The notes under the pieces: generated by a model
The model's database searches: none
The model's input: the letters and a program-made list of their open reading frames with translations, nothing else
What the model was told of the DNA's origin: nothing
Shown here: one piece after another, positions 1 through 64,000 of the stretch
Layout: every line of letters begins with the position of its first letter
How positions within the stretch are numbered: position 1 is the stretch's first letter
NCBI GenBank assembly: GCA_042090305.1
Contig: JBELJQ010000001.1
Location: forward strand, 107,967 to 171,966
Reading direction: 5' to 3'
DNA: 64,000 bases
From: Pelagibacteraceae bacterium
GTDB taxonomy: Bacteria > Pseudomonadota > Alphaproteobacteria > Methylaequorales > Methylaequoraceae
Position numbers and translations under genes: made by a program

Positions 1-126
1 TGTAACTATCCACCAAACCTCATCTAAATTTAATTTAGTTAAAGCTGTTTGGCTTATAAAAACATGTCCATCATGTGGAGGATCAAAAGTTCCACCTAGA
101 ACGCCTATGTAAGTTTTTCTATCCAA
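1..126 (-). CDS. nadD: nicotinate-nucleotide adenylyltransferase, N-terminal fragment (runs off the window)
   Basis: This ORF is too short for the ORF track. The minus-strand translation is [42 protein letters not shown], which contains the GxFDPxHxGH nucleotidyltransferase motif. A TTG start at 124-126 is presumed, directly after the proA stop. Confidence 0.6.
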
Positions 127-127
127 A

Positions 128-1382
128 TTAACTTCGTATTTGACCGTTTCCTCTAACCTTATACTTATAGCTAGTAAGTTGTGCAACACCAACGGGGCCG
201 CGAGCATGTACCTTGGAAGTGGATATTCCAATTTCAGCACCCATACCAAATTCACCTCCATCTGCAAATTGTGTCGAGGTGTTATGCATTACAATTCCAC
301 TATCAATATTTTTGAGAAAATATTCCGTTGATTTCTCATTTTCTGAAATTATTGCATCTGTATGACCAGAACCATAATTATTGATATGTTCAACAGCTTC
401 TTTAACTCCATTCTTAATTGTTTTTATTGAAATAATTTTGTCTAAATATTCAGTTTCCCAATCTTTTGAATTAGCAATTTTGATTGACTTGTCAAGATCG
501 CACACCTTAGCATCGCCCCTTATTTCACAGTCTGCTTTTTTAAATCTTTCTATGATCATTGGTAGATGACTTTCTATTATTTCTTCATCACAAAGGATTG
601 TTTCAGTAGCACCGCAAATCCCAGGTCTCCTCATTTTTGCATTATATACAATACTACTACTAATTTCTCTATCTGCAGTTTTTTCAAGGTAGGTATGGCA
701 AATACCGTCAAGATGCTTTATGACATGAACTCTACTTTCGTTACTAACTCTCTCAATCAAAGATTTTCCTCCTCTCGGGATTATTACATCAACATATTTA
801 TCCATTTTTAATAAATAACCTACTGCCAATCGATCTGTTGTTGGTATATTTTGAAGAGCACCTGATTTAATGCCAAACTTTTCATAAGATTCCTTAATAA
901 TTTTTACAATAATTGATGATGAGTTGAAGCTTTCAGAACCACCCCGGAGAATTAAAGTATTGCCAGATTTAAGACATAATGCAGCAGCGTCTGCTGCAAC
1001 ATTAGGTCTGGATTCATATATCACACCGATTACACCAAGTGGTACAGAGACTTTTTGAATTTTTAAACCATTTGGCCTATCCCATTCATCCAAAACTTTT
1101 CCAACTGGATCTTCTAACTGAGAAATCTTAATAATTCCTTCACACATTCCACTTATTCTTTTTTCATCAAGAATCAATCTATCTAGAAGAGCTGGTGTTA
1201 ACTTTGATTTATGTTTCTCAACATCTTTTTCATTTTCTTTTAGAATAATATCTTTACTTGCTAGTAGATTTTCAGCTGCAGATTCTAATGCTTCATTTTT
1301 TGTCAAGAAGTTCAGCGAGCCTACTGAGTGAGATGCTTGATTAGCTGACATACCTATATTCAAGACTATCTTTTCTATTGCT

Positions 1383-1390
<8 letters not shown>
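128..1390 (-). CDS. proA: gamma-glutamyl phosphate reductase
   Basis: 420-aa ORF with aldehyde-dehydrogenase-type ProA blocks ([35 protein letters not shown]). It overlaps proB by 8 nt. Confidence 0.92.
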
Positions 1391-3481
<2,091 letters not shown>

Positions 3482-3493
3482 TTAATAAGTAGA

Positions 3494-3751
3494 TTAATTT
3501 TTTTGTTCGACGTTAACAAAGGATTTGCCTGATGCTTTTTTTTGGAAAGAAACTTTGCCCTCTTTTAAGGCGAATATTGTGTGATCTTTGCCAATAGAAA
3601 CATTACTACCTGGATGAAACTTTGTCCCCCTTTGTCTTACAATAATGTTTCCAGGGATGACGAGCTCACCGCCAAATTTCTTGACACCAAGTCTTCTTCC
3701 TGCACTATCTCTTCCATTCCTTGTACTACCGCCAGCTTTCTTATGAGCCAT
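3494..3751 (-). CDS. rpmA: 50S ribosomal protein L27
   Basis: 85 aa with the canonical N-terminus [16 protein letters not shown]. Confidence 0.95.
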
Positions 3752-4139
3752 TATTTTCTCCTTTAGAGTTTGCTAAATTTTCTTTTACATTACTTTTAGA
3801 AGCAGTTTTGTTTTCTTTTTTATCGCTAAATTTGATATCTTCAATTTTTACTATAGTAAGGTCTTGTCTATGACCAATTTTTCTTCTGTAATTGTGTCTT
3901 CGTTTTTTTTTAAATACTATGATTTTTTTTTCTTTGTCTTGAGCCAAAACTTGTGCATTGACTTCAATACCTTTCACATAAGGAGTTCCGATTATTGATT
4001 CACCTTTTTCATTTTTATGAAAAATTATCTTATCGAATTTTATATTGTCCTTAGCTTTACAATCCAAGATTTTTGGTAGTTTTAGTATATCACCAACTTT
4101 GACTTTGTATTGCTTTCCTCTATCTTCAATAATTACCAT
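3741..4139 (-). CDS. rplU: 50S ribosomal protein L21 with Lys-rich C-terminal tail
   Basis: L21 core sequence ([16 protein letters not shown]...[20 protein letters not shown]). The start is more likely the Met at 4139 than the ORF-track start at 4154. It sits in the conserved rplU-rpmA-obg order. Confidence 0.88.
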
Positions 4140-4278
4140 GGTTATGTGCTCCAAAATAAATTAGGATAATAGGTTTATACAATGTGATGTATAATAATCA
4201 AGTTTTTTCCAACATATATTTATTAAAATTATTTTATGCTTTATTTTTTTAAAAATTATTCATATAAATATTGTTACT

Positions 4279-5463
4279 ATGAGTGACGTTGTAATTGTAA
4301 ACGCGAAAAGAACTGCGATTGGAAAATTTTTAGGTAGTTTATCAGGATTATCAGCTCCTCAGATTGGTTCATCCGTTATAGATGCCATCTTTGATGAATC
4401 TAAGATTGAAAAATCAATTATAGATGAAGTTATAATGGGACAGGTTTTAACCGGTGGGGGCGGTCAAAACCCTGCTCGTCAAGCTATGATGATGTCCAAT
4501 ATACCTTTCGAGAAAAGTGCATTAACAGTAAATCAAGTTTGTGGCTCTGGATTAAGAGCTATCTCAATTGCAGCTCAATCAATTCTAACCGAACAATCTC
4601 AAGTTATAATAGCAGGTGGTCAGGAAAGTATGAGTAATTCACACCACACTGCTAACCTTAGAAATGGTATTAAAATGGGCGATGGACAAATAAAGGATAG
4701 TATGATTATTGATGGTTTATGGTGTGCAATGAATAACTATCACATGGGAACAACGGCTGAAAATATAGCTGAAAAATTTGGTATCAGTAAAGATGAACAA
4801 GATACTTTTGCAGTAGAATCTCAAAATAAAGCAGAAAATGCTCAGAAAGAGGGTCACTTTAAAAAAGAAATTTGTCCAATAAAAATTAAAGTTAAAAAGG
4901 ATGAAATAGATTTCGATACAGACGAATTTCCCAGACACGGTTCCACGTTTGAAAAAATAAATTCATTAAAATCTGTTTTTAAAAAAGATGGAACTGTTTC
5001 AGCTGGGAATGCTTCAGGACTTAATGACGGAGCAGCTGCAGTATTATTAATGAAAGAATCAAAAGCTAAAGAACTAAATCTTAACCCAATGGCAAGAATT
5101 GTATCTTGGTCAACTGTCGGGGTGGATCCAGCGATAATGGGAATTGGACCAGTTCCAGCTGTAAAAAAAGCATTATCTGAAGCAAAATGGGATATTAATG
5201 ATTTAGACTTAATAGAGGCAAATGAAGCGTTTGCTGCGCAATCAATTGCTGTATCAAGAGAGCTAAAATTTCAAATGGACAAAGTAAATGTTAACGGTGG
5301 AGCAATTGCATTAGGGCACCCAATAGGTGCTTCTGGCACAAGAGTTCTGGTTACTCTTATTCATGAGCTAATAAGACAAAATAAAAATAAAGGAATTGCA
5401 ACTCTATGCATAGGTGGTGGGCAAGGTGTTGCAATGTGTGTCGAAAGGATTGAAAATGAGTAA
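4279..5463 (+). CDS. phaA: acetyl-CoA C-acetyltransferase (thiolase II)
   Basis: 394 aa with the active-site Cys region VNQVCGSGLRA and C-terminal NGGAIALGHPIGASG and CIGGGQG. Confidence 0.92.
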   Translation: MSDVVIVNAKRTAIGKFLGSLSGLSAPQIGSSVIDAIFDESKIEKSIIDEVIMGQVLTGGGGQNPARQAMMMSNIPFEKSALTVNQVCGSGLRAISIAAQSILTEQSQVIIAGGQESMSNSHHTANLRNGIKMGDGQIKDSMIIDGLWCAMNNYHMGTTAENIAEKFGISKDEQDTFAVESQNKAENAQKEGHFKKEICPIKIKVKKDEIDFDTDEFPRHGSTFEKINSLKSVFKKDGTVSAGNASGLNDGAAAVLLMKESKAKELNLNPMARIVSWSTVGVDPAIMGIGPVPAVKKALSEAKWDINDLDLIEANEAFAAQSIAVSRELKFQMDKVNVNGGAIALGHPIGASGTRVLVTLIHELIRQNKNKGIATLCIGGGQGVAMCVERIENE

Positions 5464-6178
5464 AGTTGCTTTGGTCACGGGTGGAACGAGAGGTATAGGT
5501 TCTGCAATCTCAACTAAACTAAAAGACTCAGGTTATAAAGTAATAGCAAATTATGCCAGTAATGATGAGTCTGCTAAAAAATTTTCTGAATCAGAGAATA
5601 TTGATGTAATGAAATGGGATGTTAGTAACTTCGAAGATTGTACTAAGGCGATAAATGAAATTTATGAAAAATTTTCTAATATTGATATCTTAGTCAATAA
5701 TGCTGGCATAACTAGAGATGCGCCTCTTCATAAAATGAGTCTCGAGAATTGGGAAAAAGTTATTAGTGTAAATCTAAGTTCGGTTTTCAACCTTACTTCG
5801 TTAACAATAAATAAGATGAGAGATAATGGATTTGGCAGAATCATAAATATTTCATCGGTGAATGGTCAAAAGGGGCAATTTGGTCAGACTAACTATGCAG
5901 CGAGCAAATCAGCGTTAATTGGTTTTTCTAAATCTCTTGCACTAGAATCTGCATCAAAAGGAATAACTTCAAATGTAATTTGTCCAGGTTATATAAATAC
6001 TGAAATGGTTGCGGCAATTAGAGAAGATATTTTAAAAGGAATTATTGATACAATCCCATCAAAAAGACTTGGAGAATCAAAAGAAATAGCCGAAATGGTC
6101 GATTATCTAATATCAGAGAAGGCAAGCTATATTAATGGTGCAACTTTTTCAATAAATGGAGGTCTATGGATGGATTAA
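5456..6178 (+). CDS. phaB: acetoacetyl-CoA reductase (SDR)
   Basis: Contains VALVTGGTRGIG, NNAGI and YAASK motifs. The likely start is the ATG at 5456 (MSKVALV), which overlaps the phaA stop. It lies next to the thiolase gene. Confidence 0.85.
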   Translation: MSKVALVTGGTRGIGSAISTKLKDSGYKVIANYASNDESAKKFSESENIDVMKWDVSNFEDCTKAINEIYEKFSNIDILVNNAGITRDAPLHKMSLENWEKVISVNLSSVFNLTSLTINKMRDNGFGRIINISSVNGQKGQFGQTNYAASKSALIGFSKSLALESASKGITSNVICPGYINTEMVAAIREDILKGIIDTIPSKRLGESKEIAEMVDYLISEKASYINGATFSINGGLWMD

Positions 6179-6939
6179 AATTCATCCTTCATTCTTCTTA
6201 TTGTTCCAAAATTCTCCTCATTAGAACTAAACTTCAGTCCTATAGATTCAACAAATTGTTTATCATCGTATTTTAAAAAAGGATTAAATCTTTTCTCGTC
6301 AAATAATAATGAAGGAATTGTTGGGATAGATTTTAATCTTTTTTTCTTAATTTCATTTATTTTTTTAGATAATAACTTGTCATCAGGACTCAAATATGCT
6401 GCAAATTTTGAATTAGCCTCAGTATACTCATGAGCACAATAAATTTTAGTTCTTTCTGGTAGGGACTTTATTTTATTAAGAGAGCTAACCATTTGTCTCG
6501 CACTTCCTTCAAAAAGTTTTCCACACCCCAGAGAGAATAAAGTATCTCCACAAAATAAAACTAAATCTTCTGAAAAGTAAAAACTAATATGACCTTTTGT
6601 ATGACCAGACACCTCAAGAACTTTAAAAGAAGATTCTCCAATATTCATTGTATCACCCTCTGTCATTAAAATATCAATACCAGGAATTCTTGATGCATCA
6701 TATTTATTACCAATAATTTTGCATCTATACTTTTCTTTAAGTTCAAGGTTACCTCCCACGTGATCAAAATGATGGTGAGTATTTAAAATAAAATCTAACG
6801 ATAAGTTTTCTTTTTCAAGAAAGTCAATTACATTTATAGATATAGCGGGGTCTATACAAGCAGTTTTTTTTGTTGATTCGTCTACAGCTATATATATGTA
6901 ATTATCATTTAAAACTGGGATTTGTTTGATCGAAATCAT
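6175..6939 (-). CDS. gloB: hydroxyacylglutathione hydrolase (glyoxalase II)
   Basis: 254 aa with the metallo-beta-lactamase motif THHHFDHVGG and GloB-like length and C-terminus. Confidence 0.88.
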   Translation of the reverse strand: MISIKQIPVLNDNYIYIAVDESTKKTACIDPAISINVIDFLEKENLSLDFILNTHHHFDHVGGNLELKEKYRCKIIGNKYDASRIPGIDILMTEGDTMNIGESSFKVLEVSGHTKGHISFYFSEDLVLFCGDTLFSLGCGKLFEGSARQMVSSLNKIKSLPERTKIYCAHEYTEANSKFAAYLSPDDKLLSKKINEIKKKRLKSIPTIPSLLFDEKRFNPFLKYDDKQFVESIGLKFSSNEENFGTIRRMKDEF

Positions 6940-6960
6940 TTAATTAACATACAATTAAAT

Positions 6961-7557
6961 TTATTTTTTAGAAACACAAAAAATTACTTGATAAGATCTT
7001 ATATTTGATAGGATTTTTTTAATTTCTTTTCCTTCCTGATTTAAGCAAATATAACTATTAATTGAAATTTTTTTTTTATAACAATAATTAACGAAGTCTT
7101 GGAATGAACAAAGATGAATATTTGGAGTATTATACCAATCGTAAGGTAGAACATCATTTTTTGGCATTAACCCTGAAAGAAGTAATTGTTTTCGAACCTT
7201 CCAGTAACCAAAATTTGGAAAGGAAATAATTGCCCTTCTCGCAATCCTAATTAAATTATCAATAACTTTATCAGGATAGATCATAGCCTGAATGGTTTGA
7301 CTAAGAATTACCGTAGAAAATGACTTATTTGGATAATCATTTAAATCATAATTTGCATCACCCTGAATAACTGATAATCCTTTTTTAACACATTTGTTCA
7401 CTCCGGCTTGACTCAATTCAATTCCTCTACATTCAACACCTTTATCTTTTGACAAATAATCTAGAAGTTTTCCGTCACCACAACCTACATCAAGTACTTT
7501 CTCGTTGTTACTGATAAGCTGAGAAATAATATATAAATCTTTCCTTAAATTATTCAT
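6961..7557 (-). CDS. metW: methionine biosynthesis protein MetW
   Basis: 198 aa with VLDVGCGDGKLL. It overlaps metX by 4 nt in the usual metX-metW arrangement. Confidence 0.88.
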   Translation of the reverse strand: MNNLRKDLYIISQLISNNEKVLDVGCGDGKLLDYLSKDKGVECRGIELSQAGVNKCVKKGLSVIQGDANYDLNDYPNKSFSTVILSQTIQAMIYPDKVIDNLIRIARRAIISFPNFGYWKVRKQLLLSGLMPKNDVLPYDWYNTPNIHLCSFQDFVNYCYKKKISINSYICLNQEGKEIKKILSNIRSYQVIFCVSKK

Positions 7558-8711
7558 ATTTTCTGTTGCACTATTTGTCCCTCTATAAAACCTTTCAAGA
7601 CTTCGTGAAATTCTGGTTCATCCAATAGAAAAGCATCATGACCCTTATCACTATTTATTTCTACAAAACTTACTTTTGCATTGGAAGTATTTAGTGATTT
7701 AATAATAGTTTTTGTTTCTGAAGTTGGAAAAAGCCAGTCTGAAGTAAAGGAAAAGAAACAAAAAGAATAATCTGTATTTTTAAAAGCATAAGTAAGACCT
7801 TTTCTGTTTGAGGACAAATCAAAATAATCCATAGCTTTTGTTATATATAAATAACTATTTGCATCAAATCTCTCAACAAATGTACTTCCCTGATGCTTTA
7901 AATAACTTTCAATCTGAAAGTCAGTAATAAAATTAAAAGAAAAGTTTTTACTATTCTGTAAGTTTCTCCCAAACTTCCTTTGCAAAGTTGATTCTGATAA
8001 GTATGTAATATGAGCAATCATTCTTGCAACAGCTAAACCTCTCTTGGGCTTCAATTTATTATTATAATAATTACCTTTTTTCCAATTTGTATCTGCCATA
8101 ATTGCTTGTCTTCCAATTTCGTGAAATGCAATATTTTGGGCAGAGTGTCTATACGACGTGGCTATAGGTATTACTGAATTTATTCTTTTTCCAAACGAAG
8201 ACGCCCACTCTAAGGTTTGCATTCCACCCATCGATCCTCCTATTACAGAAAATAGCTTATCTATTCCTAGTGAATCAACTAACTTTACTTGCAGTTTCAC
8301 CATATCAGTTACTGTAATTACAGGAAACTTTAGTCCGTATTTTTTTCTTTCTCCAGGAATAGTTGAAGAAGGCCCAGTACTCCCCATGCAACCTCCTAAT
8401 ACATTACTACAAATTACAAAGAAAAAGTTTGTATCTATTACTTTGCCAGGGCCAATGAGAACATCCCACCATCCCCTTTTTTTTGTAAGTGGGTTGATAC
8501 CGGAGCAAAATTGGTCGCCTGTTAGAGCATGACATATTAATATAGCATTTGTTCTGTTTTTATTTAGCCTTCCATAAGTCTCGAACGCAATTTCACACGA
8601 ATCTATAAATTTTCCAGATTTTAATCTAAATGACTCATCATATTTAATTTTTTGTGTTTTAAAATTATACTTCATTGAATTTTTTTTTATAATTGACTTA
8701 ACTCGCATCAT
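7554..8711 (-). CDS. metX: homoserine O-acyltransferase (MetX family)
   Basis: 385-aa alpha/beta hydrolase with the nucleophile elbow GGSMGGMQ and MetX-like blocks (AILICHALTGD, VARMIAHITY). The exact start is uncertain. Confidence 0.9.
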   Translation of the reverse strand: MMRVKSIIKKNSMKYNFKTQKIKYDESFRLKSGKFIDSCEIAFETYGRLNKNRTNAILICHALTGDQFCSGINPLTKKRGWWDVLIGPGKVIDTNFFFVICSNVLGGCMGSTGPSSTIPGERKKYGLKFPVITVTDMVKLQVKLVDSLGIDKLFSVIGGSMGGMQTLEWASSFGKRINSVIPIATSYRHSAQNIAFHEIGRQAIMADTNWKKGNYYNNKLKPKRGLAVARMIAHITYLSESTLQRKFGRNLQNSKNFSFNFITDFQIESYLKHQGSTFVERFDANSYLYITKAMDYFDLSSNRKGLTYAFKNTDYSFCFFSFTSDWLFPTSETKTIIKSLNTSNAKVSFVEINSDKGHDAFLLDEPEFHEVLKGFIEGQIVQQKI

Positions 8712-8757
8712 AGCTATGTTGACAAAGTAGTCAAAATAATTTTATTTGTTACACACT

Positions 8758-9876
8758 ATGACTAAGTTCAATATAAAAAAACTCGTAAAACCTACAATAA
8801 ATAAAATTGCGAAGTATATTCCTGGTGAAGCAAAAGATAATGAAGGTGAAAAATATATAAAATTATCGTCAAATGAATCGCCTTTTAAAATACCAGAGAG
8901 AATCTTTTCCTCTTTAAATAAAATTATTCTTAATTCTAATGTTTATCCCGATGGAGATTCACAGAAACTAAAGGATTCTATTGCTAGAAGGTTTAAGTTA
9001 AAAAAAAAACAAATAATCTGTGGTAATGGGTCAGATGATATTTTATCAATAATTTGTCAAGCTTTCTCAAAGGAGGGATCCGAAGTAATTTGTAGTGAAT
9101 TTGGTTTTATATATTATCCAATCATAGCAAAGGCAGCAGGTTGTAAGGTGATTACGGCCAAAACTAAAAATTTATCGATTAGTTGCGATAATATTCTTAA
9201 AAAAATTACATCAAAAACTAGGATAATATTTATCGCCAACCCAAACAACCCGACTGGAACTATAATATTAAAGAATGAACTGACCAGATTTTTAAATAAT
9301 GTCCCAAAAAATATAATTGTAGTTCTTGATGGCGCTTATTCCGAGTTTATAGATGACAAAACTTACTGTGATGGTACTAAGTTAGTGAGCAAATATAAAA
9401 ATTTAATTATCACAAGAACTTTCTCTAAGATTTTCGCACTTGCTGGATTAAGACTAGGTTGGGGATACTCAAATGCGGAAATAATTCAATTACTTGAAAA
9501 GATTAGAGGCCCTTTTAATGTCAACAGTATTGCCCAATATATAGGGTGTAAAATCCTTGAAGAAAAATCCTTTTTAAATAATGCTAGAGAACATAATAAA
9601 AAGTGGTTGAAAATCTTACCAATAGAAATCAAAAAGATTGGTCTAGATACAACTAAATCTTTCACAAATTTTATTTTAATCAAAGTAGATCCAAAAAAGT
9701 ATTCCAAAAAGAATATTCTTTTATATTTAAAAAATAACAACATATTAGTAAGAGATTTAGATAGTTATAACCTAAAAAATTATTTTAGAGTTTCTATAGG
9801 AAATGACTACGAAATGAAAAAGTTTCTAAGGATTCTAAAATTATCTGTAAATAAAAACAATGAAAAAAAAGTTTGA
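8758..9876 (+). CDS. hisC: histidinol-phosphate aminotransferase
   Basis: Contains LSSNESPF, and RTFSKIFALAGLRLGWG with the PLP lysine. The ATG at 8758 is preferred over the non-ATG ORF-track start. Confidence 0.88.
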   Translation: MTKFNIKKLVKPTINKIAKYIPGEAKDNEGEKYIKLSSNESPFKIPERIFSSLNKIILNSNVYPDGDSQKLKDSIARRFKLKKKQIICGNGSDDILSIICQAFSKEGSEVICSEFGFIYYPIIAKAAGCKVITAKTKNLSISCDNILKKITSKTRIIFIANPNNPTGTIILKNELTRFLNNVPKNIIVVLDGAYSEFIDDKTYCDGTKLVSKYKNLIITRTFSKIFALAGLRLGWGYSNAEIIQLLEKIRGPFNVNSIAQYIGCKILEEKSFLNNAREHNKKWLKILPIEIKKIGLDTTKSFTNFILIKVDPKKYSKKNILLYLKNNNILVRDLDSYNLKNYFRVSIGNDYEMKKFLRILKLSVNKNNEKKV

Positions 9877-10744
9877 AGAAATTACTATAATTGGTCCTGG
9901 GCTAATTGGTGGATCAATTGGACTAAATTTTAAACAAAAAAAACTTGCCGAAAGAATAATTGGTATTGATACCTCCAAGCACAACCTTATTGATGCTTTA
10001 GAAAGGGGAGTTATTGATGATTATAAACTAAAAATTGATGATACCATCTCAAAGAGTGAAATTATTTTTATTTGTACACCAGTAAGTTCAATAAATAATA
10101 TTTTAGATAAAATTGTACCATTTATTAGTAAGAAAAATATTGTTACTGATACTGGTTCGGTAAAAAATATTTTTAAAAAAGCAACTATCAAAAGAATTAA
10201 TGAAGTTTCAAACTTTTTGCCAGGGCACCCTGTTGCTGGAACCGAACACTCAGGTGCTAAAAATTCCTTGATAAATCTATTTGATGGTAAGTGGTGTATT
10301 CTTACTCCACTCAATCAAAATAAATCGGCTAGGAAAATTATCTCTGATATTTGGAAATCCTTGGGAATGAAGATAGCCATAATGACAACCGATGAACATG
10401 ATAAAATAATGTCAATAACATCCCACCTTCCGCATCTAATTGCTTTTACAATAGTCAATACAGCTTTTGAATTAGATATTAAAAAAAAAAAAGAGTTAAT
10501 AAACTTTTCAGCCGGAGGTTTTCGTGACTTTACAAGAATTGGCTCCTCCGATTCCAACATGTGGTCAGATATATTTATGGAAAATAAAAAATATATCATA
10601 AGTACGCTTGATAATTTTATTCATGATCTTCAAAAATTTAGAGAGTTAATAAAGAATAATGAGAAAGAAGAAATATTTGAAATATTAAAGAGAACAAAGA
10701 TTATTAGAAAAAGTATAATTAAGGCTGATGACTTAAAGAAGTGA
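9860..10744 (+). CDS. tyrC: prephenate/arogenate (cyclohexadienyl) dehydrogenase
   Basis: 294 aa with the Rossmann motif IIGPGLIGGSIG and the catalytic block GHPVAGTEHSG. The hisC-tyrC pairing is common in alphaproteobacteria. Confidence 0.85.
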   Translation: MKKKFEEITIIGPGLIGGSIGLNFKQKKLAERIIGIDTSKHNLIDALERGVIDDYKLKIDDTISKSEIIFICTPVSSINNILDKIVPFISKKNIVTDTGSVKNIFKKATIKRINEVSNFLPGHPVAGTEHSGAKNSLINLFDGKWCILTPLNQNKSARKIISDIWKSLGMKIAIMTTDEHDKIMSITSHLPHLIAFTIVNTAFELDIKKKKELINFSAGGFRDFTRIGSSDSNMWSDIFMENKKYIISTLDNFIHDLQKFRELIKNNEKEEIFEILKRTKIIRKSIIKADDLKK

Positions 10745-11431
10745 TTGCTCAAATTTTTTTTCAATTATATCTAGCATTTTGTCTTTATTTTTATTGTTTT
10801 TTATAACTGGGTGAATCACAACCTTGATTTTGCCTTTTACTTTTGAGAATTTTTTATTCAACCAAAATGTTCCAGAATTATGTACAATCGGCAATATAGG
10901 AACTCCTGTCATTTTGTGAATCGCAAAAAAACCGGAATTTATTTTAACTTTATCATTTGGATTAATTCGCGTTCCTTGCGGAAAAATAATGAATTTTGAT
11001 TTTCCTTGTTTAATTAAGCTTGTAACAGATTTTGTGATTTTACGTATTGAGTTTATACCCTCATCTCTTTTTATAAAAATAAATCCAAGTCTCTTAAAGT
11101 ATCCAGAAAAGATTGGAATATTTTTTAATTCGTCTTTTAATACAAATACGGAACCTCTGAATAAGGCAGTAAAAAAAAAGGTTTCCCATGCAGATTGATG
11201 GTTACTTGTAATTAGAAAATTTCCTTTATCAGGTATATTTTCTTTACCTATAATTTCATAATCAATTTGAAGAATCTTTTTACAAATATATACAACAGAT
11301 CTACTCCAGAAATTTGACAATGAAATTATAAAATTATCACTAAAAAATCTTACCTGAGAGAAAAAAATAAAGAAACAAGAAGTCCAAAAGTAAAAAACTA
11401 TATAAAAGAATAATGATCGCAGAAAACTCAT
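10733..11431 (-). CDS. plsC: 1-acyl-sn-glycerol-3-phosphate acyltransferase family
   Basis: 232 aa with an N-terminal TM segment, the acyltransferase motifs SNHQSAWET and FPQGTR. Confidence 0.82.
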   Translation of the reverse strand: MSFLRSLFFYIVFYFWTSCFFIFFSQVRFFSDNFIISLSNFWSRSVVYICKKILQIDYEIIGKENIPDKGNFLITSNHQSAWETFFFTALFRGSVFVLKDELKNIPIFSGYFKRLGFIFIKRDEGINSIRKITKSVTSLIKQGKSKFIIFPQGTRINPNDKVKINSGFFAIHKMTGVPILPIVHNSGTFWLNKKFSKVKGKIKVVIHPVIKNNKNKDKMLDIIEKKFEQSLL

Positions 11432-12021
11432 AATAGTACAAGTGTGTAAAATACTTTGAAGAATTCTGAAAAGATTAGTTTTATGTGAAAAAATATTTCC
11501 TTATTCACTTTAAGGCTATTTTCAGAAACAACTATAATTATATTCTCATTTGGGAAAAATTTTTTAAAAATTAAAAAACTTCTAGGCAAATGATAATATG
11601 AGGTTACCAAGAGAATTGAATTGAATGAATCTCCCTTTTTTTTTATCCATAACTTCACTTGCTCGGCGTTTTCTATTGTATTTCTTGCTTTATCCTCAAA
11701 AAATATACAGCACTTATTTAGTTCTGGATATTCCGTGATATTATATTTATTCTTAATATTTCTTTCTTCAAAAACCCCGGATATCAGAAGAAATCTCCCT
11801 TTATTATCCTTGAGAAGCTGAAGACCCTTATCAATGCGACCTTTTCCTCCAGTTAGTACTACTATTAAAGAACTGTTGTCAGTGTGGTTTTTGATGCTGT
11901 AATTATTATTTTTAGAAAAGACCATTGATAGTAGTATCAACCATAAAAGGAATATACTAAGAAATATGGTTACAAGGTAAGTAATAAGTTTGTTAAATTT
12001 TATCAAAGAATCTTTTCTCAA
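11428..12021 (-). CDS. DUF218 (YdcF/ElyC-like) protein
   Basis: 197 aa with an N-terminal TM segment and the blocks VVLTGGKGRI, LLISGV, NTIENA and LLVTSYYHLPRS. Confidence 0.75.
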   Translation of the reverse strand: MRKDSLIKFNKLITYLVTIFLSIFLLWLILLSMVFSKNNNYSIKNHTDNSSLIVVLTGGKGRIDKGLQLLKDNKGRFLLISGVFEERNIKNKYNITEYPELNKCCIFFEDKARNTIENAEQVKLWIKKKGDSFNSILLVTSYYHLPRSFLIFKKFFPNENIIIVVSENSLKVNKEIFFHIKLIFSEFFKVFYTLVLL

Positions 12022-12892
12022 AAAAATAAAATAAATATAACATTAAAAATATTAACAATATTAGTAACAATATGAAAATGAAAATAACTAGAAGAATTAA
12101 TGTCTTCATCGTCTGTTCTAAATAAATACTTTCATTCATGAAATAAAAGTTTGCACCAAACATTTTTATAAGAAATGAAGTTATAAATGATACAAAAATT
12201 ACACTTAAAATGGTACCTGGAATAACTTTTTTCAAAATACTTAGTGATATATTTTTGGATAATTCAAAACTATCCTCTCCCATTATCTGTATCATTTCTA
12301 AAAACTTATAATTACCAAGGAGAGCGGCTTTTGTAATATTCAATACAAGAAAAGAAAAAAGAATACTCATAATTAGAAACATAAAAAATATTATTAATTT
12401 TATTCTTTTGAACATGGAGGTCACTTCAAATAATTGGTCCTTATGTGAGTATTTCTCTATCATTCTATTTTCTGATAATTCTAAAATTGATGAATAAACT
12501 TTATCAACTAAGTTCTCATCGGAAGTTTCAATTAAAAAAACGAATGGCATTGATAAACCAAAAGTATCATCGATATTCTTTATGCCTAAGCTTTCCTCAA
12601 TAAGCGAATCTGTTACAATATTGTAAACTAAGTAATTACTCTGATTTTCAAGATATTGTTCTATTTTAGTAATAATTTGGTCTGGAATTACTTTTTCATT
12701 TGCATTATTCGATAGGATAAAAGTAGTTTTTTGAGATTCATTTTTTATCCATTCATTTGAAAATTTATAAAAATTAAAATAAACAGCTACGTTTATTATT
12801 ATCAAGCTTATAATAATAAATGAAATACCATGAAAGTACTTATTATCATTATCTAATATTGTTCTTTTAATAAGGTTTTGAAATTTAATCAT
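11993..12892 (-). CDS. ftsX: cell-division ABC permease-like protein FtsX
   Basis: 299 aa with one N-terminal TM segment, a periplasmic domain and three C-terminal TM segments. It overlaps the ftsE-like gene by 4 nt. Confidence 0.75.
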   Translation of the reverse strand: MIKFQNLIKRTILDNDNKYFHGISFIIISLIIINVAVYFNFYKFSNEWIKNESQKTTFILSNNANEKVIPDQIITKIEQYLENQSNYLVYNIVTDSLIEESLGIKNIDDTFGLSMPFVFLIETSDENLVDKVYSSILELSENRMIEKYSHKDQLFEVTSMFKRIKLIIFFMFLIMSILFSFLVLNITKAALLGNYKFLEMIQIMGEDSFELSKNISLSILKKVIPGTILSVIFVSFITSFLIKMFGANFYFMNESIYLEQTMKTLILLVIFIFILLLILLIFLMLYLFYFFEKRFFDKI

Positions 12893-13530
12893 TTATCTAA
12901 ACTTATAATTCTGCACTGTTCGTCATATTCAGATAATTCACTAGTTGTCATAATTATTGTTGATCCAAGTTGATTGAGGGATTTAAAAAGAAAAAAAATT
13001 TTTTTTCTTGATTCTACATCTAGAAAACTTTCTGGTTGATCAGCAATAATAACTGAGGGGTTATTAATTAATGCTCTGGCAATTACAACTTTCTGCTTTT
13101 GACTATCTGATAAGTTTTTAATCTTTTCATATTTAATATTTTCAAGTGATAACCAATTAAATATTTCATTCATTCTGGAGTCGATATTTTGAGTTTTCTT
13201 TTGAATCTGACAAGCAATCTCAATATTTTGAAATACATTTAGGAATGGTATTAAAAAATCATTTTGTAGAATAACCCCTAATCTTTTACGGAATTTTTGA
13301 ACATCTTTTTTGCTACTTCCATTTAATCTTTTTCCTGTAAAGAACACACTTCCTTTTTCAGGAAGAAATTTAAGATAAAGCAATTTGAGAAGTATTGATT
13401 TGCCCGAAGCATTATTCCCCTTAATAATAATAAAATCACCCCTATTAACTTTCAAATTTATATCAAGTGATACTCTATTCTCGATTGAAATCGAAATATT
13501 TTCTAAGTTAAAAATCTCTTCTTTATGCAT
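12889..13530 (-). CDS. ftsE: FtsE-like ABC ATPase with degenerate catalytic motifs
   Basis: 213 aa with Walker A GNNASGKS, Q-loop ILQN, signature LSDSQ, and Walker B VIIAD followed by Q rather than E. The H-loop position reads TTSE. See findings. Confidence 0.75.
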   Translation of the reverse strand: MHKEEIFNLENISISIENRVSLDINLKVNRGDFIIIKGNNASGKSILLKLLYLKFLPEKGSVFFTGKRLNGSSKKDVQKFRKRLGVILQNDFLIPFLNVFQNIEIACQIQKKTQNIDSRMNEIFNWLSLENIKYEKIKNLSDSQKQKVVIARALINNPSVIIADQPESFLDVESRKKIFFLFKSLNQLGSTIIMTTSELSEYDEQCRIISLDK

Positions 13531-14745
13531 TTAGATCTCAAAAACCTTATTCTTTTTTACAAATATTTCTTTTGCAAGACCTCTTAGATTATAATCCGAT
13601 GACATGCAAGAACCATAGGCTCCAGTTGAACAAATTACTACACTATCCTCTTTTTTTAACTCTTGAAGTAATATATTTTTTGAGAAAATATCAGATGTCT
13701 CACAAATTGGCCCTACGAGATCATATTTAAATTTTTTAATATTTTTTTTTATTACGGGAATAATTTCATGATTAGCATTATACATTGCAGGTCTTATTAA
13801 ATTATTCATACCCGCATCAATTATCAAAAATAATTTTTGCTCTCCTTTTTTTACTCTGATAATTGTAGATAAAAGCAAACCTGATGAACCAACAATAAAT
13901 CTTCCTGGCTCTATTATTATTTCAAGTTTCATATCCATAAAAAGATCTTCGATAAGTTTACAGTAGTCTTTAATTCTTATTATCTTATCCTTCTGTTTAT
14001 ATCTAATACCTATTCCACCTCCCAAATCTAAAACATTAATTTTAAACCCAAGGGTTCTTAGTTCTTCAACTTGTTTTTTAATTTTTTTAAATGCCTTCTT
14101 AAAAGGCGTAAGATTTTGTATTTGCGATCCAATGTGGATTGATAATCCAATTATATTGACAAATTTATGGTTAGAATATTTTTTGAATACATCTTTTATT
14201 CTTTGGTTTGGTATGCCAAATTTATCTTCCGATTTTCCTGTTGATATTTTATAATGTGTTTTAGCATCGATATTGGGGTTCACTCTTAAACATATACTTA
14301 CACTTTTTTTCAAATTTTTTGCAATGAGAGCTATTTCATTCAATTCTTCTTCACTTTCAACGTTTAATTGTTTGATATTTTTACTTAATGCATACCTAAT
14401 TTCGTAATCAGTTTTACCGACTCCTGAAAAGACGATCTTATTTGGTCTAATACCGTTTGCTATAGATTTTTTTAATTCTCCTGCAGAAACTACATCTGTA
14501 CCAGCTCCTTGTTTTGCTAATATATCAATAATTTTTTTGTTATGGTTAGCTTTTACTGCGTAACATATTAATGGTTGAATATTTTTAAATGAATCTTTAA
14601 TTAATTTATAGTTATCCTCGATTTCAGAAATTGAATAGACATAAAGCGGTGTAGAAAAATTTTTTTTAACATTAGCTAGCGATACTCCCTCAAGAGTAAG
14701 CATACTATTTTTATATGATAGATACTTATTTACCTTTTCAATCAT
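13531..14745 (-). CDS. lysA: diaminopimelate decarboxylase
   Basis: Contains the PLP lysine block YAVKAN, GGGIG and EPGR. The start is more likely the internal Met at 14745 (MIEKV), which overlaps the stop of the upstream small lipoprotein ORF. Confidence 0.9.
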   Translation of the reverse strand: MIEKVNKYLSYKNSMLTLEGVSLANVKKNFSTPLYVYSISEIEDNYKLIKDSFKNIQPLICYAVKANHNKKIIDILAKQGAGTDVVSAGELKKSIANGIRPNKIVFSGVGKTDYEIRYALSKNIKQLNVESEEELNEIALIAKNLKKSVSICLRVNPNIDAKTHYKISTGKSEDKFGIPNQRIKDVFKKYSNHKFVNIIGLSIHIGSQIQNLTPFKKAFKKIKKQVEELRTLGFKINVLDLGGGIGIRYKQKDKIIRIKDYCKLIEDLFMDMKLEIIIEPGRFIVGSSGLLLSTIIRVKKGEQKLFLIIDAGMNNLIRPAMYNANHEIIPVIKKNIKKFKYDLVGPICETSDIFSKNILLQELKKEDSVVICSTGAYGSCMSSDYNLRGLAKEIFVKKNKVFEI

Positions 14746-14866
14746 AATTCTTTGGATAAGATTTTGGATAATCACTGTTAGGATATTTCTCTAAACTTGC
14801 TTTTTTTCCGCAAGTAGAAAAAAAGAAACATATTATTAATAAATAAAGAGTATTTTTACGTGACAT
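14738..14866 (-). CDS. small lipoprotein (LppL/LptM-like position upstream of lysA)
   Basis: 42-aa ORF below the ORF-track cutoff: MSRKNTLYLLIICFFFSTCGKKASLEKYPNSDYPKSYPKNYD. It has a signal peptide with a Cys lipobox-like site (FSTC). It fills the argH-lysA gap exactly. Confidence 0.5.
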   Translation of the reverse strand: MSRKNTLYLLIICFFFSTCGKKASLEKYPNSDYPKSYPKNYD

Positions 14867-14867
14867 T

Positions 14868-16256
14868 TTAAATGCTTTTTTTAGCTCTTTTGATTGCACT
14901 CTTAATCTGATCAAACCCTGTTCCTCCGTAAGATTTTTTATTTTTTACGGAACTTTCAGGTAATAGAAAACTAAAAATTTTATTATTAATTCTTCTATCA
15001 ACAGATTTAAATACATCAATTGGCAGTTCATGTAAATTTATTTTATCTCTCTCAGCTATTAAAACTAACTCACCAGTTTTTTCGTGTGCTTCTCTAAACG
15101 TCATATTAAGATTTTTCACCATCCAATCCGCTAAATCTGTTGCCGTGGTATGTCCCACTAAAGACAAATCATACATCGAGATTTTATTAACTTTAATTTT
15201 ACAAATTATTTCTGACATTACATCAATTAATAAATTAATGGTTTGAAATGAATCAAATATTGGTTCTTTATCCTCTTGTAAATCTTTACTATATCCAGAT
15301 GGTAATCCTTTTTGAATAATCAACAAATTTACTAATGACGATATTACTCTTCCAGACTTAGACCTAATCAGTTCAGCTGAATCAGGATTCTTTTTCTGAG
15401 GCATGATAGATGAACCAGTACTCAGTGAATCTGGAAATTTAACAAAATTATATGCACTACTCGACCAGATAATCAAGTCCTCTGAGATTCTCGATAAATG
15501 AATACTAATTAATGACAAAATAAATGCAAATTCAAGAACAAAGTCCCTATCTGAAACACTATCTAATGAGTTTTCTGTTGGTTTTTCAAAACCAAGCTTC
15601 TTAGCTAATTTACCCCTATTTATTTCATGAAAATTTGTTCCCGCAAGAGCCCCTGATCCCAATGGACATTCACTAATGTTTTTTGATAATTGCAAAGCTC
15701 TACTTTTATCTCTTTTAATCATTTCAAAAAAGCTCATTAAATAGTGGGCAAATGATATTGGTTGAGCATTTTGAGAGTGTGTAAAACCTGGCATAATTGT
15801 ACTTATATTATTTTCAGACTTCTTTATAATTATTCTTTGTAACTTAGTAATTTTATTTATAATTTCTTTCAACTTACCTTTTATCCATAATTTCATATCA
15901 GTTGCCACCTGATCATTTCTAGATTTACCTGTATGTATCTTTCCTGCCAACTTTCCTATTTTTTTTTTCAACATCATTTCTATATTCATATGAATATCTT
16001 CATACTCATCTGAAAATTTAATTTTTCCTTGATTTACTTCTGTTTGAATTTCAATAAGTGCTTTCTGAACAGTATTATTTTCTTTTTTGTTAATTATATT
16101 GGCGTTTGAAAGTAAATCTGAGTAGGCCATACACAGTTTTAAGTCTTCCATAACTAACTTATGATCAAAATGGATTGAATTATTTACTTTTTCTAAAAGT
16201 GATGAAGGTTTATCTTTAAATCTTCCACCCCAGACTGGATTTGTTTTTTTTTTCAT
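14868..16256 (-). CDS. argH: argininosuccinate lyase
   Basis: 462 aa with the fumarate-lyase signature GSSIMPQKKNPD. Confidence 0.93.
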   Translation of the reverse strand: MKKKTNPVWGGRFKDKPSSLLEKVNNSIHFDHKLVMEDLKLCMAYSDLLSNANIINKKENNTVQKALIEIQTEVNQGKIKFSDEYEDIHMNIEMMLKKKIGKLAGKIHTGKSRNDQVATDMKLWIKGKLKEIINKITKLQRIIIKKSENNISTIMPGFTHSQNAQPISFAHYLMSFFEMIKRDKSRALQLSKNISECPLGSGALAGTNFHEINRGKLAKKLGFEKPTENSLDSVSDRDFVLEFAFILSLISIHLSRISEDLIIWSSSAYNFVKFPDSLSTGSSIMPQKKNPDSAELIRSKSGRVISSLVNLLIIQKGLPSGYSKDLQEDKEPIFDSFQTINLLIDVMSEIICKIKVNKISMYDLSLVGHTTATDLADWMVKNLNMTFREAHEKTGELVLIAERDKINLHELPIDVFKSVDRRINNKIFSFLLPESSVKNKKSYGGTGFDQIKSAIKRAKKSI

Positions 16257-16270
16257 TTATTATTACTACT

Positions 16271-16777
16271 ATGAAATATTTTGTAACTTTCCTTTTGTTA
16301 ATTATATCGAATCTATCTTATTCTGATGAGAACAATCAACTATTATTACATAAAGAGTCTAAAAAAATTCCTAATATAAGTCTTAATTCCTTTGATTATA
16401 AAAAATCTCAGCAATTAAGTGATGAAAATAGAAATTTATATATAATAAATTTTTGGGCTACATGGTGTCCACCCTGCGTTAAAGAAATACCAGATTTACT
16501 TGAACTAAAAAAAAAATTAGGTGAACAACTTGATGTTTTCTTTATTTCAGTTGATTCAAATCCAACAACAGTGATTCCAAAATTCCTTAGAAAAAATAAA
16601 ATATCAGCACAAAACTTTTTCTCCGACCAAAAACTCAATGTTTCTAAACAACTGAATGTAAAGGTTATGCCAACTACAATTATTGTAAACAATAATCTTG
16701 AGGAGGTCTCAAGGGTAGTTGGTTATATTGATTGGAAAGATCCAAAGGTTATAAGCTTTTTAGAGAAATTATTGTAA
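16271..16777 (+). CDS. TlpA-like periplasmic thiol:disulfide oxidoreductase
   Basis: Has a signal peptide and the thioredoxin motif WATWCPPC. The ATG at 16271 is preferred because the ORF-track start overlaps argH. Confidence 0.8.
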   Translation: MKYFVTFLLLIISNLSYSDENNQLLLHKESKKIPNISLNSFDYKKSQQLSDENRNLYIINFWATWCPPCVKEIPDLLELKKKLGEQLDVFFISVDSNPTTVIPKFLRKNKISAQNFFSDQKLNVSKQLNVKVMPTTIIVNNNLEEVSRVVGYIDWKDPKVISFLEKLL

Positions 16778-17707
16778 CTCATCTTCAAGTTTCGGTAATA
16801 TATCAAAAAGATCGCCAACTAAGCCATAATCTGAAAAGTTAAAAATTGGGGCTTCCTCGTCTTTATTAATGCAAGCTATAAACTTAGAGTCTTTGATACC
16901 TGCTATATGTTGTATTGCACCAGAAATACCTACCGCAATATATAAGTCAGGTGCAACAATCTTACCTGTTTGACCGACCTGCCAATCATTTGGGACAAAT
17001 CCAGCATCTACTGCTGCTCGACTAGCTCCCATTGCTGCTCCGAGTTTATCGGCAATACCTTCAAGAAGTTTGAAATTTTCACCGTTCTGCATCCCTCTTC
17101 CGCCAGATATAATAATTTTAGCAGAAGTTAATTCAGGTCTATCTGAGGCTGATTGATCATATTTCACAAAATCAACACTTTTATCCTTATCTAAAGTTAT
17201 ATCTAGTTTTTGTATAGGAACATTTCCTTCCTGACCACACGGCTCAAAGCATGTAGGACGTGCCGTGATTACTTTTACTTTATCTTTGGATTTGACTTTT
17301 GCTATTGCATTACCAGCATAAATAGGTCTTTCAAAAGTTTCATGATCGATAATATTAATTACATCAGATATTTGCTGAACGTCAAGCATTGTTGCGATTT
17401 TAGGTCCTAAATTTTTACCAAAAGTGCTTGAAGGTAAAAGAATATGAGTAAAATTATTTTTGCCTAGAAATGATGCGATGACTTTGCTTAAATCCTCTGC
17501 AATTTGATTAGCTAAAAAATCAAAATCAACAAAATTTATCATTGATACATCACTAGTTTTCTTTAATTCAGAAACAATTTTATCGATTTTATTTCCTAAA
17601 ACCAGAACTTCTACTTCATTACTAATTTTATTAGCAGCAGTAATTGTTGAAAAGGAAGACTGTTTGACGTTATTATTATCATGTTCAATTATTACTATAG
17701 ATTTCAT
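16769..17707 (-). CDS. etfA: electron transfer flavoprotein alpha subunit
   Basis: 312 aa with the FAD-binding C-terminus [18 protein letters not shown]. Confidence 0.92.
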
Positions 17708-18459
17708 ATTACTTTTGCCTCATTTTTAAGTTTTTCTACAAGTGAACCTACATCGGAAACTTTTACACCAGCTTTCCTCTCCGGGGGTTCTGTTACTTCA
17801 AGTATTTCTACTTTAGATGTAAGGCTTAGACCGAGTGAAGAAGAATCAATTATATCAATTTTTTTTTGCTTTGCTTTCATAATATTGGGAAGTGAAGCAT
17901 ATCTGGGTTCATTAAGTCTTAAATCGGTCGTAATTACGCAAGGAATATTTACCTTGATAGTCTCTAGTCCTCCATCAACCTCCCTGGTCACATCTAAAGT
18001 GTTGTCATCATTTTTAACAATTTCAGATGCAAAGGTTGCTTGAGGACAGTCTAGAAGTGTTGCAACTATTTGACCAGTTTGATTGCAGTCATCATCAATC
18101 GCCTGTTTACCCATTATTATGATCTCAGGAGATTCCTTTTGTGCAATATTATGGATTATTTTGCCAACAGACAAAGGTTCCAATGAAGTATCTTCTGTCT
18201 TTACAAGAATTCCTCTGTCACCACCCATTGCTAGGCCAGTTCTTATTGTTTCTTGTGAATTGTCTTGACCAATTGATAAGATTATAATTTCCTTAATCAG
18301 ACCTTTCTCTTTCATTCGCACAACTTCTTCAACAGCGATTTCATCAAACGGGTTCATCGACATCTTAACATTGTCAGTTTCTACTCCACTTTTATCTGTC
18401 TTAACCCTTATTTTTACGTTGTAATCTATAACTCTTTTTACACAAACTAAAGCTTTCAT
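17704..18459 (-). CDS. etfB: electron transfer flavoprotein beta subunit
   Basis: 251 aa starting [19 protein letters not shown]. It overlaps etfA by 4 nt. Confidence 0.92.
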
Positions 18460-18462
18460 TAT

Positions 18463-19011
18463 TTAACCTTTCTCCTCTGGAACCCAAAGTATATCACCTT
18501 CTTCCCTATTCTCAAACCTCGCAGCTACAAAAAGAAAATCAGATAGTCTATTTATATAAGTAAGTAATGTTGGGTTAACTTTCTCTTTTTCAAGCAAATC
18601 AATTATCGCTCTCTCTGCTCTGCGGGATACTGTTCTTGCGAGATGAAGAAAAGCTGACGATTGAGATCCTCCAGGTAAGATAAATGAATTAAGATCACTT
18701 AAATTATCATTTAATTTATCTAACTCTAATTCTAAAAAATTTGTTTGATTTGCAAATCTATTGGAATTTTCAGAGTTATAAGGCTTGCATAAATCTGCAC
18801 CTATATCGAATAACTGGTTTTGGATTTTCTTTAGAATATTTTTTAAGCTATCGCAACAGAACAACATTGAGATTCCAATGCACGAATTTAGTTCATCTAT
18901 TTCTCCGTAGGCCTTCAATCTCAAGCTATTTTTTGAGACACGTTGACCATCTCCTAAGCTTGTCTTGCCTGCATCTCCCCCACGTGTATAAATTTTGTCG
19001 AGTTTAATCAA
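18463..19011 (-). CDS. ATP:cob(I)alamin adenosyltransferase, PduO type
   Basis: 182 aa containing IYTRGGDAGKTSL...YGEIDELNSCIG...PGG. Confidence 0.85.
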   Translation of the reverse strand: MIKLDKIYTRGGDAGKTSLGDGQRVSKNSLRLKAYGEIDELNSCIGISMLFCCDSLKNILKKIQNQLFDIGADLCKPYNSENSNRFANQTNFLELELDKLNDNLSDLNSFILPGGSQSSAFLHLARTVSRRAERAIIDLLEKEKVNPTLLTYINRLSDFLFVAARFENREEGDILWVPEEKG

Positions 19012-19024
19012 TGTAAGTACTTAC

Positions 19025-19219
19025 TCAGGATTTTATAAAAAGAGCTATTGTTAGTATCACCAAACTTATGAATTGTATCAAAACCCTATATCTCATAAAA
19101 AGGTTAATTTTATTATCTTTATCATCATCAGATCGTGCTGTGTAAAGGAGACCCAAAAGCAGAACTATGAATGTTGTAATTAAACAAACTATAATTAAAA
19201 AATTTAAAAAGAAGTTCAT
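19025..19219 (-). CDS. twin-transmembrane-helix small protein (HIG1-like)
   Basis: 64 aa with two TM helices and the motif NLFMRYRVLIQF. Its start overlaps the mcd stop (TAATG). Confidence 0.6.
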   Translation of the reverse strand: MNFFLNFLIIVCLITTFIVLLLGLLYTARSDDDKDNKINLFMRYRVLIQFISLVILTIALFIKS

Positions 19220-20904
19220 TATCTCCCGATAAGACCTTTAGCTACAATTTGAGCCTGTATTTCTGCGGCACCCTCAAAGATGTTCAAAATTCTCGAATCG
19301 CATAGCACTCTACTTATAGGGTATTCAAGGGCATAACCGTTGCCGCCGTGGATTTGTAGAGCACTATCTGCACAACTCCATGCGACTCTTGCTGCTAATA
19401 ACTTAGCCATACCTGCTTCAATATCACATCTTATATCGTTATCTTTTTCCCTAGCTGAAAATAGTGTTAGTTGTCGCGAAATTGTAATTTCCATTGCCAT
19501 CCATGCAAGTTTAGAAAATATTCTTGGGAATTTTACAATTGACTTACCGAATTGACTTCTATCCTTAGCATATTGTACACCAAGTTCTAATGCATTTTGA
19601 GCAACACCCACAGCTCTTGCGGCAGTTTGAATTCTAGCTGATTCGAAAGTTTCCATTAACTGCTTAAACCCTTTTCCCTCTGTTTCGCCTAATAGATTTT
19701 TTTTATCGACTTTTATATCGTCAAGCGCAATTTCATACTCTTTCATACCTCTGTAGCCTAAAACTTCGATTTCACTTCCAGACATTCCTTCCATTGGAAA
19801 AGGATTTTCACAATTCCCTCTTGGTTTATCTACAAGAAACATGCTTAAACCACGATACCCACTCTGTTTCATGTCAGTTCGAGCTAGAACAGTCATTAAA
19901 TCTGATCTTGCACCATGCGTGATCCAGGTCTTATTGCCTGTTATCGTGTATTCATTTCCACTTAATACAGCTCTTGTGGCTAAGCTACCTAAATCGGAAC
20001 CTGTATTGGGTTCGGTAAAAACTGCAGTTGTTAGGATATTACCGTTTGCAATCTCGGGTAGGTATTTGTTCTTCTGCTCTTCCGTTCCTCCAAGCCTGAT
20101 AAGTTCACCAGCTATTTCTGCTCTTGTCCCTAAGGAACCGGCTGCTAAAAAACCTCTTGATAATTCTTCTGTAACTACGCACATTGCCACTTTACCCATA
20201 CCTAATCCTCCATAGTTTTCTGGAATAGCTATGCTAAAGACTCCGAGCTCAGTCATTTTATTTAATGTTTCATCAGGAATCAAATCATCTTTAAGATGCC
20301 ACTCATTAGCGTGTGGAATGATCTCTTCTTCTGCGAACTTTCTAAATTGATCTTGAATCATTTCTAGAGTCTCATCATTTAGACCTAGGCTAGGAAAAAT
20401 TCCCTTTTCCATTGAATCAACCATCTCCTTTTTTAATCTATTAGAAAGACCAAGGGAAACAAGATCTTTTACTTCGTCTCTGTTCATAAAATCGAAATCG
20501 CTGTCTGTAAGACCAAGATCTTCCGGTCTTATCATCTCTGTTTGGCTAATCATAATACCACTTTTCATTTGGGTTATGTATTCAGCAAATGAATATACCA
20601 ATATACTAGCATCTATATCAGAGGCTTTTTTTGACTCATTCAGTCTTTGAAACCAGTTAAATGTTTCTCTTAGACCAATTTTATATGTTTCAAACCAAGC
20701 ATAACCATGTGACTCGAACTGATAATATTCTAACAATTTGTTATCGATTCTATTTTCCTTCATTAGTATTTTAACAAAGTAATTTTTTGATTTTACTGAT
20801 ATTTTTTCTAACTCATCAAGAATCGATTTAAATAAATCTGAATTTTGGTTAGCGAATGTTTTAAAATTGGTTGCGTTATTTTCTATGTTTGATGTACTGT
20901 CCAT
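19219..20904 (-). CDS. mcd: acyl-CoA dehydrogenase with N-terminal extension, probable (2S)-methylsuccinyl-CoA dehydrogenase
   Basis: 561 aa with an ACAD core (FTEPNTGSDLGS, QIHGGNGY) preceded by an extension of roughly 170 aa. It lies directly downstream of ccr. Confidence 0.7.
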   Translation of the reverse strand: MDSTSNIENNATNFKTFANQNSDLFKSILDELEKISVKSKNYFVKILMKENRIDNKLLEYYQFESHGYAWFETYKIGLRETFNWFQRLNESKKASDIDASILVYSFAEYITQMKSGIMISQTEMIRPEDLGLTDSDFDFMNRDEVKDLVSLGLSNRLKKEMVDSMEKGIFPSLGLNDETLEMIQDQFRKFAEEEIIPHANEWHLKDDLIPDETLNKMTELGVFSIAIPENYGGLGMGKVAMCVVTEELSRGFLAAGSLGTRAEIAGELIRLGGTEEQKNKYLPEIANGNILTTAVFTEPNTGSDLGSLATRAVLSGNEYTITGNKTWITHGARSDLMTVLARTDMKQSGYRGLSMFLVDKPRGNCENPFPMEGMSGSEIEVLGYRGMKEYEIALDDIKVDKKNLLGETEGKGFKQLMETFESARIQTAARAVGVAQNALELGVQYAKDRSQFGKSIVKFPRIFSKLAWMAMEITISRQLTLFSAREKDNDIRCDIEAGMAKLLAARVAWSCADSALQIHGGNGYALEYPISRVLCDSRILNIFEGAAEIQAQIVAKGLIGR

Positions 20905-20937
20905 GATTCTCTAGTTTATTGTTAACATTAATATATA

Positions 20938-22173
20938 TTATACTTTATTCAAAGTTTTCAATCCAGTTTTTTTCGCTTGAACTAATGCTGCCATATTTCC
21001 TGGTAAATGCTGATTATTCATCATTTTCGTATGAGCAAATGGAATTTTTTCCCATTCAAAACATTCTGACATTAAAGGATTAATAAGCTTTTGTATCATC
21101 ATGTCGTTGGCTTGATTGGCTTGGTATAAATTTGCAAAATGACTTCCTTGAATTCTTTTTTGTCGCATCCAAACATATCTAGCATCCATTGTAAGATTGT
21201 ACCCTGACGTTCCTGCACATATAACAACCATTCCACCAGTCTTAACTAAGTAAGTCGAAACGGGAAATGTCGATTCACCAGGATGTTCAAAAACAATATC
21301 AACGTCTTTTTTTCCAGTAATATCCCAAATGTCTTTTCCCAAAACTCTACACTTTTTAATAAAAACTGAATATTCATCATGATTTTTTACATCAGGTAAT
21401 TGACCAAAGCACTCATAATTTTTTCTATTAAGAACACCTATTGCTCCAAGATTCTCAACAAAAGGAATTTTATTATCGTCTGAAATTACTCCGATTGCAT
21501 TGGCACCAACAGCTTTACAAATCTGCACCGCCATACTTCCAATTCCTCCGGATGCACCCCAAATAAGAACATTCATTCCTGGTTTTAAAGCATGAGGTGG
21601 GTGACCAAAAAGCATCCTGTACGCGGTGGCTAATGTTAATGTGTAACATCCACTTTCTTCCCAAGAAAGATGTTCAGGTTTTTTTAATAATTGTCTTGAT
21701 TGAACAGTTGTAAACTGAGCAAATGAGCCATCATTAGTTTCATAACCCCATATTCTTTGGGATTTTGAATACATTGGCTCACCTCCATTACATTCTTCAT
21801 CATCTCCATCATCACGATTGCAATGAATGATTACTTCATCACCAACTTTCCACCTTTTAACATTATCGCCAACTGCCCAGACAATACCAGAAGCATCTGA
21901 ACCACCAATATGATATCCAGTATCTTTACCAATAACAGAGATTGGAATGCCTTGAGATGCCCAAACATTGTTATAGTTAATTCCAACAGCCATCACCATT
22001 ACTAAAACTTCATCTTTATCTGGTTTCTGAACAGGCATTTTCTCTATTTGCATAGCTTTTTCTGGAACACCTAATCTATCCTCTCTGATTACCCATGCAT
22101 ACATTTGTTCAGGCACATCTCCTAAAGTAGGTATTTCTCCAATTTCATAGATTTTTTTTTCTGCCATAATCAA
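20938..22173 (-). CDS. ccr: crotonyl-CoA carboxylase/reductase
   Basis: 411 aa with long colinear Ccr-type blocks (YEIGEIPTLGDVPEQMYAWVIRED, HIGGSDASGIVWAVGDNVKRWKVGDEV, CNRDDGDDEECNGGEPMYSKSQRIWGYETNDGSFAQF, TLTLATAYRMLFGH). Confidence 0.85.
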   Translation of the reverse strand: MIMAEKKIYEIGEIPTLGDVPEQMYAWVIREDRLGVPEKAMQIEKMPVQKPDKDEVLVMVMAVGINYNNVWASQGIPISVIGKDTGYHIGGSDASGIVWAVGDNVKRWKVGDEVIIHCNRDDGDDEECNGGEPMYSKSQRIWGYETNDGSFAQFTTVQSRQLLKKPEHLSWEESGCYTLTLATAYRMLFGHPPHALKPGMNVLIWGASGGIGSMAVQICKAVGANAIGVISDDNKIPFVENLGAIGVLNRKNYECFGQLPDVKNHDEYSVFIKKCRVLGKDIWDITGKKDVDIVFEHPGESTFPVSTYLVKTGGMVVICAGTSGYNLTMDARYVWMRQKRIQGSHFANLYQANQANDMMIQKLINPLMSECFEWEKIPFAHTKMMNNQHLPGNMAALVQAKKTGLKTLNKV

Positions 22174-22292
22174 TCCTAAAAGTTGTAATAGTCTTCTTAA
22201 TTTCCTAAATAAAATAAGGTTATAACACTAAATATTAAAAATACATTAATTTTTTATTGTGACAGAAATTATTTAATATAATTTAAATAGTA

Positions 22293-24275
22293 ATGAATTT
22301 AATGACAAAAGATAAACCTTGGTTAATACGAACTTATGCTGGACACTCCAGCGCTGAAGCATCTAACAAGCTTTACCGTAAAAACCTTAAAAAGGGACAA
22401 ACCGGATTATCTGTAGCCTTCGACTTACCAACACAAACTGGCTACGATTCCGATCATATTTTATCAAAGGGAGAGGTGGGTAAAGTAGGTGTGCCAATAA
22501 GCCATATTGGTAACATGCTCACACTCTTTAAAAATATTCCACTAGATAGAATGAACACTTCAATGACAATAAATGCACCAGCTGCTTGGCTTTTATCTCT
22601 CTATATCGCAACTGCACAAAGACAAGGTATTGATAGAAAGAACCTTTCCGGAACAACACAAAATGATATTACAAAGGAGTATTTGTCTCGAGGTACATAT
22701 ATTTTTCCTCCTGGGCCAAGTCTAAAACTTACAACAGATATAATAAAATTTACAACTGAGGAGGTTCCAAAATGGAATCCCACTAATATCTGTTCCTATC
22801 ATCTTCAAGAAGCTGGGGCTACTCCAGAACAAGAATTATCTTTTTCACTAGCCACTGCAATAGGTATCCTTGAATATTTAAAAAAGTCTAAAAATATTAA
22901 AAAAGAACTATTCGAGATGATTGTTGGCAGAATAAGCTTTTTTGTAAATTCAGGTATGAGATTTATTACTGAAACGTCAAAAATGATTGCTTTTACAGAA
23001 TTATGGGATGTAATCTGCAAAGAAAGATTTAAAGTGAAAAACCCAAAGTTTCGAAGATTTAGATATGGGATGCAAGTTAATTCACTCGGTCTTACAGAAC
23101 TACAGCCTGAAAACAATGTTTACAGAATTCTCATTCAAATGCTACCAGTTGTACTAGCTAAAAATTCTAGAGCTAGAGCCGTTCAGTTACCTGCATGGAA
23201 TGAAGCATTGGGATTACCAAGGCCATGGGACCAACAGTGGAGTCTTAGACTACAACAAATTATGGCATATGAAACAGACTTGCTTGAGTTTGGTGACATT
23301 TTTTCAGGATCTAGCGTCTTGAGAAAAAAAGTTGATTCTCTAAAAGATTTAACACTGAAAGAATTAAAAAAGATAGATGAAATTGGTGGTCTTACTCAAG
23401 CCATTGAAAATGGCTACATGAAAAGTGAATTAGTTCGCTCACAAACTTTAAGACAAAAGAATATTGAAACGGGTGAGCAAAAAGTAGTTGGGGTTAATTG
23501 CTTTGAAGAAGGTGAAACCTCACCACTTGTTTCTGAAGTTGATGGTGGTTTCATGAAAGTAGATGAAAATGCAGAAAAGTCACAAATAAATAATGTCATT
23601 AAATGGAAATCAAAAAGAAATAACAAAAAGGTAATTAAACTCATAAAAGAATTGAAAAATAAAGCTGTTGCTGGTGAAAATATAATGGAAATTTCTATAA
23701 AGTGTGCGCTTGGTGGAGTAACTACAGGTGAATGGTCAGATACAATGCGAGAAGTCTACGGCGAGTACAGAGCTCCAACAGGAATAGTTTCCTCTTCAGC
23801 AAATACTAAAAGTAAAATATCAGATGAGATTGATTCTCTAACAAAGGAAATTAATTCTATCTCTAAAATAATAAAACGAAGACCAAAAATGCTTGTTGGT
23901 AAACCGGGGTTAGATGGACATTCTAACGGGGCTGAGCAAATTGCAGTAAGATCACGAGATATTGGAATTGAGGTTGTTTATGAAGGTATTAGATCCACAC
24001 CTGAACAACTTGTTGTTGCAGCGATTGAAGAAGGAGTACACATCATAGGTTTATCGATTTTATCTGGTTCACACGTACATCTAGTTAATGTAATATTAGA
24101 TTTATTAAAAAAAAATAAGTATTCACATATTCCAGTTATAGTGGGTGGAATAATCCCACCAGATGATGAAAAAAAATTGTTAAAGAAAGGTGTTAAAGCT
24201 GTATTTACTCCAAAAGATTTTAAGATAGAAAATATTTTGAAAAAAATTACAAAAATAATAAAGGTGTCTGTATGA
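22293..24275 (+). CDS. ecm: ethylmalonyl-CoA mutase-type fused B12-dependent acyl-CoA mutase
   Basis: 660 aa starting KPWLIRTYAGHSSAEASNKLYRKNLKKGQTGLSVAFDLPTQTGYDSDH. The C-terminal B12-binding domain carries the DxHxxG motif (LDGHSNGA). It is divergent from ccr. Confidence 0.8.
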   Translation: MNLMTKDKPWLIRTYAGHSSAEASNKLYRKNLKKGQTGLSVAFDLPTQTGYDSDHILSKGEVGKVGVPISHIGNMLTLFKNIPLDRMNTSMTINAPAAWLLSLYIATAQRQGIDRKNLSGTTQNDITKEYLSRGTYIFPPGPSLKLTTDIIKFTTEEVPKWNPTNICSYHLQEAGATPEQELSFSLATAIGILEYLKKSKNIKKELFEMIVGRISFFVNSGMRFITETSKMIAFTELWDVICKERFKVKNPKFRRFRYGMQVNSLGLTELQPENNVYRILIQMLPVVLAKNSRARAVQLPAWNEALGLPRPWDQQWSLRLQQIMAYETDLLEFGDIFSGSSVLRKKVDSLKDLTLKELKKIDEIGGLTQAIENGYMKSELVRSQTLRQKNIETGEQKVVGVNCFEEGETSPLVSEVDGGFMKVDENAEKSQINNVIKWKSKRNNKKVIKLIKELKNKAVAGENIMEISIKCALGGVTTGEWSDTMREVYGEYRAPTGIVSSSANTKSKISDEIDSLTKEINSISKIIKRRPKMLVGKPGLDGHSNGAEQIAVRSRDIGIEVVYEGIRSTPEQLVVAAIEEGVHIIGLSILSGSHVHLVNVILDLLKKNKYSHIPVIVGGIIPPDDEKKLLKKGVKAVFTPKDFKIENILKKITKIIKVSV

Positions 24276-25113
24276 GTAAAAAAAAACTCTGGAATTCGCA
24301 ATTGAGCTTTTAAGACAACTTAATGAGTATGATCTAACCGACTTTCTTCCGATAAAATATAAAGATACAAATATTGGATGGGTAAATAAAGGTAATCAAA
24401 CATTACTAGCTAGCTCATGTAAAAAAATTTCTTATTTAAATATAATTGAGTTTCAAAAAAATAGATCAAAACTTCACGTATCAGATGAATGTTGCCCGGT
24501 ATTTAATTACAGTTCCTTAAACCCTAAACTTAAATTCTCAGATAATAAAAGATTTTGTGAAGGACAAATTTTTGAGATTAGTAGAAAATATCTGTCATTA
24601 TTTGGCTTACCTGCCTATGGAGTACATTGTAATGTTTGGAGTAAAGTGGGGAATACTATATTGATTCACTTTGGCCAAAGATCCGGTAAATTAAATAGTT
24701 TCCCAAAACACTTAGATAATGCAATTGCAGGTGGGCAACCAGTAAAATTATCAATTTTAGATAATCTAAAAAAAGAAGCTTTTGAAGAAGCTGGGTTGAA
24801 AGGTGAAAAACTCAATTTATTAAAAAAAGGAAGTACTGTTCACTACAATCACAATAATAAGGATAGATTAATTTCAGGGATTATTTTTAATTATCATTTA
24901 CAAAAAGAAATCGGAATGAACTTGAAAAATATTGATGGTGAGGTTGAACAATTTATTTCTTTGCCTATCTTTGATATTTATCAAATTTTGGAAAAAAAAA
25001 TATTAAAACCAAATTGTATCATTCCAATCTTAGACTTTTTAATATTAAATAATTATGAATTCTTAACAAAAGGGACTATTGTTGAATTAAAGAAGAAATT
25101 AAGAATCTTATGA
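24272..25113 (+). CDS. Nudix-family hydrolase with extended N-terminal domain; start separated from body by a 1-nt frame offset
   Basis: The reading frame is open from 24280 (KKTLEFAIELLRQLNEYD...YGVHCNVWSKVGNTILIHFGQRS...) but has no ATG. An ATG at 24272 overlaps the ecm stop (ATGA) in the adjacent frame. A Nudix-box-like sequence is present (GGQPVKLSILDNLKKEAFEEAGL). The ORF track lists only 24646-25113. Confidence 0.6.
24278..24286 (+). repeat. A9 homopolymer at the ecm / Nudix gene junction
   Basis: There are nine consecutive A directly after ATGAGT. The frame of this ATG and the frame of the downstream Nudix body differ by one nucleotide here. Confidence 0.9.
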
Positions 25114-25760
25114 AAAAAATACTTAATGGACCATCAATTAGGCCAAAATCTGAACTAAAAAATGCCATAATATTTCTTCATGGATATGGGGCTAATGGAA
25201 ATGACTTAATATCCATTGCCGACTTGTGGAAAAATAGTTTTAAAGAAACTATTTTTCTTTCACCTAATGCTCCATTTAAATGTGCTTGGGGTGATGATGC
25301 TTATCAGTGGTTTGATTTAACATCAATATCACCAGATAAAATTGGTGAAGGTCTTAATACTGCTGGCCCTTTCTTGAATGAATATGTTGATGATATTTTA
25401 AAAGTATATAGTTTGAACTCAGAACAAATTTTTTTTGTCGGTTTCTCACAGGGAACTATGATGGCCCTTTACCATTTATGTAAAAGAGTTGATAAATGTG
25501 CTGGAATTATGGGTTATTCAGGATTGTTATTTCAAGATAAAGAGTTTGATTCTAAAGTAAAAAGCAAGTTTCCTATAAAACTTTATCATGGCAAAAATGA
25601 TGAAGTAATTGATTACTCACAAACTATTAACTCAGCAGAAAAATTTAAGTCTTTAGAGTTCGATGTTGAATATAAAATTCAAGATAATTTAGGACATGGA
25701 ATAGATAACGAAGGATTAAAATTTGGATTCAACTTCATAAAAAAAACATTTAACATTTAA
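25110..25760 (+). CDS. phospholipase/carboxylesterase family alpha/beta hydrolase
   Basis: 216 aa with IIFLHGYGANGNDL and the nucleophile elbow GFSQGTMMA. It overlaps the upstream gene by 4 nt. Confidence 0.8.
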   Translation: MKKILNGPSIRPKSELKNAIIFLHGYGANGNDLISIADLWKNSFKETIFLSPNAPFKCAWGDDAYQWFDLTSISPDKIGEGLNTAGPFLNEYVDDILKVYSLNSEQIFFVGFSQGTMMALYHLCKRVDKCAGIMGYSGLLFQDKEFDSKVKSKFPIKLYHGKNDEVIDYSQTINSAEKFKSLEFDVEYKIQDNLGHGIDNEGLKFGFNFIKKTFNI

Positions 25761-25802
25761 TATTAAAAAGAATTTACAATATAATAACTTTAAGGTTTTA
25801 TT

Positions 25803-26363
25803 ATGAGTTTAGCGCCAAATAGTTGTCCTGCTTTAGTTCTTAATGCTGATTATCAGCCTCTAAGTTATTTTCCTTTATCAACATGGTCATGGAAAGATGC
25901 ACTAAAAGCAGTATTTTTAGAAAGAGTAAATGTAGTATCTGTTTACGAAAGAGAAGTTCGCTCTCCCTCTGTTAGATTTAAGTTGCCAAGTGTCATTTCA
26001 CTTAAAGACTATGTACCACTACCTGAAAGAGCCGCTTTTACAAGGTTTAATGTTTTTCTCAGGGATAAATTTCAATGTCAATATTGTAAAAGTAACTTTA
26101 AGGTGGAAGAGCTGACATTCGACCATGTCATCCCAAAATCCAAGGGGGGATCAACCTCGTGGAACAACGTGGTTACTTCATGTAGGAAATGCAATACTAT
26201 GAAAGGGAATAAACTATTAAACAAAACAAATTTCTCTTTAAAGTCAAACCCCCAGACTCCCAATAACTATGAGCTTAAGGAAATAGGAAGATTATTTCCG
26301 CCAAACTTTCTTCATAAAAGCTGGAACGACTTTCTTTACTGGGATTCAGAATTAGAACCTTAA
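25803..26363 (+). CDS. HNH endonuclease domain protein
   Basis: 186 aa containing CQYCKSNFKVEELTFDHVIPKSKGGSTSWNNVVTSCRKCNTMKGNK. Confidence 0.8.
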   Translation: MSLAPNSCPALVLNADYQPLSYFPLSTWSWKDALKAVFLERVNVVSVYEREVRSPSVRFKLPSVISLKDYVPLPERAAFTRFNVFLRDKFQCQYCKSNFKVEELTFDHVIPKSKGGSTSWNNVVTSCRKCNTMKGNKLLNKTNFSLKSNPQTPNNYELKEIGRLFPPNFLHKSWNDFLYWDSELEP

Positions 26364-26893
26364 ATTCGCTTTGATATTTTTATGGCAGCTCTGGTGACAA
26401 TTTTTGTGAGCCCCTTAAATACCATTAGTCTTTTATCCGTAGAATCAATTCTTTTTGTTGAGTTCTCTTTATGACCGTTTTCTTCCTCACGAAATTTTTG
26501 GATCTTTAATCTTAAATCATTTTTTATTTTTTCTGTTTTTAGAAATTCAATTTGTTCATTGTAGTGGTCTACAATTGTGCTCTCGACAGCTTCGGTACAA
26601 GCGTGGACATATTTTTCACCAAGAATGGATGAAACCGCTCCCAATACATATCCACCAACTTTCCATATAGGTTGCATCACTGTTGGTCTAGTTCTATTTT
26701 TTATTATTTCTTCATCAAAATATTTAAAGTGAACCATTTCCTCATCTGAAATTTTTTTTAGTTCTTTTTTTAAATTATCATTCTTGGAAAATTTTATTTG
26801 GGACTTATAAATCACCTGAGCTCCGAATTCTCCAGCGTGGTTAACTCTTAAGATTTCATCAATTTTTTTATTATTTTTGTTTTTCATGATCAA
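26360..26893 (-). CDS. coq7: demethoxyubiquinone hydroxylase (COQ7 family)
   Basis: 177 aa with RVNHAGEFGAQVIY and repeated di-iron ExxH blocks (EEMVH, EENGH). Confidence 0.82.
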   Translation of the reverse strand: MIMKNKNNKKIDEILRVNHAGEFGAQVIYKSQIKFSKNDNLKKELKKISDEEMVHFKYFDEEIIKNRTRPTVMQPIWKVGGYVLGAVSSILGEKYVHACTEAVESTIVDHYNEQIEFLKTEKIKNDLRLKIQKFREEENGHKENSTKRIDSTDKRLMVFKGLTKIVTRAAIKISKRI

Positions 26894-27359
26894 TCAAGTA
26901 AAAAATAGTTAAGAAAATAATCAATACTGATACTAATATATTCATATTTGCTAACGAAAGTCCAAGGAAAGAGAAATTTATTTCGTTACATTTTGTAATA
27001 GGTGCAGCTTCAAGGAAGTTTCTCAATTCATCTATACTTTCAAAATCATTTTTTGTAGAAGTACATCCCATCTCATAATGAATTATACCTCTTTCAATTA
27101 AACTATGAAAAATTGAAATTCCTAAGCCAAAAAATTGGAATAATATTGTTAGGATAAGATATAGTCTAATTTTACTGAAAAAAAAAAGAAATAATCCTAC
27201 AAATATTGTTAGAATATATGGTATACGTTGATATACACATAGTTTGCATGATGGTACTTTAAAACCATACTCTATTATAATTGCTGCTCCAAAAATAAAT
27301 AGGCAAAATAAGGTGATAATAATTATCGGGTTTTTTCTTATAAATTGATAATTAGTCAT
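26871..27359 (-). CDS. DsbB-family disulfide bond formation protein
   Basis: 162 aa with four TM segments, the motif CKLCVYQRIPY and a second Cys pair in the large loop. Confidence 0.75.
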   Translation of the reverse strand: MTNYQFIRKNPIIIITLFCLFIFGAAIIIEYGFKVPSCKLCVYQRIPYILTIFVGLFLFFFSKIRLYLILTILFQFFGLGISIFHSLIERGIIHYEMGCTSTKNDFESIDELRNFLEAAPITKCNEINFSFLGLSLANMNILVSVLIIFLTIFYLIDHEKQK

Positions 27360-27370
27360 AGATAGTTAAA

Positions 27371-28102
27371 ATGTTAAAGATGATTTCATTGTTAAAAAAA
27401 AGATTCATAAAAAAAACATTGATTTATTATATATATAGATATTTTAAATATAAATTAAAATATTTCCCTTCATATGGTGCGTCAGGTGAAGATGTTTTAA
27501 TCAACAGGTACTTTAAAAATAAAAAAAACGGGTTTTATGTCGATGTGGGAGCCCTGCACCCAATAAACGGTTCAATGACATATAACCTTAGCAGAATAGG
27601 ATGGAAAGGGATCAATCTAGATATGATGCAAGAGAATTTAGTTCTTTTTAATCTATTCAGAAAAAAAGATATAAATATTTGTACTGCTATATCATCAAGT
27701 AAAGGAGAAATTGACGCTTATTTATTTGAGACTGGTTCAGGTTTAAACACAAATTCAATAGAATGGGCTAAAAAATGGAAAAAAAAACTTGATAAAGATT
27801 TTATTGTTAGAAAGATAAAAAAAGAAAAGCTCCATAATATTCTAGATAGATTTAATGTAGATAAAACCTTTGAACTTCTCAACATAGATGTTGAAGGGCA
27901 TGAATTAGAAGTTTTGAAAGGTATGAAGCTAGGGCTCTTTAAGCCAAAGTTAATTACAATTGAAATACATGTAAATAAAACAAAAGATATTTTTCAAAGT
28001 AAGGTTTATAAGTTTTTAAAAAAGAATAAATACGAACTTATATCACAATATAGACAAACCTCCTTTTTTATCCCCATAGAGAATCTAAGCACTCTTAACT
28101 AA
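27371..28102 (+). CDS. FkbM-family methyltransferase
   Basis: 243 aa with FYVDVGA and NIDVEGHELEVLKG. Confidence 0.75.
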   Translation: MLKMISLLKKRFIKKTLIYYIYRYFKYKLKYFPSYGASGEDVLINRYFKNKKNGFYVDVGALHPINGSMTYNLSRIGWKGINLDMMQENLVLFNLFRKKDINICTAISSSKGEIDAYLFETGSGLNTNSIEWAKKWKKKLDKDFIVRKIKKEKLHNILDRFNVDKTFELLNIDVEGHELEVLKGMKLGLFKPKLITIEIHVNKTKDIFQSKVYKFLKKNKYELISQYRQTSFFIPIENLSTLN

Positions 28103-28669
28103 AATATAAAAAATTAAGATAACAATTATTAAAACAGTTATTTTACCAATGTATTTTGGTATTAGTTCATTTGCCTTATCTTGATATCTAGAAAGTAAAT
28201 AGCAAACTAGAAAGAATCTAGCGCCTCGAGAAATAAAAGAAAAAATAAAAAAAAGGATGAAATCAACACCCAAAAAACCTGATGCCATACAAGTTATCTT
28301 ATATGGAAAAGGAGAAAATCCTCCAATGATAACCAAAAGAATTCCATAATTATTATATTCAATGATAAATGAATTTAGCTTCGTATTTATTTTTGGATAA
28401 TGGTTTATAAAAAAATTTGAAACTTCTTCCCAAAAAAGGGACCCAACACAATAACCAACACAACCACCTAATACGGAAAAAAAGGTTGTAAGAAATGCTA
28501 TGTATATATACTTTTTTGTAGACGCGAGAACATATGGAACAAGAAAAATATCCGTTGGTATAGGAAATATTATCGACTCTAGAAAAGAAATTAAATAAAG
28601 GTAAACTTTATTTTCTTTTTTTTGGCATTTGGCTAAAACTTTTTTATAACTTTTCTCAATAATATTCAT
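28085..28669 (-). CDS. YqaA/DedA (SNARE-associated) family membrane protein
   Basis: 194 aa, polytopic, containing LISFLESIIFPIPTDIFLVP. Confidence 0.7.
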   Translation of the reverse strand: MNIIEKSYKKVLAKCQKKENKVYLYLISFLESIIFPIPTDIFLVPYVLASTKKYIYIAFLTTFFSVLGGCVGYCVGSLFWEEVSNFFINHYPKINTKLNSFIIEYNNYGILLVIIGGFSPFPYKITCMASGFLGVDFILFFIFSFISRGARFFLVCYLLSRYQDKANELIPKYIGKITVLIIVILIFYILVKSA

Positions 28670-28750
28670 AGGTACTTATCAATATGATTTTTTTAATTTG
28701 ATTCTGAAATTTGTGATTAATTAACTTATTTATTATTTTAATCTATACGA

Positions 28751-29485
28751 TTAAAATTTCATTTTTTTTATATGCTTCCACAGGCGCTTAAGACCTCTAG
28801 GAGCATTGGTCTTTCTTCTTTTTGGCCATTTTCTTGTTGGGTCAATTATTGTTCTATCTAGCCCAATATCTTCAACAGCTGGATTTTCTATAATTACAGT
28901 ATAAAAACCTTTTTTTTTATATGTAACTCCAATATCAAGTTCATTTTTATATTTTTCGTACCCTCCAATGAGATTATAATCAGTCATTCTTTTTACACCA
29001 GGCCGGAAGGAAAAATATCCCCATTCCCATCCATCCTTGCAATAGACTTTTCTAAAACCAATCTTACCTACCTTTTGTAGTGGGCCATATTCAAAAATAT
29101 CAAGTCTACTGGCACTTTCTTGACTCTCCAACCAGACTTGAATAATTTTGTCGTCGGTTTGCAGAATTTTCAGAGAGTCTTCAATAAAATTTTTTCTTGT
29201 ATAGACCCAGTCATCTTCACAATGAAAAACAAAAGGGGTTTTTATCAAATTATAGGTGTCAACAATTGATTGGATTTGGCCTTTCTTTTTTTTATTAAAA
29301 ATTAGTTCCAATTTATCATCCCACTTTTCTTTTATGTGTTCATAAACACTTGGATTAACTGAATCCTCTACTAAATAAAGTTTTTCAATCCTGAAAGAAT
29401 TAAATTTAAAGAAACTTTCCAATGTTGGATCTAACAGATCAGTCCTACCACAGCTTGTTAGTACAAAGGATATTTTTTCCTGCAT
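28751..29485 (-). CDS. putative GT-A-fold glycosyltransferase
   Basis: 244 aa. The N-terminal FVLTSCGRTDLL...YLVEDS resembles GT2-like nucleotide-sugar binding and DxD-type regions. The assignment is tentative. Confidence 0.4.
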   Translation of the reverse strand: MQEKISFVLTSCGRTDLLDPTLESFFKFNSFRIEKLYLVEDSVNPSVYEHIKEKWDDKLELIFNKKKKGQIQSIVDTYNLIKTPFVFHCEDDWVYTRKNFIEDSLKILQTDDKIIQVWLESQESASRLDIFEYGPLQKVGKIGFRKVYCKDGWEWGYFSFRPGVKRMTDYNLIGGYEKYKNELDIGVTYKKKGFYTVIIENPAVEDIGLDRTIIDPTRKWPKRRKTNAPRGLKRLWKHIKKMKF

Positions 29486-29701
29486 AGTTTTAATATAAAC
29501 TATTACTATTTACATAAAAATATTTAAAAAAAAAATTCATTATTTTAATTTTTCTAATATAAGATTTATGAAAAGTTAATACCTAAATTTTTTAGATTTC
29601 TTTAAGGAGTATAATTTTATTAGAATCTGATATATTTATTAGTTAATATAAACTTTCTATTGTCTGTCAAAAAATTTACAGTAATTTATGATTATATAAA
29701 T

Positions 29702-29788
29702 GCCCCTATGGCGGAATTGGTAGACGCGACGGATTCAAAATCCGTTGAACTTCGGTTCATGTCCGTTCGAGTCGGACTAGGGGTACCA
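29702..29788 (+). tRNA. tRNA-Leu (anticodon CAA), CCA encoded
   Basis: A cloverleaf can be drawn by hand. The acceptor stem is GCCCCTA/TAGGGGT. The anticodon stem is ACGGA/TCCGT with loop TTCAAAA (CAA at 29736-29738). The long variable arm is TGAAC-TTCG-GTTCA, the T arm is GTCCG-TTCGAGT-CGGAC, and the 3' end is A-CCA. Confidence 0.9.
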
Positions 29789-29988
29789 CTTTCAGAATTA
29801 AACCTTATAATTTAGTCTGTCGCATAATAATGCTCTCTAAATTTCCTATATTTTAAACATCAGATCAGATGGGAAGTTATAACTAAGATTATTGGTTAAG
29901 TTCGATAAAATATAATTACTATTTTATATTAATAAATTATGTTTTTATTATTTTTAAGTTATATTGATAGATTGTTTTAACAACATAT

Positions 29989-31716
29989 ATGCTAGATGAA
30001 ATAAAGAAATATTATCAACTTAAAAAATTTAAGAAGGCTGAAATTCTCGCTCGCAAAGGTTTGAAAACCTCGCCTAACAATCTAGAATATTATTATTTGT
30101 TAGGTTTGATTAATTATTCGTTGGATAAATTTTCTAGTTCAATAAAATATTTAAATCATGTACTGAAATATAATCCTAAACAAGTAGATGTACTTGTGGC
30201 TAAAATACATTGCTTACGGGCCATGAATAAAAATCATGAAGCTATTAAAACACTTGAAGGACTTTTAAGTTTAGACTCTAGAAAATCTGATATTTTTTTA
30301 CTTCTTGGAGATTGTTATCTTAAAATTGCAGATATAAATAAAGGCAATCATTTTTTAAGAGAAAGTTTAAAAAATGATAACTCTAAACAAAACCTAATGA
30401 ATATTTATAAAATTTATAGCGATTGTGACAAAAGAAAAGAAGCTGCAAAATTATTAAAAGAATCAATTTTTTTTAATATAGATGACGAGGTAAAACTTAA
30501 ATATTGTAATGATCAAATTAAATATAATTTAGGGCTATTCGACGAGGTTTTTAAAATTTTAGATTCTTTTGAAAAAAAAAAATTTATAAACCCTCAAATT
30601 TTCTACTTGTTAGGTATATCTTCATTGATATTAGGTCATACTGAAAGATCAAAAGAATATTTTTTAAAATCAGTTAGTTGTTCTATAGAAAACGAGGATA
30701 TATTTTCATCTACTCCCTTCATCGCATCGTCTTACTTCCAGTTATCAAGAATGAATTATAATTTTAAAGAGAAATCCATTATTCAAATAGAAGATCTGTT
30801 CTCTAAGAAAATTGACGCAATATCCCAAAGTCTGTTGGGGTTATCATTAAGTAAAATTTATAGTAAAAAAAATAATTTTTTAGAGAGCACTAAATATTTA
30901 AAAAAATCAAATAAGATAGTCTATAGACGTATAGTAATACCCAAAGGGTGGAAATTTGATGATGAAATTATTTTTTTTCAGAACTTGAAAAAATTATATC
31001 TTTATTTAAAACGATTGAAAAATCTTTCTAAAATAAATTTAAATCCGATATTTATTTTAGGTATGCCAAGGTCTGGGACAACATTGGTAGAAAGTATTTT
31101 AACTCAATCCAATGAAGTTGAGGCTACAGGAGAAAATGAATTTTTATTAAAGGAAATTTTTCGTTTTATTCCTAATATAAAGAAAGAAATTATACAAAAT
31201 TGTAATTTATTTTCAAAAATTAATTCTGATTATATTCAAGATTATCAAGATTATTTAAAAATAGATAAAACCTACTTTATAGATAAAACTCCTCATAATT
31301 TTTTATTACTTGGCATAATAAAACTATTAATACCAAACTCAAAAATAATTTTTTGTAAGAGAAATAAAAATGATAACATTCTCTCACTATATGAAAATTT
31401 CTTTCCCTCAGCTAGTCATGAATATTCCTATGACCTTAATTGTTTAAAAAAATACTTTGAATTACATATTGAATTAATGAAATTTTGGGAATCTGAAAAT
31501 ATTTCTTTCTTTAAATTAAATTATGAAGATTTAATTACAAATAATCAAAAAATTATTAAGGAGTTATGTGTATATACTAACCTAAAGTTTTCTGAAAACA
31601 TGCTGAATCCTCATTTAAATAAGAGGAAAGTTGAAACAGCAAGTTTTTACCAAGTCAGGCAGCCCATAAATAATAAATCAATAAATAGGTGGCAGAACTA
31701 TAAAGATTTGTTTTAG
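29989..31716 (+). CDS. TPR-repeat protein fused to a sulfotransferase domain
   Basis: 575 aa. The N-terminal ~300 aa are TPR-like. The C-terminal domain has a PAPS 5'-phosphosulfate-binding loop (ILGMPRSGTTLVESIL) and a later FCKRNKNDNILS block. Confidence 0.75.
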   Translation: MLDEIKKYYQLKKFKKAEILARKGLKTSPNNLEYYYLLGLINYSLDKFSSSIKYLNHVLKYNPKQVDVLVAKIHCLRAMNKNHEAIKTLEGLLSLDSRKSDIFLLLGDCYLKIADINKGNHFLRESLKNDNSKQNLMNIYKIYSDCDKRKEAAKLLKESIFFNIDDEVKLKYCNDQIKYNLGLFDEVFKILDSFEKKKFINPQIFYLLGISSLILGHTERSKEYFLKSVSCSIENEDIFSSTPFIASSYFQLSRMNYNFKEKSIIQIEDLFSKKIDAISQSLLGLSLSKIYSKKNNFLESTKYLKKSNKIVYRRIVIPKGWKFDDEIIFFQNLKKLYLYLKRLKNLSKINLNPIFILGMPRSGTTLVESILTQSNEVEATGENEFLLKEIFRFIPNIKKEIIQNCNLFSKINSDYIQDYQDYLKIDKTYFIDKTPHNFLLLGIIKLLIPNSKIIFCKRNKNDNILSLYENFFPSASHEYSYDLNCLKKYFELHIELMKFWESENISFFKLNYEDLITNNQKIIKELCVYTNLKFSENMLNPHLNKRKVETASFYQVRQPINNKSINRWQNYKDLF

Positions 31717-31777
31717 TTAGTATTCTTTTAGCTTTAATGTTAATTATGTTTAGTTTTCTTATAACAATGTAAAATAG

Positions 31778-31916
31778 GCGGATGAGAGGATTTGAACCCC
31801 TACTTCCGATACTACAAAGCAAATAATTCTTGCTTTAGAAAATGATTAGTTATAATCTTTAATAAACGTTCAACCATTTTGGTCGGAAGTAGGTTTGAAA
31901 CCGAAGGAACGCATCC
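31778..31916. repeat. imperfect inverted repeat with perfect 11-bp core and tRNA T-arm-like motifs
   Basis: CCTACTTCCGA (31799-31809) and its exact complement TCGGAAGTAGG (31883-31893) are separated by 73 nt. The spacer holds an inner AAAGCA/TGCTTT hairpin. Flanking GAGGATTTGAACC is the reverse complement of a GGTTCAAATCC T-loop. It lies in the 237-nt gap upstream of the ATP-grasp operon. Confidence 0.6.
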
Positions 31917-31953
31917 ATCTGTCTCCTTCCACTCCGATAACAAGTGAAAGAAG

Positions 31954-33360
31954 ATGTATAACGAGGTTTACAAAAACTCAAAAGTAAGAAAATTTTACAA
32001 TCACATATATGATTGGGCTAAATCTTTGCCCGAAAATGTAATTGTTAAAAAAAAAACTGAAGCTGAAAATCTTTTTAAAAAGATAGGTATTACATTTTCT
32101 GTATATAATAACTTTGATTCTTCTGAACGCTTAATTCCATTCGATATGTTTCCAAGAATAATCTCCTCAACAGAATGGAAAAAAATTAAACGAGGGGTTA
32201 TCCAAAGAGCTTTAGCAGTTAATGCCTTTCTGAATGATATTTATAATTCTGGTGAGATTATAAAAGCAAAATTGATACCTGAAAATCTAATTTATAAAAA
32301 CCCTGCATATGAAATTAAAATGGTAGGCTTTAAGGTTCCCAAAAGAATTTACAGTCCAATTATTGGATCTGATATTGTGAGAATTAACGAAAAAATTTTT
32401 AAAGTTCTGGAGGATAATTGTCGCACCCCATCTGGAGTTTCATATATGATTGAAAATAGAGAAATAATGATGAGAATGTTTCCAGAATTATTTGAAAAAT
32501 TAAAAATCGAAACTGTAGAAAACTATCCAAATTATTTGTTAGATGTACTAAAAAGTCTAGCCCCAGAAAAATGTAGTAAAGAACCAAAAGTAGTAATACT
32601 TACACCTGGCTCTTTAAATAGCGCATATTATGAGCATAGTTTTCTAGCTGATCTTATGGGAATTGAATTAGTTCAAGGAAATGATCTTTTCGTTGATGAA
32701 TCTATAACATATATGAAAACAACTAGGGGACCAGAAAAAGTTGATATAATTTACAGAAGAATTGATGATAATTTTATTGATCCAATCACTTTTGATAGTT
32801 CTTCACTTATTGGAATTCCCGGCTTATTTGATTCATACAAGTCTGGTAATGTAAATATTTGCTCTGCTCCAGGTTCAGGTATCGCTGACGATAAAGCAAT
32901 TTATTCTTATATACCTGAAATAATTAAATTTTACTTAGGAGAAGAACCAATACTAGAAAACGTAAAAACTTGGCGATGTTGTGAAGAAGGTGCAAAAAAA
33001 TACGTTCTAAATAATTTAAGTAAATTGGTTGTTAAAGAAGTACATGGCTCTGGTGGTTATGGTTTATTAATTGGGAGTAAATCTTCAAAAAAAGAAATTG
33101 AAATTTTTCGAAAGAAAATTCTCTTAAATCCAGCAAACTATATAGCCCAACCCATACTTGAATTATCCTCGGTACCAATCTTTGATAAAAAAAAATTGTC
33201 TCCAAGACATGTTGATCTTAGACCGTTTTGTTTAGTTGGTGCAAATAAAACAAAATTAGTTGATGGTGGGTTAACAAGGGTTGCTTTAAATCAGGGGTCA
33301 TTAGTGGTTAATTCGTCTCAAGGTGGAGGAGTTAAAGATACATGGATACTAAATGAATAG
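31954..33360 (+). CDS. circularly permuted type-2 ATP-grasp protein (COG2308-like)
   Basis: 468 aa with family-typical blocks (IPFDMFPRII, RVLEDNCRTPSG-like VLEDNCRTPSGVSYM, IYRRIDDNFIDP, APGSGIADDKAIY, VKEVHGSGGYG). It is the first gene of a three-gene operon. Confidence 0.8.
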   Translation: MYNEVYKNSKVRKFYNHIYDWAKSLPENVIVKKKTEAENLFKKIGITFSVYNNFDSSERLIPFDMFPRIISSTEWKKIKRGVIQRALAVNAFLNDIYNSGEIIKAKLIPENLIYKNPAYEIKMVGFKVPKRIYSPIIGSDIVRINEKIFKVLEDNCRTPSGVSYMIENREIMMRMFPELFEKLKIETVENYPNYLLDVLKSLAPEKCSKEPKVVILTPGSLNSAYYEHSFLADLMGIELVQGNDLFVDESITYMKTTRGPEKVDIIYRRIDDNFIDPITFDSSSLIGIPGLFDSYKSGNVNICSAPGSGIADDKAIYSYIPEIIKFYLGEEPILENVKTWRCCEEGAKKYVLNNLSKLVVKEVHGSGGYGLLIGSKSSKKEIEIFRKKILLNPANYIAQPILELSSVPIFDKKKLSPRHVDLRPFCLVGANKTKLVDGGLTRVALNQGSLVVNSSQGGGVKDTWILNE

Positions 33361-33365
33361 TTAAT

Positions 33366-34325
33366 ATGCTAAGTAGAACTGCAGAAAATTTATTTTGGTC
33401 AGCAAGATACATAGAGCGAGCCGATTCATTAGCTAGACTTTTAGAGGTTGGGTACAGAATTTCTTTGATTCCTAATACTGAAAGAGGCTATACAAATGAA
33501 TGGGAATCAATTCTAGAAACTTCGGGAATTAAAAATGAATATTTAAAAAAATATAAAACCATTTCTAAAGAGAAAATTATTTTCTTTCTTCTTTTTGATT
33601 CAGAAAACTCTTCTTCAGTCAAAAATTGTATAAAAACTGCAAGAGAAAATATAAGAATGGTCAGAACTGCTGTTACTTTAGAGGTTTGGAATGCAGTTAA
33701 CTCTTCTTATCATGAGCTAGATAAAAATTTGAAAGATACAAGAAATATCTTAAAAGAATTGCCTGAAATTATTGAATGGATAAAAAAACAGGTGAATTTA
33801 ATTAGAGGCACAATACTTAACACCCAGCTGATCAATGATGGTTATGATTTTTTAATATTAGGAACTTATTTTGAAAGAGCAGATTTTACTGCAAGAATTA
33901 TTAATGTTAAATATTTTATTTTACTTCCAAGTATAAACTATGTCGGAGGTGATATTGATAATTTTCAATGGAGTTTGATGTTGAGGTCAATTTCATCATT
34001 CAGGGCATTTAAATGGGCATATGGAGCACAAGAAATTACATACACTAAAATTATTGATTTTTTAATTCTAAATATGACTTGCCCAAGATCTCTAATTTTT
34101 TCAATAGAAAAAATTAATCATCATTTAGGAAGGCTATCAAAATTTTATAAACAAACTTCTGTTTCAAATAAAAAAATGGGAGTAATGTATAGAAAAATAA
34201 AAAATCTAAATGCTAATAAAATTACAGAAATTGGTTTGCATGAATTTTTAAAATCCTTTATTGAAGAAATAAATATCGTTTATAAAAAATTTGAACAAAA
34301 ATACTTTTTTGGTTCAGAAACATGA
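33366..34325 (+). CDS. alpha-E domain protein (COG2307-like)
   Basis: 319 aa starting MLSRTAENLFWSARYIERADSLARLL, the typical alpha-E N-terminus. It overlaps the next gene by 4 nt. Confidence 0.8.
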   Translation: MLSRTAENLFWSARYIERADSLARLLEVGYRISLIPNTERGYTNEWESILETSGIKNEYLKKYKTISKEKIIFFLLFDSENSSSVKNCIKTARENIRMVRTAVTLEVWNAVNSSYHELDKNLKDTRNILKELPEIIEWIKKQVNLIRGTILNTQLINDGYDFLILGTYFERADFTARIINVKYFILLPSINYVGGDIDNFQWSLMLRSISSFRAFKWAYGAQEITYTKIIDFLILNMTCPRSLIFSIEKINHHLGRLSKFYKQTSVSNKKMGVMYRKIKNLNANKITEIGLHEFLKSFIEEINIVYKKFEQKYFFGSET

Positions 34326-35131
34326 ATATTAAAATCACTCACTCAACAACCTATGAATATAGTTCAACAGTGCCCAGGCTTATTCAGTGTTTAAAACTTT
34401 ATCCATCGGTATGCGATAATCAGGAAATTATAGAATGGAAAACATTCTCAAGTAATGGAAAAATATTAGAGTCACACACTGATGCATTAGGACATAGAAT
34501 ACAAAATATTTTTATTAATAATTTTCGTGGACAACTTAAAATTACTTCTAAAGGAATATTAAAAACAAAAGATTTATCTGGTTTAGTAAAAGGTTTGAAA
34601 GAAAAAGTTAATCCTCTTTGTTTTCTAAGAGAAACAGATTTAACAAAACCATGCAAAAATATTGAGAAAATTTCGGTAAATGCAAAAAAAAATAATAAAA
34701 ACCAAATAGAATTTGCCCATAAGCTTAATTTAATAGTCTCAAACTCTATCAAATACGTAAGTGGATCAACGACAATATCTACTAGTTCAAAGGATGCTTT
34801 GATCCAAAAAAAGGGTGTCTGTCAGGATTTTGCTCATATCCTTATTAGTGCGGCGAGGTTTAATCAACTCCCAGCTAGATATATTAATGGTTTTTTATTA
34901 GAAGAAACGGTTTCAGGTGAACATACTACTCACGCATGGGTAGAAATTTTTATAAATAATTTAGGTTGGGTAGGGTTCGATCCGTCTCATAAAAAGTGTA
35001 TTGATGATAAATATATAAGAATAAGTACCGGCTTTGATTTCGAAGATGCCTCTACAATAAAAGGTGTTAAAAATAATTATAATGGAGATGAATTTTTAGG
35101 CACAAAGGTAGATATAGAGGATTGTCAATAA
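34322..35131 (+). CDS. transglutaminase-like cysteine peptidase family protein
   Basis: 269 aa with a Bact_transglu_N-like start (KITHSTTYEY) and a Cys-His-Asp core (GVCQDFAH, HAWVEIF, GFDPSH). Confidence 0.82.
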   Translation: MNIKITHSTTYEYSSTVPRLIQCLKLYPSVCDNQEIIEWKTFSSNGKILESHTDALGHRIQNIFINNFRGQLKITSKGILKTKDLSGLVKGLKEKVNPLCFLRETDLTKPCKNIEKISVNAKKNNKNQIEFAHKLNLIVSNSIKYVSGSTTISTSSKDALIQKKGVCQDFAHILISAARFNQLPARYINGFLLEETVSGEHTTHAWVEIFINNLGWVGFDPSHKKCIDDKYIRISTGFDFEDASTIKGVKNNYNGDEFLGTKVDIEDCQ

Positions 35132-35280
35132 AGTTTTTTTAATTTTACTGAATGCGTTGACTGAGCAGATTAAGACCTCCACTAACCGTTAGAATTAACC
35201 AACCTACAAATTGAAATTAATAAAATTACTAGGTAATATATATTTATTGCAAAAATTTTTTTTATAATAATATTAATACC

Positions 35281-35787
35281 ATGAAAATTTTTTTTCTGAT
35301 TTTTATTCTATTTTTATCTTTTAATTTAAATGCGTCATGCAATTTTAAAAATTCAACTTCAAATGATGAGGTTTCATATACAATTCAAGAATCTATAAAT
35401 GTTGACGATATTAAAGGTCATGTGATAAGAATTTTCAAAACAGAAACAAATCATGATAAATCTAAAAAAAATTGCGAGGGTTTAAAAATCGTAAAAACAG
35501 ATTTTTTCGGTATTAGTGATTACATCAGTAAAAATGGAAGAGTCACTGGCTATTCAATAGGAATTTATAATGATGGTAGTAAAATTTTCTCTCGTGTTGA
35601 TGGGGTGGCTCAAACTCCAAAGGACACAACCAAAAACGGTATCGTTCATACCACCATTACAATAACGGGAGGGACCGGAGTCTACAAAGGTGTAACCGGT
35701 TATGGTAAGGGAAAAGTTGAATTTAATCCAGATACAGGCTTCTCTGCAGGGAAAACTGAAATTTTTTATACAATAGCTCCAAAATAA
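35281..35787 (+). CDS. secreted small beta-rich protein, unknown function
   Basis: 168 aa with a signal peptide (MKIFFLIFILFLSFNLNAS) and a C-terminal ITGGTGVYKGVTGYGKG motif reminiscent of dirigent/allene-oxide-cyclase-type barrels. Confidence 0.55.
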   Translation: MKIFFLIFILFLSFNLNASCNFKNSTSNDEVSYTIQESINVDDIKGHVIRIFKTETNHDKSKKNCEGLKIVKTDFFGISDYISKNGRVTGYSIGIYNDGSKIFSRVDGVAQTPKDTTKNGIVHTTITITGGTGVYKGVTGYGKGKVEFNPDTGFSAGKTEIFYTIAPK

Positions 35788-35795
35788 TATGGGGC

Positions 35796-35819
35796 GACTG
35801 ATGGGATGGATTTGACTTC
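35796..35819. repeat. tRNA 3'-end-like remnant R0
   Basis: The sequence is GACTGATGGGATGGATTTGACTTC. It shares CTGA...TGGATTTGACT with R1 at 36881-36904. Its reverse complement looks like a T-loop plus acceptor strand. Confidence 0.35.
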
Positions 35820-35946
35820 TAGTAAAAAAAAAGATGGTAGTTGTATTTTAATTAAGAAAATAAAATTTCGAAACCCTAGATTTATATATAATGAATCAAA
35901 TTTATAGCTATTAAAATATCATAACTTTGAAGTAAAAAAAAATGCA

Positions 35947-36843
35947 ATGAAAATCGTAAGTCTTATACCAAGTGCCACTGAAATTATTTTTGCCTTAAAC
36001 CTTTGTGATAATTTAGTTGGAATTTCTCATGAATGCGATTATCCCAAAGAAATTTTAAAACTTCCAAAACTAACAACCAGCAGAATTAAAATAGAACAAT
36101 CATCATTAAAGATCGATTATGACATTAAAAAAATATTAGAGAAAAGTTTATCCGTTTATGAAGTAAAATCTGATTTGCTTAGAAAATTAGATCCAGATGT
36201 AATAATAACACAATCACAGTGCTCAGTTTGTGCAGTTTCTCTAAAAGATGTAGAGGAATGTTTAAGTAAGTTTATAGATAAAAAGCCGCTACTAATTGAT
36301 TTAAAGCCTAATACATTTGATGAAGTACTTAAAGATATAAATCGAGTTGGTGAGACACTAAATAAAAAAGTAGAATCACATATTTTAGTTAACAATATTA
36401 AAAATGAAATAAATAAAATTAAGGCGAAAACTTTGCACTCTAAGATTTCAAATGTTCTTTGTATTGAGTGGATTGAGCCAATTATGACGGCAGGAAATTG
36501 GGTTCCCCAATTGGTAGAATTTGCCGGAGGAAAGAGCGTCTTAGCAAAATCAGGAAAAAATTCTAATTTTATTAAATCTGAACATATAAATTTTAAAGAG
36601 ATTGATATTGTAATTTTTATGCCCTGTGGTTTTGATATAAAAAGGTCAAAAAAAGAAATATCAAAAGCAAACGTTGATTATTTTAGTGATTTAAAAGATA
36701 AAAAAACATTTATAGTAGACGGTAATAAGTACTTCAATAGACCAGGTCCTGACCTTCTTGAAAGTACAAGAATATTAGCGGAGATTATTCATCCTGACAT
36801 TTTTCCAGCAAAACAGAATATTAAAAGATGGGTTTCACTTTAA
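35947..36843 (+). CDS. BtuF/FecB-type (class III) substrate-binding-fold protein without signal peptide
   Basis: 298 aa starting MKIVSLIPSATEIIFALNLCDNLVGISHECDYP, typical of cobalamin- or iron-complex-binding proteins. There is no N-terminal hydrophobic leader. Confidence 0.65.
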   Translation: MKIVSLIPSATEIIFALNLCDNLVGISHECDYPKEILKLPKLTTSRIKIEQSSLKIDYDIKKILEKSLSVYEVKSDLLRKLDPDVIITQSQCSVCAVSLKDVEECLSKFIDKKPLLIDLKPNTFDEVLKDINRVGETLNKKVESHILVNNIKNEINKIKAKTLHSKISNVLCIEWIEPIMTAGNWVPQLVEFAGGKSVLAKSGKNSNFIKSEHINFKEIDIVIFMPCGFDIKRSKKEISKANVDYFSDLKDKKTFIVDGNKYFNRPGPDLLESTRILAEIIHPDIFPAKQNIKRWVSL

Positions 36844-36880
36844 TTGACTAAATTCAGCCTAGAATATTTTTGTAAAAGCA

Positions 36881-36925
36881 GGTTGGCTGAGTGGATTTGA
36901 CTCCCCGGCCTTCCGAATCGCAAAC
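36881..36925. repeat. tRNA 3'-end-like remnant R1
   Basis: The sequence is GGTTGGCTGAGTGGATTTGACTCCCCGG. Its reverse complement reads GGGGAGTCAAATCCACTCAGCCAACC (T-arm-like plus acceptor-like). It shares GG(T/A)TGGCTGAG-TGG with 38309-38323. Confidence 0.4.
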
Positions 36926-36944
36926 TAAATAAAAATTCTATTAT

Positions 36945-37772
36945 TTAATTTTTAATAAGTTTAGATACCTCAACAGTATTTTCCAAAAAAGAAAAATGAG
37001 CTGACTTACTTATTGTTTCAAATTTATCTAATTTTAGCAAATTTTGTGTTTGCAATTTTTCAGATTCTTTAGCCCAATCATGTTTACCATAAAAAAGCTT
37101 AACCGGAACATTTACTTTTTTATATAATTCTCTAATACCCGAATTTTTATTAAATTGTGAAAGTACTTTTCTAAAATGATATACATATCCTTTTTTTCTT
37201 AATGATGTACACAATAAGTTTAAATAACTGTCAGGAAGTTTAGTTTTATCAAAAAAGCCACCATTCATAATATTTTTTAATATAAACTTATTTTCTAAAC
37301 TACAGAAAAGACCACCAACAATTGGAAGGCTTACATGAAATAAAATAAATTTAGCGAAAAAGTTTCCTCTTTGAATACCTTCTCCAAAGAATGAGTCATA
37401 ATCATAAGCATTAAACATAAAAATTTTTTTTACAACTTTAGGTAATTCAATAGATATACTTGCGGCTAGATTTGCACCAATCGACTCACCAGCAATAGTT
37501 AAATTTTTTATTTTTAATTTCTTTATAAAGTTGACTGTAGATTTTGTGAAAAAATTAAGATCATAATTTGTATTAGTATTTATTGGGGAATCACCAAAGC
37601 CTGGTAAATCAATTGAATATACTGTAAATTTATCTTCTAATAATTTCCCAAGTTTATCTGAGTATTCTAGTCTATTTCTGAAAGTATGAAGCAGTAATAT
37701 CGGCATTCCTTTTCCTATTTTTTTAAACCTTATGTAAGTTCCATCGTCTAAATAAAATTTTTCTATTTTCAT
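36945..37772 (-). CDS. alpha/beta hydrolase
   Basis: Contains LLLHTF, the nucleophile elbow GESIGAN and a C-terminal SAHF. The likely start is the Met at 37772 (MKIEKF). Confidence 0.75.
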   Translation of the reverse strand: MKIEKFYLDDGTYIRFKKIGKGMPILLLHTFRNRLEYSDKLGKLLEDKFTVYSIDLPGFGDSPINTNTNYDLNFFTKSTVNFIKKLKIKNLTIAGESIGANLAASISIELPKVVKKIFMFNAYDYDSFFGEGIQRGNFFAKFILFHVSLPIVGGLFCSLENKFILKNIMNGGFFDKTKLPDSYLNLLCTSLRKKGYVYHFRKVLSQFNKNSGIRELYKKVNVPVKLFYGKHDWAKESEKLQTQNLLKLDKFETISKSAHFSFLENTVEVSKLIKN

Positions 37773-37868
37773 TCCAGCTCCTTTTGAACATAAAATGTAT
37801 ATACACGAGCATATACACAATTATATTTACTCTTTTTAAAATATTTGTAAAGTAATATTATAGCTAAT

Positions 37869-38279
37869 ATGAAGAGACTAATTAAAGTAAGAGAATTAGA
37901 ACAATGTGCTTGTTTTAATCTTAGAAAAATGGCAAGAGAAGTAACTAACAGTTATAATTATTCATTAAAGTTATTTGGAATAAATTCAACACAAATACCT
38001 ATTTTAGCACTACTAAATATCTACAATCAGTTAGAAACATCTAAAATAGCAGAATTATTAAATTTAGAACCATCAACTTTAAGACGAAATTCATCCATTC
38101 TAATAAAAAAAAAATTAATTAAGGTCATAAAAAGAGATGTTAACGGAAATTTACTCGCATTAACTACTAATGGGTATGACAAACTTAAGGAAATATTGCC
38201 TACCTGGAAAAAATCTAATCAAAAAGGTAAAAAACTAGTCCGGGACTATCTTCTTGTTCTAAAGGAAATTTCAAAATAG
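37869..38279 (+). CDS. MarR-family transcriptional regulator
   Basis: 136 aa with a winged-helix region (INSTQIPILALLNIYNQLETSKIAELLNLEPSTLRRNSSILIKKKLI). It is divergent from the hydrolase gene. Confidence 0.75.
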   Translation: MKRLIKVRELEQCACFNLRKMAREVTNSYNYSLKLFGINSTQIPILALLNIYNQLETSKIAELLNLEPSTLRRNSSILIKKKLIKVIKRDVNGNLLALTTNGYDKLKEILPTWKKSNQKGKKLVRDYLLVLKEISK

Positions 38280-38308
38280 TTACAAGCAGCAAATTATATT
38301 ATTTAACT

Positions 38309-38383
38309 GGATGGCTGAGGTGGGCGTTAACCCGGGAAATCCTTTACATAAGCCTACACTCTAACCAACCGAGCCACGGCCAC
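38309..38383 (-). pseudogene. degenerate tRNA-like sequence
   Basis: The minus strand reads GTGGCCGTG-GCTCGGTTGGTTAGAGT, a near-canonical acceptor strand plus D-arm. The anticodon and T stems do not pair and there is no CCA. The 3' part resembles R1. Confidence 0.4.
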
Positions 38384-38489
38384 TATTCTTAAAAAATGCT
38401 TTAACATTCATAGGGATATTCTGAGATATTTTAAAAAAGTGTGATAGCAAAAGTTTATTTTTTTAATCAGCTACGTGCAATCAAAGTCA

Positions 38490-38550
38490 ACAGATTTAAA
38501 ATCTGTTGAACTTCAGTTCATGGCTCGTTCGAGTCGGACTAGGACTAGCA
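38490..38550 (+). pseudogene. 3' two-thirds of a tRNA-Leu (anticodon position TAA), lacking a 5' half
   Basis: ACAGA-TTTAAAA-TCTGT TGAACTTCAGTTCA ... TTCGAGTCGGACTAGG aligns with tRNA-Leu 29729-29781. There are about 6 differences over about 52 nt, including a 16-nt identical block. No matching acceptor 5' strand or D-arm lies upstream. Confidence 0.75.
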
Positions 38551-38618
38551 ATTATATTTCTAAGTTTAGTTTCTAGTTTCTATTTAAAAAAGAATTTTAA
38601 TTGTGTAAAATTCTAATA

Positions 38619-39389
38619 ATGAAAAATTATTATCATATTTTAGGTCTTTCATTTGAGTCTAATCCGGAGAAACAACTTATTGATGCTGCATATAAAGCCC
38701 TCGTAAAACTTTATCATCCAGATCTTTACAAGGGCGATAAAAAGTCTCTTAAAAGAAAAATTACTGAGATAAATGAAGCTCATGAAATATTATCCGATAA
38801 ATTAAAAAGAGAAAACTTTGATCTTAAACTAAAAAAGTTTAAACAAGAAAAATCATTTGATTTTTTTGATGATGAGTTTGAAGACAAAGATTTATTTAAT
38901 AGCAAATATATAGACGAGGATTGGGAAATAGCTTTACTTGTATATCCTGAGTTAGAAAAAGTAAAAGATAATTTATCTAAATACAGTCAAAAATTAAGTT
39001 TTCAATTTCAATTTTACTTACTGGAGACTAAAGAATTCAACAAAATTGAGGCAATTTCACATAAATTCATTGACGCATTTCTTGAAAGAAAGTTTGGAAC
39101 ATCATATGAAATAAAAACTTTATCTAAAATACTAATTGAAAAAGATTTGAAGAAAAATGCTAAATATCTAAATAAATTAATTAAAGTACTAGGTTCAAAA
39201 AGTGAAAGAAGAATAATTAAAACATTTTTTCGACAATTCCCAGATTTAGATGAATTGATATCAAAAGAAACACAACTAAGTATTAACCAGACTGTTTCTG
39301 ACAACTATTTTGATAAAAATCAAAATATAATTGTTATTTTTTTAGTATTATTTCTAATTATCTTTTTATTTATTATTGCAAAAAATTAA
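38619..39389 (+). CDS. J-domain (DnaJ-like) protein with C-terminal membrane anchor
   Basis: Contains NYYHILGLSFES...LVKLYHPDLYKGD (HPD motif) and a C-terminal TM segment IIVIFLVLFLIIFLFIIA. The ATG at 38619 is preferred. Confidence 0.75.
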   Translation: MKNYYHILGLSFESNPEKQLIDAAYKALVKLYHPDLYKGDKKSLKRKITEINEAHEILSDKLKRENFDLKLKKFKQEKSFDFFDDEFEDKDLFNSKYIDEDWEIALLVYPELEKVKDNLSKYSQKLSFQFQFYLLETKEFNKIEAISHKFIDAFLERKFGTSYEIKTLSKILIEKDLKKNAKYLNKLIKVLGSKSERRIIKTFFRQFPDLDELISKETQLSINQTVSDNYFDKNQNIIVIFLVLFLIIFLFIIAKN

Positions 39390-39451
39390 GATATTTTTAC
39401 TGATATACTTCTATGACGGGATTGTTAGAGCAAAACATATCAAGCTTAGGT

Positions 39452-39483
39452 AGATTTTGTTAAAGTCAGACACCACTAGGGGG
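39452..39483 (+). repeat. possible further decayed tRNA-Leu 3' remnant
   Basis: AGATTTTGTTAAAGTCAGACACCACTAGGGGG can be aligned, with gaps, to the anticodon stem, variable arm and acceptor end (ACTAGGGG) of the tRNA-Leu. The match is weak. Confidence 0.25.
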
Positions 39484-39500
39484 CTATAAAAATTCCTTAG

Positions 39501-41990
39501 TTATCCATTTCTTAATAAATGATATGTATTAAAATTTAAATACTTTCTGTTTGAAAGTAGTAAAGTCATTAGAAATACTAAAAGAAACAAACTTGAAATA
39601 ATAAAAATAACTAAAAAAGGGAAATGCCATCCTACACCAAAAAAATTTATTATAAAAAAGTAGGAAAATATAATAGAAAATATTAGAGAAGAAACAATTA
39701 TTGGTATAAATAATATAAAAGACTCAAATATAATCAATTTTAAAACTTTTACTTTCTCAAAACCTAAAATTCTGAAAACAAGATTTTGATGAACTTTTAG
39801 ATTCCCAATAACACTAATAGCATTTGATATCACAATGAGTCCAATTAAAATTACAACTGTAGAAATTAGAAGACTCACAATAAGTAAGTTCTCTAAAAAA
39901 TCTTTGGTTTTATTTATGTACTCAGATAATTTTATATAGGTAATAGTTGGTAATTTTCTTAATAAATTACTAAGATTTACAAGTTCCTCATTATCAAACT
40001 TTACAGTAGACATATATTCATGAGGAATTTTTGATGCATATTTAGGGTTGAATAAAATTGCAAAATTAATGTTTAAGTCTCTATAATCTACTTTTCTAAA
40101 ATTCGTAATAACACCTGAAACCGAATTTCCAAATATATTGAATGTGATAGAATCACCAATTTTTAGTTTCAAGTCACTAGCTACTTTATAATCCAAGGAA
40201 AGCTGTAATTTATTTTTTTCGTCTTTTTCCCACCATTCACCCTCTATAATTGGGTTATTAAAGGGAGGTGTTTTGGACCAGGATATTCTTCTTTCACCAT
40301 TAACAAACCAAAAGCTTTTATTATTTTCACTGATCAATTCTTTTGGATTTTTATTATTTATAGCTTCTATTCTTGCAGATATCATGGGTACGACCACTTG
40401 TTTTGCTTTGTAATCAATTTCACGAATTTGTTTTTTAAATAATTTCAATTCGTTTTCTTGTATTCCTAAAAAGAAATAATGAGGAGCATTTTGTGGTATA
40501 GAAGTATCTAGTTCTTTATTGATATTAGAGGACAAAATCCCTAAAAAAAATAATGTTGTCATTCCCAATCCCATAGTTACTATCATCATTGAATTGAGAC
40601 TACGATAAGCTTTCAGGTTTTTAATCCCCATTTTAATTAGTAAATTCTGTGCATTCTTTGTTTTACTCAAAATAAAAATATAAAATTTAGACAAAAAATA
40701 ATAAAAAAAACTAATAATTATGAAAAAGAAAAAAAACACAGCTGTTTCTTGAGGTTTAACATTTAAAATACAAAAAAAAGAAACAAAAATCGTTAATAAA
40801 ATCCCAATTTCTATAACTGACTTTGTAGTGTAATTTAGTTTTAGGTGAGTACTACTATTTCTGAATAAATTTGCAATTTTTATTTGGTCGATACTATCTA
40901 CTACTGGTTTTGCAAATATAAAAAAAACTACAATACTAAAAAATTGGATAATTAGATATTCAGTAATTTTAAATTTTATATTTAACTCAATATTTAGAAA
41001 ATTTAAAAGGCTAGAATCTAGGAAAAGAATTATTAATAAGCCTAAAGTGTAGGAAATTAGTGAGCAAAAAACTAAAATTATAAGAGTTTGTGCATAATAT
41101 AAAGTTTTAATATTATTAGAACTCAGTCCCAATGATTTATATACGGCAATATTAAACTGATTATTACTTAGAAATGAATAAAGTGAATTTTTTAAACCAA
41201 TTCCTGAAATCAAAATAGCTGATGCTGCAATTATGGAGAGAAAATAAATAAAATTCTCGATAGTTTTTTTTAGATTCTGACTGATATCCTCTGGATACTT
41301 GATTTCTATTTTCTTATTTTCATTTATTATTTGTGGTAATTTAGAATTACTTTCCCTTTTTATAATTTTATATTTAAAATTAAGAAAACTACCAAGATTG
41401 TTGATCTTTAAATTGTTGTAGCCTGATTTATTAATCAAAGCTTGATCTCCAAAAAGAAAAAATCCCCCAATATCCGGTAAACTTTCAATTATACCTATAA
41501 TTTCAAATGAAATATTTTGTATTTTAATTTTCTCGCCAATTTTTAAACCAAGGTTATTTTTTGTTGATTTGTCAATCAAAATAGATTCAGGTTTTGATTT
41601 GAGTAAACTCAGTGAATTTGCAGGCTCTACCTTGACGTTTCCGAGAAGTGGATAGAAATTATCAATTACTTTTATTCTTGTTGTTTTGCTCTCATCATTT
41701 TTAGTTCTTATAATAGAAGTAAACTCAATAACTTCTGTCATTAAAAATCTATCTTTTAATTCATCCAAAAATTTGTCATTTAAAGCAACGTTTTTTGTAG
41801 ATAGTTCTACGTCACCTCCAAGAAAAACTCTTGAATTATCTTTTATTTCATCTTCAACACTATTCTTTAAAATTGTAACTGAAGAAAAAATCAGCAAACT
41901 GATAAATATTGTAAAAAAGACTTTTGAAATCTTTGATTTATTTTTATTTAATTCTTTTATTAAAAATTGAAAATATTGTGTGAAATACAT
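39501..41990 (-). CDS. FtsX-domain ABC permease, YbbP-like (two FtsX modules)
   Basis: 829 aa with about 10 TM segments in two repeated modules and large loops. It lies downstream of the YbbA-like ATPase gene. Confidence 0.75.
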   Translation of the reverse strand: MYFTQYFQFLIKELNKNKSKISKVFFTIFISLLIFSSVTILKNSVEDEIKDNSRVFLGGDVELSTKNVALNDKFLDELKDRFLMTEVIEFTSIIRTKNDESKTTRIKVIDNFYPLLGNVKVEPANSLSLLKSKPESILIDKSTKNNLGLKIGEKIKIQNISFEIIGIIESLPDIGGFFLFGDQALINKSGYNNLKINNLGSFLNFKYKIIKRESNSKLPQIINENKKIEIKYPEDISQNLKKTIENFIYFLSIIAASAILISGIGLKNSLYSFLSNNQFNIAVYKSLGLSSNNIKTLYYAQTLIILVFCSLISYTLGLLIILFLDSSLLNFLNIELNIKFKITEYLIIQFFSIVVFFIFAKPVVDSIDQIKIANLFRNSSTHLKLNYTTKSVIEIGILLTIFVSFFCILNVKPQETAVFFFFFIIISFFYYFLSKFYIFILSKTKNAQNLLIKMGIKNLKAYRSLNSMMIVTMGLGMTTLFFLGILSSNINKELDTSIPQNAPHYFFLGIQENELKLFKKQIREIDYKAKQVVVPMISARIEAINNKNPKELISENNKSFWFVNGERRISWSKTPPFNNPIIEGEWWEKDEKNKLQLSLDYKVASDLKLKIGDSITFNIFGNSVSGVITNFRKVDYRDLNINFAILFNPKYASKIPHEYMSTVKFDNEELVNLSNLLRKLPTITYIKLSEYINKTKDFLENLLIVSLLISTVVILIGLIVISNAISVIGNLKVHQNLVFRILGFEKVKVLKLIIFESFILFIPIIVSSLIFSIIFSYFFIINFFGVGWHFPFLVIFIISSLFLLVFLMTLLLSNRKYLNFNTYHLLRNG

Positions 41991-41992
41991 GT

Positions 41993-42662
41993 TTAACTTT
42001 TTATTTGACCATCGAATAAATTTATTACTCTATCGCACTTTTTCGCTAAATTAGTGTTATGAGTTACTAAAAATAGACTGATTTTCTTTTTTTTAGAATA
42101 ATCAAATAGTAGATTAGAAACTATTTCTGTATTTTTTCTGTCTAAATTACCAGTAGGTTCATCTGCTAAAATGATTTCTGGGTTAAATGAAATCGCCCTT
42201 GCAATTGCGACTCTTTGTTGCTCTCCACCAGATAATTCAGAAGGTAAATTATCTTTACGATGGTCTAGACCAATTTCGGAAAGAATCAATGTAGCGTTCT
42301 CTTTTTCATTTTTAATTTTATTTATTTGCATTGGGAACATTATATTTTCGAGAGCTGTATAATTTGGAATCAGGTAAAACTGTTGAAACACTAATCCAAT
42401 TTTTTTTTTTTCTAATTGCAGTTTTTTGTTCCTCACTTATTTTAGAAAAGTCTTTATTTTCAAAAATTATTGAGCCTGATGAAGGGTTTTCTAAACCAGA
42501 CATAAGCATCAGGAGACTTGTTTTTCCTGAACCGCTCTCTCCAATTAAAGCAACTCTTTCATTTTTTTTTATTTCAAAATTTATATTTTTTAAAACCCTG
42601 ATATCATTTCCATTTAATTGGTAATTTAGGTTAATGTTATTTAGTTTATATAGTTCTTTCAC
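41993..42662 (-). pseudogene. YbbA/LolD-like ABC ATPase, frame broken in an A12 tract
   Basis: ORF 42318-42662 carries Walker A (GESGSGKTSLL) up to ...AIRKKK. ORF 41993-42436 continues KKKIGLVFQQFYLIP...LSGGEQQRVAIARA...ILADEPTGNLD...VTHN. Removing one A from the 12-A run joins them into one ABC ATPase of about 222 aa. Confidence 0.8.
42400..42411 (-). repeat. A12 homopolymer (T12 on + strand) inside the ABC ATPase gene
   Basis: Counted directly: t at 42400 through t at 42411. Confidence 0.9.
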
Positions 42663-43275
42663 TTTTAGATTACTTTTTGTATTGATTATTGGTGTAAACT
42701 TTATACCAACAAAAGGTTATTGTAACCAAAAAATTGTATTGTTTGGTGATAGCTTAATGTCTGGTTATGGACTAGAAAAAAAGTTTCATCTTTCAACTGT
42801 TTTAGAGACAAGTCTTAAAGAAAAAGATTTTGATATAAATGTCATAAATGCCAGTGTATCTGGAGACACAACTTCTGGTGGACTAAACAGGATGAACTGG
42901 TTGCTTGAACAAATTGATGTAGATATTGTTATACTATGCCTTGGAGCTAATGATATGTTAAGGGGAATTGAGCCTTATTTAATAAAAAGAAATTTGCAAA
43001 AGATCCTAGAAATTTTGAAAGAAAAAAATATAACTGTTCTTCTAGCCGGAATGCTATCTCAAGAAACATTTGGAGACGAATATAAAAATAAATTTGATAA
43101 GATATATCCCGATCTTGCAAAAAGTTTTCAAATTTCTTTTTTACCGTTTTTATTAGATGGCGTTGCCTTAAATACTGAATTAAATTTAAGTGATGGAAAG
43201 CACCCTAATCAAAAAGGTATCAAAATAATAAGTAAAAATCTTGAAAAAAAACTAGTTTATCTTCTTAAAAATTAA
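42634..43275 (+). CDS. SGNH/GDSL arylesterase/lysophospholipase (TesA-like)
   Basis: 213 aa with a leader peptide and the blocks FGDSLMSGYG, GANDMLRG and DGKHPN. It is divergent from the YbbA/YbbP-like genes, as in the E. coli tesA-ybbA-ybbP locus. The annotated 5' ends overlap by 29 nt. Confidence 0.8.
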   Translation: MLFSLYSSFTFRLLFVLIIGVNFIPTKGYCNQKIVLFGDSLMSGYGLEKKFHLSTVLETSLKEKDFDINVINASVSGDTTSGGLNRMNWLLEQIDVDIVILCLGANDMLRGIEPYLIKRNLQKILEILKEKNITVLLAGMLSQETFGDEYKNKFDKIYPDLAKSFQISFLPFLLDGVALNTELNLSDGKHPNQKGIKIISKNLEKKLVYLLKN

Positions 43276-43325
43276 TTGATTCAAAAAAAATTGATGCCAG
43301 AAATTGACATAATTTAAAAAATTGA
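43274..43325 (+). repeat. four direct copies of AATTGA(T/C), each preceded by an A-run
   Basis: The copies are at 43274, 43289, 43302 and 43320 (spacing 15, 13 and 18 nt), between the tesA-like stop and the FliB-like gene. Confidence 0.5.
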
Positions 43326-43381
43326 TTGTAGTCAGGGTGTTGAAAACTAACTAAACTAATTTAAATTGGGGATTATTTTTA

Positions 43382-43397
43382 TTCGATTGGGACTAGG
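43382..43397 (+). repeat. tRNA-Leu T-arm/acceptor remnant
   Basis: TTCGATTGGGACTAGG matches tRNA-Leu 29766-29781 (TTCGAGTCGGACTAGG) at 14 of 16 positions. Confidence 0.45.
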
Positions 43398-43460
43398 TAG
43401 AGGGTATTATATTTTGTAATTTTCGCAAAGAAAATGGTATAATAATTGCTATTCTTCATA

Positions 43461-44663
43461 ATGGCTGATGTATATCCTAGTTACTATAATGATTTTTCAT
43501 GTATAGGTTCTCGATGTAATGACTCATGCTGCATGGGTTGGAAAATTGATGTTGATTTAGCTTGTCATAATAAACATGTAGAACTTAATAAGAAGTCTGG
43601 TGATAAATACATCGACAAATTTCTGATGAGTTCAAATCCATCAGTTAGTAAATTCTCATTTATTAAAAAGAAAATGAATGGAAAATGTTCATTCTTAGAT
43701 GAAAGTAACCTATGTAGTTTACAAAAAAAACTAGGTGAGGATTATTTGCCAGATACTTGTCAAACATTTCCAAGAAGAAGGGTAAATTTTGATGAAATAA
43801 ATGTAAAAACTTTATCATTGGCTTGCCCTGAAGCTGCTAGATTATGTCTTACTAAAAAAAATTCTATGGAAATCCACTCGGGTGAAAAACAAACAAATAG
43901 TTTTTTAAAAATAGTTCCAAGTTATTTACATAATTCTTTCACAAGAATAGGTGAGTTATTATTTAATAAAATTTATTTTTTGTTTAAAGACGGAAATTTA
44001 AATTTACCTTCTTCAATTATTATTTGTGAAAATATGCTTAACGAGCAAAATAATCTTGAAAAAGATCCGGAGAAGATAGACTCTATCTTGAATTTTATGA
44101 AAGATGAGTTTAAAAACCTTAGTTTCTTAAATTGTGATAGATCCGATACAAAACTTACCTTTTTAACTGACCTAAATAACTTTACTAAAAAATTAGATTC
44201 CAAATGGCCTATTAAACAATTATTATCCAATGCTCATACAGAGTTAGTGAAAAAATACTCTCAACCCGAAGAAGCAAAAAAAAATTTTAAGAATCTTGAA
44301 AAGAAACTAGATATTTATTGTTCAGGTAAAAATTATAATATCTTAAGAAATTACTTTTTAAATGAAATTCTGGGAAACGCCCAAATCTTTACTAACCAAG
44401 CCGCTAATTGTCGGAATAGATTTTATTTAACAATATTGTATTCAATAATTTCAAAATTTATAACTATAGCAAGTTTGTCTAAAAAAAATGAGTATGATGA
44501 AAAGGATCATTTGAATGCTATACAAAAGGTGATGAAATATCATGGGCTTTTTGTTCGTTCTGATGCCAACCAAGAATTCATACTTCATCCAGAAATTCTT
44601 TTAGCATTAAAAAAAGTGGATAAAAATAGTGTTTTCAATTCACTATTTTTACTTTTTTGTTAA
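43461..44663 (+). CDS. FliB-family (flagellin lysine-N-methylase-like) Cys-rich protein
   Basis: The N-terminus is YPSYYNDFSCIGSRCNDSCCMGWKIDVD and a second cluster is GKCSFLDESNLCSLQKKLGEDYLPDTCQTFPRR. About 400 aa, as for FliB. The ATG at 43461 is preferred. Confidence 0.6.
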   Translation: MADVYPSYYNDFSCIGSRCNDSCCMGWKIDVDLACHNKHVELNKKSGDKYIDKFLMSSNPSVSKFSFIKKKMNGKCSFLDESNLCSLQKKLGEDYLPDTCQTFPRRRVNFDEINVKTLSLACPEAARLCLTKKNSMEIHSGEKQTNSFLKIVPSYLHNSFTRIGELLFNKIYFLFKDGNLNLPSSIIICENMLNEQNNLEKDPEKIDSILNFMKDEFKNLSFLNCDRSDTKLTFLTDLNNFTKKLDSKWPIKQLLSNAHTELVKKYSQPEEAKKNFKNLEKKLDIYCSGKNYNILRNYFLNEILGNAQIFTNQAANCRNRFYLTILYSIISKFITIASLSKKNEYDEKDHLNAIQKVMKYHGLFVRSDANQEFILHPEILLALKKVDKNSVFNSLFLLFC

Positions 44664-44942
44664 TAAGGTTTTTTAGAATTTAAAATAAATTTATTAATTC
44701 CAATTGGATAGAAAATGTATTGAGTTAGATTTATCAATGCTTAAGATTATAAGTGATACCAATTCAGTCAAAGAGTTATGAGTATGGTATCTTTATTAAT
44801 CAACTTAAAAAAGATAATCTGTCGTTAAAAAAGAAATGAAGTAAAATTTTAAAGATTAGTTTTAAAAAATTAGCAAATGAAATCTTAACCTTTTTGGTAT
44901 AAAATTTAATTAAATTTTAAAACATTAATATGGAGATTTACT

Positions 44943-45674
44943 ATGGACAAAGTAGCATTTATAACTGGAGCCAATAAAGGTATTGGATTTGAAACAGCTA
45001 AAAAATTAGCTGAAAAAGGAATTAGTGTAGTCTTAGGTTGTCGAGACCTAGAAAAAGGGGGGGAAGCTATTGATGAATTATCCTCTAAGGGACTAAATGC
45101 AGAACTAATTCATTATGACGCATTCGATCTAGAGGCACCAGAAAAAGTATATACCTATTTATTACAGAAATACCAAAAATTAGATATTCTAATCAACAAT
45201 GCCGGAGTTCTTCTATCAGGAGATCTTTTTGTTACAAACAGCTCTACAGTAAGTGATAAAGATTTAAAGGATACGTTCCAAACCAATCTTTTTGCTGTTA
45301 TATCTCTAACACAAAAGTTACTCCCATTAATTAAAAAATCTAGTGCGGGAAGAATTGTTAATGTATCAACAATTTTGAGTTCATTAACTCTTCATAGTGC
45401 CAAAGATTCACCAATTGCACCTGCGAAAGAGTTTGCTTACAATGCATCTAAAACAGCGCTGAATGCTTTCACAATACATCTCGCACTTGAACTAAAAGAT
45501 ACTAACATTAAGGTAAACTCAGGTCATCCTGGATGGGTTAAAACTGATCTAGGTGGACCAAATGCTCCAATGGAGGTTGAAGATAGTTATAAAACATCTT
45601 TAAGGTTAGCAACTTTAGATGATGATGGACCTACTGGAGGATTATTTCATGAAACTGATTCTTTACCCTGGTAG
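44943..45674 (+). CDS. short-chain dehydrogenase/reductase (carbonyl-reductase-like)
   Basis: Contains AFITGANKGIGFE, NNAG and YNASK. Confidence 0.8.
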   Translation: MDKVAFITGANKGIGFETAKKLAEKGISVVLGCRDLEKGGEAIDELSSKGLNAELIHYDAFDLEAPEKVYTYLLQKYQKLDILINNAGVLLSGDLFVTNSSTVSDKDLKDTFQTNLFAVISLTQKLLPLIKKSSAGRIVNVSTILSSLTLHSAKDSPIAPAKEFAYNASKTALNAFTIHLALELKDTNIKVNSGHPGWVKTDLGGPNAPMEVEDSYKTSLRLATLDDDGPTGGLFHETDSLPW

Positions 45675-45685
45675 GATGTATCATT

Positions 45686-46081
45686 ATGCCCCATCTTCAA
45701 TTCGAGGTTAGTAAAAAATTAACAAAAGAATCGAAGGTAGAGTTTATTAATTTTGTTCAATTACAATTCTCTAAGATAATGCTAACAGGAACTGATCACA
45801 TAGCTATTAGTATTAGAGAAATGAATACTGAAAATTTAAATCTGGGAAGAGCTATTAAGAACAAGGCAGTTTGTTTGATGAATTTAGATATTAGGCAAGG
45901 ACGAAGTGAATCACAAAAAAAAGAATTAGTTAAAACTCTAATAAAAGGAGCTGAGAGTATTCTAGGAGTAGAAGCAAAGAATCAATATGTTACAATCACT
46001 AATCATACTGGTGAGGAATTTAATTTTTTTGAAAAGTCACTAACTGATTGGAAAAAAAATGATGATCCTGCAAACAACTAA
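45686..46081 (+). CDS. tautomerase-superfamily protein (MIF-like, Pro-1)
   Basis: 131 aa starting MPHLQFEV. The layout (HIAISI...LMNLDIRQGRSESQ...YVTITN) resembles MIF/phenylpyruvate tautomerase. Confidence 0.5.
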   Translation: MPHLQFEVSKKLTKESKVEFINFVQLQFSKIMLTGTDHIAISIREMNTENLNLGRAIKNKAVCLMNLDIRQGRSESQKKELVKTLIKGAESILGVEAKNQYVTITNHTGEEFNFFEKSLTDWKKNDDPANN

Positions 46082-46104
46082 TATGCAATAATAAAAATAA
46101 TTGA

Positions 46105-46545
46105 ATGCTATTAATCAATATAAAATATAATAAAATATTAATTTTTTTCTTTGTAATATTTAACTTTCTGAAAGTAACTGCAAAAGATTATGACGGTAAG
46201 GTGTTTATATGTGCTAATGAAATAGGACCAATTTTAGAGTTTATGATTCCCAATTTTAAAAAAAATTTAGAGGAAAAAATATTTAAATTTAAAGTTTATG
46301 AATCACAAAATAGAAATTCATTTAATGTTAGAGAGGGAATGATTAAAAAACAATCCAGTCCAATAGATGATTCTTATTATTATTATAAAGCTCACTCGGA
46401 TTCTCAAAACAACCAAGAGATGTTAATAAATTTTGAATTTTATCCACCAACACATTTACTTTTTAAACATCAAAACTCTCAATATACTGATCTAGTCTGC
46501 TGGGTTGATGAAAACAATACAAAAGATAATTTAATAAATGATTAA
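46105..46545 (+). CDS. hypothetical secreted protein
   Basis: 146 aa with an N-terminal hydrophobic leader and no recognisable motif. Confidence 0.4.
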   Translation: MLLINIKYNKILIFFFVIFNFLKVTAKDYDGKVFICANEIGPILEFMIPNFKKNLEEKIFKFKVYESQNRNSFNVREGMIKKQSSPIDDSYYYYKAHSDSQNNQEMLINFEFYPPTHLLFKHQNSQYTDLVCWVDENNTKDNLIND

Positions 46546-46577
46546 AATAATAATTTTGAAAAAATTTAGCTTAATAA

Positions 46578-48017
46578 ATGCTTTTTAATTCTATAGAATT
46601 TATCATTTTTTTTATATTTATCGCTCTGTTTCTCTTACTTTTGAGGAAAAATAAAGATATATCAATTTTGGTAATAATTTTTTTTTCTTTACTCTTTTAT
46701 GGTTATGAAAAAGCACAATGGATAATCTTAATTTTATTTTCGATATCTATCAACTACCTTTGTTCATATCTTATAAAAAAGAATGTAAAGTATATTTTTA
46801 ATTTCGGAATTATTTTTAATTTAGGAATTCTCTTTTTTTATAAATATCTTGGTTTTTTTTTCACAAATCTAAATTTTTTATTTGAACAAAACTTTTCTTA
46901 TTTAAATATTGCTCTTCCAATTGGTATATCATTCTATTCTTTTCAACAAATTTCATATTTATTTGATTGTAGGGAAAAAAAAAATAGCTTGCCAAGATTT
47001 AGTGAATACCTCTTATATGTCTCTTTTTTTCCACAATTAATTGCGGGTCCAATAGTGAAATCAAAAGATTTCTTTATTCAAGTTACAAAAAATTATTTTC
47101 TTAAACCCACAAAAATTATGGTGTTAAAAGGTATTACGATTTTCATAATTGGTTTATTCAAAAAAACATTTATCGCTGACAATATAGCAATTTTCTCAGA
47201 TGCAGTTTTTAATAACGCAAATTCAGGGACAATTGGTTTTCTTGATTCATGGATTGGTGTTTTTGCATTTTCACTTCAGATATATTTTGATTTTTCAAGT
47301 TATTCTGACATGGCAATTGGTCTTGGATTAATATTAGGTGTTAAACTACCAATCAATTTTAGTTCACCTTATAAATCAGAGAATATAATTGAATTCTGGA
47401 GATCATGGCATATTACACTATCAAATTTTTTAAGAGAATATTTATATATAAAAATTGGCGGAAATAGAAATGGTAGAATAAGAAATTTTATCAATTTTTT
47501 TATTGTTATGATACTTGGTGGAATATGGCATGGAGCTAGTTGGACTTTCGTATTATGGGGTGTTGTTCATGCTATATATATTTCTACTAATCATTTTATT
47601 ATTGATTTATTTCATAAATATCAAGTAAAGATAAAAATACCACAATTTATTAAAATTTTATTTACATTTTGTATTGTTTCTATTGCATGGGTCTTTTTTC
47701 GTTCTGAGAATTTAGAGATAGCAGTTAAAATGTTTGAAGCTATGTTTATACTTAAAAATTATCAAATTCTGAATATTTTGGACTACGATACAGCGATTGT
47801 GGCTTTTAAATGGATTTCAATACTTTTGATTATTTGTTGGTTTTTACCAAATACAAATTTTTTGATAAATTATAATAGTATAAATCAAAAAAATGAAAAA
47901 CCATTTTTAAATAAATACGTTACTTTGGATAAGCTTTTATTGGTGTTAAGCTTCCTTTTATTGATATCTGTTTTAACTTTCCAAGTAAAAAGTCCATTCC
48001 TTTACTTTAAATTTTAA
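46578..48017 (+). CDS. MBOAT-family membrane O-acyltransferase (AlgI/DltB/PatA-like)
   Basis: 479 aa, polytopic, with the conserved His block GGIWHGASWTFVLWG and WRSWHITLS. Confidence 0.85.
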   Translation: MLFNSIEFIIFFIFIALFLLLLRKNKDISILVIIFFSLLFYGYEKAQWIILILFSISINYLCSYLIKKNVKYIFNFGIIFNLGILFFYKYLGFFFTNLNFLFEQNFSYLNIALPIGISFYSFQQISYLFDCREKKNSLPRFSEYLLYVSFFPQLIAGPIVKSKDFFIQVTKNYFLKPTKIMVLKGITIFIIGLFKKTFIADNIAIFSDAVFNNANSGTIGFLDSWIGVFAFSLQIYFDFSSYSDMAIGLGLILGVKLPINFSSPYKSENIIEFWRSWHITLSNFLREYLYIKIGGNRNGRIRNFINFFIVMILGGIWHGASWTFVLWGVVHAIYISTNHFIIDLFHKYQVKIKIPQFIKILFTFCIVSIAWVFFRSENLEIAVKMFEAMFILKNYQILNILDYDTAIVAFKWISILLIICWFLPNTNFLINYNSINQKNEKPFLNKYVTLDKLLLVLSFLLLISVLTFQVKSPFLYFKF

Positions 48018-49156
48018 TGAAAAAATTTCTATACAATCTATTTGACAACAAATTCTATTTTAAAACATTGTTGTTCTTTATCTTTATTTTATGTCTATCT
48101 TTTGTAATAGAAATTTTACTTTTTTTTATTACAACTGAGCTTCTTATAACATCTTCAAGAACAATATATGGAAATTATAGATATTCTCCAAATAAATCAT
48201 TTGTTATTAAAAGTAATGAAACGAATAAGCTGGTAAATATAAAAATTAATGAAGTTGGAGTTAGAGATAAAAGATTTTCTTCCACAAACAAAATAAAAAT
48301 TGGAGTAATTGGAGATAGTTATGTTTTCGCACGTGACATTGATATGGACAATAGATTTACCGAGATTTTACAAAAAAAAATGGATAAAACAGGTAAATCA
48401 GTTGAAATTTATAATATAGGCGTTGAAGGTGCAAATCCTGCTAACTACTATACGTGGATAAATTACCTGGAATTGAATTATGATTTTGATTTCTATATTA
48501 TTTTAATATCTAATGATGACGATTTTAACAATAATCAACAAAAAATAATTATAGAAGATAAAAAAATACAGTATTTTATTTCTGAAAATAAAGTGACTAA
48601 AGAAATATCCACATTAAATAATATTGAAAAATTTAAAAATGATTCTCTTATTTTCTTAAGAAAATCTGAATTAATAAGAGTCATCGAAATGTCAATAAGA
48701 GGTTCTTTGAAAATTGTTAAAAACGGAGGAATGAATTTATCATCAAAAATTCAGTCATATTTTAAAGATGATTATAATTTAAATGAAAGGTCTGAAGTAG
48801 ATTGCAATATTATATTTAAACCTGGTTCTAACATACATAATTTCAATTTAGCCTTTATGATTTTTAGTGATATAGAGAATTTAACAAACAAACCTATATT
48901 TTTCCTACAATTACCTAGTTATAGCCAAATCAATTCTTATAGTTCAAATATTTGTGATTATAATAATCCTGAGAATCTATTTAATAATCATCCATTGAGG
49001 TTTAAATATAGTCTTCTAAATGACTTTAAGCTTGATAATAAACAATTGTATTTTCAGTATGGTCATTTAAATGAAAATGGACACGATTCTATTGCAAAAC
49101 TGATTTTCTCAAATAATACTTTTAAACAAATCCTTTTGGAAAAATTAATCAAATAA
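48017..49156 (+). CDS. membrane-anchored SGNH-like partner of the MBOAT
   Basis: 379 aa with an N-terminal TM segment, a GDS block (IGVIGDSYVF) and a C-terminal GHLNENGHD. Its start overlaps the MBOAT stop. Confidence 0.55.
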   Translation: MKKFLYNLFDNKFYFKTLLFFIFILCLSFVIEILLFFITTELLITSSRTIYGNYRYSPNKSFVIKSNETNKLVNIKINEVGVRDKRFSSTNKIKIGVIGDSYVFARDIDMDNRFTEILQKKMDKTGKSVEIYNIGVEGANPANYYTWINYLELNYDFDFYIILISNDDDFNNNQQKIIIEDKKIQYFISENKVTKEISTLNNIEKFKNDSLIFLRKSELIRVIEMSIRGSLKIVKNGGMNLSSKIQSYFKDDYNLNERSEVDCNIIFKPGSNIHNFNLAFMIFSDIENLTNKPIFFLQLPSYSQINSYSSNICDYNNPENLFNNHPLRFKYSLLNDFKLDNKQLYFQYGHLNENGHDSIAKLIFSNNTFKQILLEKLIK

Positions 49157-49368
49157 CTCGTTCTTTTTATTTCAACTTAATTTTTTTAAAAAAAAAATTA
49201 AACCACTTGTTCATAATCAGTAAAAAAGTGTTTAGGCTTTCGTTCTTATCTTAATACATAATTCAGACCTGTAATTCAGCTAAAATATTTATTATAATAT
49301 TTGAGAACATTTAGATTTAGAATTATATATTTAAAAATTTGTGTTATAAATAAAAAAAATTAAATGAC

Positions 49369-51105
49369 ATGTATATATTAGGAATCAATACAGGGTTAGG
49401 AGCATCAATTTGTCTTTTTAAAGATGGTAAGATTGAGTTTGCGATTGAGGATGAAAGAATCACAAAAAAAAAGAACTTTGGTGGCTTTCCAAGTGCTAGT
49501 CTTAAATATTTAAAAAAAAATTATTCAGCTCAGCTTAAGCATTTAGATTATTTATGTATTTGTGATAATCAAGATGTAACAGTAACCCTAGAACAAATGA
49601 TATCCAGATTTGAGTTTAGGTTCACTGAAAAAAAAAATTCCTTTTTCGATGATATTAAAAATATAGTAAAGATTTTTATACCCAATAATACTCTAGCTTG
49701 GATCTCTAAACCTCAAATAAAGAAACCCTTATTAGATAGAATAAAAAAAGAACTATCAGGATTAGATTTTAATAAAATTAAAGTAATGAGATTACAGCAT
49801 CACCTTTGTCATGCATCAGCTGCATATTTTGGCTTAGCAAAAAATATGAATAAAAAGTATTTAGTTTTTACCTTAGATGGCGGTGGTGATGGTGAGTGTG
49901 GTTCTATCAATATTGGATATAATGGAGATATAAAGAAAGTTTATAGTATTAGTAGTAAAAATAGTCTAGCTGCACTTTACTCATCTGTAACTTATCTGAT
50001 GGGATTTAAGCCACATGAACATGAATATAAAATCATGGGACTCGCCCCTTACACCTCAAAACTTTATACAAATGATATAAAAAAAATACTATACTCATTC
50101 CTTGATTTAGAAAAGGATGATGGTTTAGATTTTATTAATAAAGGTTCGGAAAAAAAACATCCTGGATTCGAACTAGGAAAAAAATTAAGACAAAAAAGAT
50201 TTGATAATATTGCCTTTGCTATTCAAGATTTCTCTGAGGAATTGACAATAAAGTGGATAAAAAGAGCCGTAAAAAAGTATAAGATTAATGATATTCTTCT
50301 TTCCGGTGGATTATTTATGAATATAAAAATAAATAAAATAATATCAGAATTACCTGAAATAAACTCCGTTGATGTTTTTCCTTCTTGCGGAGATGAAACA
50401 AACTCTTTAGGTATATCATTTTTTTGTCATTCAAAAATTAATAAACCAGAAGTATCATTACTAAAGAACTTCAACTTAGGGCCGGAACTAAATTTTAACG
50501 GGAAAAAAATACCTAATAAACTAAAGAAAAAATTTAAATTTGAAACTATTAAAACCAATAAGTATAAGAAAATAGCTGAACTTTTGGCAAAAGGTGAAGT
50601 TATCGGTAATTTAGAGGGTAGAATGGAATTTGGTGCTAGAGCACTCGGTAATAGGTCCCTTATAGCAGATCCAATAAATTCAGATGTAGTTGAAAAAATT
50701 AACTACCTCATAAAAAAGCGCGACTTTTGGATGCCATTTGCTCCTGCTATTTTGAGTGAAGATGCTTCAAAGTATATTTCAATACCATCAACGATTAAGA
50801 ACGGATCGCCATACATGATGTTTGGATTTGATTCAAAAATTAATCAACAGAAAAAAATGATTGCTGGTCTTCATAGAGTTGACAAAACAGCAAGGGCACA
50901 AATAGTGGATAAAAAAATATATCCAAATTTTCACAAATTATTATGTGAATTCAAAAAGCTGACAGGAAGATCCGTTTTGTTGAACACATCATTTAATCTG
51001 CATGGTGACCCTCTTGCACTAAACGAAAAGGATGCCTTTAAAGTATTAGAAAATTCTGAGCTAAAATATGTCTTCTTGGATGATGTATTAGTCTCAAGAA
51101 GATAG
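49369..51105 (+). CDS. carbamoyltransferase (NodU/CmcH/TobZ family)
   Basis: 578 aa with YILGINTG...DGKIEFAIEDERITKKKNFGGFP, LQHHLCHASAAYF, RMEFGARALGNRS and LLNTSFNLHGDP. Confidence 0.88.
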   Translation: MYILGINTGLGASICLFKDGKIEFAIEDERITKKKNFGGFPSASLKYLKKNYSAQLKHLDYLCICDNQDVTVTLEQMISRFEFRFTEKKNSFFDDIKNIVKIFIPNNTLAWISKPQIKKPLLDRIKKELSGLDFNKIKVMRLQHHLCHASAAYFGLAKNMNKKYLVFTLDGGGDGECGSINIGYNGDIKKVYSISSKNSLAALYSSVTYLMGFKPHEHEYKIMGLAPYTSKLYTNDIKKILYSFLDLEKDDGLDFINKGSEKKHPGFELGKKLRQKRFDNIAFAIQDFSEELTIKWIKRAVKKYKINDILLSGGLFMNIKINKIISELPEINSVDVFPSCGDETNSLGISFFCHSKINKPEVSLLKNFNLGPELNFNGKKIPNKLKKKFKFETIKTNKYKKIAELLAKGEVIGNLEGRMEFGARALGNRSLIADPINSDVVEKINYLIKKRDFWMPFAPAILSEDASKYISIPSTIKNGSPYMMFGFDSKINQQKKMIAGLHRVDKTARAQIVDKKIYPNFHKLLCEFKKLTGRSVLLNTSFNLHGDPLALNEKDAFKVLENSELKYVFLDDVLVSRR

Positions 51106-51113
51106 CTTTTATC

Positions 51114-52649
51114 TTAATTTATTTCATAAAGTACTAAAGAACCACTGCCTTCATAGCTGACCAGAAAAAAATATTTATCTAAAAACTTATCCTTCAAAAA
51201 AAACTGTCCCTCAGGACTATAATGTGGCAATTTTGTAGGAAGAAATTTTACATACTTTATTTCTTTTAAATCTGTTACATCATAAATAAAAAAACCATTT
51301 GATCTTTCTAGACCAATAATAGCATAGATCTTTTCTTTAAATTTTATTAAGTTTATAGTTTCTGGTTCTGGTCCCTTGTCATCACTTCTAGCATCAAAAA
51401 TCAGTTCATTCTTTTTTTTATCAAAAGATGTATTAAAATTTTCAGGAAATTTATCAGATAATATTTTCTCAAATTCATCCCCACTATCATAAAATAATTC
51501 TAATTTTGGTTTAATAAAAGATATTCCAAAGAACTTTAATCCACTGGTAAACTTCCATACAGAAAAGCTTCTAGCACCATATGAAAAAATATTATCAACT
51601 AAATCATCATTATTGACATCTGCATTGATTATAGAAACTTTTAAACGATTAACATCATCATCAATATTAGGAAATTTTTTATAAAATTCTTCATCAAGTT
51701 TAAGTTGAGAAATTCTTTTTTCTTCTGAAAAAAAACTATAATCTTTTGAATCACCCTCATTTGCAGTTGCTAGATAATATATTCCCCTGAACTTCTCATA
51801 GATCGTTCTTTTATTTGGTAGTGTTTGAATACCATCTGGTTGATATAACCCTTTGATTGGAAGTTTTTTTAGATTAGCGACTTTATCCTTATCGTTGGAA
51901 TCAATACCATATTTTAAATCTTCGAAAAGTTTTAAGCCTAGTGAATGTATCGAGTAAAAAGAATAATTAACATAATCAAAAACTGAGATAGCATTATTTT
52001 CTTGATTTACAACAAATATAAACTTTTCATCATGAGTTATTGATAAATATTCTGGCTCTAGGTCTTCGGCCAGGGGACCATTTTGAATTTTTCTAATTTC
52101 TTTATTATTATTAAAAAGTTTCATATCATATGTTTTTGATACTCTTTTACCCAAGTCAACGATAGATAACGAGCCCACTGGATTGTACTCTGACATACTA
52201 TTTGGTTCACCTTCATTTGCTGAGATTAGTTGATTTCCCAACTTATTAAAAGTAATCATATCTGGCATTACACCAACTTCAGACTTAAAAATAAAATCGT
52301 AATCTTTGTCAAAAAAAACTACATTTCCATTTTTAATTGGATTAAAGTTTTCCATAGCAACTGCTAAAACTTTCTCGCTATTTAAGTCAATACTATTTGG
52401 ACGCGATCCAAACTTTGAAAGATTGATTTGTTCAATTTTTTTCATATTTTGGTCAAAAACTTTAAATATATCAATACGGTTATATTTAGGGTTAGAAGAA
52501 AATATTAACTTCCTTTCATTATCATAAACTGCAATTTCGGTTGTTAGATTTTCATTCCAGTTAAATTCAGAAACAATCTTCATTTCAAATGCTAATGCTG
52601 AATTAAAATTAAATGTTAGTAATAAAAAAATTATGATTAAATGATTCAT
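51114..52649 (-). CDS. secreted choice-of-anchor-I / phytase-like beta-propeller protein
   Basis: 511 aa with a signal peptide and the blocks MPDMITF...ISANEGEP, LEPEYLSI, VVNQENNAISVFD, YQPDGIQ, LATANEGDSKDY, GARSFSVW and ARSDDKGPEPETI...IGLERSNGFFIYDVTD. Confidence 0.65.
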   Translation of the reverse strand: MNHLIIIFLLLTFNFNSALAFEMKIVSEFNWNENLTTEIAVYDNERKLIFSSNPKYNRIDIFKVFDQNMKKIEQINLSKFGSRPNSIDLNSEKVLAVAMENFNPIKNGNVVFFDKDYDFIFKSEVGVMPDMITFNKLGNQLISANEGEPNSMSEYNPVGSLSIVDLGKRVSKTYDMKLFNNNKEIRKIQNGPLAEDLEPEYLSITHDEKFIFVVNQENNAISVFDYVNYSFYSIHSLGLKLFEDLKYGIDSNDKDKVANLKKLPIKGLYQPDGIQTLPNKRTIYEKFRGIYYLATANEGDSKDYSFFSEEKRISQLKLDEEFYKKFPNIDDDVNRLKVSIINADVNNDDLVDNIFSYGARSFSVWKFTSGLKFFGISFIKPKLELFYDSGDEFEKILSDKFPENFNTSFDKKKNELIFDARSDDKGPEPETINLIKFKEKIYAIIGLERSNGFFIYDVTDLKEIKYVKFLPTKLPHYSPEGQFFLKDKFLDKYFFLVSYEGSGSLVLYEIN

Positions 52650-52706
52650 TATTTTATATTCTTAAAAATATGTTATTTTTTATGATATAATATACACCAA
52701 AATAAC

Positions 52707-53723
52707 ATGAAAAAAATTTTTTTTGGAATTATATTTTGCCTTTTCTTTCAGTTTTTTTTAGTAATAGCGATACTATTTTATAAGGGAGAAAAATCTTATG
52801 CTACTTATTATTACATAATTAGTTCATATCCAAACGTTATTACTCAAGGTTATTTAAAGAATGCAATTTATAATAAGTCAGTTGATGATTCTTTAGAACT
52901 TGTGAGAAGGCAATCTCGATTAATTTATTCAAATACTAATGAACAGATGGTTAAAGACCTTCTTATGAATACCTACAAGATATTTTATATACTTGATAGT
53001 AATGATGACTATAAAAAATTTAGTTTATGGTTAAAAGATCTTAGAAAATTCCTAGATAACGGTTATGGAGACTATCTTTTAAATTTTATAGAGTTTAAGA
53101 CAAATTATAAAGTAAATCAGGATAGAAAAATAAAAGATGAACTATTTAAGGAGATTAAAAGAGCTCATCCTGCGAACCCAAACATTTATAGAGACCATTT
53201 AATTGAAAGTTTTTTAAGTAAAGATATAAATAGGTCTATGGCACTTTGCAAAAATTATTATAATTCTTACCAGTTAACTCTTCCAATTGATTCTAAATAT
53301 AAAGTAAATGATCCAGATAACTTTAAAAATAAATTTTATTTAAAGACAGAAGATAATAAAAAAAATTTTTCTGATGAAATTAAGATAAATAAAATTTCAA
53401 ACTACATTTTTGAGGATAATTTTATTAAGAAAACTAGTTTAAAAGTTCATTTGAGATTAATGGAAGGTACAACTCTGATGCCATTCGAAATTACTTTTAT
53501 AAAAAATAATAATGTTAAAAAGAAATTCAATGTAGATGATTTAAATTTTTTTTCAAAGTATGGATACTTTCTTCAGGATAAATCATTTGTCTCTACAGGA
53601 AATCACTTAACAGATGAACTTTTAATTTTTCCAAATGAAAAATATTTTCCTGAAGCAGACAAAATAATTCTTAAATTAAAATTTTCTAAATTAAATATAT
53701 CGACAATAAATTGTAATGATTAA
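52707..53723 (+). CDS. N-terminally anchored hypothetical protein, first gene of the CotH/VTC operon
   Basis: 338 aa with one N-terminal TM segment and no recognisable domain. Its stop overlaps the CotH gene start (ATGATTAA). Confidence 0.5.
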   Translation: MKKIFFGIIFCLFFQFFLVIAILFYKGEKSYATYYYIISSYPNVITQGYLKNAIYNKSVDDSLELVRRQSRLIYSNTNEQMVKDLLMNTYKIFYILDSNDDYKKFSLWLKDLRKFLDNGYGDYLLNFIEFKTNYKVNQDRKIKDELFKEIKRAHPANPNIYRDHLIESFLSKDINRSMALCKNYYNSYQLTLPIDSKYKVNDPDNFKNKFYLKTEDNKKNFSDEIKINKISNYIFEDNFIKKTSLKVHLRLMEGTTLMPFEITFIKNNNVKKKFNVDDLNFFSKYGYFLQDKSFVSTGNHLTDELLIFPNEKYFPEADKIILKLKFSKLNISTINCND

Positions 53724-56346
53724 AATTTGGTTCAGCAAAATAAAATATTTTTTAGTATTATTTTTTCTACTTCTGCTCATTGAGCCGTTAGTATCTTTGT
53801 TATCCCAAACATTTTCTAATATAATCTCTGGGCAAGTAATTTACTACCGAGAGGGTAGATTAGATCCCTCCAGATGGTTAATAGGAGATTTTGTTCAAAA
53901 ATATTTCTCTGTTATAGATGAATTTAAGTTTATAGATAAAAATAAAAGGCTTGAAAAAGTAGATATATATGTAGATGAAGCAAAAATTAAATTACTTCAA
54001 TCAAAAGCACCGGTAGGTCATAGAAATTGGCAAAAAGCATTTTTAAAATATGAAAATAATGAAATTAATAGAATAAAAATAAGATTGCGTGGTGATAATG
54101 CAAGAAATTGGGATTTTAAGAAAAAATCAATTAAAATTAAAACAAGAAAAAAGAAACTCTTTAACGGCTACAGAGAATTATATTATTTGAATGCCCAAGA
54201 TAAAAATCAAATCAGAAATTTAATACCCAATATGATTGCAAAAAACATGGGGATTATTACACCGTTTTCAAGATTAGTTGAACTTCATCTTAATGGCGAA
54301 TATCTTGGCGTATATTTGGAAGTTTACAATACAGATGAACTATTTCTCAGAAAAAATAAGTCTATGCCAGTATCATCATACAAATTTAGTGTTGATTTAG
54401 ATTGGCTTTTTTATAGTTTTGAGCATGGTTTACTAAACCCATATTTATGGAGTAGACAGTCTAAAAATAATATGGATGAGGGTGACGATAGACCTTTATT
54501 AATAAATTTTCTAAACAAGTTTAATCAAAATAATGTCCTTTTTAAAGAATTTATTGATTTTGATGAATGGTCTAAATATGAAGCTTACAGATTAATTAGT
54601 GGTGATGACCATTCAAATGCTTTGAATAATTTAAAACTATTTGAAGATAATCATAAAGGTAAAATTTCAAATATCTTATGGGATCCAATCATAGATTATG
54701 AAAAATATGATGAGAGTTATCTAACTAGATGTAACTACTCCATTCCATGCAAACTTTTAGAAGATCCATTATTCAGATATAAAAGAATGAAATTTGTTTA
54801 TCAATTTATATTCGAAGAACGTGTTTACGAAAAAACTATTAATCAATTTAAGAACCAAGAGGAAAAAATTAGTAATTCATTATCTCTTGATAGGAATAGA
54901 CTTCAGTTTGTTGAAAATTCTAGAGATTTTCTTAAAGATTTCTTCTTACCTAAAGATTCAATAAAAAAAGAAATCTCAAAAGTTTATAGCTATCTAAATT
55001 ATAATTTGGAATTCTTTAAAGGTATATTCAATAAACCATTACAAGCAAAGTGGTTCCAAGATAAAAATATTATTAGAATAAATTTAGATGGTTTTAAACC
55101 CATTACAAATCTTATAATTAAATCAAAAAAAAAAATAGATAATGCTTACTACGATGTAAATAGTAATGGAATAATCGATGACGATGATTATAAGTTAAAT
55201 TTAAGTTATAAAAACAACAAAACCAATATTAATATCGTTCTTTTTTCTAAAAAAATTAATAGTACAATTAAGCATAAATTTCCTAATGGAACTAATTTTA
55301 TTCCAACTACTCATAATATAATACTTGATACAGAAAATGATATTAGCTCAATTTATTCTTATGATGAATTTAGAAAATTCAACCAAAAAATTAATAATTC
55401 AAGGATCAATTCTGATTACTTTCATGAAAATCAATTCTGGATATATAAAAAGATTAAACCGTTTATTATCTCTGAGGATATAAAGGTCTCGAAAAATTTG
55501 GTATTTGATAAACCTGTACAAATCAACGCAGGAGTAACCATATTTTTGGAAAATAACGCCAGTATCATATTTAAAAATAACCTACAAATTCTTGGAAATA
55601 AAAATAATCCTGTGAAATTCATAGCTGATTCTGATAATAATTTTGGAACAATCGCTATAGTTGGAAATAAATCAGCTAATTCTATAATCAATCATACTAT
55701 CTTTAAAAATGGTAGTGGCGCCATGAATATTGAAAATATTGATTTCATTTCTATGTTTTCATTAAATGACACTAATAATGTAAAAATCTCAAATGTAAGT
55801 TTTGAAAATAATAAAAAGTTTGATGATTTAATTCACATAATATATTCGAATAATATAAAACTTCAAAATGTAACAATTAAAAATGCTAATCTTGATGCAA
55901 TAGATATTGATTTATCAGAAGTTGAAATTAAAAACTTAAATATTAGGAATGCAGGGAATGATTGTCTAGATTTGATGACTTCAAAAGTTAAAGTGGTTAA
56001 CTCCAAACTCAAGAATTGCGGTGATAAAGGGGTTTCTGTCGGTGAGGATTCTAAATTAGAACTTAAAGGAACAGAAATAGAATACTCCAAGATTGGAATT
56101 GAAGTTAAAGATAATTCAGAAGCTACAATCGCCGAAACAATCTTCAATAATAATGACAAACAAATCAATTCGTACACCAAAAATTGGATGTATGGAATGG
56201 ATGGAGCAAATATTTATATCAATGATTGTGAATTTATTTCAAGTTCTATTAATAAATTTAAAACTGTTGATGAAACAAAAATTCAAATTGTAGATAGTAC
56301 CTTTGAAGGAGGTATTGAAAAATCAGAAAATGTTAATATAAAGTAA
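53716..56346 (+). CDS. CotH-kinase-like protein with N-terminal TM anchor and C-terminal parallel beta-helix
   Basis: 876 aa with CotH-type blocks (DFKKKSIKIKTRKKKLFNGYRELYYLNAQDKNQIRN, VELHLNGEYLGVYLEVYNTDE, GDDHSNALNNLKLFEDNHKGKISNILWDP). Residues from about 600 to 876 form repetitive beta-helix turns (NVTIKNANLDAIDI, NLNIRNAGNDCLDL, LKNCGDKGVSV). Confidence 0.75.
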   Translation: MIKIWFSKIKYFLVLFFLLLLIEPLVSLLSQTFSNIISGQVIYYREGRLDPSRWLIGDFVQKYFSVIDEFKFIDKNKRLEKVDIYVDEAKIKLLQSKAPVGHRNWQKAFLKYENNEINRIKIRLRGDNARNWDFKKKSIKIKTRKKKLFNGYRELYYLNAQDKNQIRNLIPNMIAKNMGIITPFSRLVELHLNGEYLGVYLEVYNTDELFLRKNKSMPVSSYKFSVDLDWLFYSFEHGLLNPYLWSRQSKNNMDEGDDRPLLINFLNKFNQNNVLFKEFIDFDEWSKYEAYRLISGDDHSNALNNLKLFEDNHKGKISNILWDPIIDYEKYDESYLTRCNYSIPCKLLEDPLFRYKRMKFVYQFIFEERVYEKTINQFKNQEEKISNSLSLDRNRLQFVENSRDFLKDFFLPKDSIKKEISKVYSYLNYNLEFFKGIFNKPLQAKWFQDKNIIRINLDGFKPITNLIIKSKKKIDNAYYDVNSNGIIDDDDYKLNLSYKNNKTNINIVLFSKKINSTIKHKFPNGTNFIPTTHNIILDTENDISSIYSYDEFRKFNQKINNSRINSDYFHENQFWIYKKIKPFIISEDIKVSKNLVFDKPVQINAGVTIFLENNASIIFKNNLQILGNKNNPVKFIADSDNNFGTIAIVGNKSANSIINHTIFKNGSGAMNIENIDFISMFSLNDTNNVKISNVSFENNKKFDDLIHIIYSNNIKLQNVTIKNANLDAIDIDLSEVEIKNLNIRNAGNDCLDLMTSKVKVVNSKLKNCGDKGVSVGEDSKLELKGTEIEYSKIGIEVKDNSEATIAETIFNNNDKQINSYTKNWMYGMDGANIYINDCEFISSSINKFKTVDETKIQIVDSTFEGGIEKSENVNIK

Positions 56347-56352
56347 TTAATA

Positions 56353-57054
56353 ATGCAAAAGTTTGAGAGATATGAGTTTAAGTATGTCATTCCAGATGAA
56401 CTCTGTTTCAGGATTGAAGAACATCTATCAAATTTCATGAAATTTGACTATTTCTCAAAAAAAAATAAATCTAACAGCTACTTTGTAAGATCTCTTTATT
56501 ATGAAAATGAGCAAAATAATAATTTTTATGATAAAATTGACGGAATTAAGTATAGAGAAAAATATAGATTTAGGACATATGAGAAGAAATTTAATAAAAA
56601 TATCTACCTTGAAAAAAAAATTAAAAATAATGAAAGAGTTTTTAAAAACAGAATTAGTATAACATCACAACAATTTAAAAAGATAATAAACGAAAATTTT
56701 TACTCATTGGTAAATAAAATGGAAGAAAAACAATTTCTAAAAGAATTTATATTTAAAGTGTTAAAGAATAGAGAATCACCTAAAATAGTAATTGATTATG
56801 TTAGAAAACCGTATATAAATGAAGATGATCAACATTTCAGAATAAGTATAGATTCGGAACTTACTGCAAGAGATATTGATTTAAATTTTGCTAAAAAATG
56901 TTTGCCAGGATATAGAATTATTGAAGTAAAATTTTACAGAAGAATACCACTATGGTTTCATAGAATTGTCCAATCCTATAATCTACGAAGAGTCAGTATC
57001 TCGAAATTTGTGGTAGGTATGAAATGTATGAATTACGCAACTGATTTGTCATAA
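56353..57054 (+). CDS. VTC-domain (polyphosphate-polymerase-type triphosphate tunnel) protein
   Basis: 233 aa with the N-terminal R-x-E-x-K-Y motif (RYEFKY) and the blocks FVRSLYYEN, YREKYRFRTY, IYLEKKIK, FRISIDSEL, IIEVKF and SISKF. It starts 6 nt after the CotH gene. Confidence 0.75.
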   Translation: MQKFERYEFKYVIPDELCFRIEEHLSNFMKFDYFSKKNKSNSYFVRSLYYENEQNNNFYDKIDGIKYREKYRFRTYEKKFNKNIYLEKKIKNNERVFKNRISITSQQFKKIINENFYSLVNKMEEKQFLKEFIFKVLKNRESPKIVIDYVRKPYINEDDQHFRISIDSELTARDIDLNFAKKCLPGYRIIEVKFYRRIPLWFHRIVQSYNLRRVSISKFVVGMKCMNYATDLS

Positions 57055-57059
57055 ACATT

Positions 57060-57746
57060 ATGAATGAAATTATACAGCAAGCTCAAGAATTCAATTACTC
57101 GTCAATAGAGATTATAAATAATCTACTTCTAAGTTGTGTATTTGGAGTTATCATTAGTACACTTTATAAATCTACTCATAAAGGCCTAAGTTACTCTCAA
57201 TCCTTTATGTTAACCATTGTATTTGTAACTGTTATTGTATGTATGACAATGATGGTTATTGGAAATAGTCTGGCAAGAGCATTTGCTTTGGTTGGAGCTC
57301 TATCAATAATAAGGTTTAGAACTGTAGTAAAAGATACTAAAGATACATCTTATGTTTTTTTTGGTCTAGCAGCTGGTATGGCTGCAGGGACCTCTAACTA
57401 CTTTCTTGGTTGTTTTGGTGTTTTAATAATTAGTATTTTAGCGATTATTCTTCATAATATAAATTATGGTAGTATTTATAAAAGTGAAATTATTCTTCGA
57501 TTTAGAGCTGATTTTGGGGTAAATAATGGAACCTACGGGAAGGTTTTGGATAAGTATACACTCCAGTCAAATATTTTACATATTGAACCCACTCACCCCA
57601 AATCAAAAACTAAGTCAAATTTAATCAACTTTGATCTTGTAATGAAAAAGGATGCAAATCTGGAATTGTTATCAAAGGATATTTCTGAAATAAAAGGTAT
57701 AAGTGAAATTAAATTAATTGCATCAAAATCTGACGTCGAGTATTAA
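57060..57746 (+). CDS. DUF4956-family membrane protein
   Basis: 228 aa with about four TM segments, the hallmark motif LARAFALVGALSIIRFRTVVKDTKD and a soluble C-terminal domain. It starts 5 nt after the VTC gene. Confidence 0.7.
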   Translation: MNEIIQQAQEFNYSSIEIINNLLLSCVFGVIISTLYKSTHKGLSYSQSFMLTIVFVTVIVCMTMMVIGNSLARAFALVGALSIIRFRTVVKDTKDTSYVFFGLAAGMAAGTSNYFLGCFGVLIISILAIILHNINYGSIYKSEIILRFRADFGVNNGTYGKVLDKYTLQSNILHIEPTHPKSKTKSNLINFDLVMKKDANLELLSKDISEIKGISEIKLIASKSDVEY

Positions 57747-57753
57747 ATAATTT

Positions 57754-58470
57754 TCACTTTTTTTTTATTATAAACAAATTATTATCTTTCTGTTCAAAAT
57801 CATTCGATAAATCAAAAAAGTAATATCTATAACTAAGTTGGCTAAAGTATTCTAAAAATTTTTTTTTATCTTTATCATAAACATCCTCAATTATAAATAA
57901 CCCATCATTACTTAAAAAATTTATTGAATTTAAAAAAAATATTATTGTTCCCTCAAATTGATGACATCCATCATCAATAATAAGATCAAAATTTTTTATT
58001 TTTATTTGATTCCACATCCTTTTAATAGAGACCGCTGAAAACTGATCTACTTTTAGGGTTTTAATCCTTTTTTCAATAAACATAGTTTTAGGATCTATGT
58101 CACCACCATAAATTCTTGCGTTGGGAAAATAGTCACGCCAGACTCGAAGAGATGCTCCTGGTTTTGAAACTCTTTTAAGTCCATCCTTAAAGACTTTATT
58201 TGTTCCTATGCCCAATTCAAAGACATTCTTTATTTTCGATTTTTGATTAGAAAAAAGAAAGTTATAAATATCTGTGTAATTATGTGGCTTCCATGTTATG
58301 AAATCTTTATAGTCTTTAAAATATCCTTTATCACATCCATATTTTCTGCATAGATCGTTTAGTTCGTTGGGTATGTCATTATAATCTACCTTGATTGAAC
58401 CTAGATTATTATTTGTTTTCAAAAATAGTCTAGCAAAAAGTGATTTGATATTTTCAATATTTAGTTTCAT
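57754..58470 (-). CDS. class I SAM-dependent methyltransferase
   Basis: Contains VFELGIGTN, GGDIDP, DLIIDDGCH and LFIIEDV. The ATG at 58470 is preferred. Confidence 0.65.
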   Translation of the reverse strand: MKLNIENIKSLFARLFLKTNNNLGSIKVDYNDIPNELNDLCRKYGCDKGYFKDYKDFITWKPHNYTDIYNFLFSNQKSKIKNVFELGIGTNKVFKDGLKRVSKPGASLRVWRDYFPNARIYGGDIDPKTMFIEKRIKTLKVDQFSAVSIKRMWNQIKIKNFDLIIDDGCHQFEGTIIFFLNSINFLSNDGLFIIEDVYDKDKKKFLEYFSQLSYRYYFFDLSNDFEQKDNNLFIIKKK

Positions 58471-58611
58471 TTTCAACAAATTTAAAATATATCTGCATTA
58501 TTCTTACATATATTTGAAAATTTAGTCTAACTATCATTTTTATTATTAGATTTTAATTGAAGAATTTTATCTACTAACAGTTTTTATACTAAAGTAGATC
58601 TTGTAAATATA

Positions 58612-58926
58612 TTAGTGATAGACTTTTGGACGTTCATCATCTTCATTACTAATCTCGATTGGCTTATCTTTACACGAACATAAGTTACTCGCTTTGATTT
58701 GTGCTTTCACAAAGGCTCTGTCAGATTCTCTTAAAATTCTATGCATTATATATTTTGATACCGATAGCTTCTTGTTTATCGGTCTGTCTGACTTTGATAG
58801 GGTTCTAATCAAAGATTCATATTTTGCGTGAATTAGTTTTCTTTTAATAATAACACCTTCAATAAGCTCAATGATTTGATTTGGTAAACCTTTATCAGAT
58901 TCTTTTCTAAAAAGTTTTCTAAACAT
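58612..58926 (-). CDS. hypothetical protein downstream of the TonB-dependent receptor
   Basis: 104 aa, basic, with no recognisable motif. Confidence 0.4.
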   Translation of the reverse strand: MFRKLFRKESDKGLPNQIIELIEGVIIKRKLIHAKYESLIRTLSKSDRPINKKLSVSKYIMHRILRESDRAFVKAQIKASNLCSCKDKPIEISNEDDERPKVYH

Positions 58927-58946
58927 TCTCTCAATAAATTGTATTC

Positions 58947-59005
58947 CCGGGTAATAACACTTAGATAATATGTGGAAGGAATATGTCTTTTATCTTATTA
59001 CCCGG
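58947..59005 (-). terminator. long intergenic hairpin after the receptor gene
   Basis: CCGGGTAATAA (58947-58957) pairs with TTATTACCCGG (58995-59005), with an inner AGATAA/TTATCT extension. No clear U-tract follows, so its role as a terminator or processing site is uncertain. Confidence 0.35.
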
Positions 59006-59011
59006 AAAACT

Positions 59012-61312
59012 CTAGTTAAAGAGCGAATCAAAGCTTGCCACAGCTTTAATATAAGCTGAAAGTGGCGCACCCGCTCTCGCACCCGTAGGATGCCTTGATG
59101 ATATATATGCAAGGTCAGTTGCGTTATTAACGCCAGCAACAACCCTGTAATTATCGTTTATTTTGTACCCACCTCTTAAATTTAAGAGGAATGCAGAGTC
59201 AATTCTTCCCGCTCGTGCATTAGGACTACCAATAGATTCCTCGGTCTCTGTTTCCTCAGCAGTACCGTATGTTTCTGAGTGGTAAGTCATATTAATTCCA
59301 AAATCAAATTTATTAATTTGATAGTCAGCACCGAATGAAAGTACGTGCTCAGGAATGTATGGTACATTTGAACCATCACGGCCACCCGCAAATATAGACT
59401 CAGTATCTGTTGTGGTTGAGTCACCGTCAAGATTTGCATTTGTAAACGTGTAGTTGGCAAAAAACGAAATATCACCAACACCTAATAGATTATCAGGACT
59501 ATATACTGTTGATAATTCAAGTCCTTTTGAAACTACGTTACCACCATTATCAGGAGAGCCACCAGCATTGGTGTTGTCAATAACAATAACATCTTTAAAG
59601 TCAGTGTGGAAACCAGTTACAGACATAGCTAAGTCATTATCTCCGTATCTAACACCAATCTCTTTAGCAATACTTTTCTCTGGGTTAAGTGGGCTCCCAT
59701 CATCTCTTGAAGCACTTGGACCAGCAGTGTTGAAACCTTTGTATACACCAGCAAACCATTGCCAATTTTCATCATGGTTATAAAGTAACCCACCGCCTGG
59801 AACAAATGCCCAAGTTTCTTCTTTCAGATTACTTGTTGTACCCATTGTAGCAGCTTTGTCTCTGTAATGCTGATCTAGGAATTCAAGTCTAGAGCCAAAG
59901 GACACTACAAAGTTATTGATTGTTGCAGCTTCTTCAAAGTAAAGTGCATAACCTTCTGTGGACTCGTTTCGGTCATCCGCTTGAGCAACACTTACTCCAG
60001 TTAATTGACCTCCTACAGCCTGTGTGAATGTGTGGGTTTGCTGATCTCTATTAATTTTGTCATAATGATATTTGAAACCAAATTTGAAATCATGACCTAT
60101 ATTCTTTCCAAAGAAGTCTGTATTGAATCTTAGATCCGTTTCATTTTTAATACCATAAGCAGCATATTGTCTATCATTATTCTTATATGTGATATTACCA
60201 GCTGCTAAGCCCTTGAAAATATCAAGATTTCCAGCAACCGTATTGGCCTTTGAAAGGATTGTTTGCTGTGAAACACTATTCACTTTACTCAACTTAAACC
60301 AGTCTCTGTAAAAACCGTTATAATAAACTGTCAAGTTGTTGCTAACGTTTTTATTAAAGTCAGATCTAAATTTTGCGTAGTAAGTATATGCGTTAGAATT
60401 CATTTGATCCAATTGACTCGCAACATACCTTTGATATGGGTCAGCATTGAAATCAGCCGTTGTTAATCCAGCGTATCCTTCATTATAGTCTAATGAGTTG
60501 TATGACGCCTTGATTTCTAATGTGTTATTCATCGTGGTTGGAAGTTGCCATAATAGCTTTACCATTGGATTAAATTGTTGTAATCCGCCAGCATCATCAC
60601 TGCCGTAACCTTTTCTATTTACTCCAGTGCCTGGTTCCACATTAAAGTCATGAAAACCATCATTTTCTCTGTAGTAAATTTCCCCAAGCATTGCTAGGGC
60701 ACCAAAGTCACCAGATATTCCATAATTAGCGTAACCATGTGTTACTTTATCGTTAAAAGATCCATATGAAGTTCTTAAATAATACTTTTCACCCAACTCT
60801 ACCGGAGTTGTCTGATAGTTTATAACACCACCAGTGGTATGAGGACCGTATCTAAATTGACTAGTACCTTTCAGTACTTCTATTGAATGCATTTTACCTG
60901 CTAGTGGTGAATAATATGCATCAGGTGCAGAATAAGGTGCAGGTGCAATATTGACTTCATCTTCCATCATTGTAATTGCAGCAGACCTTAACGTGTTAAC
61001 ACCTCTCAAACTAATATTAGGGAAAATACCAAATCCAGCTTCTTCTCTAGAATATACACCTGGTGTATTTCTCAGTATATTGTTGATGTTATCAAAGTTA
61101 TATTTTCTGATCTCCTCAGCAGGAATATAATCACCAGAGCCCGGCAGATTAAATGGTTGGTCAGGTGTAACAAAAATATTTACATCAGGAGCAACATAAG
61201 ACAATTGCTCCTGAGTATTTGCTTGATTAATCATAGTTATGATTGAAAGGAATGTTAACCATGACATTCTGCGGGTATATTTTGGTACCAACCAAGAAGT
61301 TTTTTTCTTCAT
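59012..61312 (-). CDS. TonB-dependent outer-membrane receptor
   Basis: 766 aa with a signal peptide, a plug domain (NILRNTPGVYSREE...ISLRGV...IEVLKGTSQFRYGPHTTGGVINYQT) and a long beta-barrel rich in Y/G/N/F. Its base composition is visibly more G+C-rich than its neighbours. Confidence 0.88.
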   Translation of the reverse strand: MKKKTSWLVPKYTRRMSWLTFLSIITMINQANTQEQLSYVAPDVNIFVTPDQPFNLPGSGDYIPAEEIRKYNFDNINNILRNTPGVYSREEAGFGIFPNISLRGVNTLRSAAITMMEDEVNIAPAPYSAPDAYYSPLAGKMHSIEVLKGTSQFRYGPHTTGGVINYQTTPVELGEKYYLRTSYGSFNDKVTHGYANYGISGDFGALAMLGEIYYRENDGFHDFNVEPGTGVNRKGYGSDDAGGLQQFNPMVKLLWQLPTTMNNTLEIKASYNSLDYNEGYAGLTTADFNADPYQRYVASQLDQMNSNAYTYYAKFRSDFNKNVSNNLTVYYNGFYRDWFKLSKVNSVSQQTILSKANTVAGNLDIFKGLAAGNITYKNNDRQYAAYGIKNETDLRFNTDFFGKNIGHDFKFGFKYHYDKINRDQQTHTFTQAVGGQLTGVSVAQADDRNESTEGYALYFEEAATINNFVVSFGSRLEFLDQHYRDKAATMGTTSNLKEETWAFVPGGGLLYNHDENWQWFAGVYKGFNTAGPSASRDDGSPLNPEKSIAKEIGVRYGDNDLAMSVTGFHTDFKDVIVIDNTNAGGSPDNGGNVVSKGLELSTVYSPDNLLGVGDISFFANYTFTNANLDGDSTTTDTESIFAGGRDGSNVPYIPEHVLSFGADYQINKFDFGINMTYHSETYGTAEETETEESIGSPNARAGRIDSAFLLNLRGGYKINDNYRVVAGVNNATDLAYISSRHPTGARAGAPLSAYIKAVASFDSLFN

Positions 61313-61327
61313 AAGAAATCTTCTTGA

Positions 61328-61348
61328 AATTAATAATTATTATCAATC
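61328..61348. promoter_or_regulatory. Fur-box-like AT-rich palindrome (proximal)
   Basis: AAATTAATAATTATTATCAAT contains hexamers related to GATAAT/ATTATC and lies 16-36 nt upstream of the receptor start. Confidence 0.3.
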
Positions 61349-61373
61349 TAATGTATTTTTCTTGGATGTCAAT

Positions 61374-61392
61374 GATAATGATTATTAATTTC
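61374..61392. promoter_or_regulatory. Fur-box-like site (distal)
   Basis: GATAATGATTATTAATTTC matches the 19-bp consensus GATAATGATAATCATTATC at 14 of 19 positions, including the first 9 in a row. Confidence 0.4.
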
Positions 61393-61539
61393 ATTTTTTT
61401 TTACAATGACTGCGGTCTTTAATTTATACTCCCCCTAGTTAATAAAGTTAGACTCTATTAAAAAAATAGTAATATTTTAAAAAAATATCATATAAAATAA
61501 TGCCATAAATTTTATGATTTAATCAGTCTGAGAGACCAT

Positions 61540-62376
61540 ATGAAGATAATAAACATAATGAAAATAAAAAATATTTTAATAGAAAATACAAAAAAACTGA
61601 ACAAATTATCCGTTATTTGTATTTTATCAACATGTATTTTAGTTATCTTCTTTCTTTTGAAAGATCCACACGAAAAAAAAGATATTGAATTAAAAAAAAC
61701 AGAAATTGAGATTACCGATTCATTAATTGAAGAGGTACCTACTAAGGTAGACGAACGTCAGTTATCAGTAAAAACTGATGCTAAAAAAAAAGCAAATGTG
61801 GAAAAAAAAACACCGCCTGTAGTAATATCAAAGAAAAAGTTGGAATCCAAAAAAATAGTAAAGGAGCCCAAAGATATTGTTCAGAATCTGCACAATGGCC
61901 TTATATCTATCAGACCAAAACAAACGGGAAATTTGGATAAAATTACTGTTCTCATTCAAAATACTTATAGAGTAGAAAAGATGTTAAGTTTGATTATTGG
62001 TAAAGAGTGGAAAAATGTAAGCATTAAAAAAAGAAACCAACTAGTAAATGTATTTACCGAGTATATTTCCAAAAATTACATTAGAAGATTTATAAAAATC
62101 AAAAAACCTATATTTACGACTAATGAAACTAAAGATGTTGGAAAAAATTATAAAATGGTTAAAACACAATTAATTGTTGGCAATGAGACGGTTTCTGTTA
62201 ATTATTTACTAAATGAAGTTAATGGTTATTGGAAAATTTTCGATGTTTTATTAGCCGGTTCAGTAAGCGAAATAGCAACCAAAAAATCTGAATTTGCTTC
62301 CTTCATATCAAAAAATAATGTGGATTCTCTTATTGAAGCAATTACAAAAAAAAATAAGATTCTATTGAGTGAATAG
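61540..62376 (+). CDS. MlaC/Ttg2D-like lipid-binding protein with N-terminal anchor and Lys-rich linker
   Basis: 278 aa with a TM segment, then a K/E-rich ~70 aa linker. The MlaC-like blocks are GKEWKNVSIKKRNQLVNVFTEYISKNYIRRF and WKIFDVLLAGSVSEIATKKSEFASFI...VDSLIEAI. Confidence 0.55.
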   Translation: MKIINIMKIKNILIENTKKLNKLSVICILSTCILVIFFLLKDPHEKKDIELKKTEIEITDSLIEEVPTKVDERQLSVKTDAKKKANVEKKTPPVVISKKKLESKKIVKEPKDIVQNLHNGLISIRPKQTGNLDKITVLIQNTYRVEKMLSLIIGKEWKNVSIKKRNQLVNVFTEYISKNYIRRFIKIKKPIFTTNETKDVGKNYKMVKTQLIVGNETVSVNYLLNEVNGYWKIFDVLLAGSVSEIATKKSEFASFISKNNVDSLIEAITKKNKILLSE

Positions 62377-62451
62377 CCTAAATTTATTTTTATTAAAAAT
62401 TTTAATTAAGCTTTGTGACTAAATTAAGTACAGAGTATGCTTTAATTCTAA

Positions 62452-63096
62452 ATGTTAAAAAAAATAAGCCAAAGTGATGTAAAAGAACTTAAAAAATTAC
62501 ACAAAACTTTCAAGTTGTATGACTATAACTATAAAAAACTTTTCTCACTTGAATCTTCAAAAAAGAACTATTTTTTAGTTCTTACATTTTTTTTAGCAAC
62601 AATGTCTATAGAGGTCCTGTTAAACCAACCCTTTAAAAACAAAATTAAAATTATACATAATAACGTTTCAAGGAGATTTTTTAAGTCTAACTTTGAAAAA
62701 GTAGATAGAATTGAAACAAATTCATTTGGTTTCTCTTTACTTATAATTCTCAGAAGATTAATAAAAGATAATAGAGAGTATACGCTATATTTAAAAGAAT
62801 TTTATGAACTGGCCTCTCTTCACTGGCTAGTTATTCAAAATTATAATTCAGATGAGTGCGATTATAAAATTAATCAGTTAAAAAGTTTGTGGAAAGTTAA
62901 AAACAATATTATCCTCAAAATTGACCAAGATTCCTTGATTGATTTAATAATAGACTTGTATAAAAGTTTTGAAATAGGAATTGGAAACAAAGCAATTATT
63001 AAAAGAAACATCGCATCGTTGATTTACTCTGTAAGCAAAGCTAATAAAGAGTTTAGAAGTGATGTTTTAAAAGAGTTTAAAAAAAAAATTAAGTAA
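62452..63096 (+). CDS. hypothetical protein
   Basis: 214-aa ORF with one possible TM segment and no recognisable motif. Confidence 0.35.
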   Translation: MLKKISQSDVKELKKLHKTFKLYDYNYKKLFSLESSKKNYFLVLTFFLATMSIEVLLNQPFKNKIKIIHNNVSRRFFKSNFEKVDRIETNSFGFSLLIILRRLIKDNREYTLYLKEFYELASLHWLVIQNYNSDECDYKINQLKSLWKVKNNIILKIDQDSLIDLIIDLYKSFEIGIGNKAIIKRNIASLIYSVSKANKEFRSDVLKEFKKKIK

Positions 63097-63149
63097 TTGA
63101 CAAATTAAGTTTAACTTTTATTTTTTTCTTCTATAATCGTGATCAGTTT

Positions 63150-64000
63150 ATGAATACTATTGTAATTTGGTCTTTTTTTTCTGGAGCGATTGCCGCTTGT
63201 TCTTTGACACTAGGTTCCCTCGTAGGTCTTACAATACGAATTCCCTCTGTAATAATTGGTTTGCTTGCAGCCTTCGGAGCTGGCGCCCTTTTATCTGCTT
63301 TAGCTCTCGAATTAATTGCGCCTACAGTTGAACACTTAGTAGCAGCAAACACACTAATTGAAATAGAAGAAAGTAAGCATAGTTTATTTATTCTCATTGG
63401 TGGGTGTATAATTGGTGGTTTACTATTTGTTGCACTTGATCAAATCATAGGACAAGGCGGAGGGTATTTGAGAAAGACTGCTTATATTATCTCTAAATCG
63501 GCTGTTGAAAGAAAAAAGTTTTTTAGAGAAATTCTAGCTGACATATCAAAGATTCCAATCTTTAAATCCGTACCACCCCAAGATATACAAGCCATAATAG
63601 TTAGGTTAAAGCCTAGGTTATTTCATGAAGGAGAAATTGTATTTAAAAGAGGAGATACTGCAGAGTCAATGTTCATAGTAAGGTATGGGAAACTTTCAAT
63701 TGACAGTCCTGACCATCGAGATATTGAAGTTGGTAAAGGGTCTATAGTAGGTGAGATGGCGCTTCTCAAACACACCAAACGGCCGTCTTCCGTTAAGGCT
63801 GTTGAGGAGACTGAATTATTGGTTTTGAGTGCTGATGATTTTAAAGAATTACGACAAAAAATACCTGAATTTGATGAGGTGTTAAAAAATCTTGCCGCTA
63901 AAAGAATTAAAGAAAATATTAATTTTTTAGAGCAAGATAATTTAGAAAGACAAAATTGGGCTAATCAAGCCATACAAGCAATTGATCAGGGAACTGCTCA
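63150..64000 (+). CDS. membrane protein (ZIP-like N-terminal helices) with cyclic-nucleotide-binding domain, 3' end outside the window
   Basis: This gene is not in the ORF track because no stop is reached. The frame is open from the ATG at 63150 to the window end. It has three TM helices (e.g. LLAAFGAGALLSALALELIAPTVEH). A cNMP-binding domain follows (FKSVPPQDIQAIIVRLKPRLFHEGEIVFKRGDTAESMFIV...GSIVGEMALL...RPSSVKA). Confidence 0.7.
   Translation, partial: MNTIVIWSFFSGAIAACSLTLGSLVGLTIRIPSVIIGLLAAFGAGALLSALALELIAPTVEHLVAANTLIEIEESKHSLFILIGGCIIGGLLFVALDQIIGQGGGYLRKTAYIISKSAVERKKFFREILADISKIPIFKSVPPQDIQAIIVRLKPRLFHEGEIVFKRGDTAESMFIVRYGKLSIDSPDHRDIEVGKGSIVGEMALLKHTKRPSSVKAVEETELLVLSADDFKELRQKIPEFDEVLKNLAAKRIKENINFLEQDNLERQNWANQAIQAIDQGTA

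Follow-up and report, generated by a model that had tools for sequence, protein, structure and literature searches.

A proposed four-gene envelope module of VTC, DUF4956 and CotH-like proteins in Gram-negative marine bacteria

Introduction

The closest described relatives of the genes analyzed here are accessory genes of Gram-positive pel operons, namely cotH, a "poly-phosphate polymerase" gene and a DUF4956 gene, with or without DUF4832 (Whitfield et al. 2020, PMC7112168). Each gene of the S. intermedius trio SIR_1594/1593/1592 has since been deleted (mBio 2025, PMC12345266). Deletion of CotH lowered Pel, deletion of the DUF4956 homologue raised it, and aggregation was altered, while the VTC deletion gave no phenotype in the conditions used. 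The DUF4956 homologue was described as an MgtC-type TM region with an ACT domain, and, according to the same paper, no such trio was seen beyond Pel loci (PMC12345266).

The single proteins have better-known relatives. The need for the ligand residues of Vtc4 has been demonstrated by mutagenesis, and K458 is absent from the inactive Vtc2/3 and separates active Vtc4 from them. In B. subtilis CotH the catalytic Asp is D228, and the mutation D228Q inactivates the kinase. PPK1 and PPK2 are the established bacterial kinases for polyphosphate (polyP). In systems of MBOAT-type AlgI/DltB/PatA proteins and periplasmic transferases, an activated donor is moved across the membrane and a polymer is modified outside; as the cell exterior lacks ATP, the donor is made in the cytoplasm and a membrane protein translocates it to the periplasmic transferase. 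MgtC has no known transport role.

Here, four genes are described from the window, the 64,000-nucleotide stretch of a Pelagibacteraceae contig (JBELJQ010000001.1) that was analyzed. The CotH/"polyP polymerase"/DUF4956 trio is already known in Gram-positive bacteria; what is new is that Gram-negative bacteria have a four-gene variant that is independent of Pel and is spread among abundant marine bacteria. A preceding sequence-only reading had known of no experimental characterisation of the module, which is nearly right apart from the description of the trio in 2020 (PMC7112168) and its deletion in S. intermedius in 2025 (PMC12345266).

Results

The four co-directional genes are tightly packed on the forward strand at 52707-57746. 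Gene 1 (52707-53723, 338 aa) belongs to no Pfam family, gene 2 (53716-56346, 876 aa) encodes an N-terminal signal-anchor, a CotH kinase-like domain and a right-handed beta-helix, gene 3 (56353-57054, 233 aa) a soluble VTC triphosphate-tunnel enzyme that resembles Vtc4's central domain and is a candidate polyP polymerase, and gene 4 (57060-57746, 228 aa) a polytopic DUF4956 membrane protein. Genes 1 and 2 overlap by 8 nt at the inspected junction ATGATTAA, and the spacers between genes 2 and 3 and genes 3 and 4 are 6 nt ("ttaata") and 5 nt ("acatt"), respectively. ORFs and junctions confirm the arrangement noted by the sequence-only reading; the motifs that it quoted (RYEFKY, YREKYRFRTY, IIEVKF and ALVGALSIIRFRTVVKD) were all found in the translations, and the Pfam scan agreed with its CotH, VTC, DUF4956 and Beta_helix assignments. 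Upstream of gene 1, a promoter-like site (TTAAAA-18-TGnTATAAT, 52662-52691, forward strand) lies within the 57-nt divergent intergenic region. It is the top forward-strand match (10/12) and has the TG of an extended -10, and its support is positional only, as the motif total in the intergenic region does not exceed that of shuffles. Genes identical to those of the module were seen in a marine-plankton metagenome, a provenance that does not establish the suggested oligotroph from phosphate-poor water.

The gene 3 product matches Pfam VTC over the full length (6e-42), with residues 5-226 of 233 aligned to 1-234 in a model of 235 positions, and no hydrophobic segment was found in the hydropathy scan. 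Its sole PDB relative is Vtc4, at remote similarity (E 4e-4). The invariant or near-invariant residues K10, R72, R74, K89, Y149, R151, E191, S217 and K218 align, in order, with Vtc4 K200, R264, R266, K281, Y359, R361, E426, S457 and K458. Thus 9/9 triphosphate/Mn-binding residues of yeast Vtc4 are retained. This set, which includes the K458 equivalent, supports, but does not prove, that the protein is a polyP polymerase. The near-invariant Glu E8 (in "RYEFK") is likewise kept in the bacterial VTC family, and as it is reminiscent of ExExK, a motif of those CYTH enzymes that are hydrolytic, the protein may act as a triphosphatase. In the literature searched, biochemical activity was reported for no bacterial VTC-domain protein. 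The Pfam and NCBIfam scans found no PPK similarity in the four proteins.

Gene 4 matches Pfam DUF4956 (2.6e-12). Three segments reach the hydropathy threshold, and a TM region (residues 18-132) is followed by a soluble C-terminal domain (~140-228). The motif G79-A-L-S-I-I-R85-F-R87-T-x-x-K91-D92-x-x-D95 (57294-57344, forward strand) is universal across DUF4956. The NCBIfam MgtC/SapB family was matched weakly (7e-4, residues 74-218, 19 bits against a cut-off of 214), while no Pfam match besides DUF4956 and no similarity to a Vtc1-type channel were detected. Because DUF4956 matches only itself in Pfam and weakly MgtC/SapB, it has no detectable homology to a Vtc1-type channel, and the earlier "synthase-plus-conduit" reading of VTC and DUF4956 is purely speculative.

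Pfam CotH is matched in gene 2 over residues 122-405 (54079-54930, forward strand) at 2.8e-12 (47 bits, cut-off 23.8), and the family profile matches B. cereus CotH 5jd9 (E 1.3e-16). A single N-terminal hydrophobic segment (residues 12-30) and the signal-anchor seen in 20/22 members of the marine CotH family agree with the earlier prediction of an anchored, extracytoplasmic protein. In the catalytic-loop region (H299-D323, 54610-54684, forward strand), N305 and D323 (B. cereus N229 and D247) are invariant in the marine family. Where the catalytic Asp would stand, the window has H299 and the family His, Ser, Asn or Gln, and the WDxD motif has lost its second Asp. The proposed "CotH-type kinase" is thus upheld in its fold, by Pfam and profile, whereas the loss of the canonical Asp renders the kinase label uncertain and phosphotransfer by this domain doubtful. 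CotH partners from other phyla retain the catalytic Asp and all catalytic residues, which favors real phosphotransfer in the ancestral system.

The beta-helix of gene 2 (55522-56208, forward strand) scores 7e-17 for Beta_helix in a scan restricted to the C-terminal 330 aa, and in its family PF13229 and NosD are matched in 21/21 and 12/21 members, respectively. An acidic ladder of ~25 invariant charged or polar residues runs over successive rungs, the first ones with D703 D704 H707 / D727 D730 D732 / N748 D749 D752 and the later ones with D770 K771 S774 G776 E777 / K798 D799 S801 / K822 N823 Y826. A sequence search for a solved relative of this domain found none.

The gene 1 product matched neither Pfam nor NCBIfam. 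It belongs to an unnamed family and is predicted to join a TPR-like part and a beta-sandwich behind a membrane anchor, with a TM helix (residues 2-26), helical repeats (~28-185) and a beta-sandwich (~209-328). The AF2 model from an 80-sequence MSA reached pLDDT 91.1 and pTM 0.83. Foldseek matched it to a MamA-type TPR protein (prob 1.0, rmsd 4.1 A across 143 columns) and, weakly, its C-terminal domain to CBM3-like structures. One N-terminal hydrophobic segment (residues 4-22) and a TM-like N-terminal segment in 78/80 family members are consistent with the anchored, extracytoplasmic location predicted earlier. Residues Y161, R162, C181 and C336 are near-invariant, with a median of 2 Cys per protein. 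In a set of 1.84 billion proteins, the family makes up just 143 representative clusters, with lengths of ~330-360 aa throughout, and it lies directly upstream of CotH in each locus with flank.

The four families adjoin one another in all ~20 genome loci with enough flank. The set occurs in three gene orders and was found in Rhodospirillales, Pelagibacteraceae (SAR11; including Ca. P. ubique HIMB058), Nitrospina, Bacteriovoracales, Magnetococcales and Gammaproteobacteria; the closest relative, which is 81% identical, has DUF4956 inverted. Metagenome loci were seeded independently on DUF4956, and VTC was present in 16/16 of those well flanked (at least 4.5 kb each side) and in 34/37 with at least 900 nt of flank. 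The arrangement is therefore not chance. Judged by the conserved, order-permuted synteny across phyla, the four genes are functionally linked, and judged by the DUF4956-seeded scan, VTC and DUF4956 are an obligate pair.

Firmicutes, Actinobacteria and a Bacteroidota-type contig carry the pair as well, in most cases beside a secreted CotH, and it was found in Nonomuraea, Paenibacillus, Planococcus and Pseudobutyrivibrio. The CotH partner of one locus (L112) bears a T9SS sorting domain. CotH was not detected beside the pair in Paenibacillus (L037) and in at least two metagenome loci; the Paenibacillus pair is accompanied by a Cthe_2159-family carbohydrate-binding protein, to which the marine beta-helix has no specific similarity, and by a two-component system. 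In every lineage, the partner of VTC/DUF4956 is predicted to be extracytoplasmic. The Pel-independent genome and metagenome loci found here contradict the statement that the trio was confined to Pel loci (PMC12345266).

Near the module, the window holds MBOAT, carbamoyltransferase, sulfotransferase and methyltransferase genes, with an MBOAT gene pair 5 kb upstream, within the low-GC stretch that also contains the module. The module of L003 sits among GT4 genes, a Pseudobutyrivibrio plasmid locus holds GT2, GT4, acyl- and pyruvyl-transferases, and a Planococcus plasmid locus one glycosyltransferase. Housekeeping genes flank the module of Pelagibacteraceae L005, with polysaccharide synthase absent nearby. 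A TonB-dependent receptor gene lies 1.3 kb downstream on the opposite strand in the window and L001 and is absent near the module in L003 and L005, the remaining loci with gene calls.

Discussion

The data show the families, the conservation of VTC catalytic residues, a topology as predicted from sequence and obligate co-occurrence, and a conserved four-gene envelope module is proposed. In the favored model, the VTC protein would most likely polymerise polyP from NTP at the cytoplasmic face of the membrane, and its obligate partner, the MgtC-like DUF4956, would tether and/or regulate it. DUF4956 would also hand the product, be it polyP or phosphoryl groups, to the cytoplasmic membrane's outer face, where both anchored proteins may use or bind it on a surface polymer, probably a glycan, with the TPR/beta-sandwich protein as scaffold and polymer binder. 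That polyP is made, leaves through DUF4956 and is used by the CotH/beta-helix protein is inferred from functional linkage, the obligate VTC/DUF4956 pair, VTC residues, extracytoplasmic partners, glycan-gene context, pel adjacency, the S. intermedius CotH and DUF4956 deletion phenotypes, and the TM anchor and two near-invariant Cys of gene 1. The model is weakened by E8, the unlikeness of DUF4956 to Vtc1, the missing CotH Asp, CotH-less loci, the S. intermedius VTC deletion without phenotype and the lack of reported bacterial VTC activity. The whole chain, with cytoplasmic polyP passed across the membrane to serve the exported CotH/beta-helix machinery as phosphoryl donor or ligand, is put forward tentatively, with somewhat more doubt than confidence. 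Overall, the sequence-only interpretation is supported in part: it stands in its HMM assignments, functional linkage, VTC residues and predicted anchoring, is uncertain for CotH as a kinase and is speculative for the conduit.

Conserved VTC catalytic residues would also suit a membrane-tethered polyP store or capsule, in which VTC and DUF4956 make polyP as a reserve of phosphorus and cations that either stays at the membrane or is deposited in periplasm or on the surface. The acidic ladder would bind polyP via divalent cations, the TPR protein would organise it, and the CotH-like domain would be a binding module or pseudokinase. This accords with a marine CotH that lost the canonical Asp beside a ladder that stayed invariant, and with the Paenibacillus pair that has a Cthe_2159-family protein and no CotH. 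However, the ancestral phosphotransfer favored by the complete CotH partners of other phyla, the purely putative polyP binding and the lack of specific similarity to the Cthe_2159 protein make such a store rather unlikely. A regulatory or homeostatic pair is about equally doubtful. There, VTC would be a tri/polyphosphate hydrolase or sensor that tunes, with an MgtC-like, ACT-domain protein, ATP/Pi or polysaccharide secretion, and the exported proteins would be ordinary polysaccharide-modifying or scaffold proteins under control of the pair. The retained E8, the weak MgtC/SapB match, the MgtC and ACT description and opposite Pel effects in S. intermedius, and the two-component system in Paenibacillus point this way; the full Vtc4 ligand set, with the Lys that marks polymerase-active subunits, argues against it, as do secreted partners that stay beside the pair even where no polysaccharide synthase is near, e.g., in Pelagibacteraceae L005. 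Polysaccharide foraging, with the beta-helix as a secreted lyase or hydrolase serving the TonB-dependent receptor and VTC/DUF4956 as unrelated neighbors, draws on GH28, NosD and pectate-lyase-like Pfam matches in some family members and on the receptor near the module in the window and L001. It is disfavored as highly improbable, since that receptor is on the opposite strand and missing from L003 and L005 and the four genes remain together across phyla and gene orders.

Compared with the Gram-positive pel accessory genes, the same three families adjoin, and the predictions are a secreted CotH, a cytoplasmic VTC and a DUF4956 membrane protein whose C-terminal domain is soluble. In contrast, the module here lacks pel genes and DUF4832, always has the previously undescribed TPR/beta-sandwich gene, occurs in Gram-negative marine hosts and has CotH fused to a beta-helix instead of FN3, with the canonical Asp missing. 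With the eukaryotic VTC complex (Vtc4; PDB 3g3q, 8i6v), gene 3 shares the full-length Pfam domain, all triphosphate/Mn ligands and the pairing of a soluble tunnel domain with a membrane component. It differs in its 233 aa with neither SPX nor fused transmembrane domain, the extra Glu E8 and an MgtC-like DUF4956 partner in place of a Vtc1-type subunit, and the far-side compartment would be periplasm or exterior, not vacuole. The proposed product, polyP from NTP, is that of PPK1/PPK2, whereas fold and mechanism are unrelated.

Bacillus CotH, the spore-coat Ser/Thr kinase (PDB 5jd9), shares the fold as recognised by sequence, the Lys, the Asn (B. cereus N229) and the metal-binding Asp (B. cereus D247, B. 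subtilis D251); the protein here is exported, membrane-anchored and fused to a beta-helix, with His299 for B. subtilis D228 and without the second WDxD Asp. DUF4956 resembles MgtC/SapB in its small polytopic N-terminal region and soluble C-terminal domain, yet scores far under the family cut-off (19 against 214 bits) and has its own invariant GALSIIRFRTxxKDxxD motif and an obligate VTC neighbor. By analogy, the logic of the module resembles other extracytoplasmic modification systems. To the AlgI/DltB/PatA systems there is no homology, and in the module described here phosphate or polyP would act as donor, for which no bacterial precedent was found in the searched literature; the likeness lies in a cytoplasmic donor step, a polytopic membrane protein, an anchored periplasmic enzyme and TPR scaffolds.

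Operon layout and genomic surroundings

The module comprises gene 1 (52707-53723, +, 338 aa), gene 2 for the CotH/beta-helix protein (53716-56346, +, 876 aa), gene 3 for the VTC protein (56353-57054, +, 233 aa), and gene 4 for the DUF4956 protein (57060-57746, +, 228 aa). All junctions were read directly: genes 1 and 2 overlap by 8 nt (ATGATTAA), and spacers of 6 and 5 nt separate gene 2 from VTC and VTC from DUF4956, respectively. A convergent gene ends 7 nt from the DUF4956 stop codon. The 57-nt gap upstream of gene 1 holds a promoter-like site with an extended -10, which is the best plus-strand match of the region; promoter-like matches were not statistically enriched in the region's AT-rich DNA, and the promoter/terminator signal search of the region found no intrinsic terminator.

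The module lies at the end of a surface-polymer modification neighbourhood that spans about 24 to 58 kb of the window. Positions 1-24000 encode housekeeping functions at a GC content of 0.30-0.36, which is also found at 58000-62000. Between about 24000 and 58000 the GC content falls to 0.24-0.30 and genes for surface-polymer modification are frequent, among them an FkbM methyltransferase (27371-28102), a TPR-sulfotransferase (29989-31716), a GDSL hydrolase (42634-43275), an MBOAT protein (46578-48017) with a coupled gene for a 379-aa partner, and a carbamoyltransferase (49369-51105). A tRNA-Leu(CAA) is located at 29702-29788. This low-GC stretch may represent a variable “glycosylation island”.

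A glutamine riboswitch (RF01739) was detected at 31865-31915 (+) with an Rfam score of 59.5 bits (gathering score 35). Directly 3' of it, an operon at 31954-35131 encodes a circularly permuted ATP-grasp protein, an Alpha-E domain protein, and a transglutaminase-like protein, which suggests glutamine-controlled expression of this set.

The ORFs scanned around the module encode MBOAT, an uncharacterised protein, the carbamoyltransferase, a choice-of-anchor I family protein, a protein with a weak methyltransferase match, a TonB-dependent receptor, and MlaC. Neither pel genes nor DUF4832 occurred among the window ORFs scanned, a set that does not include every small ORF. The choice-of-anchor I gene (51114-52649, -; NCBIfam 4e-103) is divergent from gene 1. 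It lies outside the module because it is missing from the otherwise syntenic L001, the closest relative locus, where the carbamoyltransferase abuts gene 1. On the other side follow a 241-aa protein with a weak methyltransferase-like match only (57754-58479, -), whose gene is at another place in L001, and a 104-aa basic protein (58612-58926, -), whose gene is retained in L001 and other contigs with an identical VTC gene. Identical copies of the window's VTC gene were found in many marine plankton assemblies.

Protein families of the module

The sequence-only reading had annotated a CotH/beta-helix protein, a VTC tunnel domain, and a DUF4956 membrane protein, and had quoted motifs from them. Each of these motifs is present in the translations, and Pfam returned the same families. 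The VTC protein matches PF09359 with an E-value of 6e-42 and 144 bits (cut-off 23), and residues 5-226 align to model positions 1-234 of 235, which is essentially full length. Its sole solved relative is Vtc4 (3g3q/5iiq), and the residues were mapped through the phmmer alignment to it. According to the yeast VTC cryo-EM preprint, the triphosphate/Mn ligands of Vtc4 are K200, R264, R266, K281, Y359, R361, E426, S457, and K458, all of which are needed for polyP accumulation, and K458 is the single ligand missing from the inactive Vtc2/3, so that it marks active subunits. These positions correspond to K10, R72, R74, K89, Y149, R151, E191, S217, and K218 of the window's protein, and all nine are invariant or at least 90% conserved among 32 VTC relatives. 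By hydropathy and Pfam, the protein has neither a hydrophobic segment nor an SPX domain. The streptococcal homologue was reported to model as a tunnel in the S. intermedius study. Judged from its residues, the VTC protein is probably a polyP polymerase.

In the CotH/beta-helix protein, the CotH domain (PF08757, 2.8e-12) covers residues 122-405, and the C-terminal third matches Beta_helix (PF13229, 7e-17). The B. cereus CotH structure 5jd9 was matched with an E-value of 3e-9 by the single sequence and of 1.3e-16 by the family profile. A TM-like N-terminal segment was found in 20 of the 22 family members, the two exceptions being truncated ORFs. The earlier description as an N-terminally anchored CotH-type kinase fused to a beta-helix thus holds for the families and the anchor; the kinase part of it is less secure. 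In B. subtilis CotH, the D228Q and D251A variants are catalytically dead, and D228 and D251 were equated with D224 and D247 of the 5jd9 chain from their 23-residue spacing. N305 and D323 are invariant in marine CotH and align with the metal-binding N229 and D247 of the B. cereus protein, the latter being the equivalent of B. subtilis D251. The position equivalent to B. subtilis D228 is H299 in the window, where the canonical catalytic Asp is absent. Of the 22 marine members, 13 have H at this position, 3 have Q, 2 have S, and one each has N, P, or F; 10 of the 22 have an Asp two residues further on, which is absent from the window. The kinase activity of marine CotH is uncertain because the D228 position is variable and lacks the canonical Asp. 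The canonical N-x-D and WDxD/N motifs, catalytic Asp included, are kept in all eight CotH partners from other phyla.

PF13229 was found in 21 of 21 relatives of this protein, NosD in 12, and GH28 in 3. Successive rungs of the beta-helix carry an invariant ladder (DD..H, D..D.D, ND..D, DK..S.GE, KD.S, and KN..Y), which looks like an active site or a groove that would bind a polymer or cation. Searches with Pfam, PDB profiles, and hhalign assigned no catalytic family to the beta-helix; the PDB profile search with this domain returned nothing meaningful, the best match being ribosomal protein S9 (E 0.09). Comparison by hhalign with a Cthe_2159-family protein of Paenibacillus gave no specific relation, so that the idea of a recurring beta-helix is one of shared fold class only.

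Gene 1 had no match in the Pfam and NCBIfam scans. Searches of a word-indexed protein database gave two matches with the single sequence and four with a 20-sequence profile, and an exhaustive search of representatives found a small family of 143 representative clusters among 1.84 billion proteins, with members of uniform length. An AF2 model from five sequences (pLDDT 60, uninformative Foldseek matches) was replaced by one from an 80-sequence alignment (pLDDT 91, pTM 0.83), in which an N-terminal TM helix is followed by a TPR-like domain and, at the C-terminus, a beta-sandwich. Foldseek matched the model to a MamA-type TPR (probability 1.0, rmsd 4.1 Å) and the beta-sandwich weakly to CBM3-like domains. 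Y161, R162, C181, and C336 are near-invariant, and the family has a median of two cysteines per member, which would fit a disulfide in an oxidising compartment.

Hydropathy of the DUF4956 protein (Pfam, 2.6e-12) shows three helices clearly and about two more weakly. Residues 35-100 are almost invariant within the marine family, and the motif GALSIIRFRTxxKDxxD (R85, R87, K91, D92, D95) is universal in DUF4956 across phyla.

Conservation and gene order across bacteria

VTC relatives come mostly from marine metagenomes, and the few named ones are annotated as Pelagibacteraceae or Alphaproteobacteria. None of the GTDB-representative genomes has a VTC protein more than 44% identical to that of the window, and a scan of viral contigs found no VTC relatives. 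All four genes occur together, in differing arrangement, around three VTC relatives. In L001, whose VTC protein is 81% identical, DUF4956 is inverted (8745-9431, -) and convergent with VTC, compared with 57060-57746 (+) in the window; co-transcription of the two genes is therefore not obligatory, and their adjacency is still kept. A Rhodospirillaceae MAG has the gene order of the window with the module among GT4 glycosyltransferases, and the Pelagibacteraceae locus L005 has the order DUF4956-gene 1-CotH-VTC with housekeeping genes on both sides.

The scan of species-representative genomes yielded 23 loci in Rhodospirillales, Pelagibacteraceae (including Ca. P. ubique HIMB058), Nitrospina, Nitrosomonadaceae, Gammaproteobacteria, Bacteriovoracales, and Magnetococcales. 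Each locus with enough flank contains all four families, as found by phmmer and, for the divergent gene 1, by an iterated HMM, and gene 1 stands directly upstream of CotH in each. Independently, a metagenome contig scan seeded on DUF4956 gave 80 loci. VTC occurred in 16/16 of those that extend 4.5 kb or more to each side, and in 34/37 when a flank of 900 nt was enough. Of the three exceptions, at least two (L047 and L061) have a DUF4956-first order, which places VTC several kb downstream, past the short contig end; the third is L073. CotH was found by the marine HMM in 13 of the 16 well-flanked loci and by Pfam in one more.

In some metagenome loci (L051, L052, L077, and L091), the CotH/beta-helix ORF, taken from stop to stop, is much longer (about 960-1525 aa) and the gene 1 HMM has no match; here gene 1 may have been fused or replaced, or may have diverged too far. 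In several genome and metagenome loci, namely L013 (7192-9980), L028 (5721-6459), L071 (2556-5242), and L085 (307-1054), the frame of CotH/beta-helix or VTC is split into two overlapping ORFs, which could come from pseudogenisation or from errors in assembling single-cell or MAG data.

Outside the marine clade, Pseudobutyrivibrio and Planococcus plasmids carry genes annotated as CotH kinase, polyphosphate polymerase domain, and DUF4956. The Pseudobutyrivibrio copy lies inside a polysaccharide cluster with GT2, GT4, and acyl- and pyruvyl-transferases, and the Planococcus copy is followed by a HEAT-repeat protein and one glycosyltransferase. The Nonomuraea and Paenibacillus plasmid records are without annotation, and their ORFs were typed with our own HMMs and Pfam. 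The Nonomuraea order is VTC-DUF4956-CotH. In Paenibacillus cellulosilyticus (L037, 4721-10356), a two-component system (histidine kinase and response regulator, divergent) precedes VTC-DUF4956, and a Cthe_2159-family carbohydrate-binding protein takes the place of CotH, which was not found at this locus. A Bacteroidota-type metagenome contig (L112, 1308-8635) has the order VTC-DUF4956-GH3-CotH, and its 1193-aa CotH protein carries lamin-tail and chitobiase C-terminal domains and a T9SS (Por_Secre_tail) sorting signal. Taken together, the loci make the VTC/DUF4956 pair the invariant unit; its third partner, usually CotH, is exported.

The co-occurrence of VTC, DUF4956, and CotH, raised earlier from this one locus, is thus kept in varied orders and phyla and exceeds chance. 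Chance adjacency of the four genes was rejected on synteny grounds, and they are almost certainly linked in function.

Proposed mechanism and alternatives

The domain identities, the Vtc4 ligands, the obligate co-occurrence, the frequent glycan context, and the exopolysaccharide genetics of one Gram-positive are the established part of the picture. The predicted topology places VTC inside the cell, DUF4956 in the membrane, and the CotH/beta-helix protein and gene 1 product outside. The VTC protein would make polyP at the membrane, DUF4956 would tether or regulate it and pass the product outward, and the exported proteins would bind or use this product on a surface polymer. A polyP chain threaded in this way could serve as donor for an exported phosphotransferase, ATP being absent outside the cell. 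The earlier proposal of a polyphosphate synthase plus conduit remains plausible and is partly supported, with synthesis of polyP, its export, and its use outside as the parts that we infer. As nothing ties DUF4956 to a Vtc1-type channel, the term “conduit” is likewise an interpretation. The complete chain from synthesis by VTC through export by DUF4956 to use by the exported proteins is put forward tentatively; export of polyP through DUF4956, taken by itself, is rather doubtful. It is unlikely that bacteria possess a third, Vtc4-type polyP route whose DUF4956 partner delivers polyP or phosphoryl groups outside the cytoplasmic membrane.

Alternatively, the locus could build a polyP store or capsule that stays tethered, its CotH domain being non-catalytic. 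The missing canonical Asp of the marine CotH domain speaks for this reading and the complete motifs in other phyla against it; we regard it as quite unlikely. A regulatory hydrolase/MgtC-like pair that controls polymer output is also quite improbable. E8 in the “RYEFK” motif, near-invariant in the bacterial VTC family, is similar to one half of the ExExK motif that hydrolytic CYTH enzymes carry; the same protein retains the nine Vtc4 ligands. In NCBIfam, MgtC/SapB (NF007431) matched the DUF4956 protein with 19.2 bits and an E-value of 7e-4, far below the cut-off of 214, and in Pfam the protein matched DUF4956 only and not MgtC. The streptococcal homologue has been described as an MgtC-type TM domain with a cytoplasmic ACT domain (PMC12345266). 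In S. intermedius, deletion of SIR_1592 (DUF4956) or SIR_1594 (CotH) changed Pel level and aggregation, and deletion of the VTC gene SIR_1593 had no phenotype (PMC12345266). A foraging locus linked to the TonB-dependent receptor (59012-61312) is highly improbable and was rejected on synteny grounds; the genes for the 241-aa and 104-aa proteins stand between the receptor and the module.

Should the VTC protein truly be a polyP polymerase, polyP synthesis in bacteria would extend beyond PPK1/PPK2, and marine surveys that score VTC as eukaryote-only would miss or mis-assign a bacterial pathway. Marine phosphorus studies credit polyP only to PPK in bacteria and VTC4 in eukaryotes, and VTC is taken to be eukaryotic in marine and polyP reviews. 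Should the product cross the membrane, extracytoplasmic phosphorylation in bacteria would have its first donor supply, and the frequent secretion of CotH “kinases” would be explained. Were the third route to prove true, the “no ATP outside the cell” problem would be solved for secreted CotH-family enzymes, and abundant ocean bacteria including SAR11 would gain an envelope-associated polyP or phospho-modification pathway. Planococcus, Pseudobutyrivibrio, Nonomuraea, and Streptococcus are cultivable carriers for a direct test.

Comparison with known systems

No biochemical characterisation of the VTC/DUF4956/CotH module was found in the literature searched. The novelty claimed for it was overstated, as the core trio has been published before and figures in NCBI product names. 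In Gram-positive bacteria, Whitfield et al. 2020 (PMC7112168) found pel operons to be directly adjoined by a conserved set of accessory genes: cotH, a “poly-phosphate polymerase”, DUF4956, and DUF4832. SIR_1593 was modelled as Vtc4-like with intact catalytic residues in the S. intermedius study (preprint 2024, mBio 2025, PMC12345266), whose authors stated that the syntenic trio SIR_1592-1594 was not found other than at Pel loci. This Pel-only statement is contradicted by the marine, actinobacterial, and plasmid loci. VTC and CotH genes are likewise present in C. perfringens NELoc-2.

The eukaryotic VTC complex contains an SPX domain and a Vtc1-type three-helix TM channel domain, whereas both are absent from the 233-aa VTC protein, whose membrane neighbour matches DUF4956 only. 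With the Gram-positive Pel cassette (cotH-PPP-DUF4956-DUF4832), the window's module shares contiguous CotH, VTC, and DUF4956 genes; unlike that cassette, it is not contiguous with pelDEADAFG and has no DUF4832 among the ORFs scanned. The comparative data show that the cassette is not Pel-specific and identify a compact four-gene version. New relative to the known systems are this Pel-independent Gram-negative variant and its TPR/beta-sandwich partner (gene 1). So are two features of the marine CotH protein, a divergent catalytic loop in its CotH domain and the invariant ladder of its beta-helix, and the finding that SAR11-type and other abundant marine lineages carry the module.
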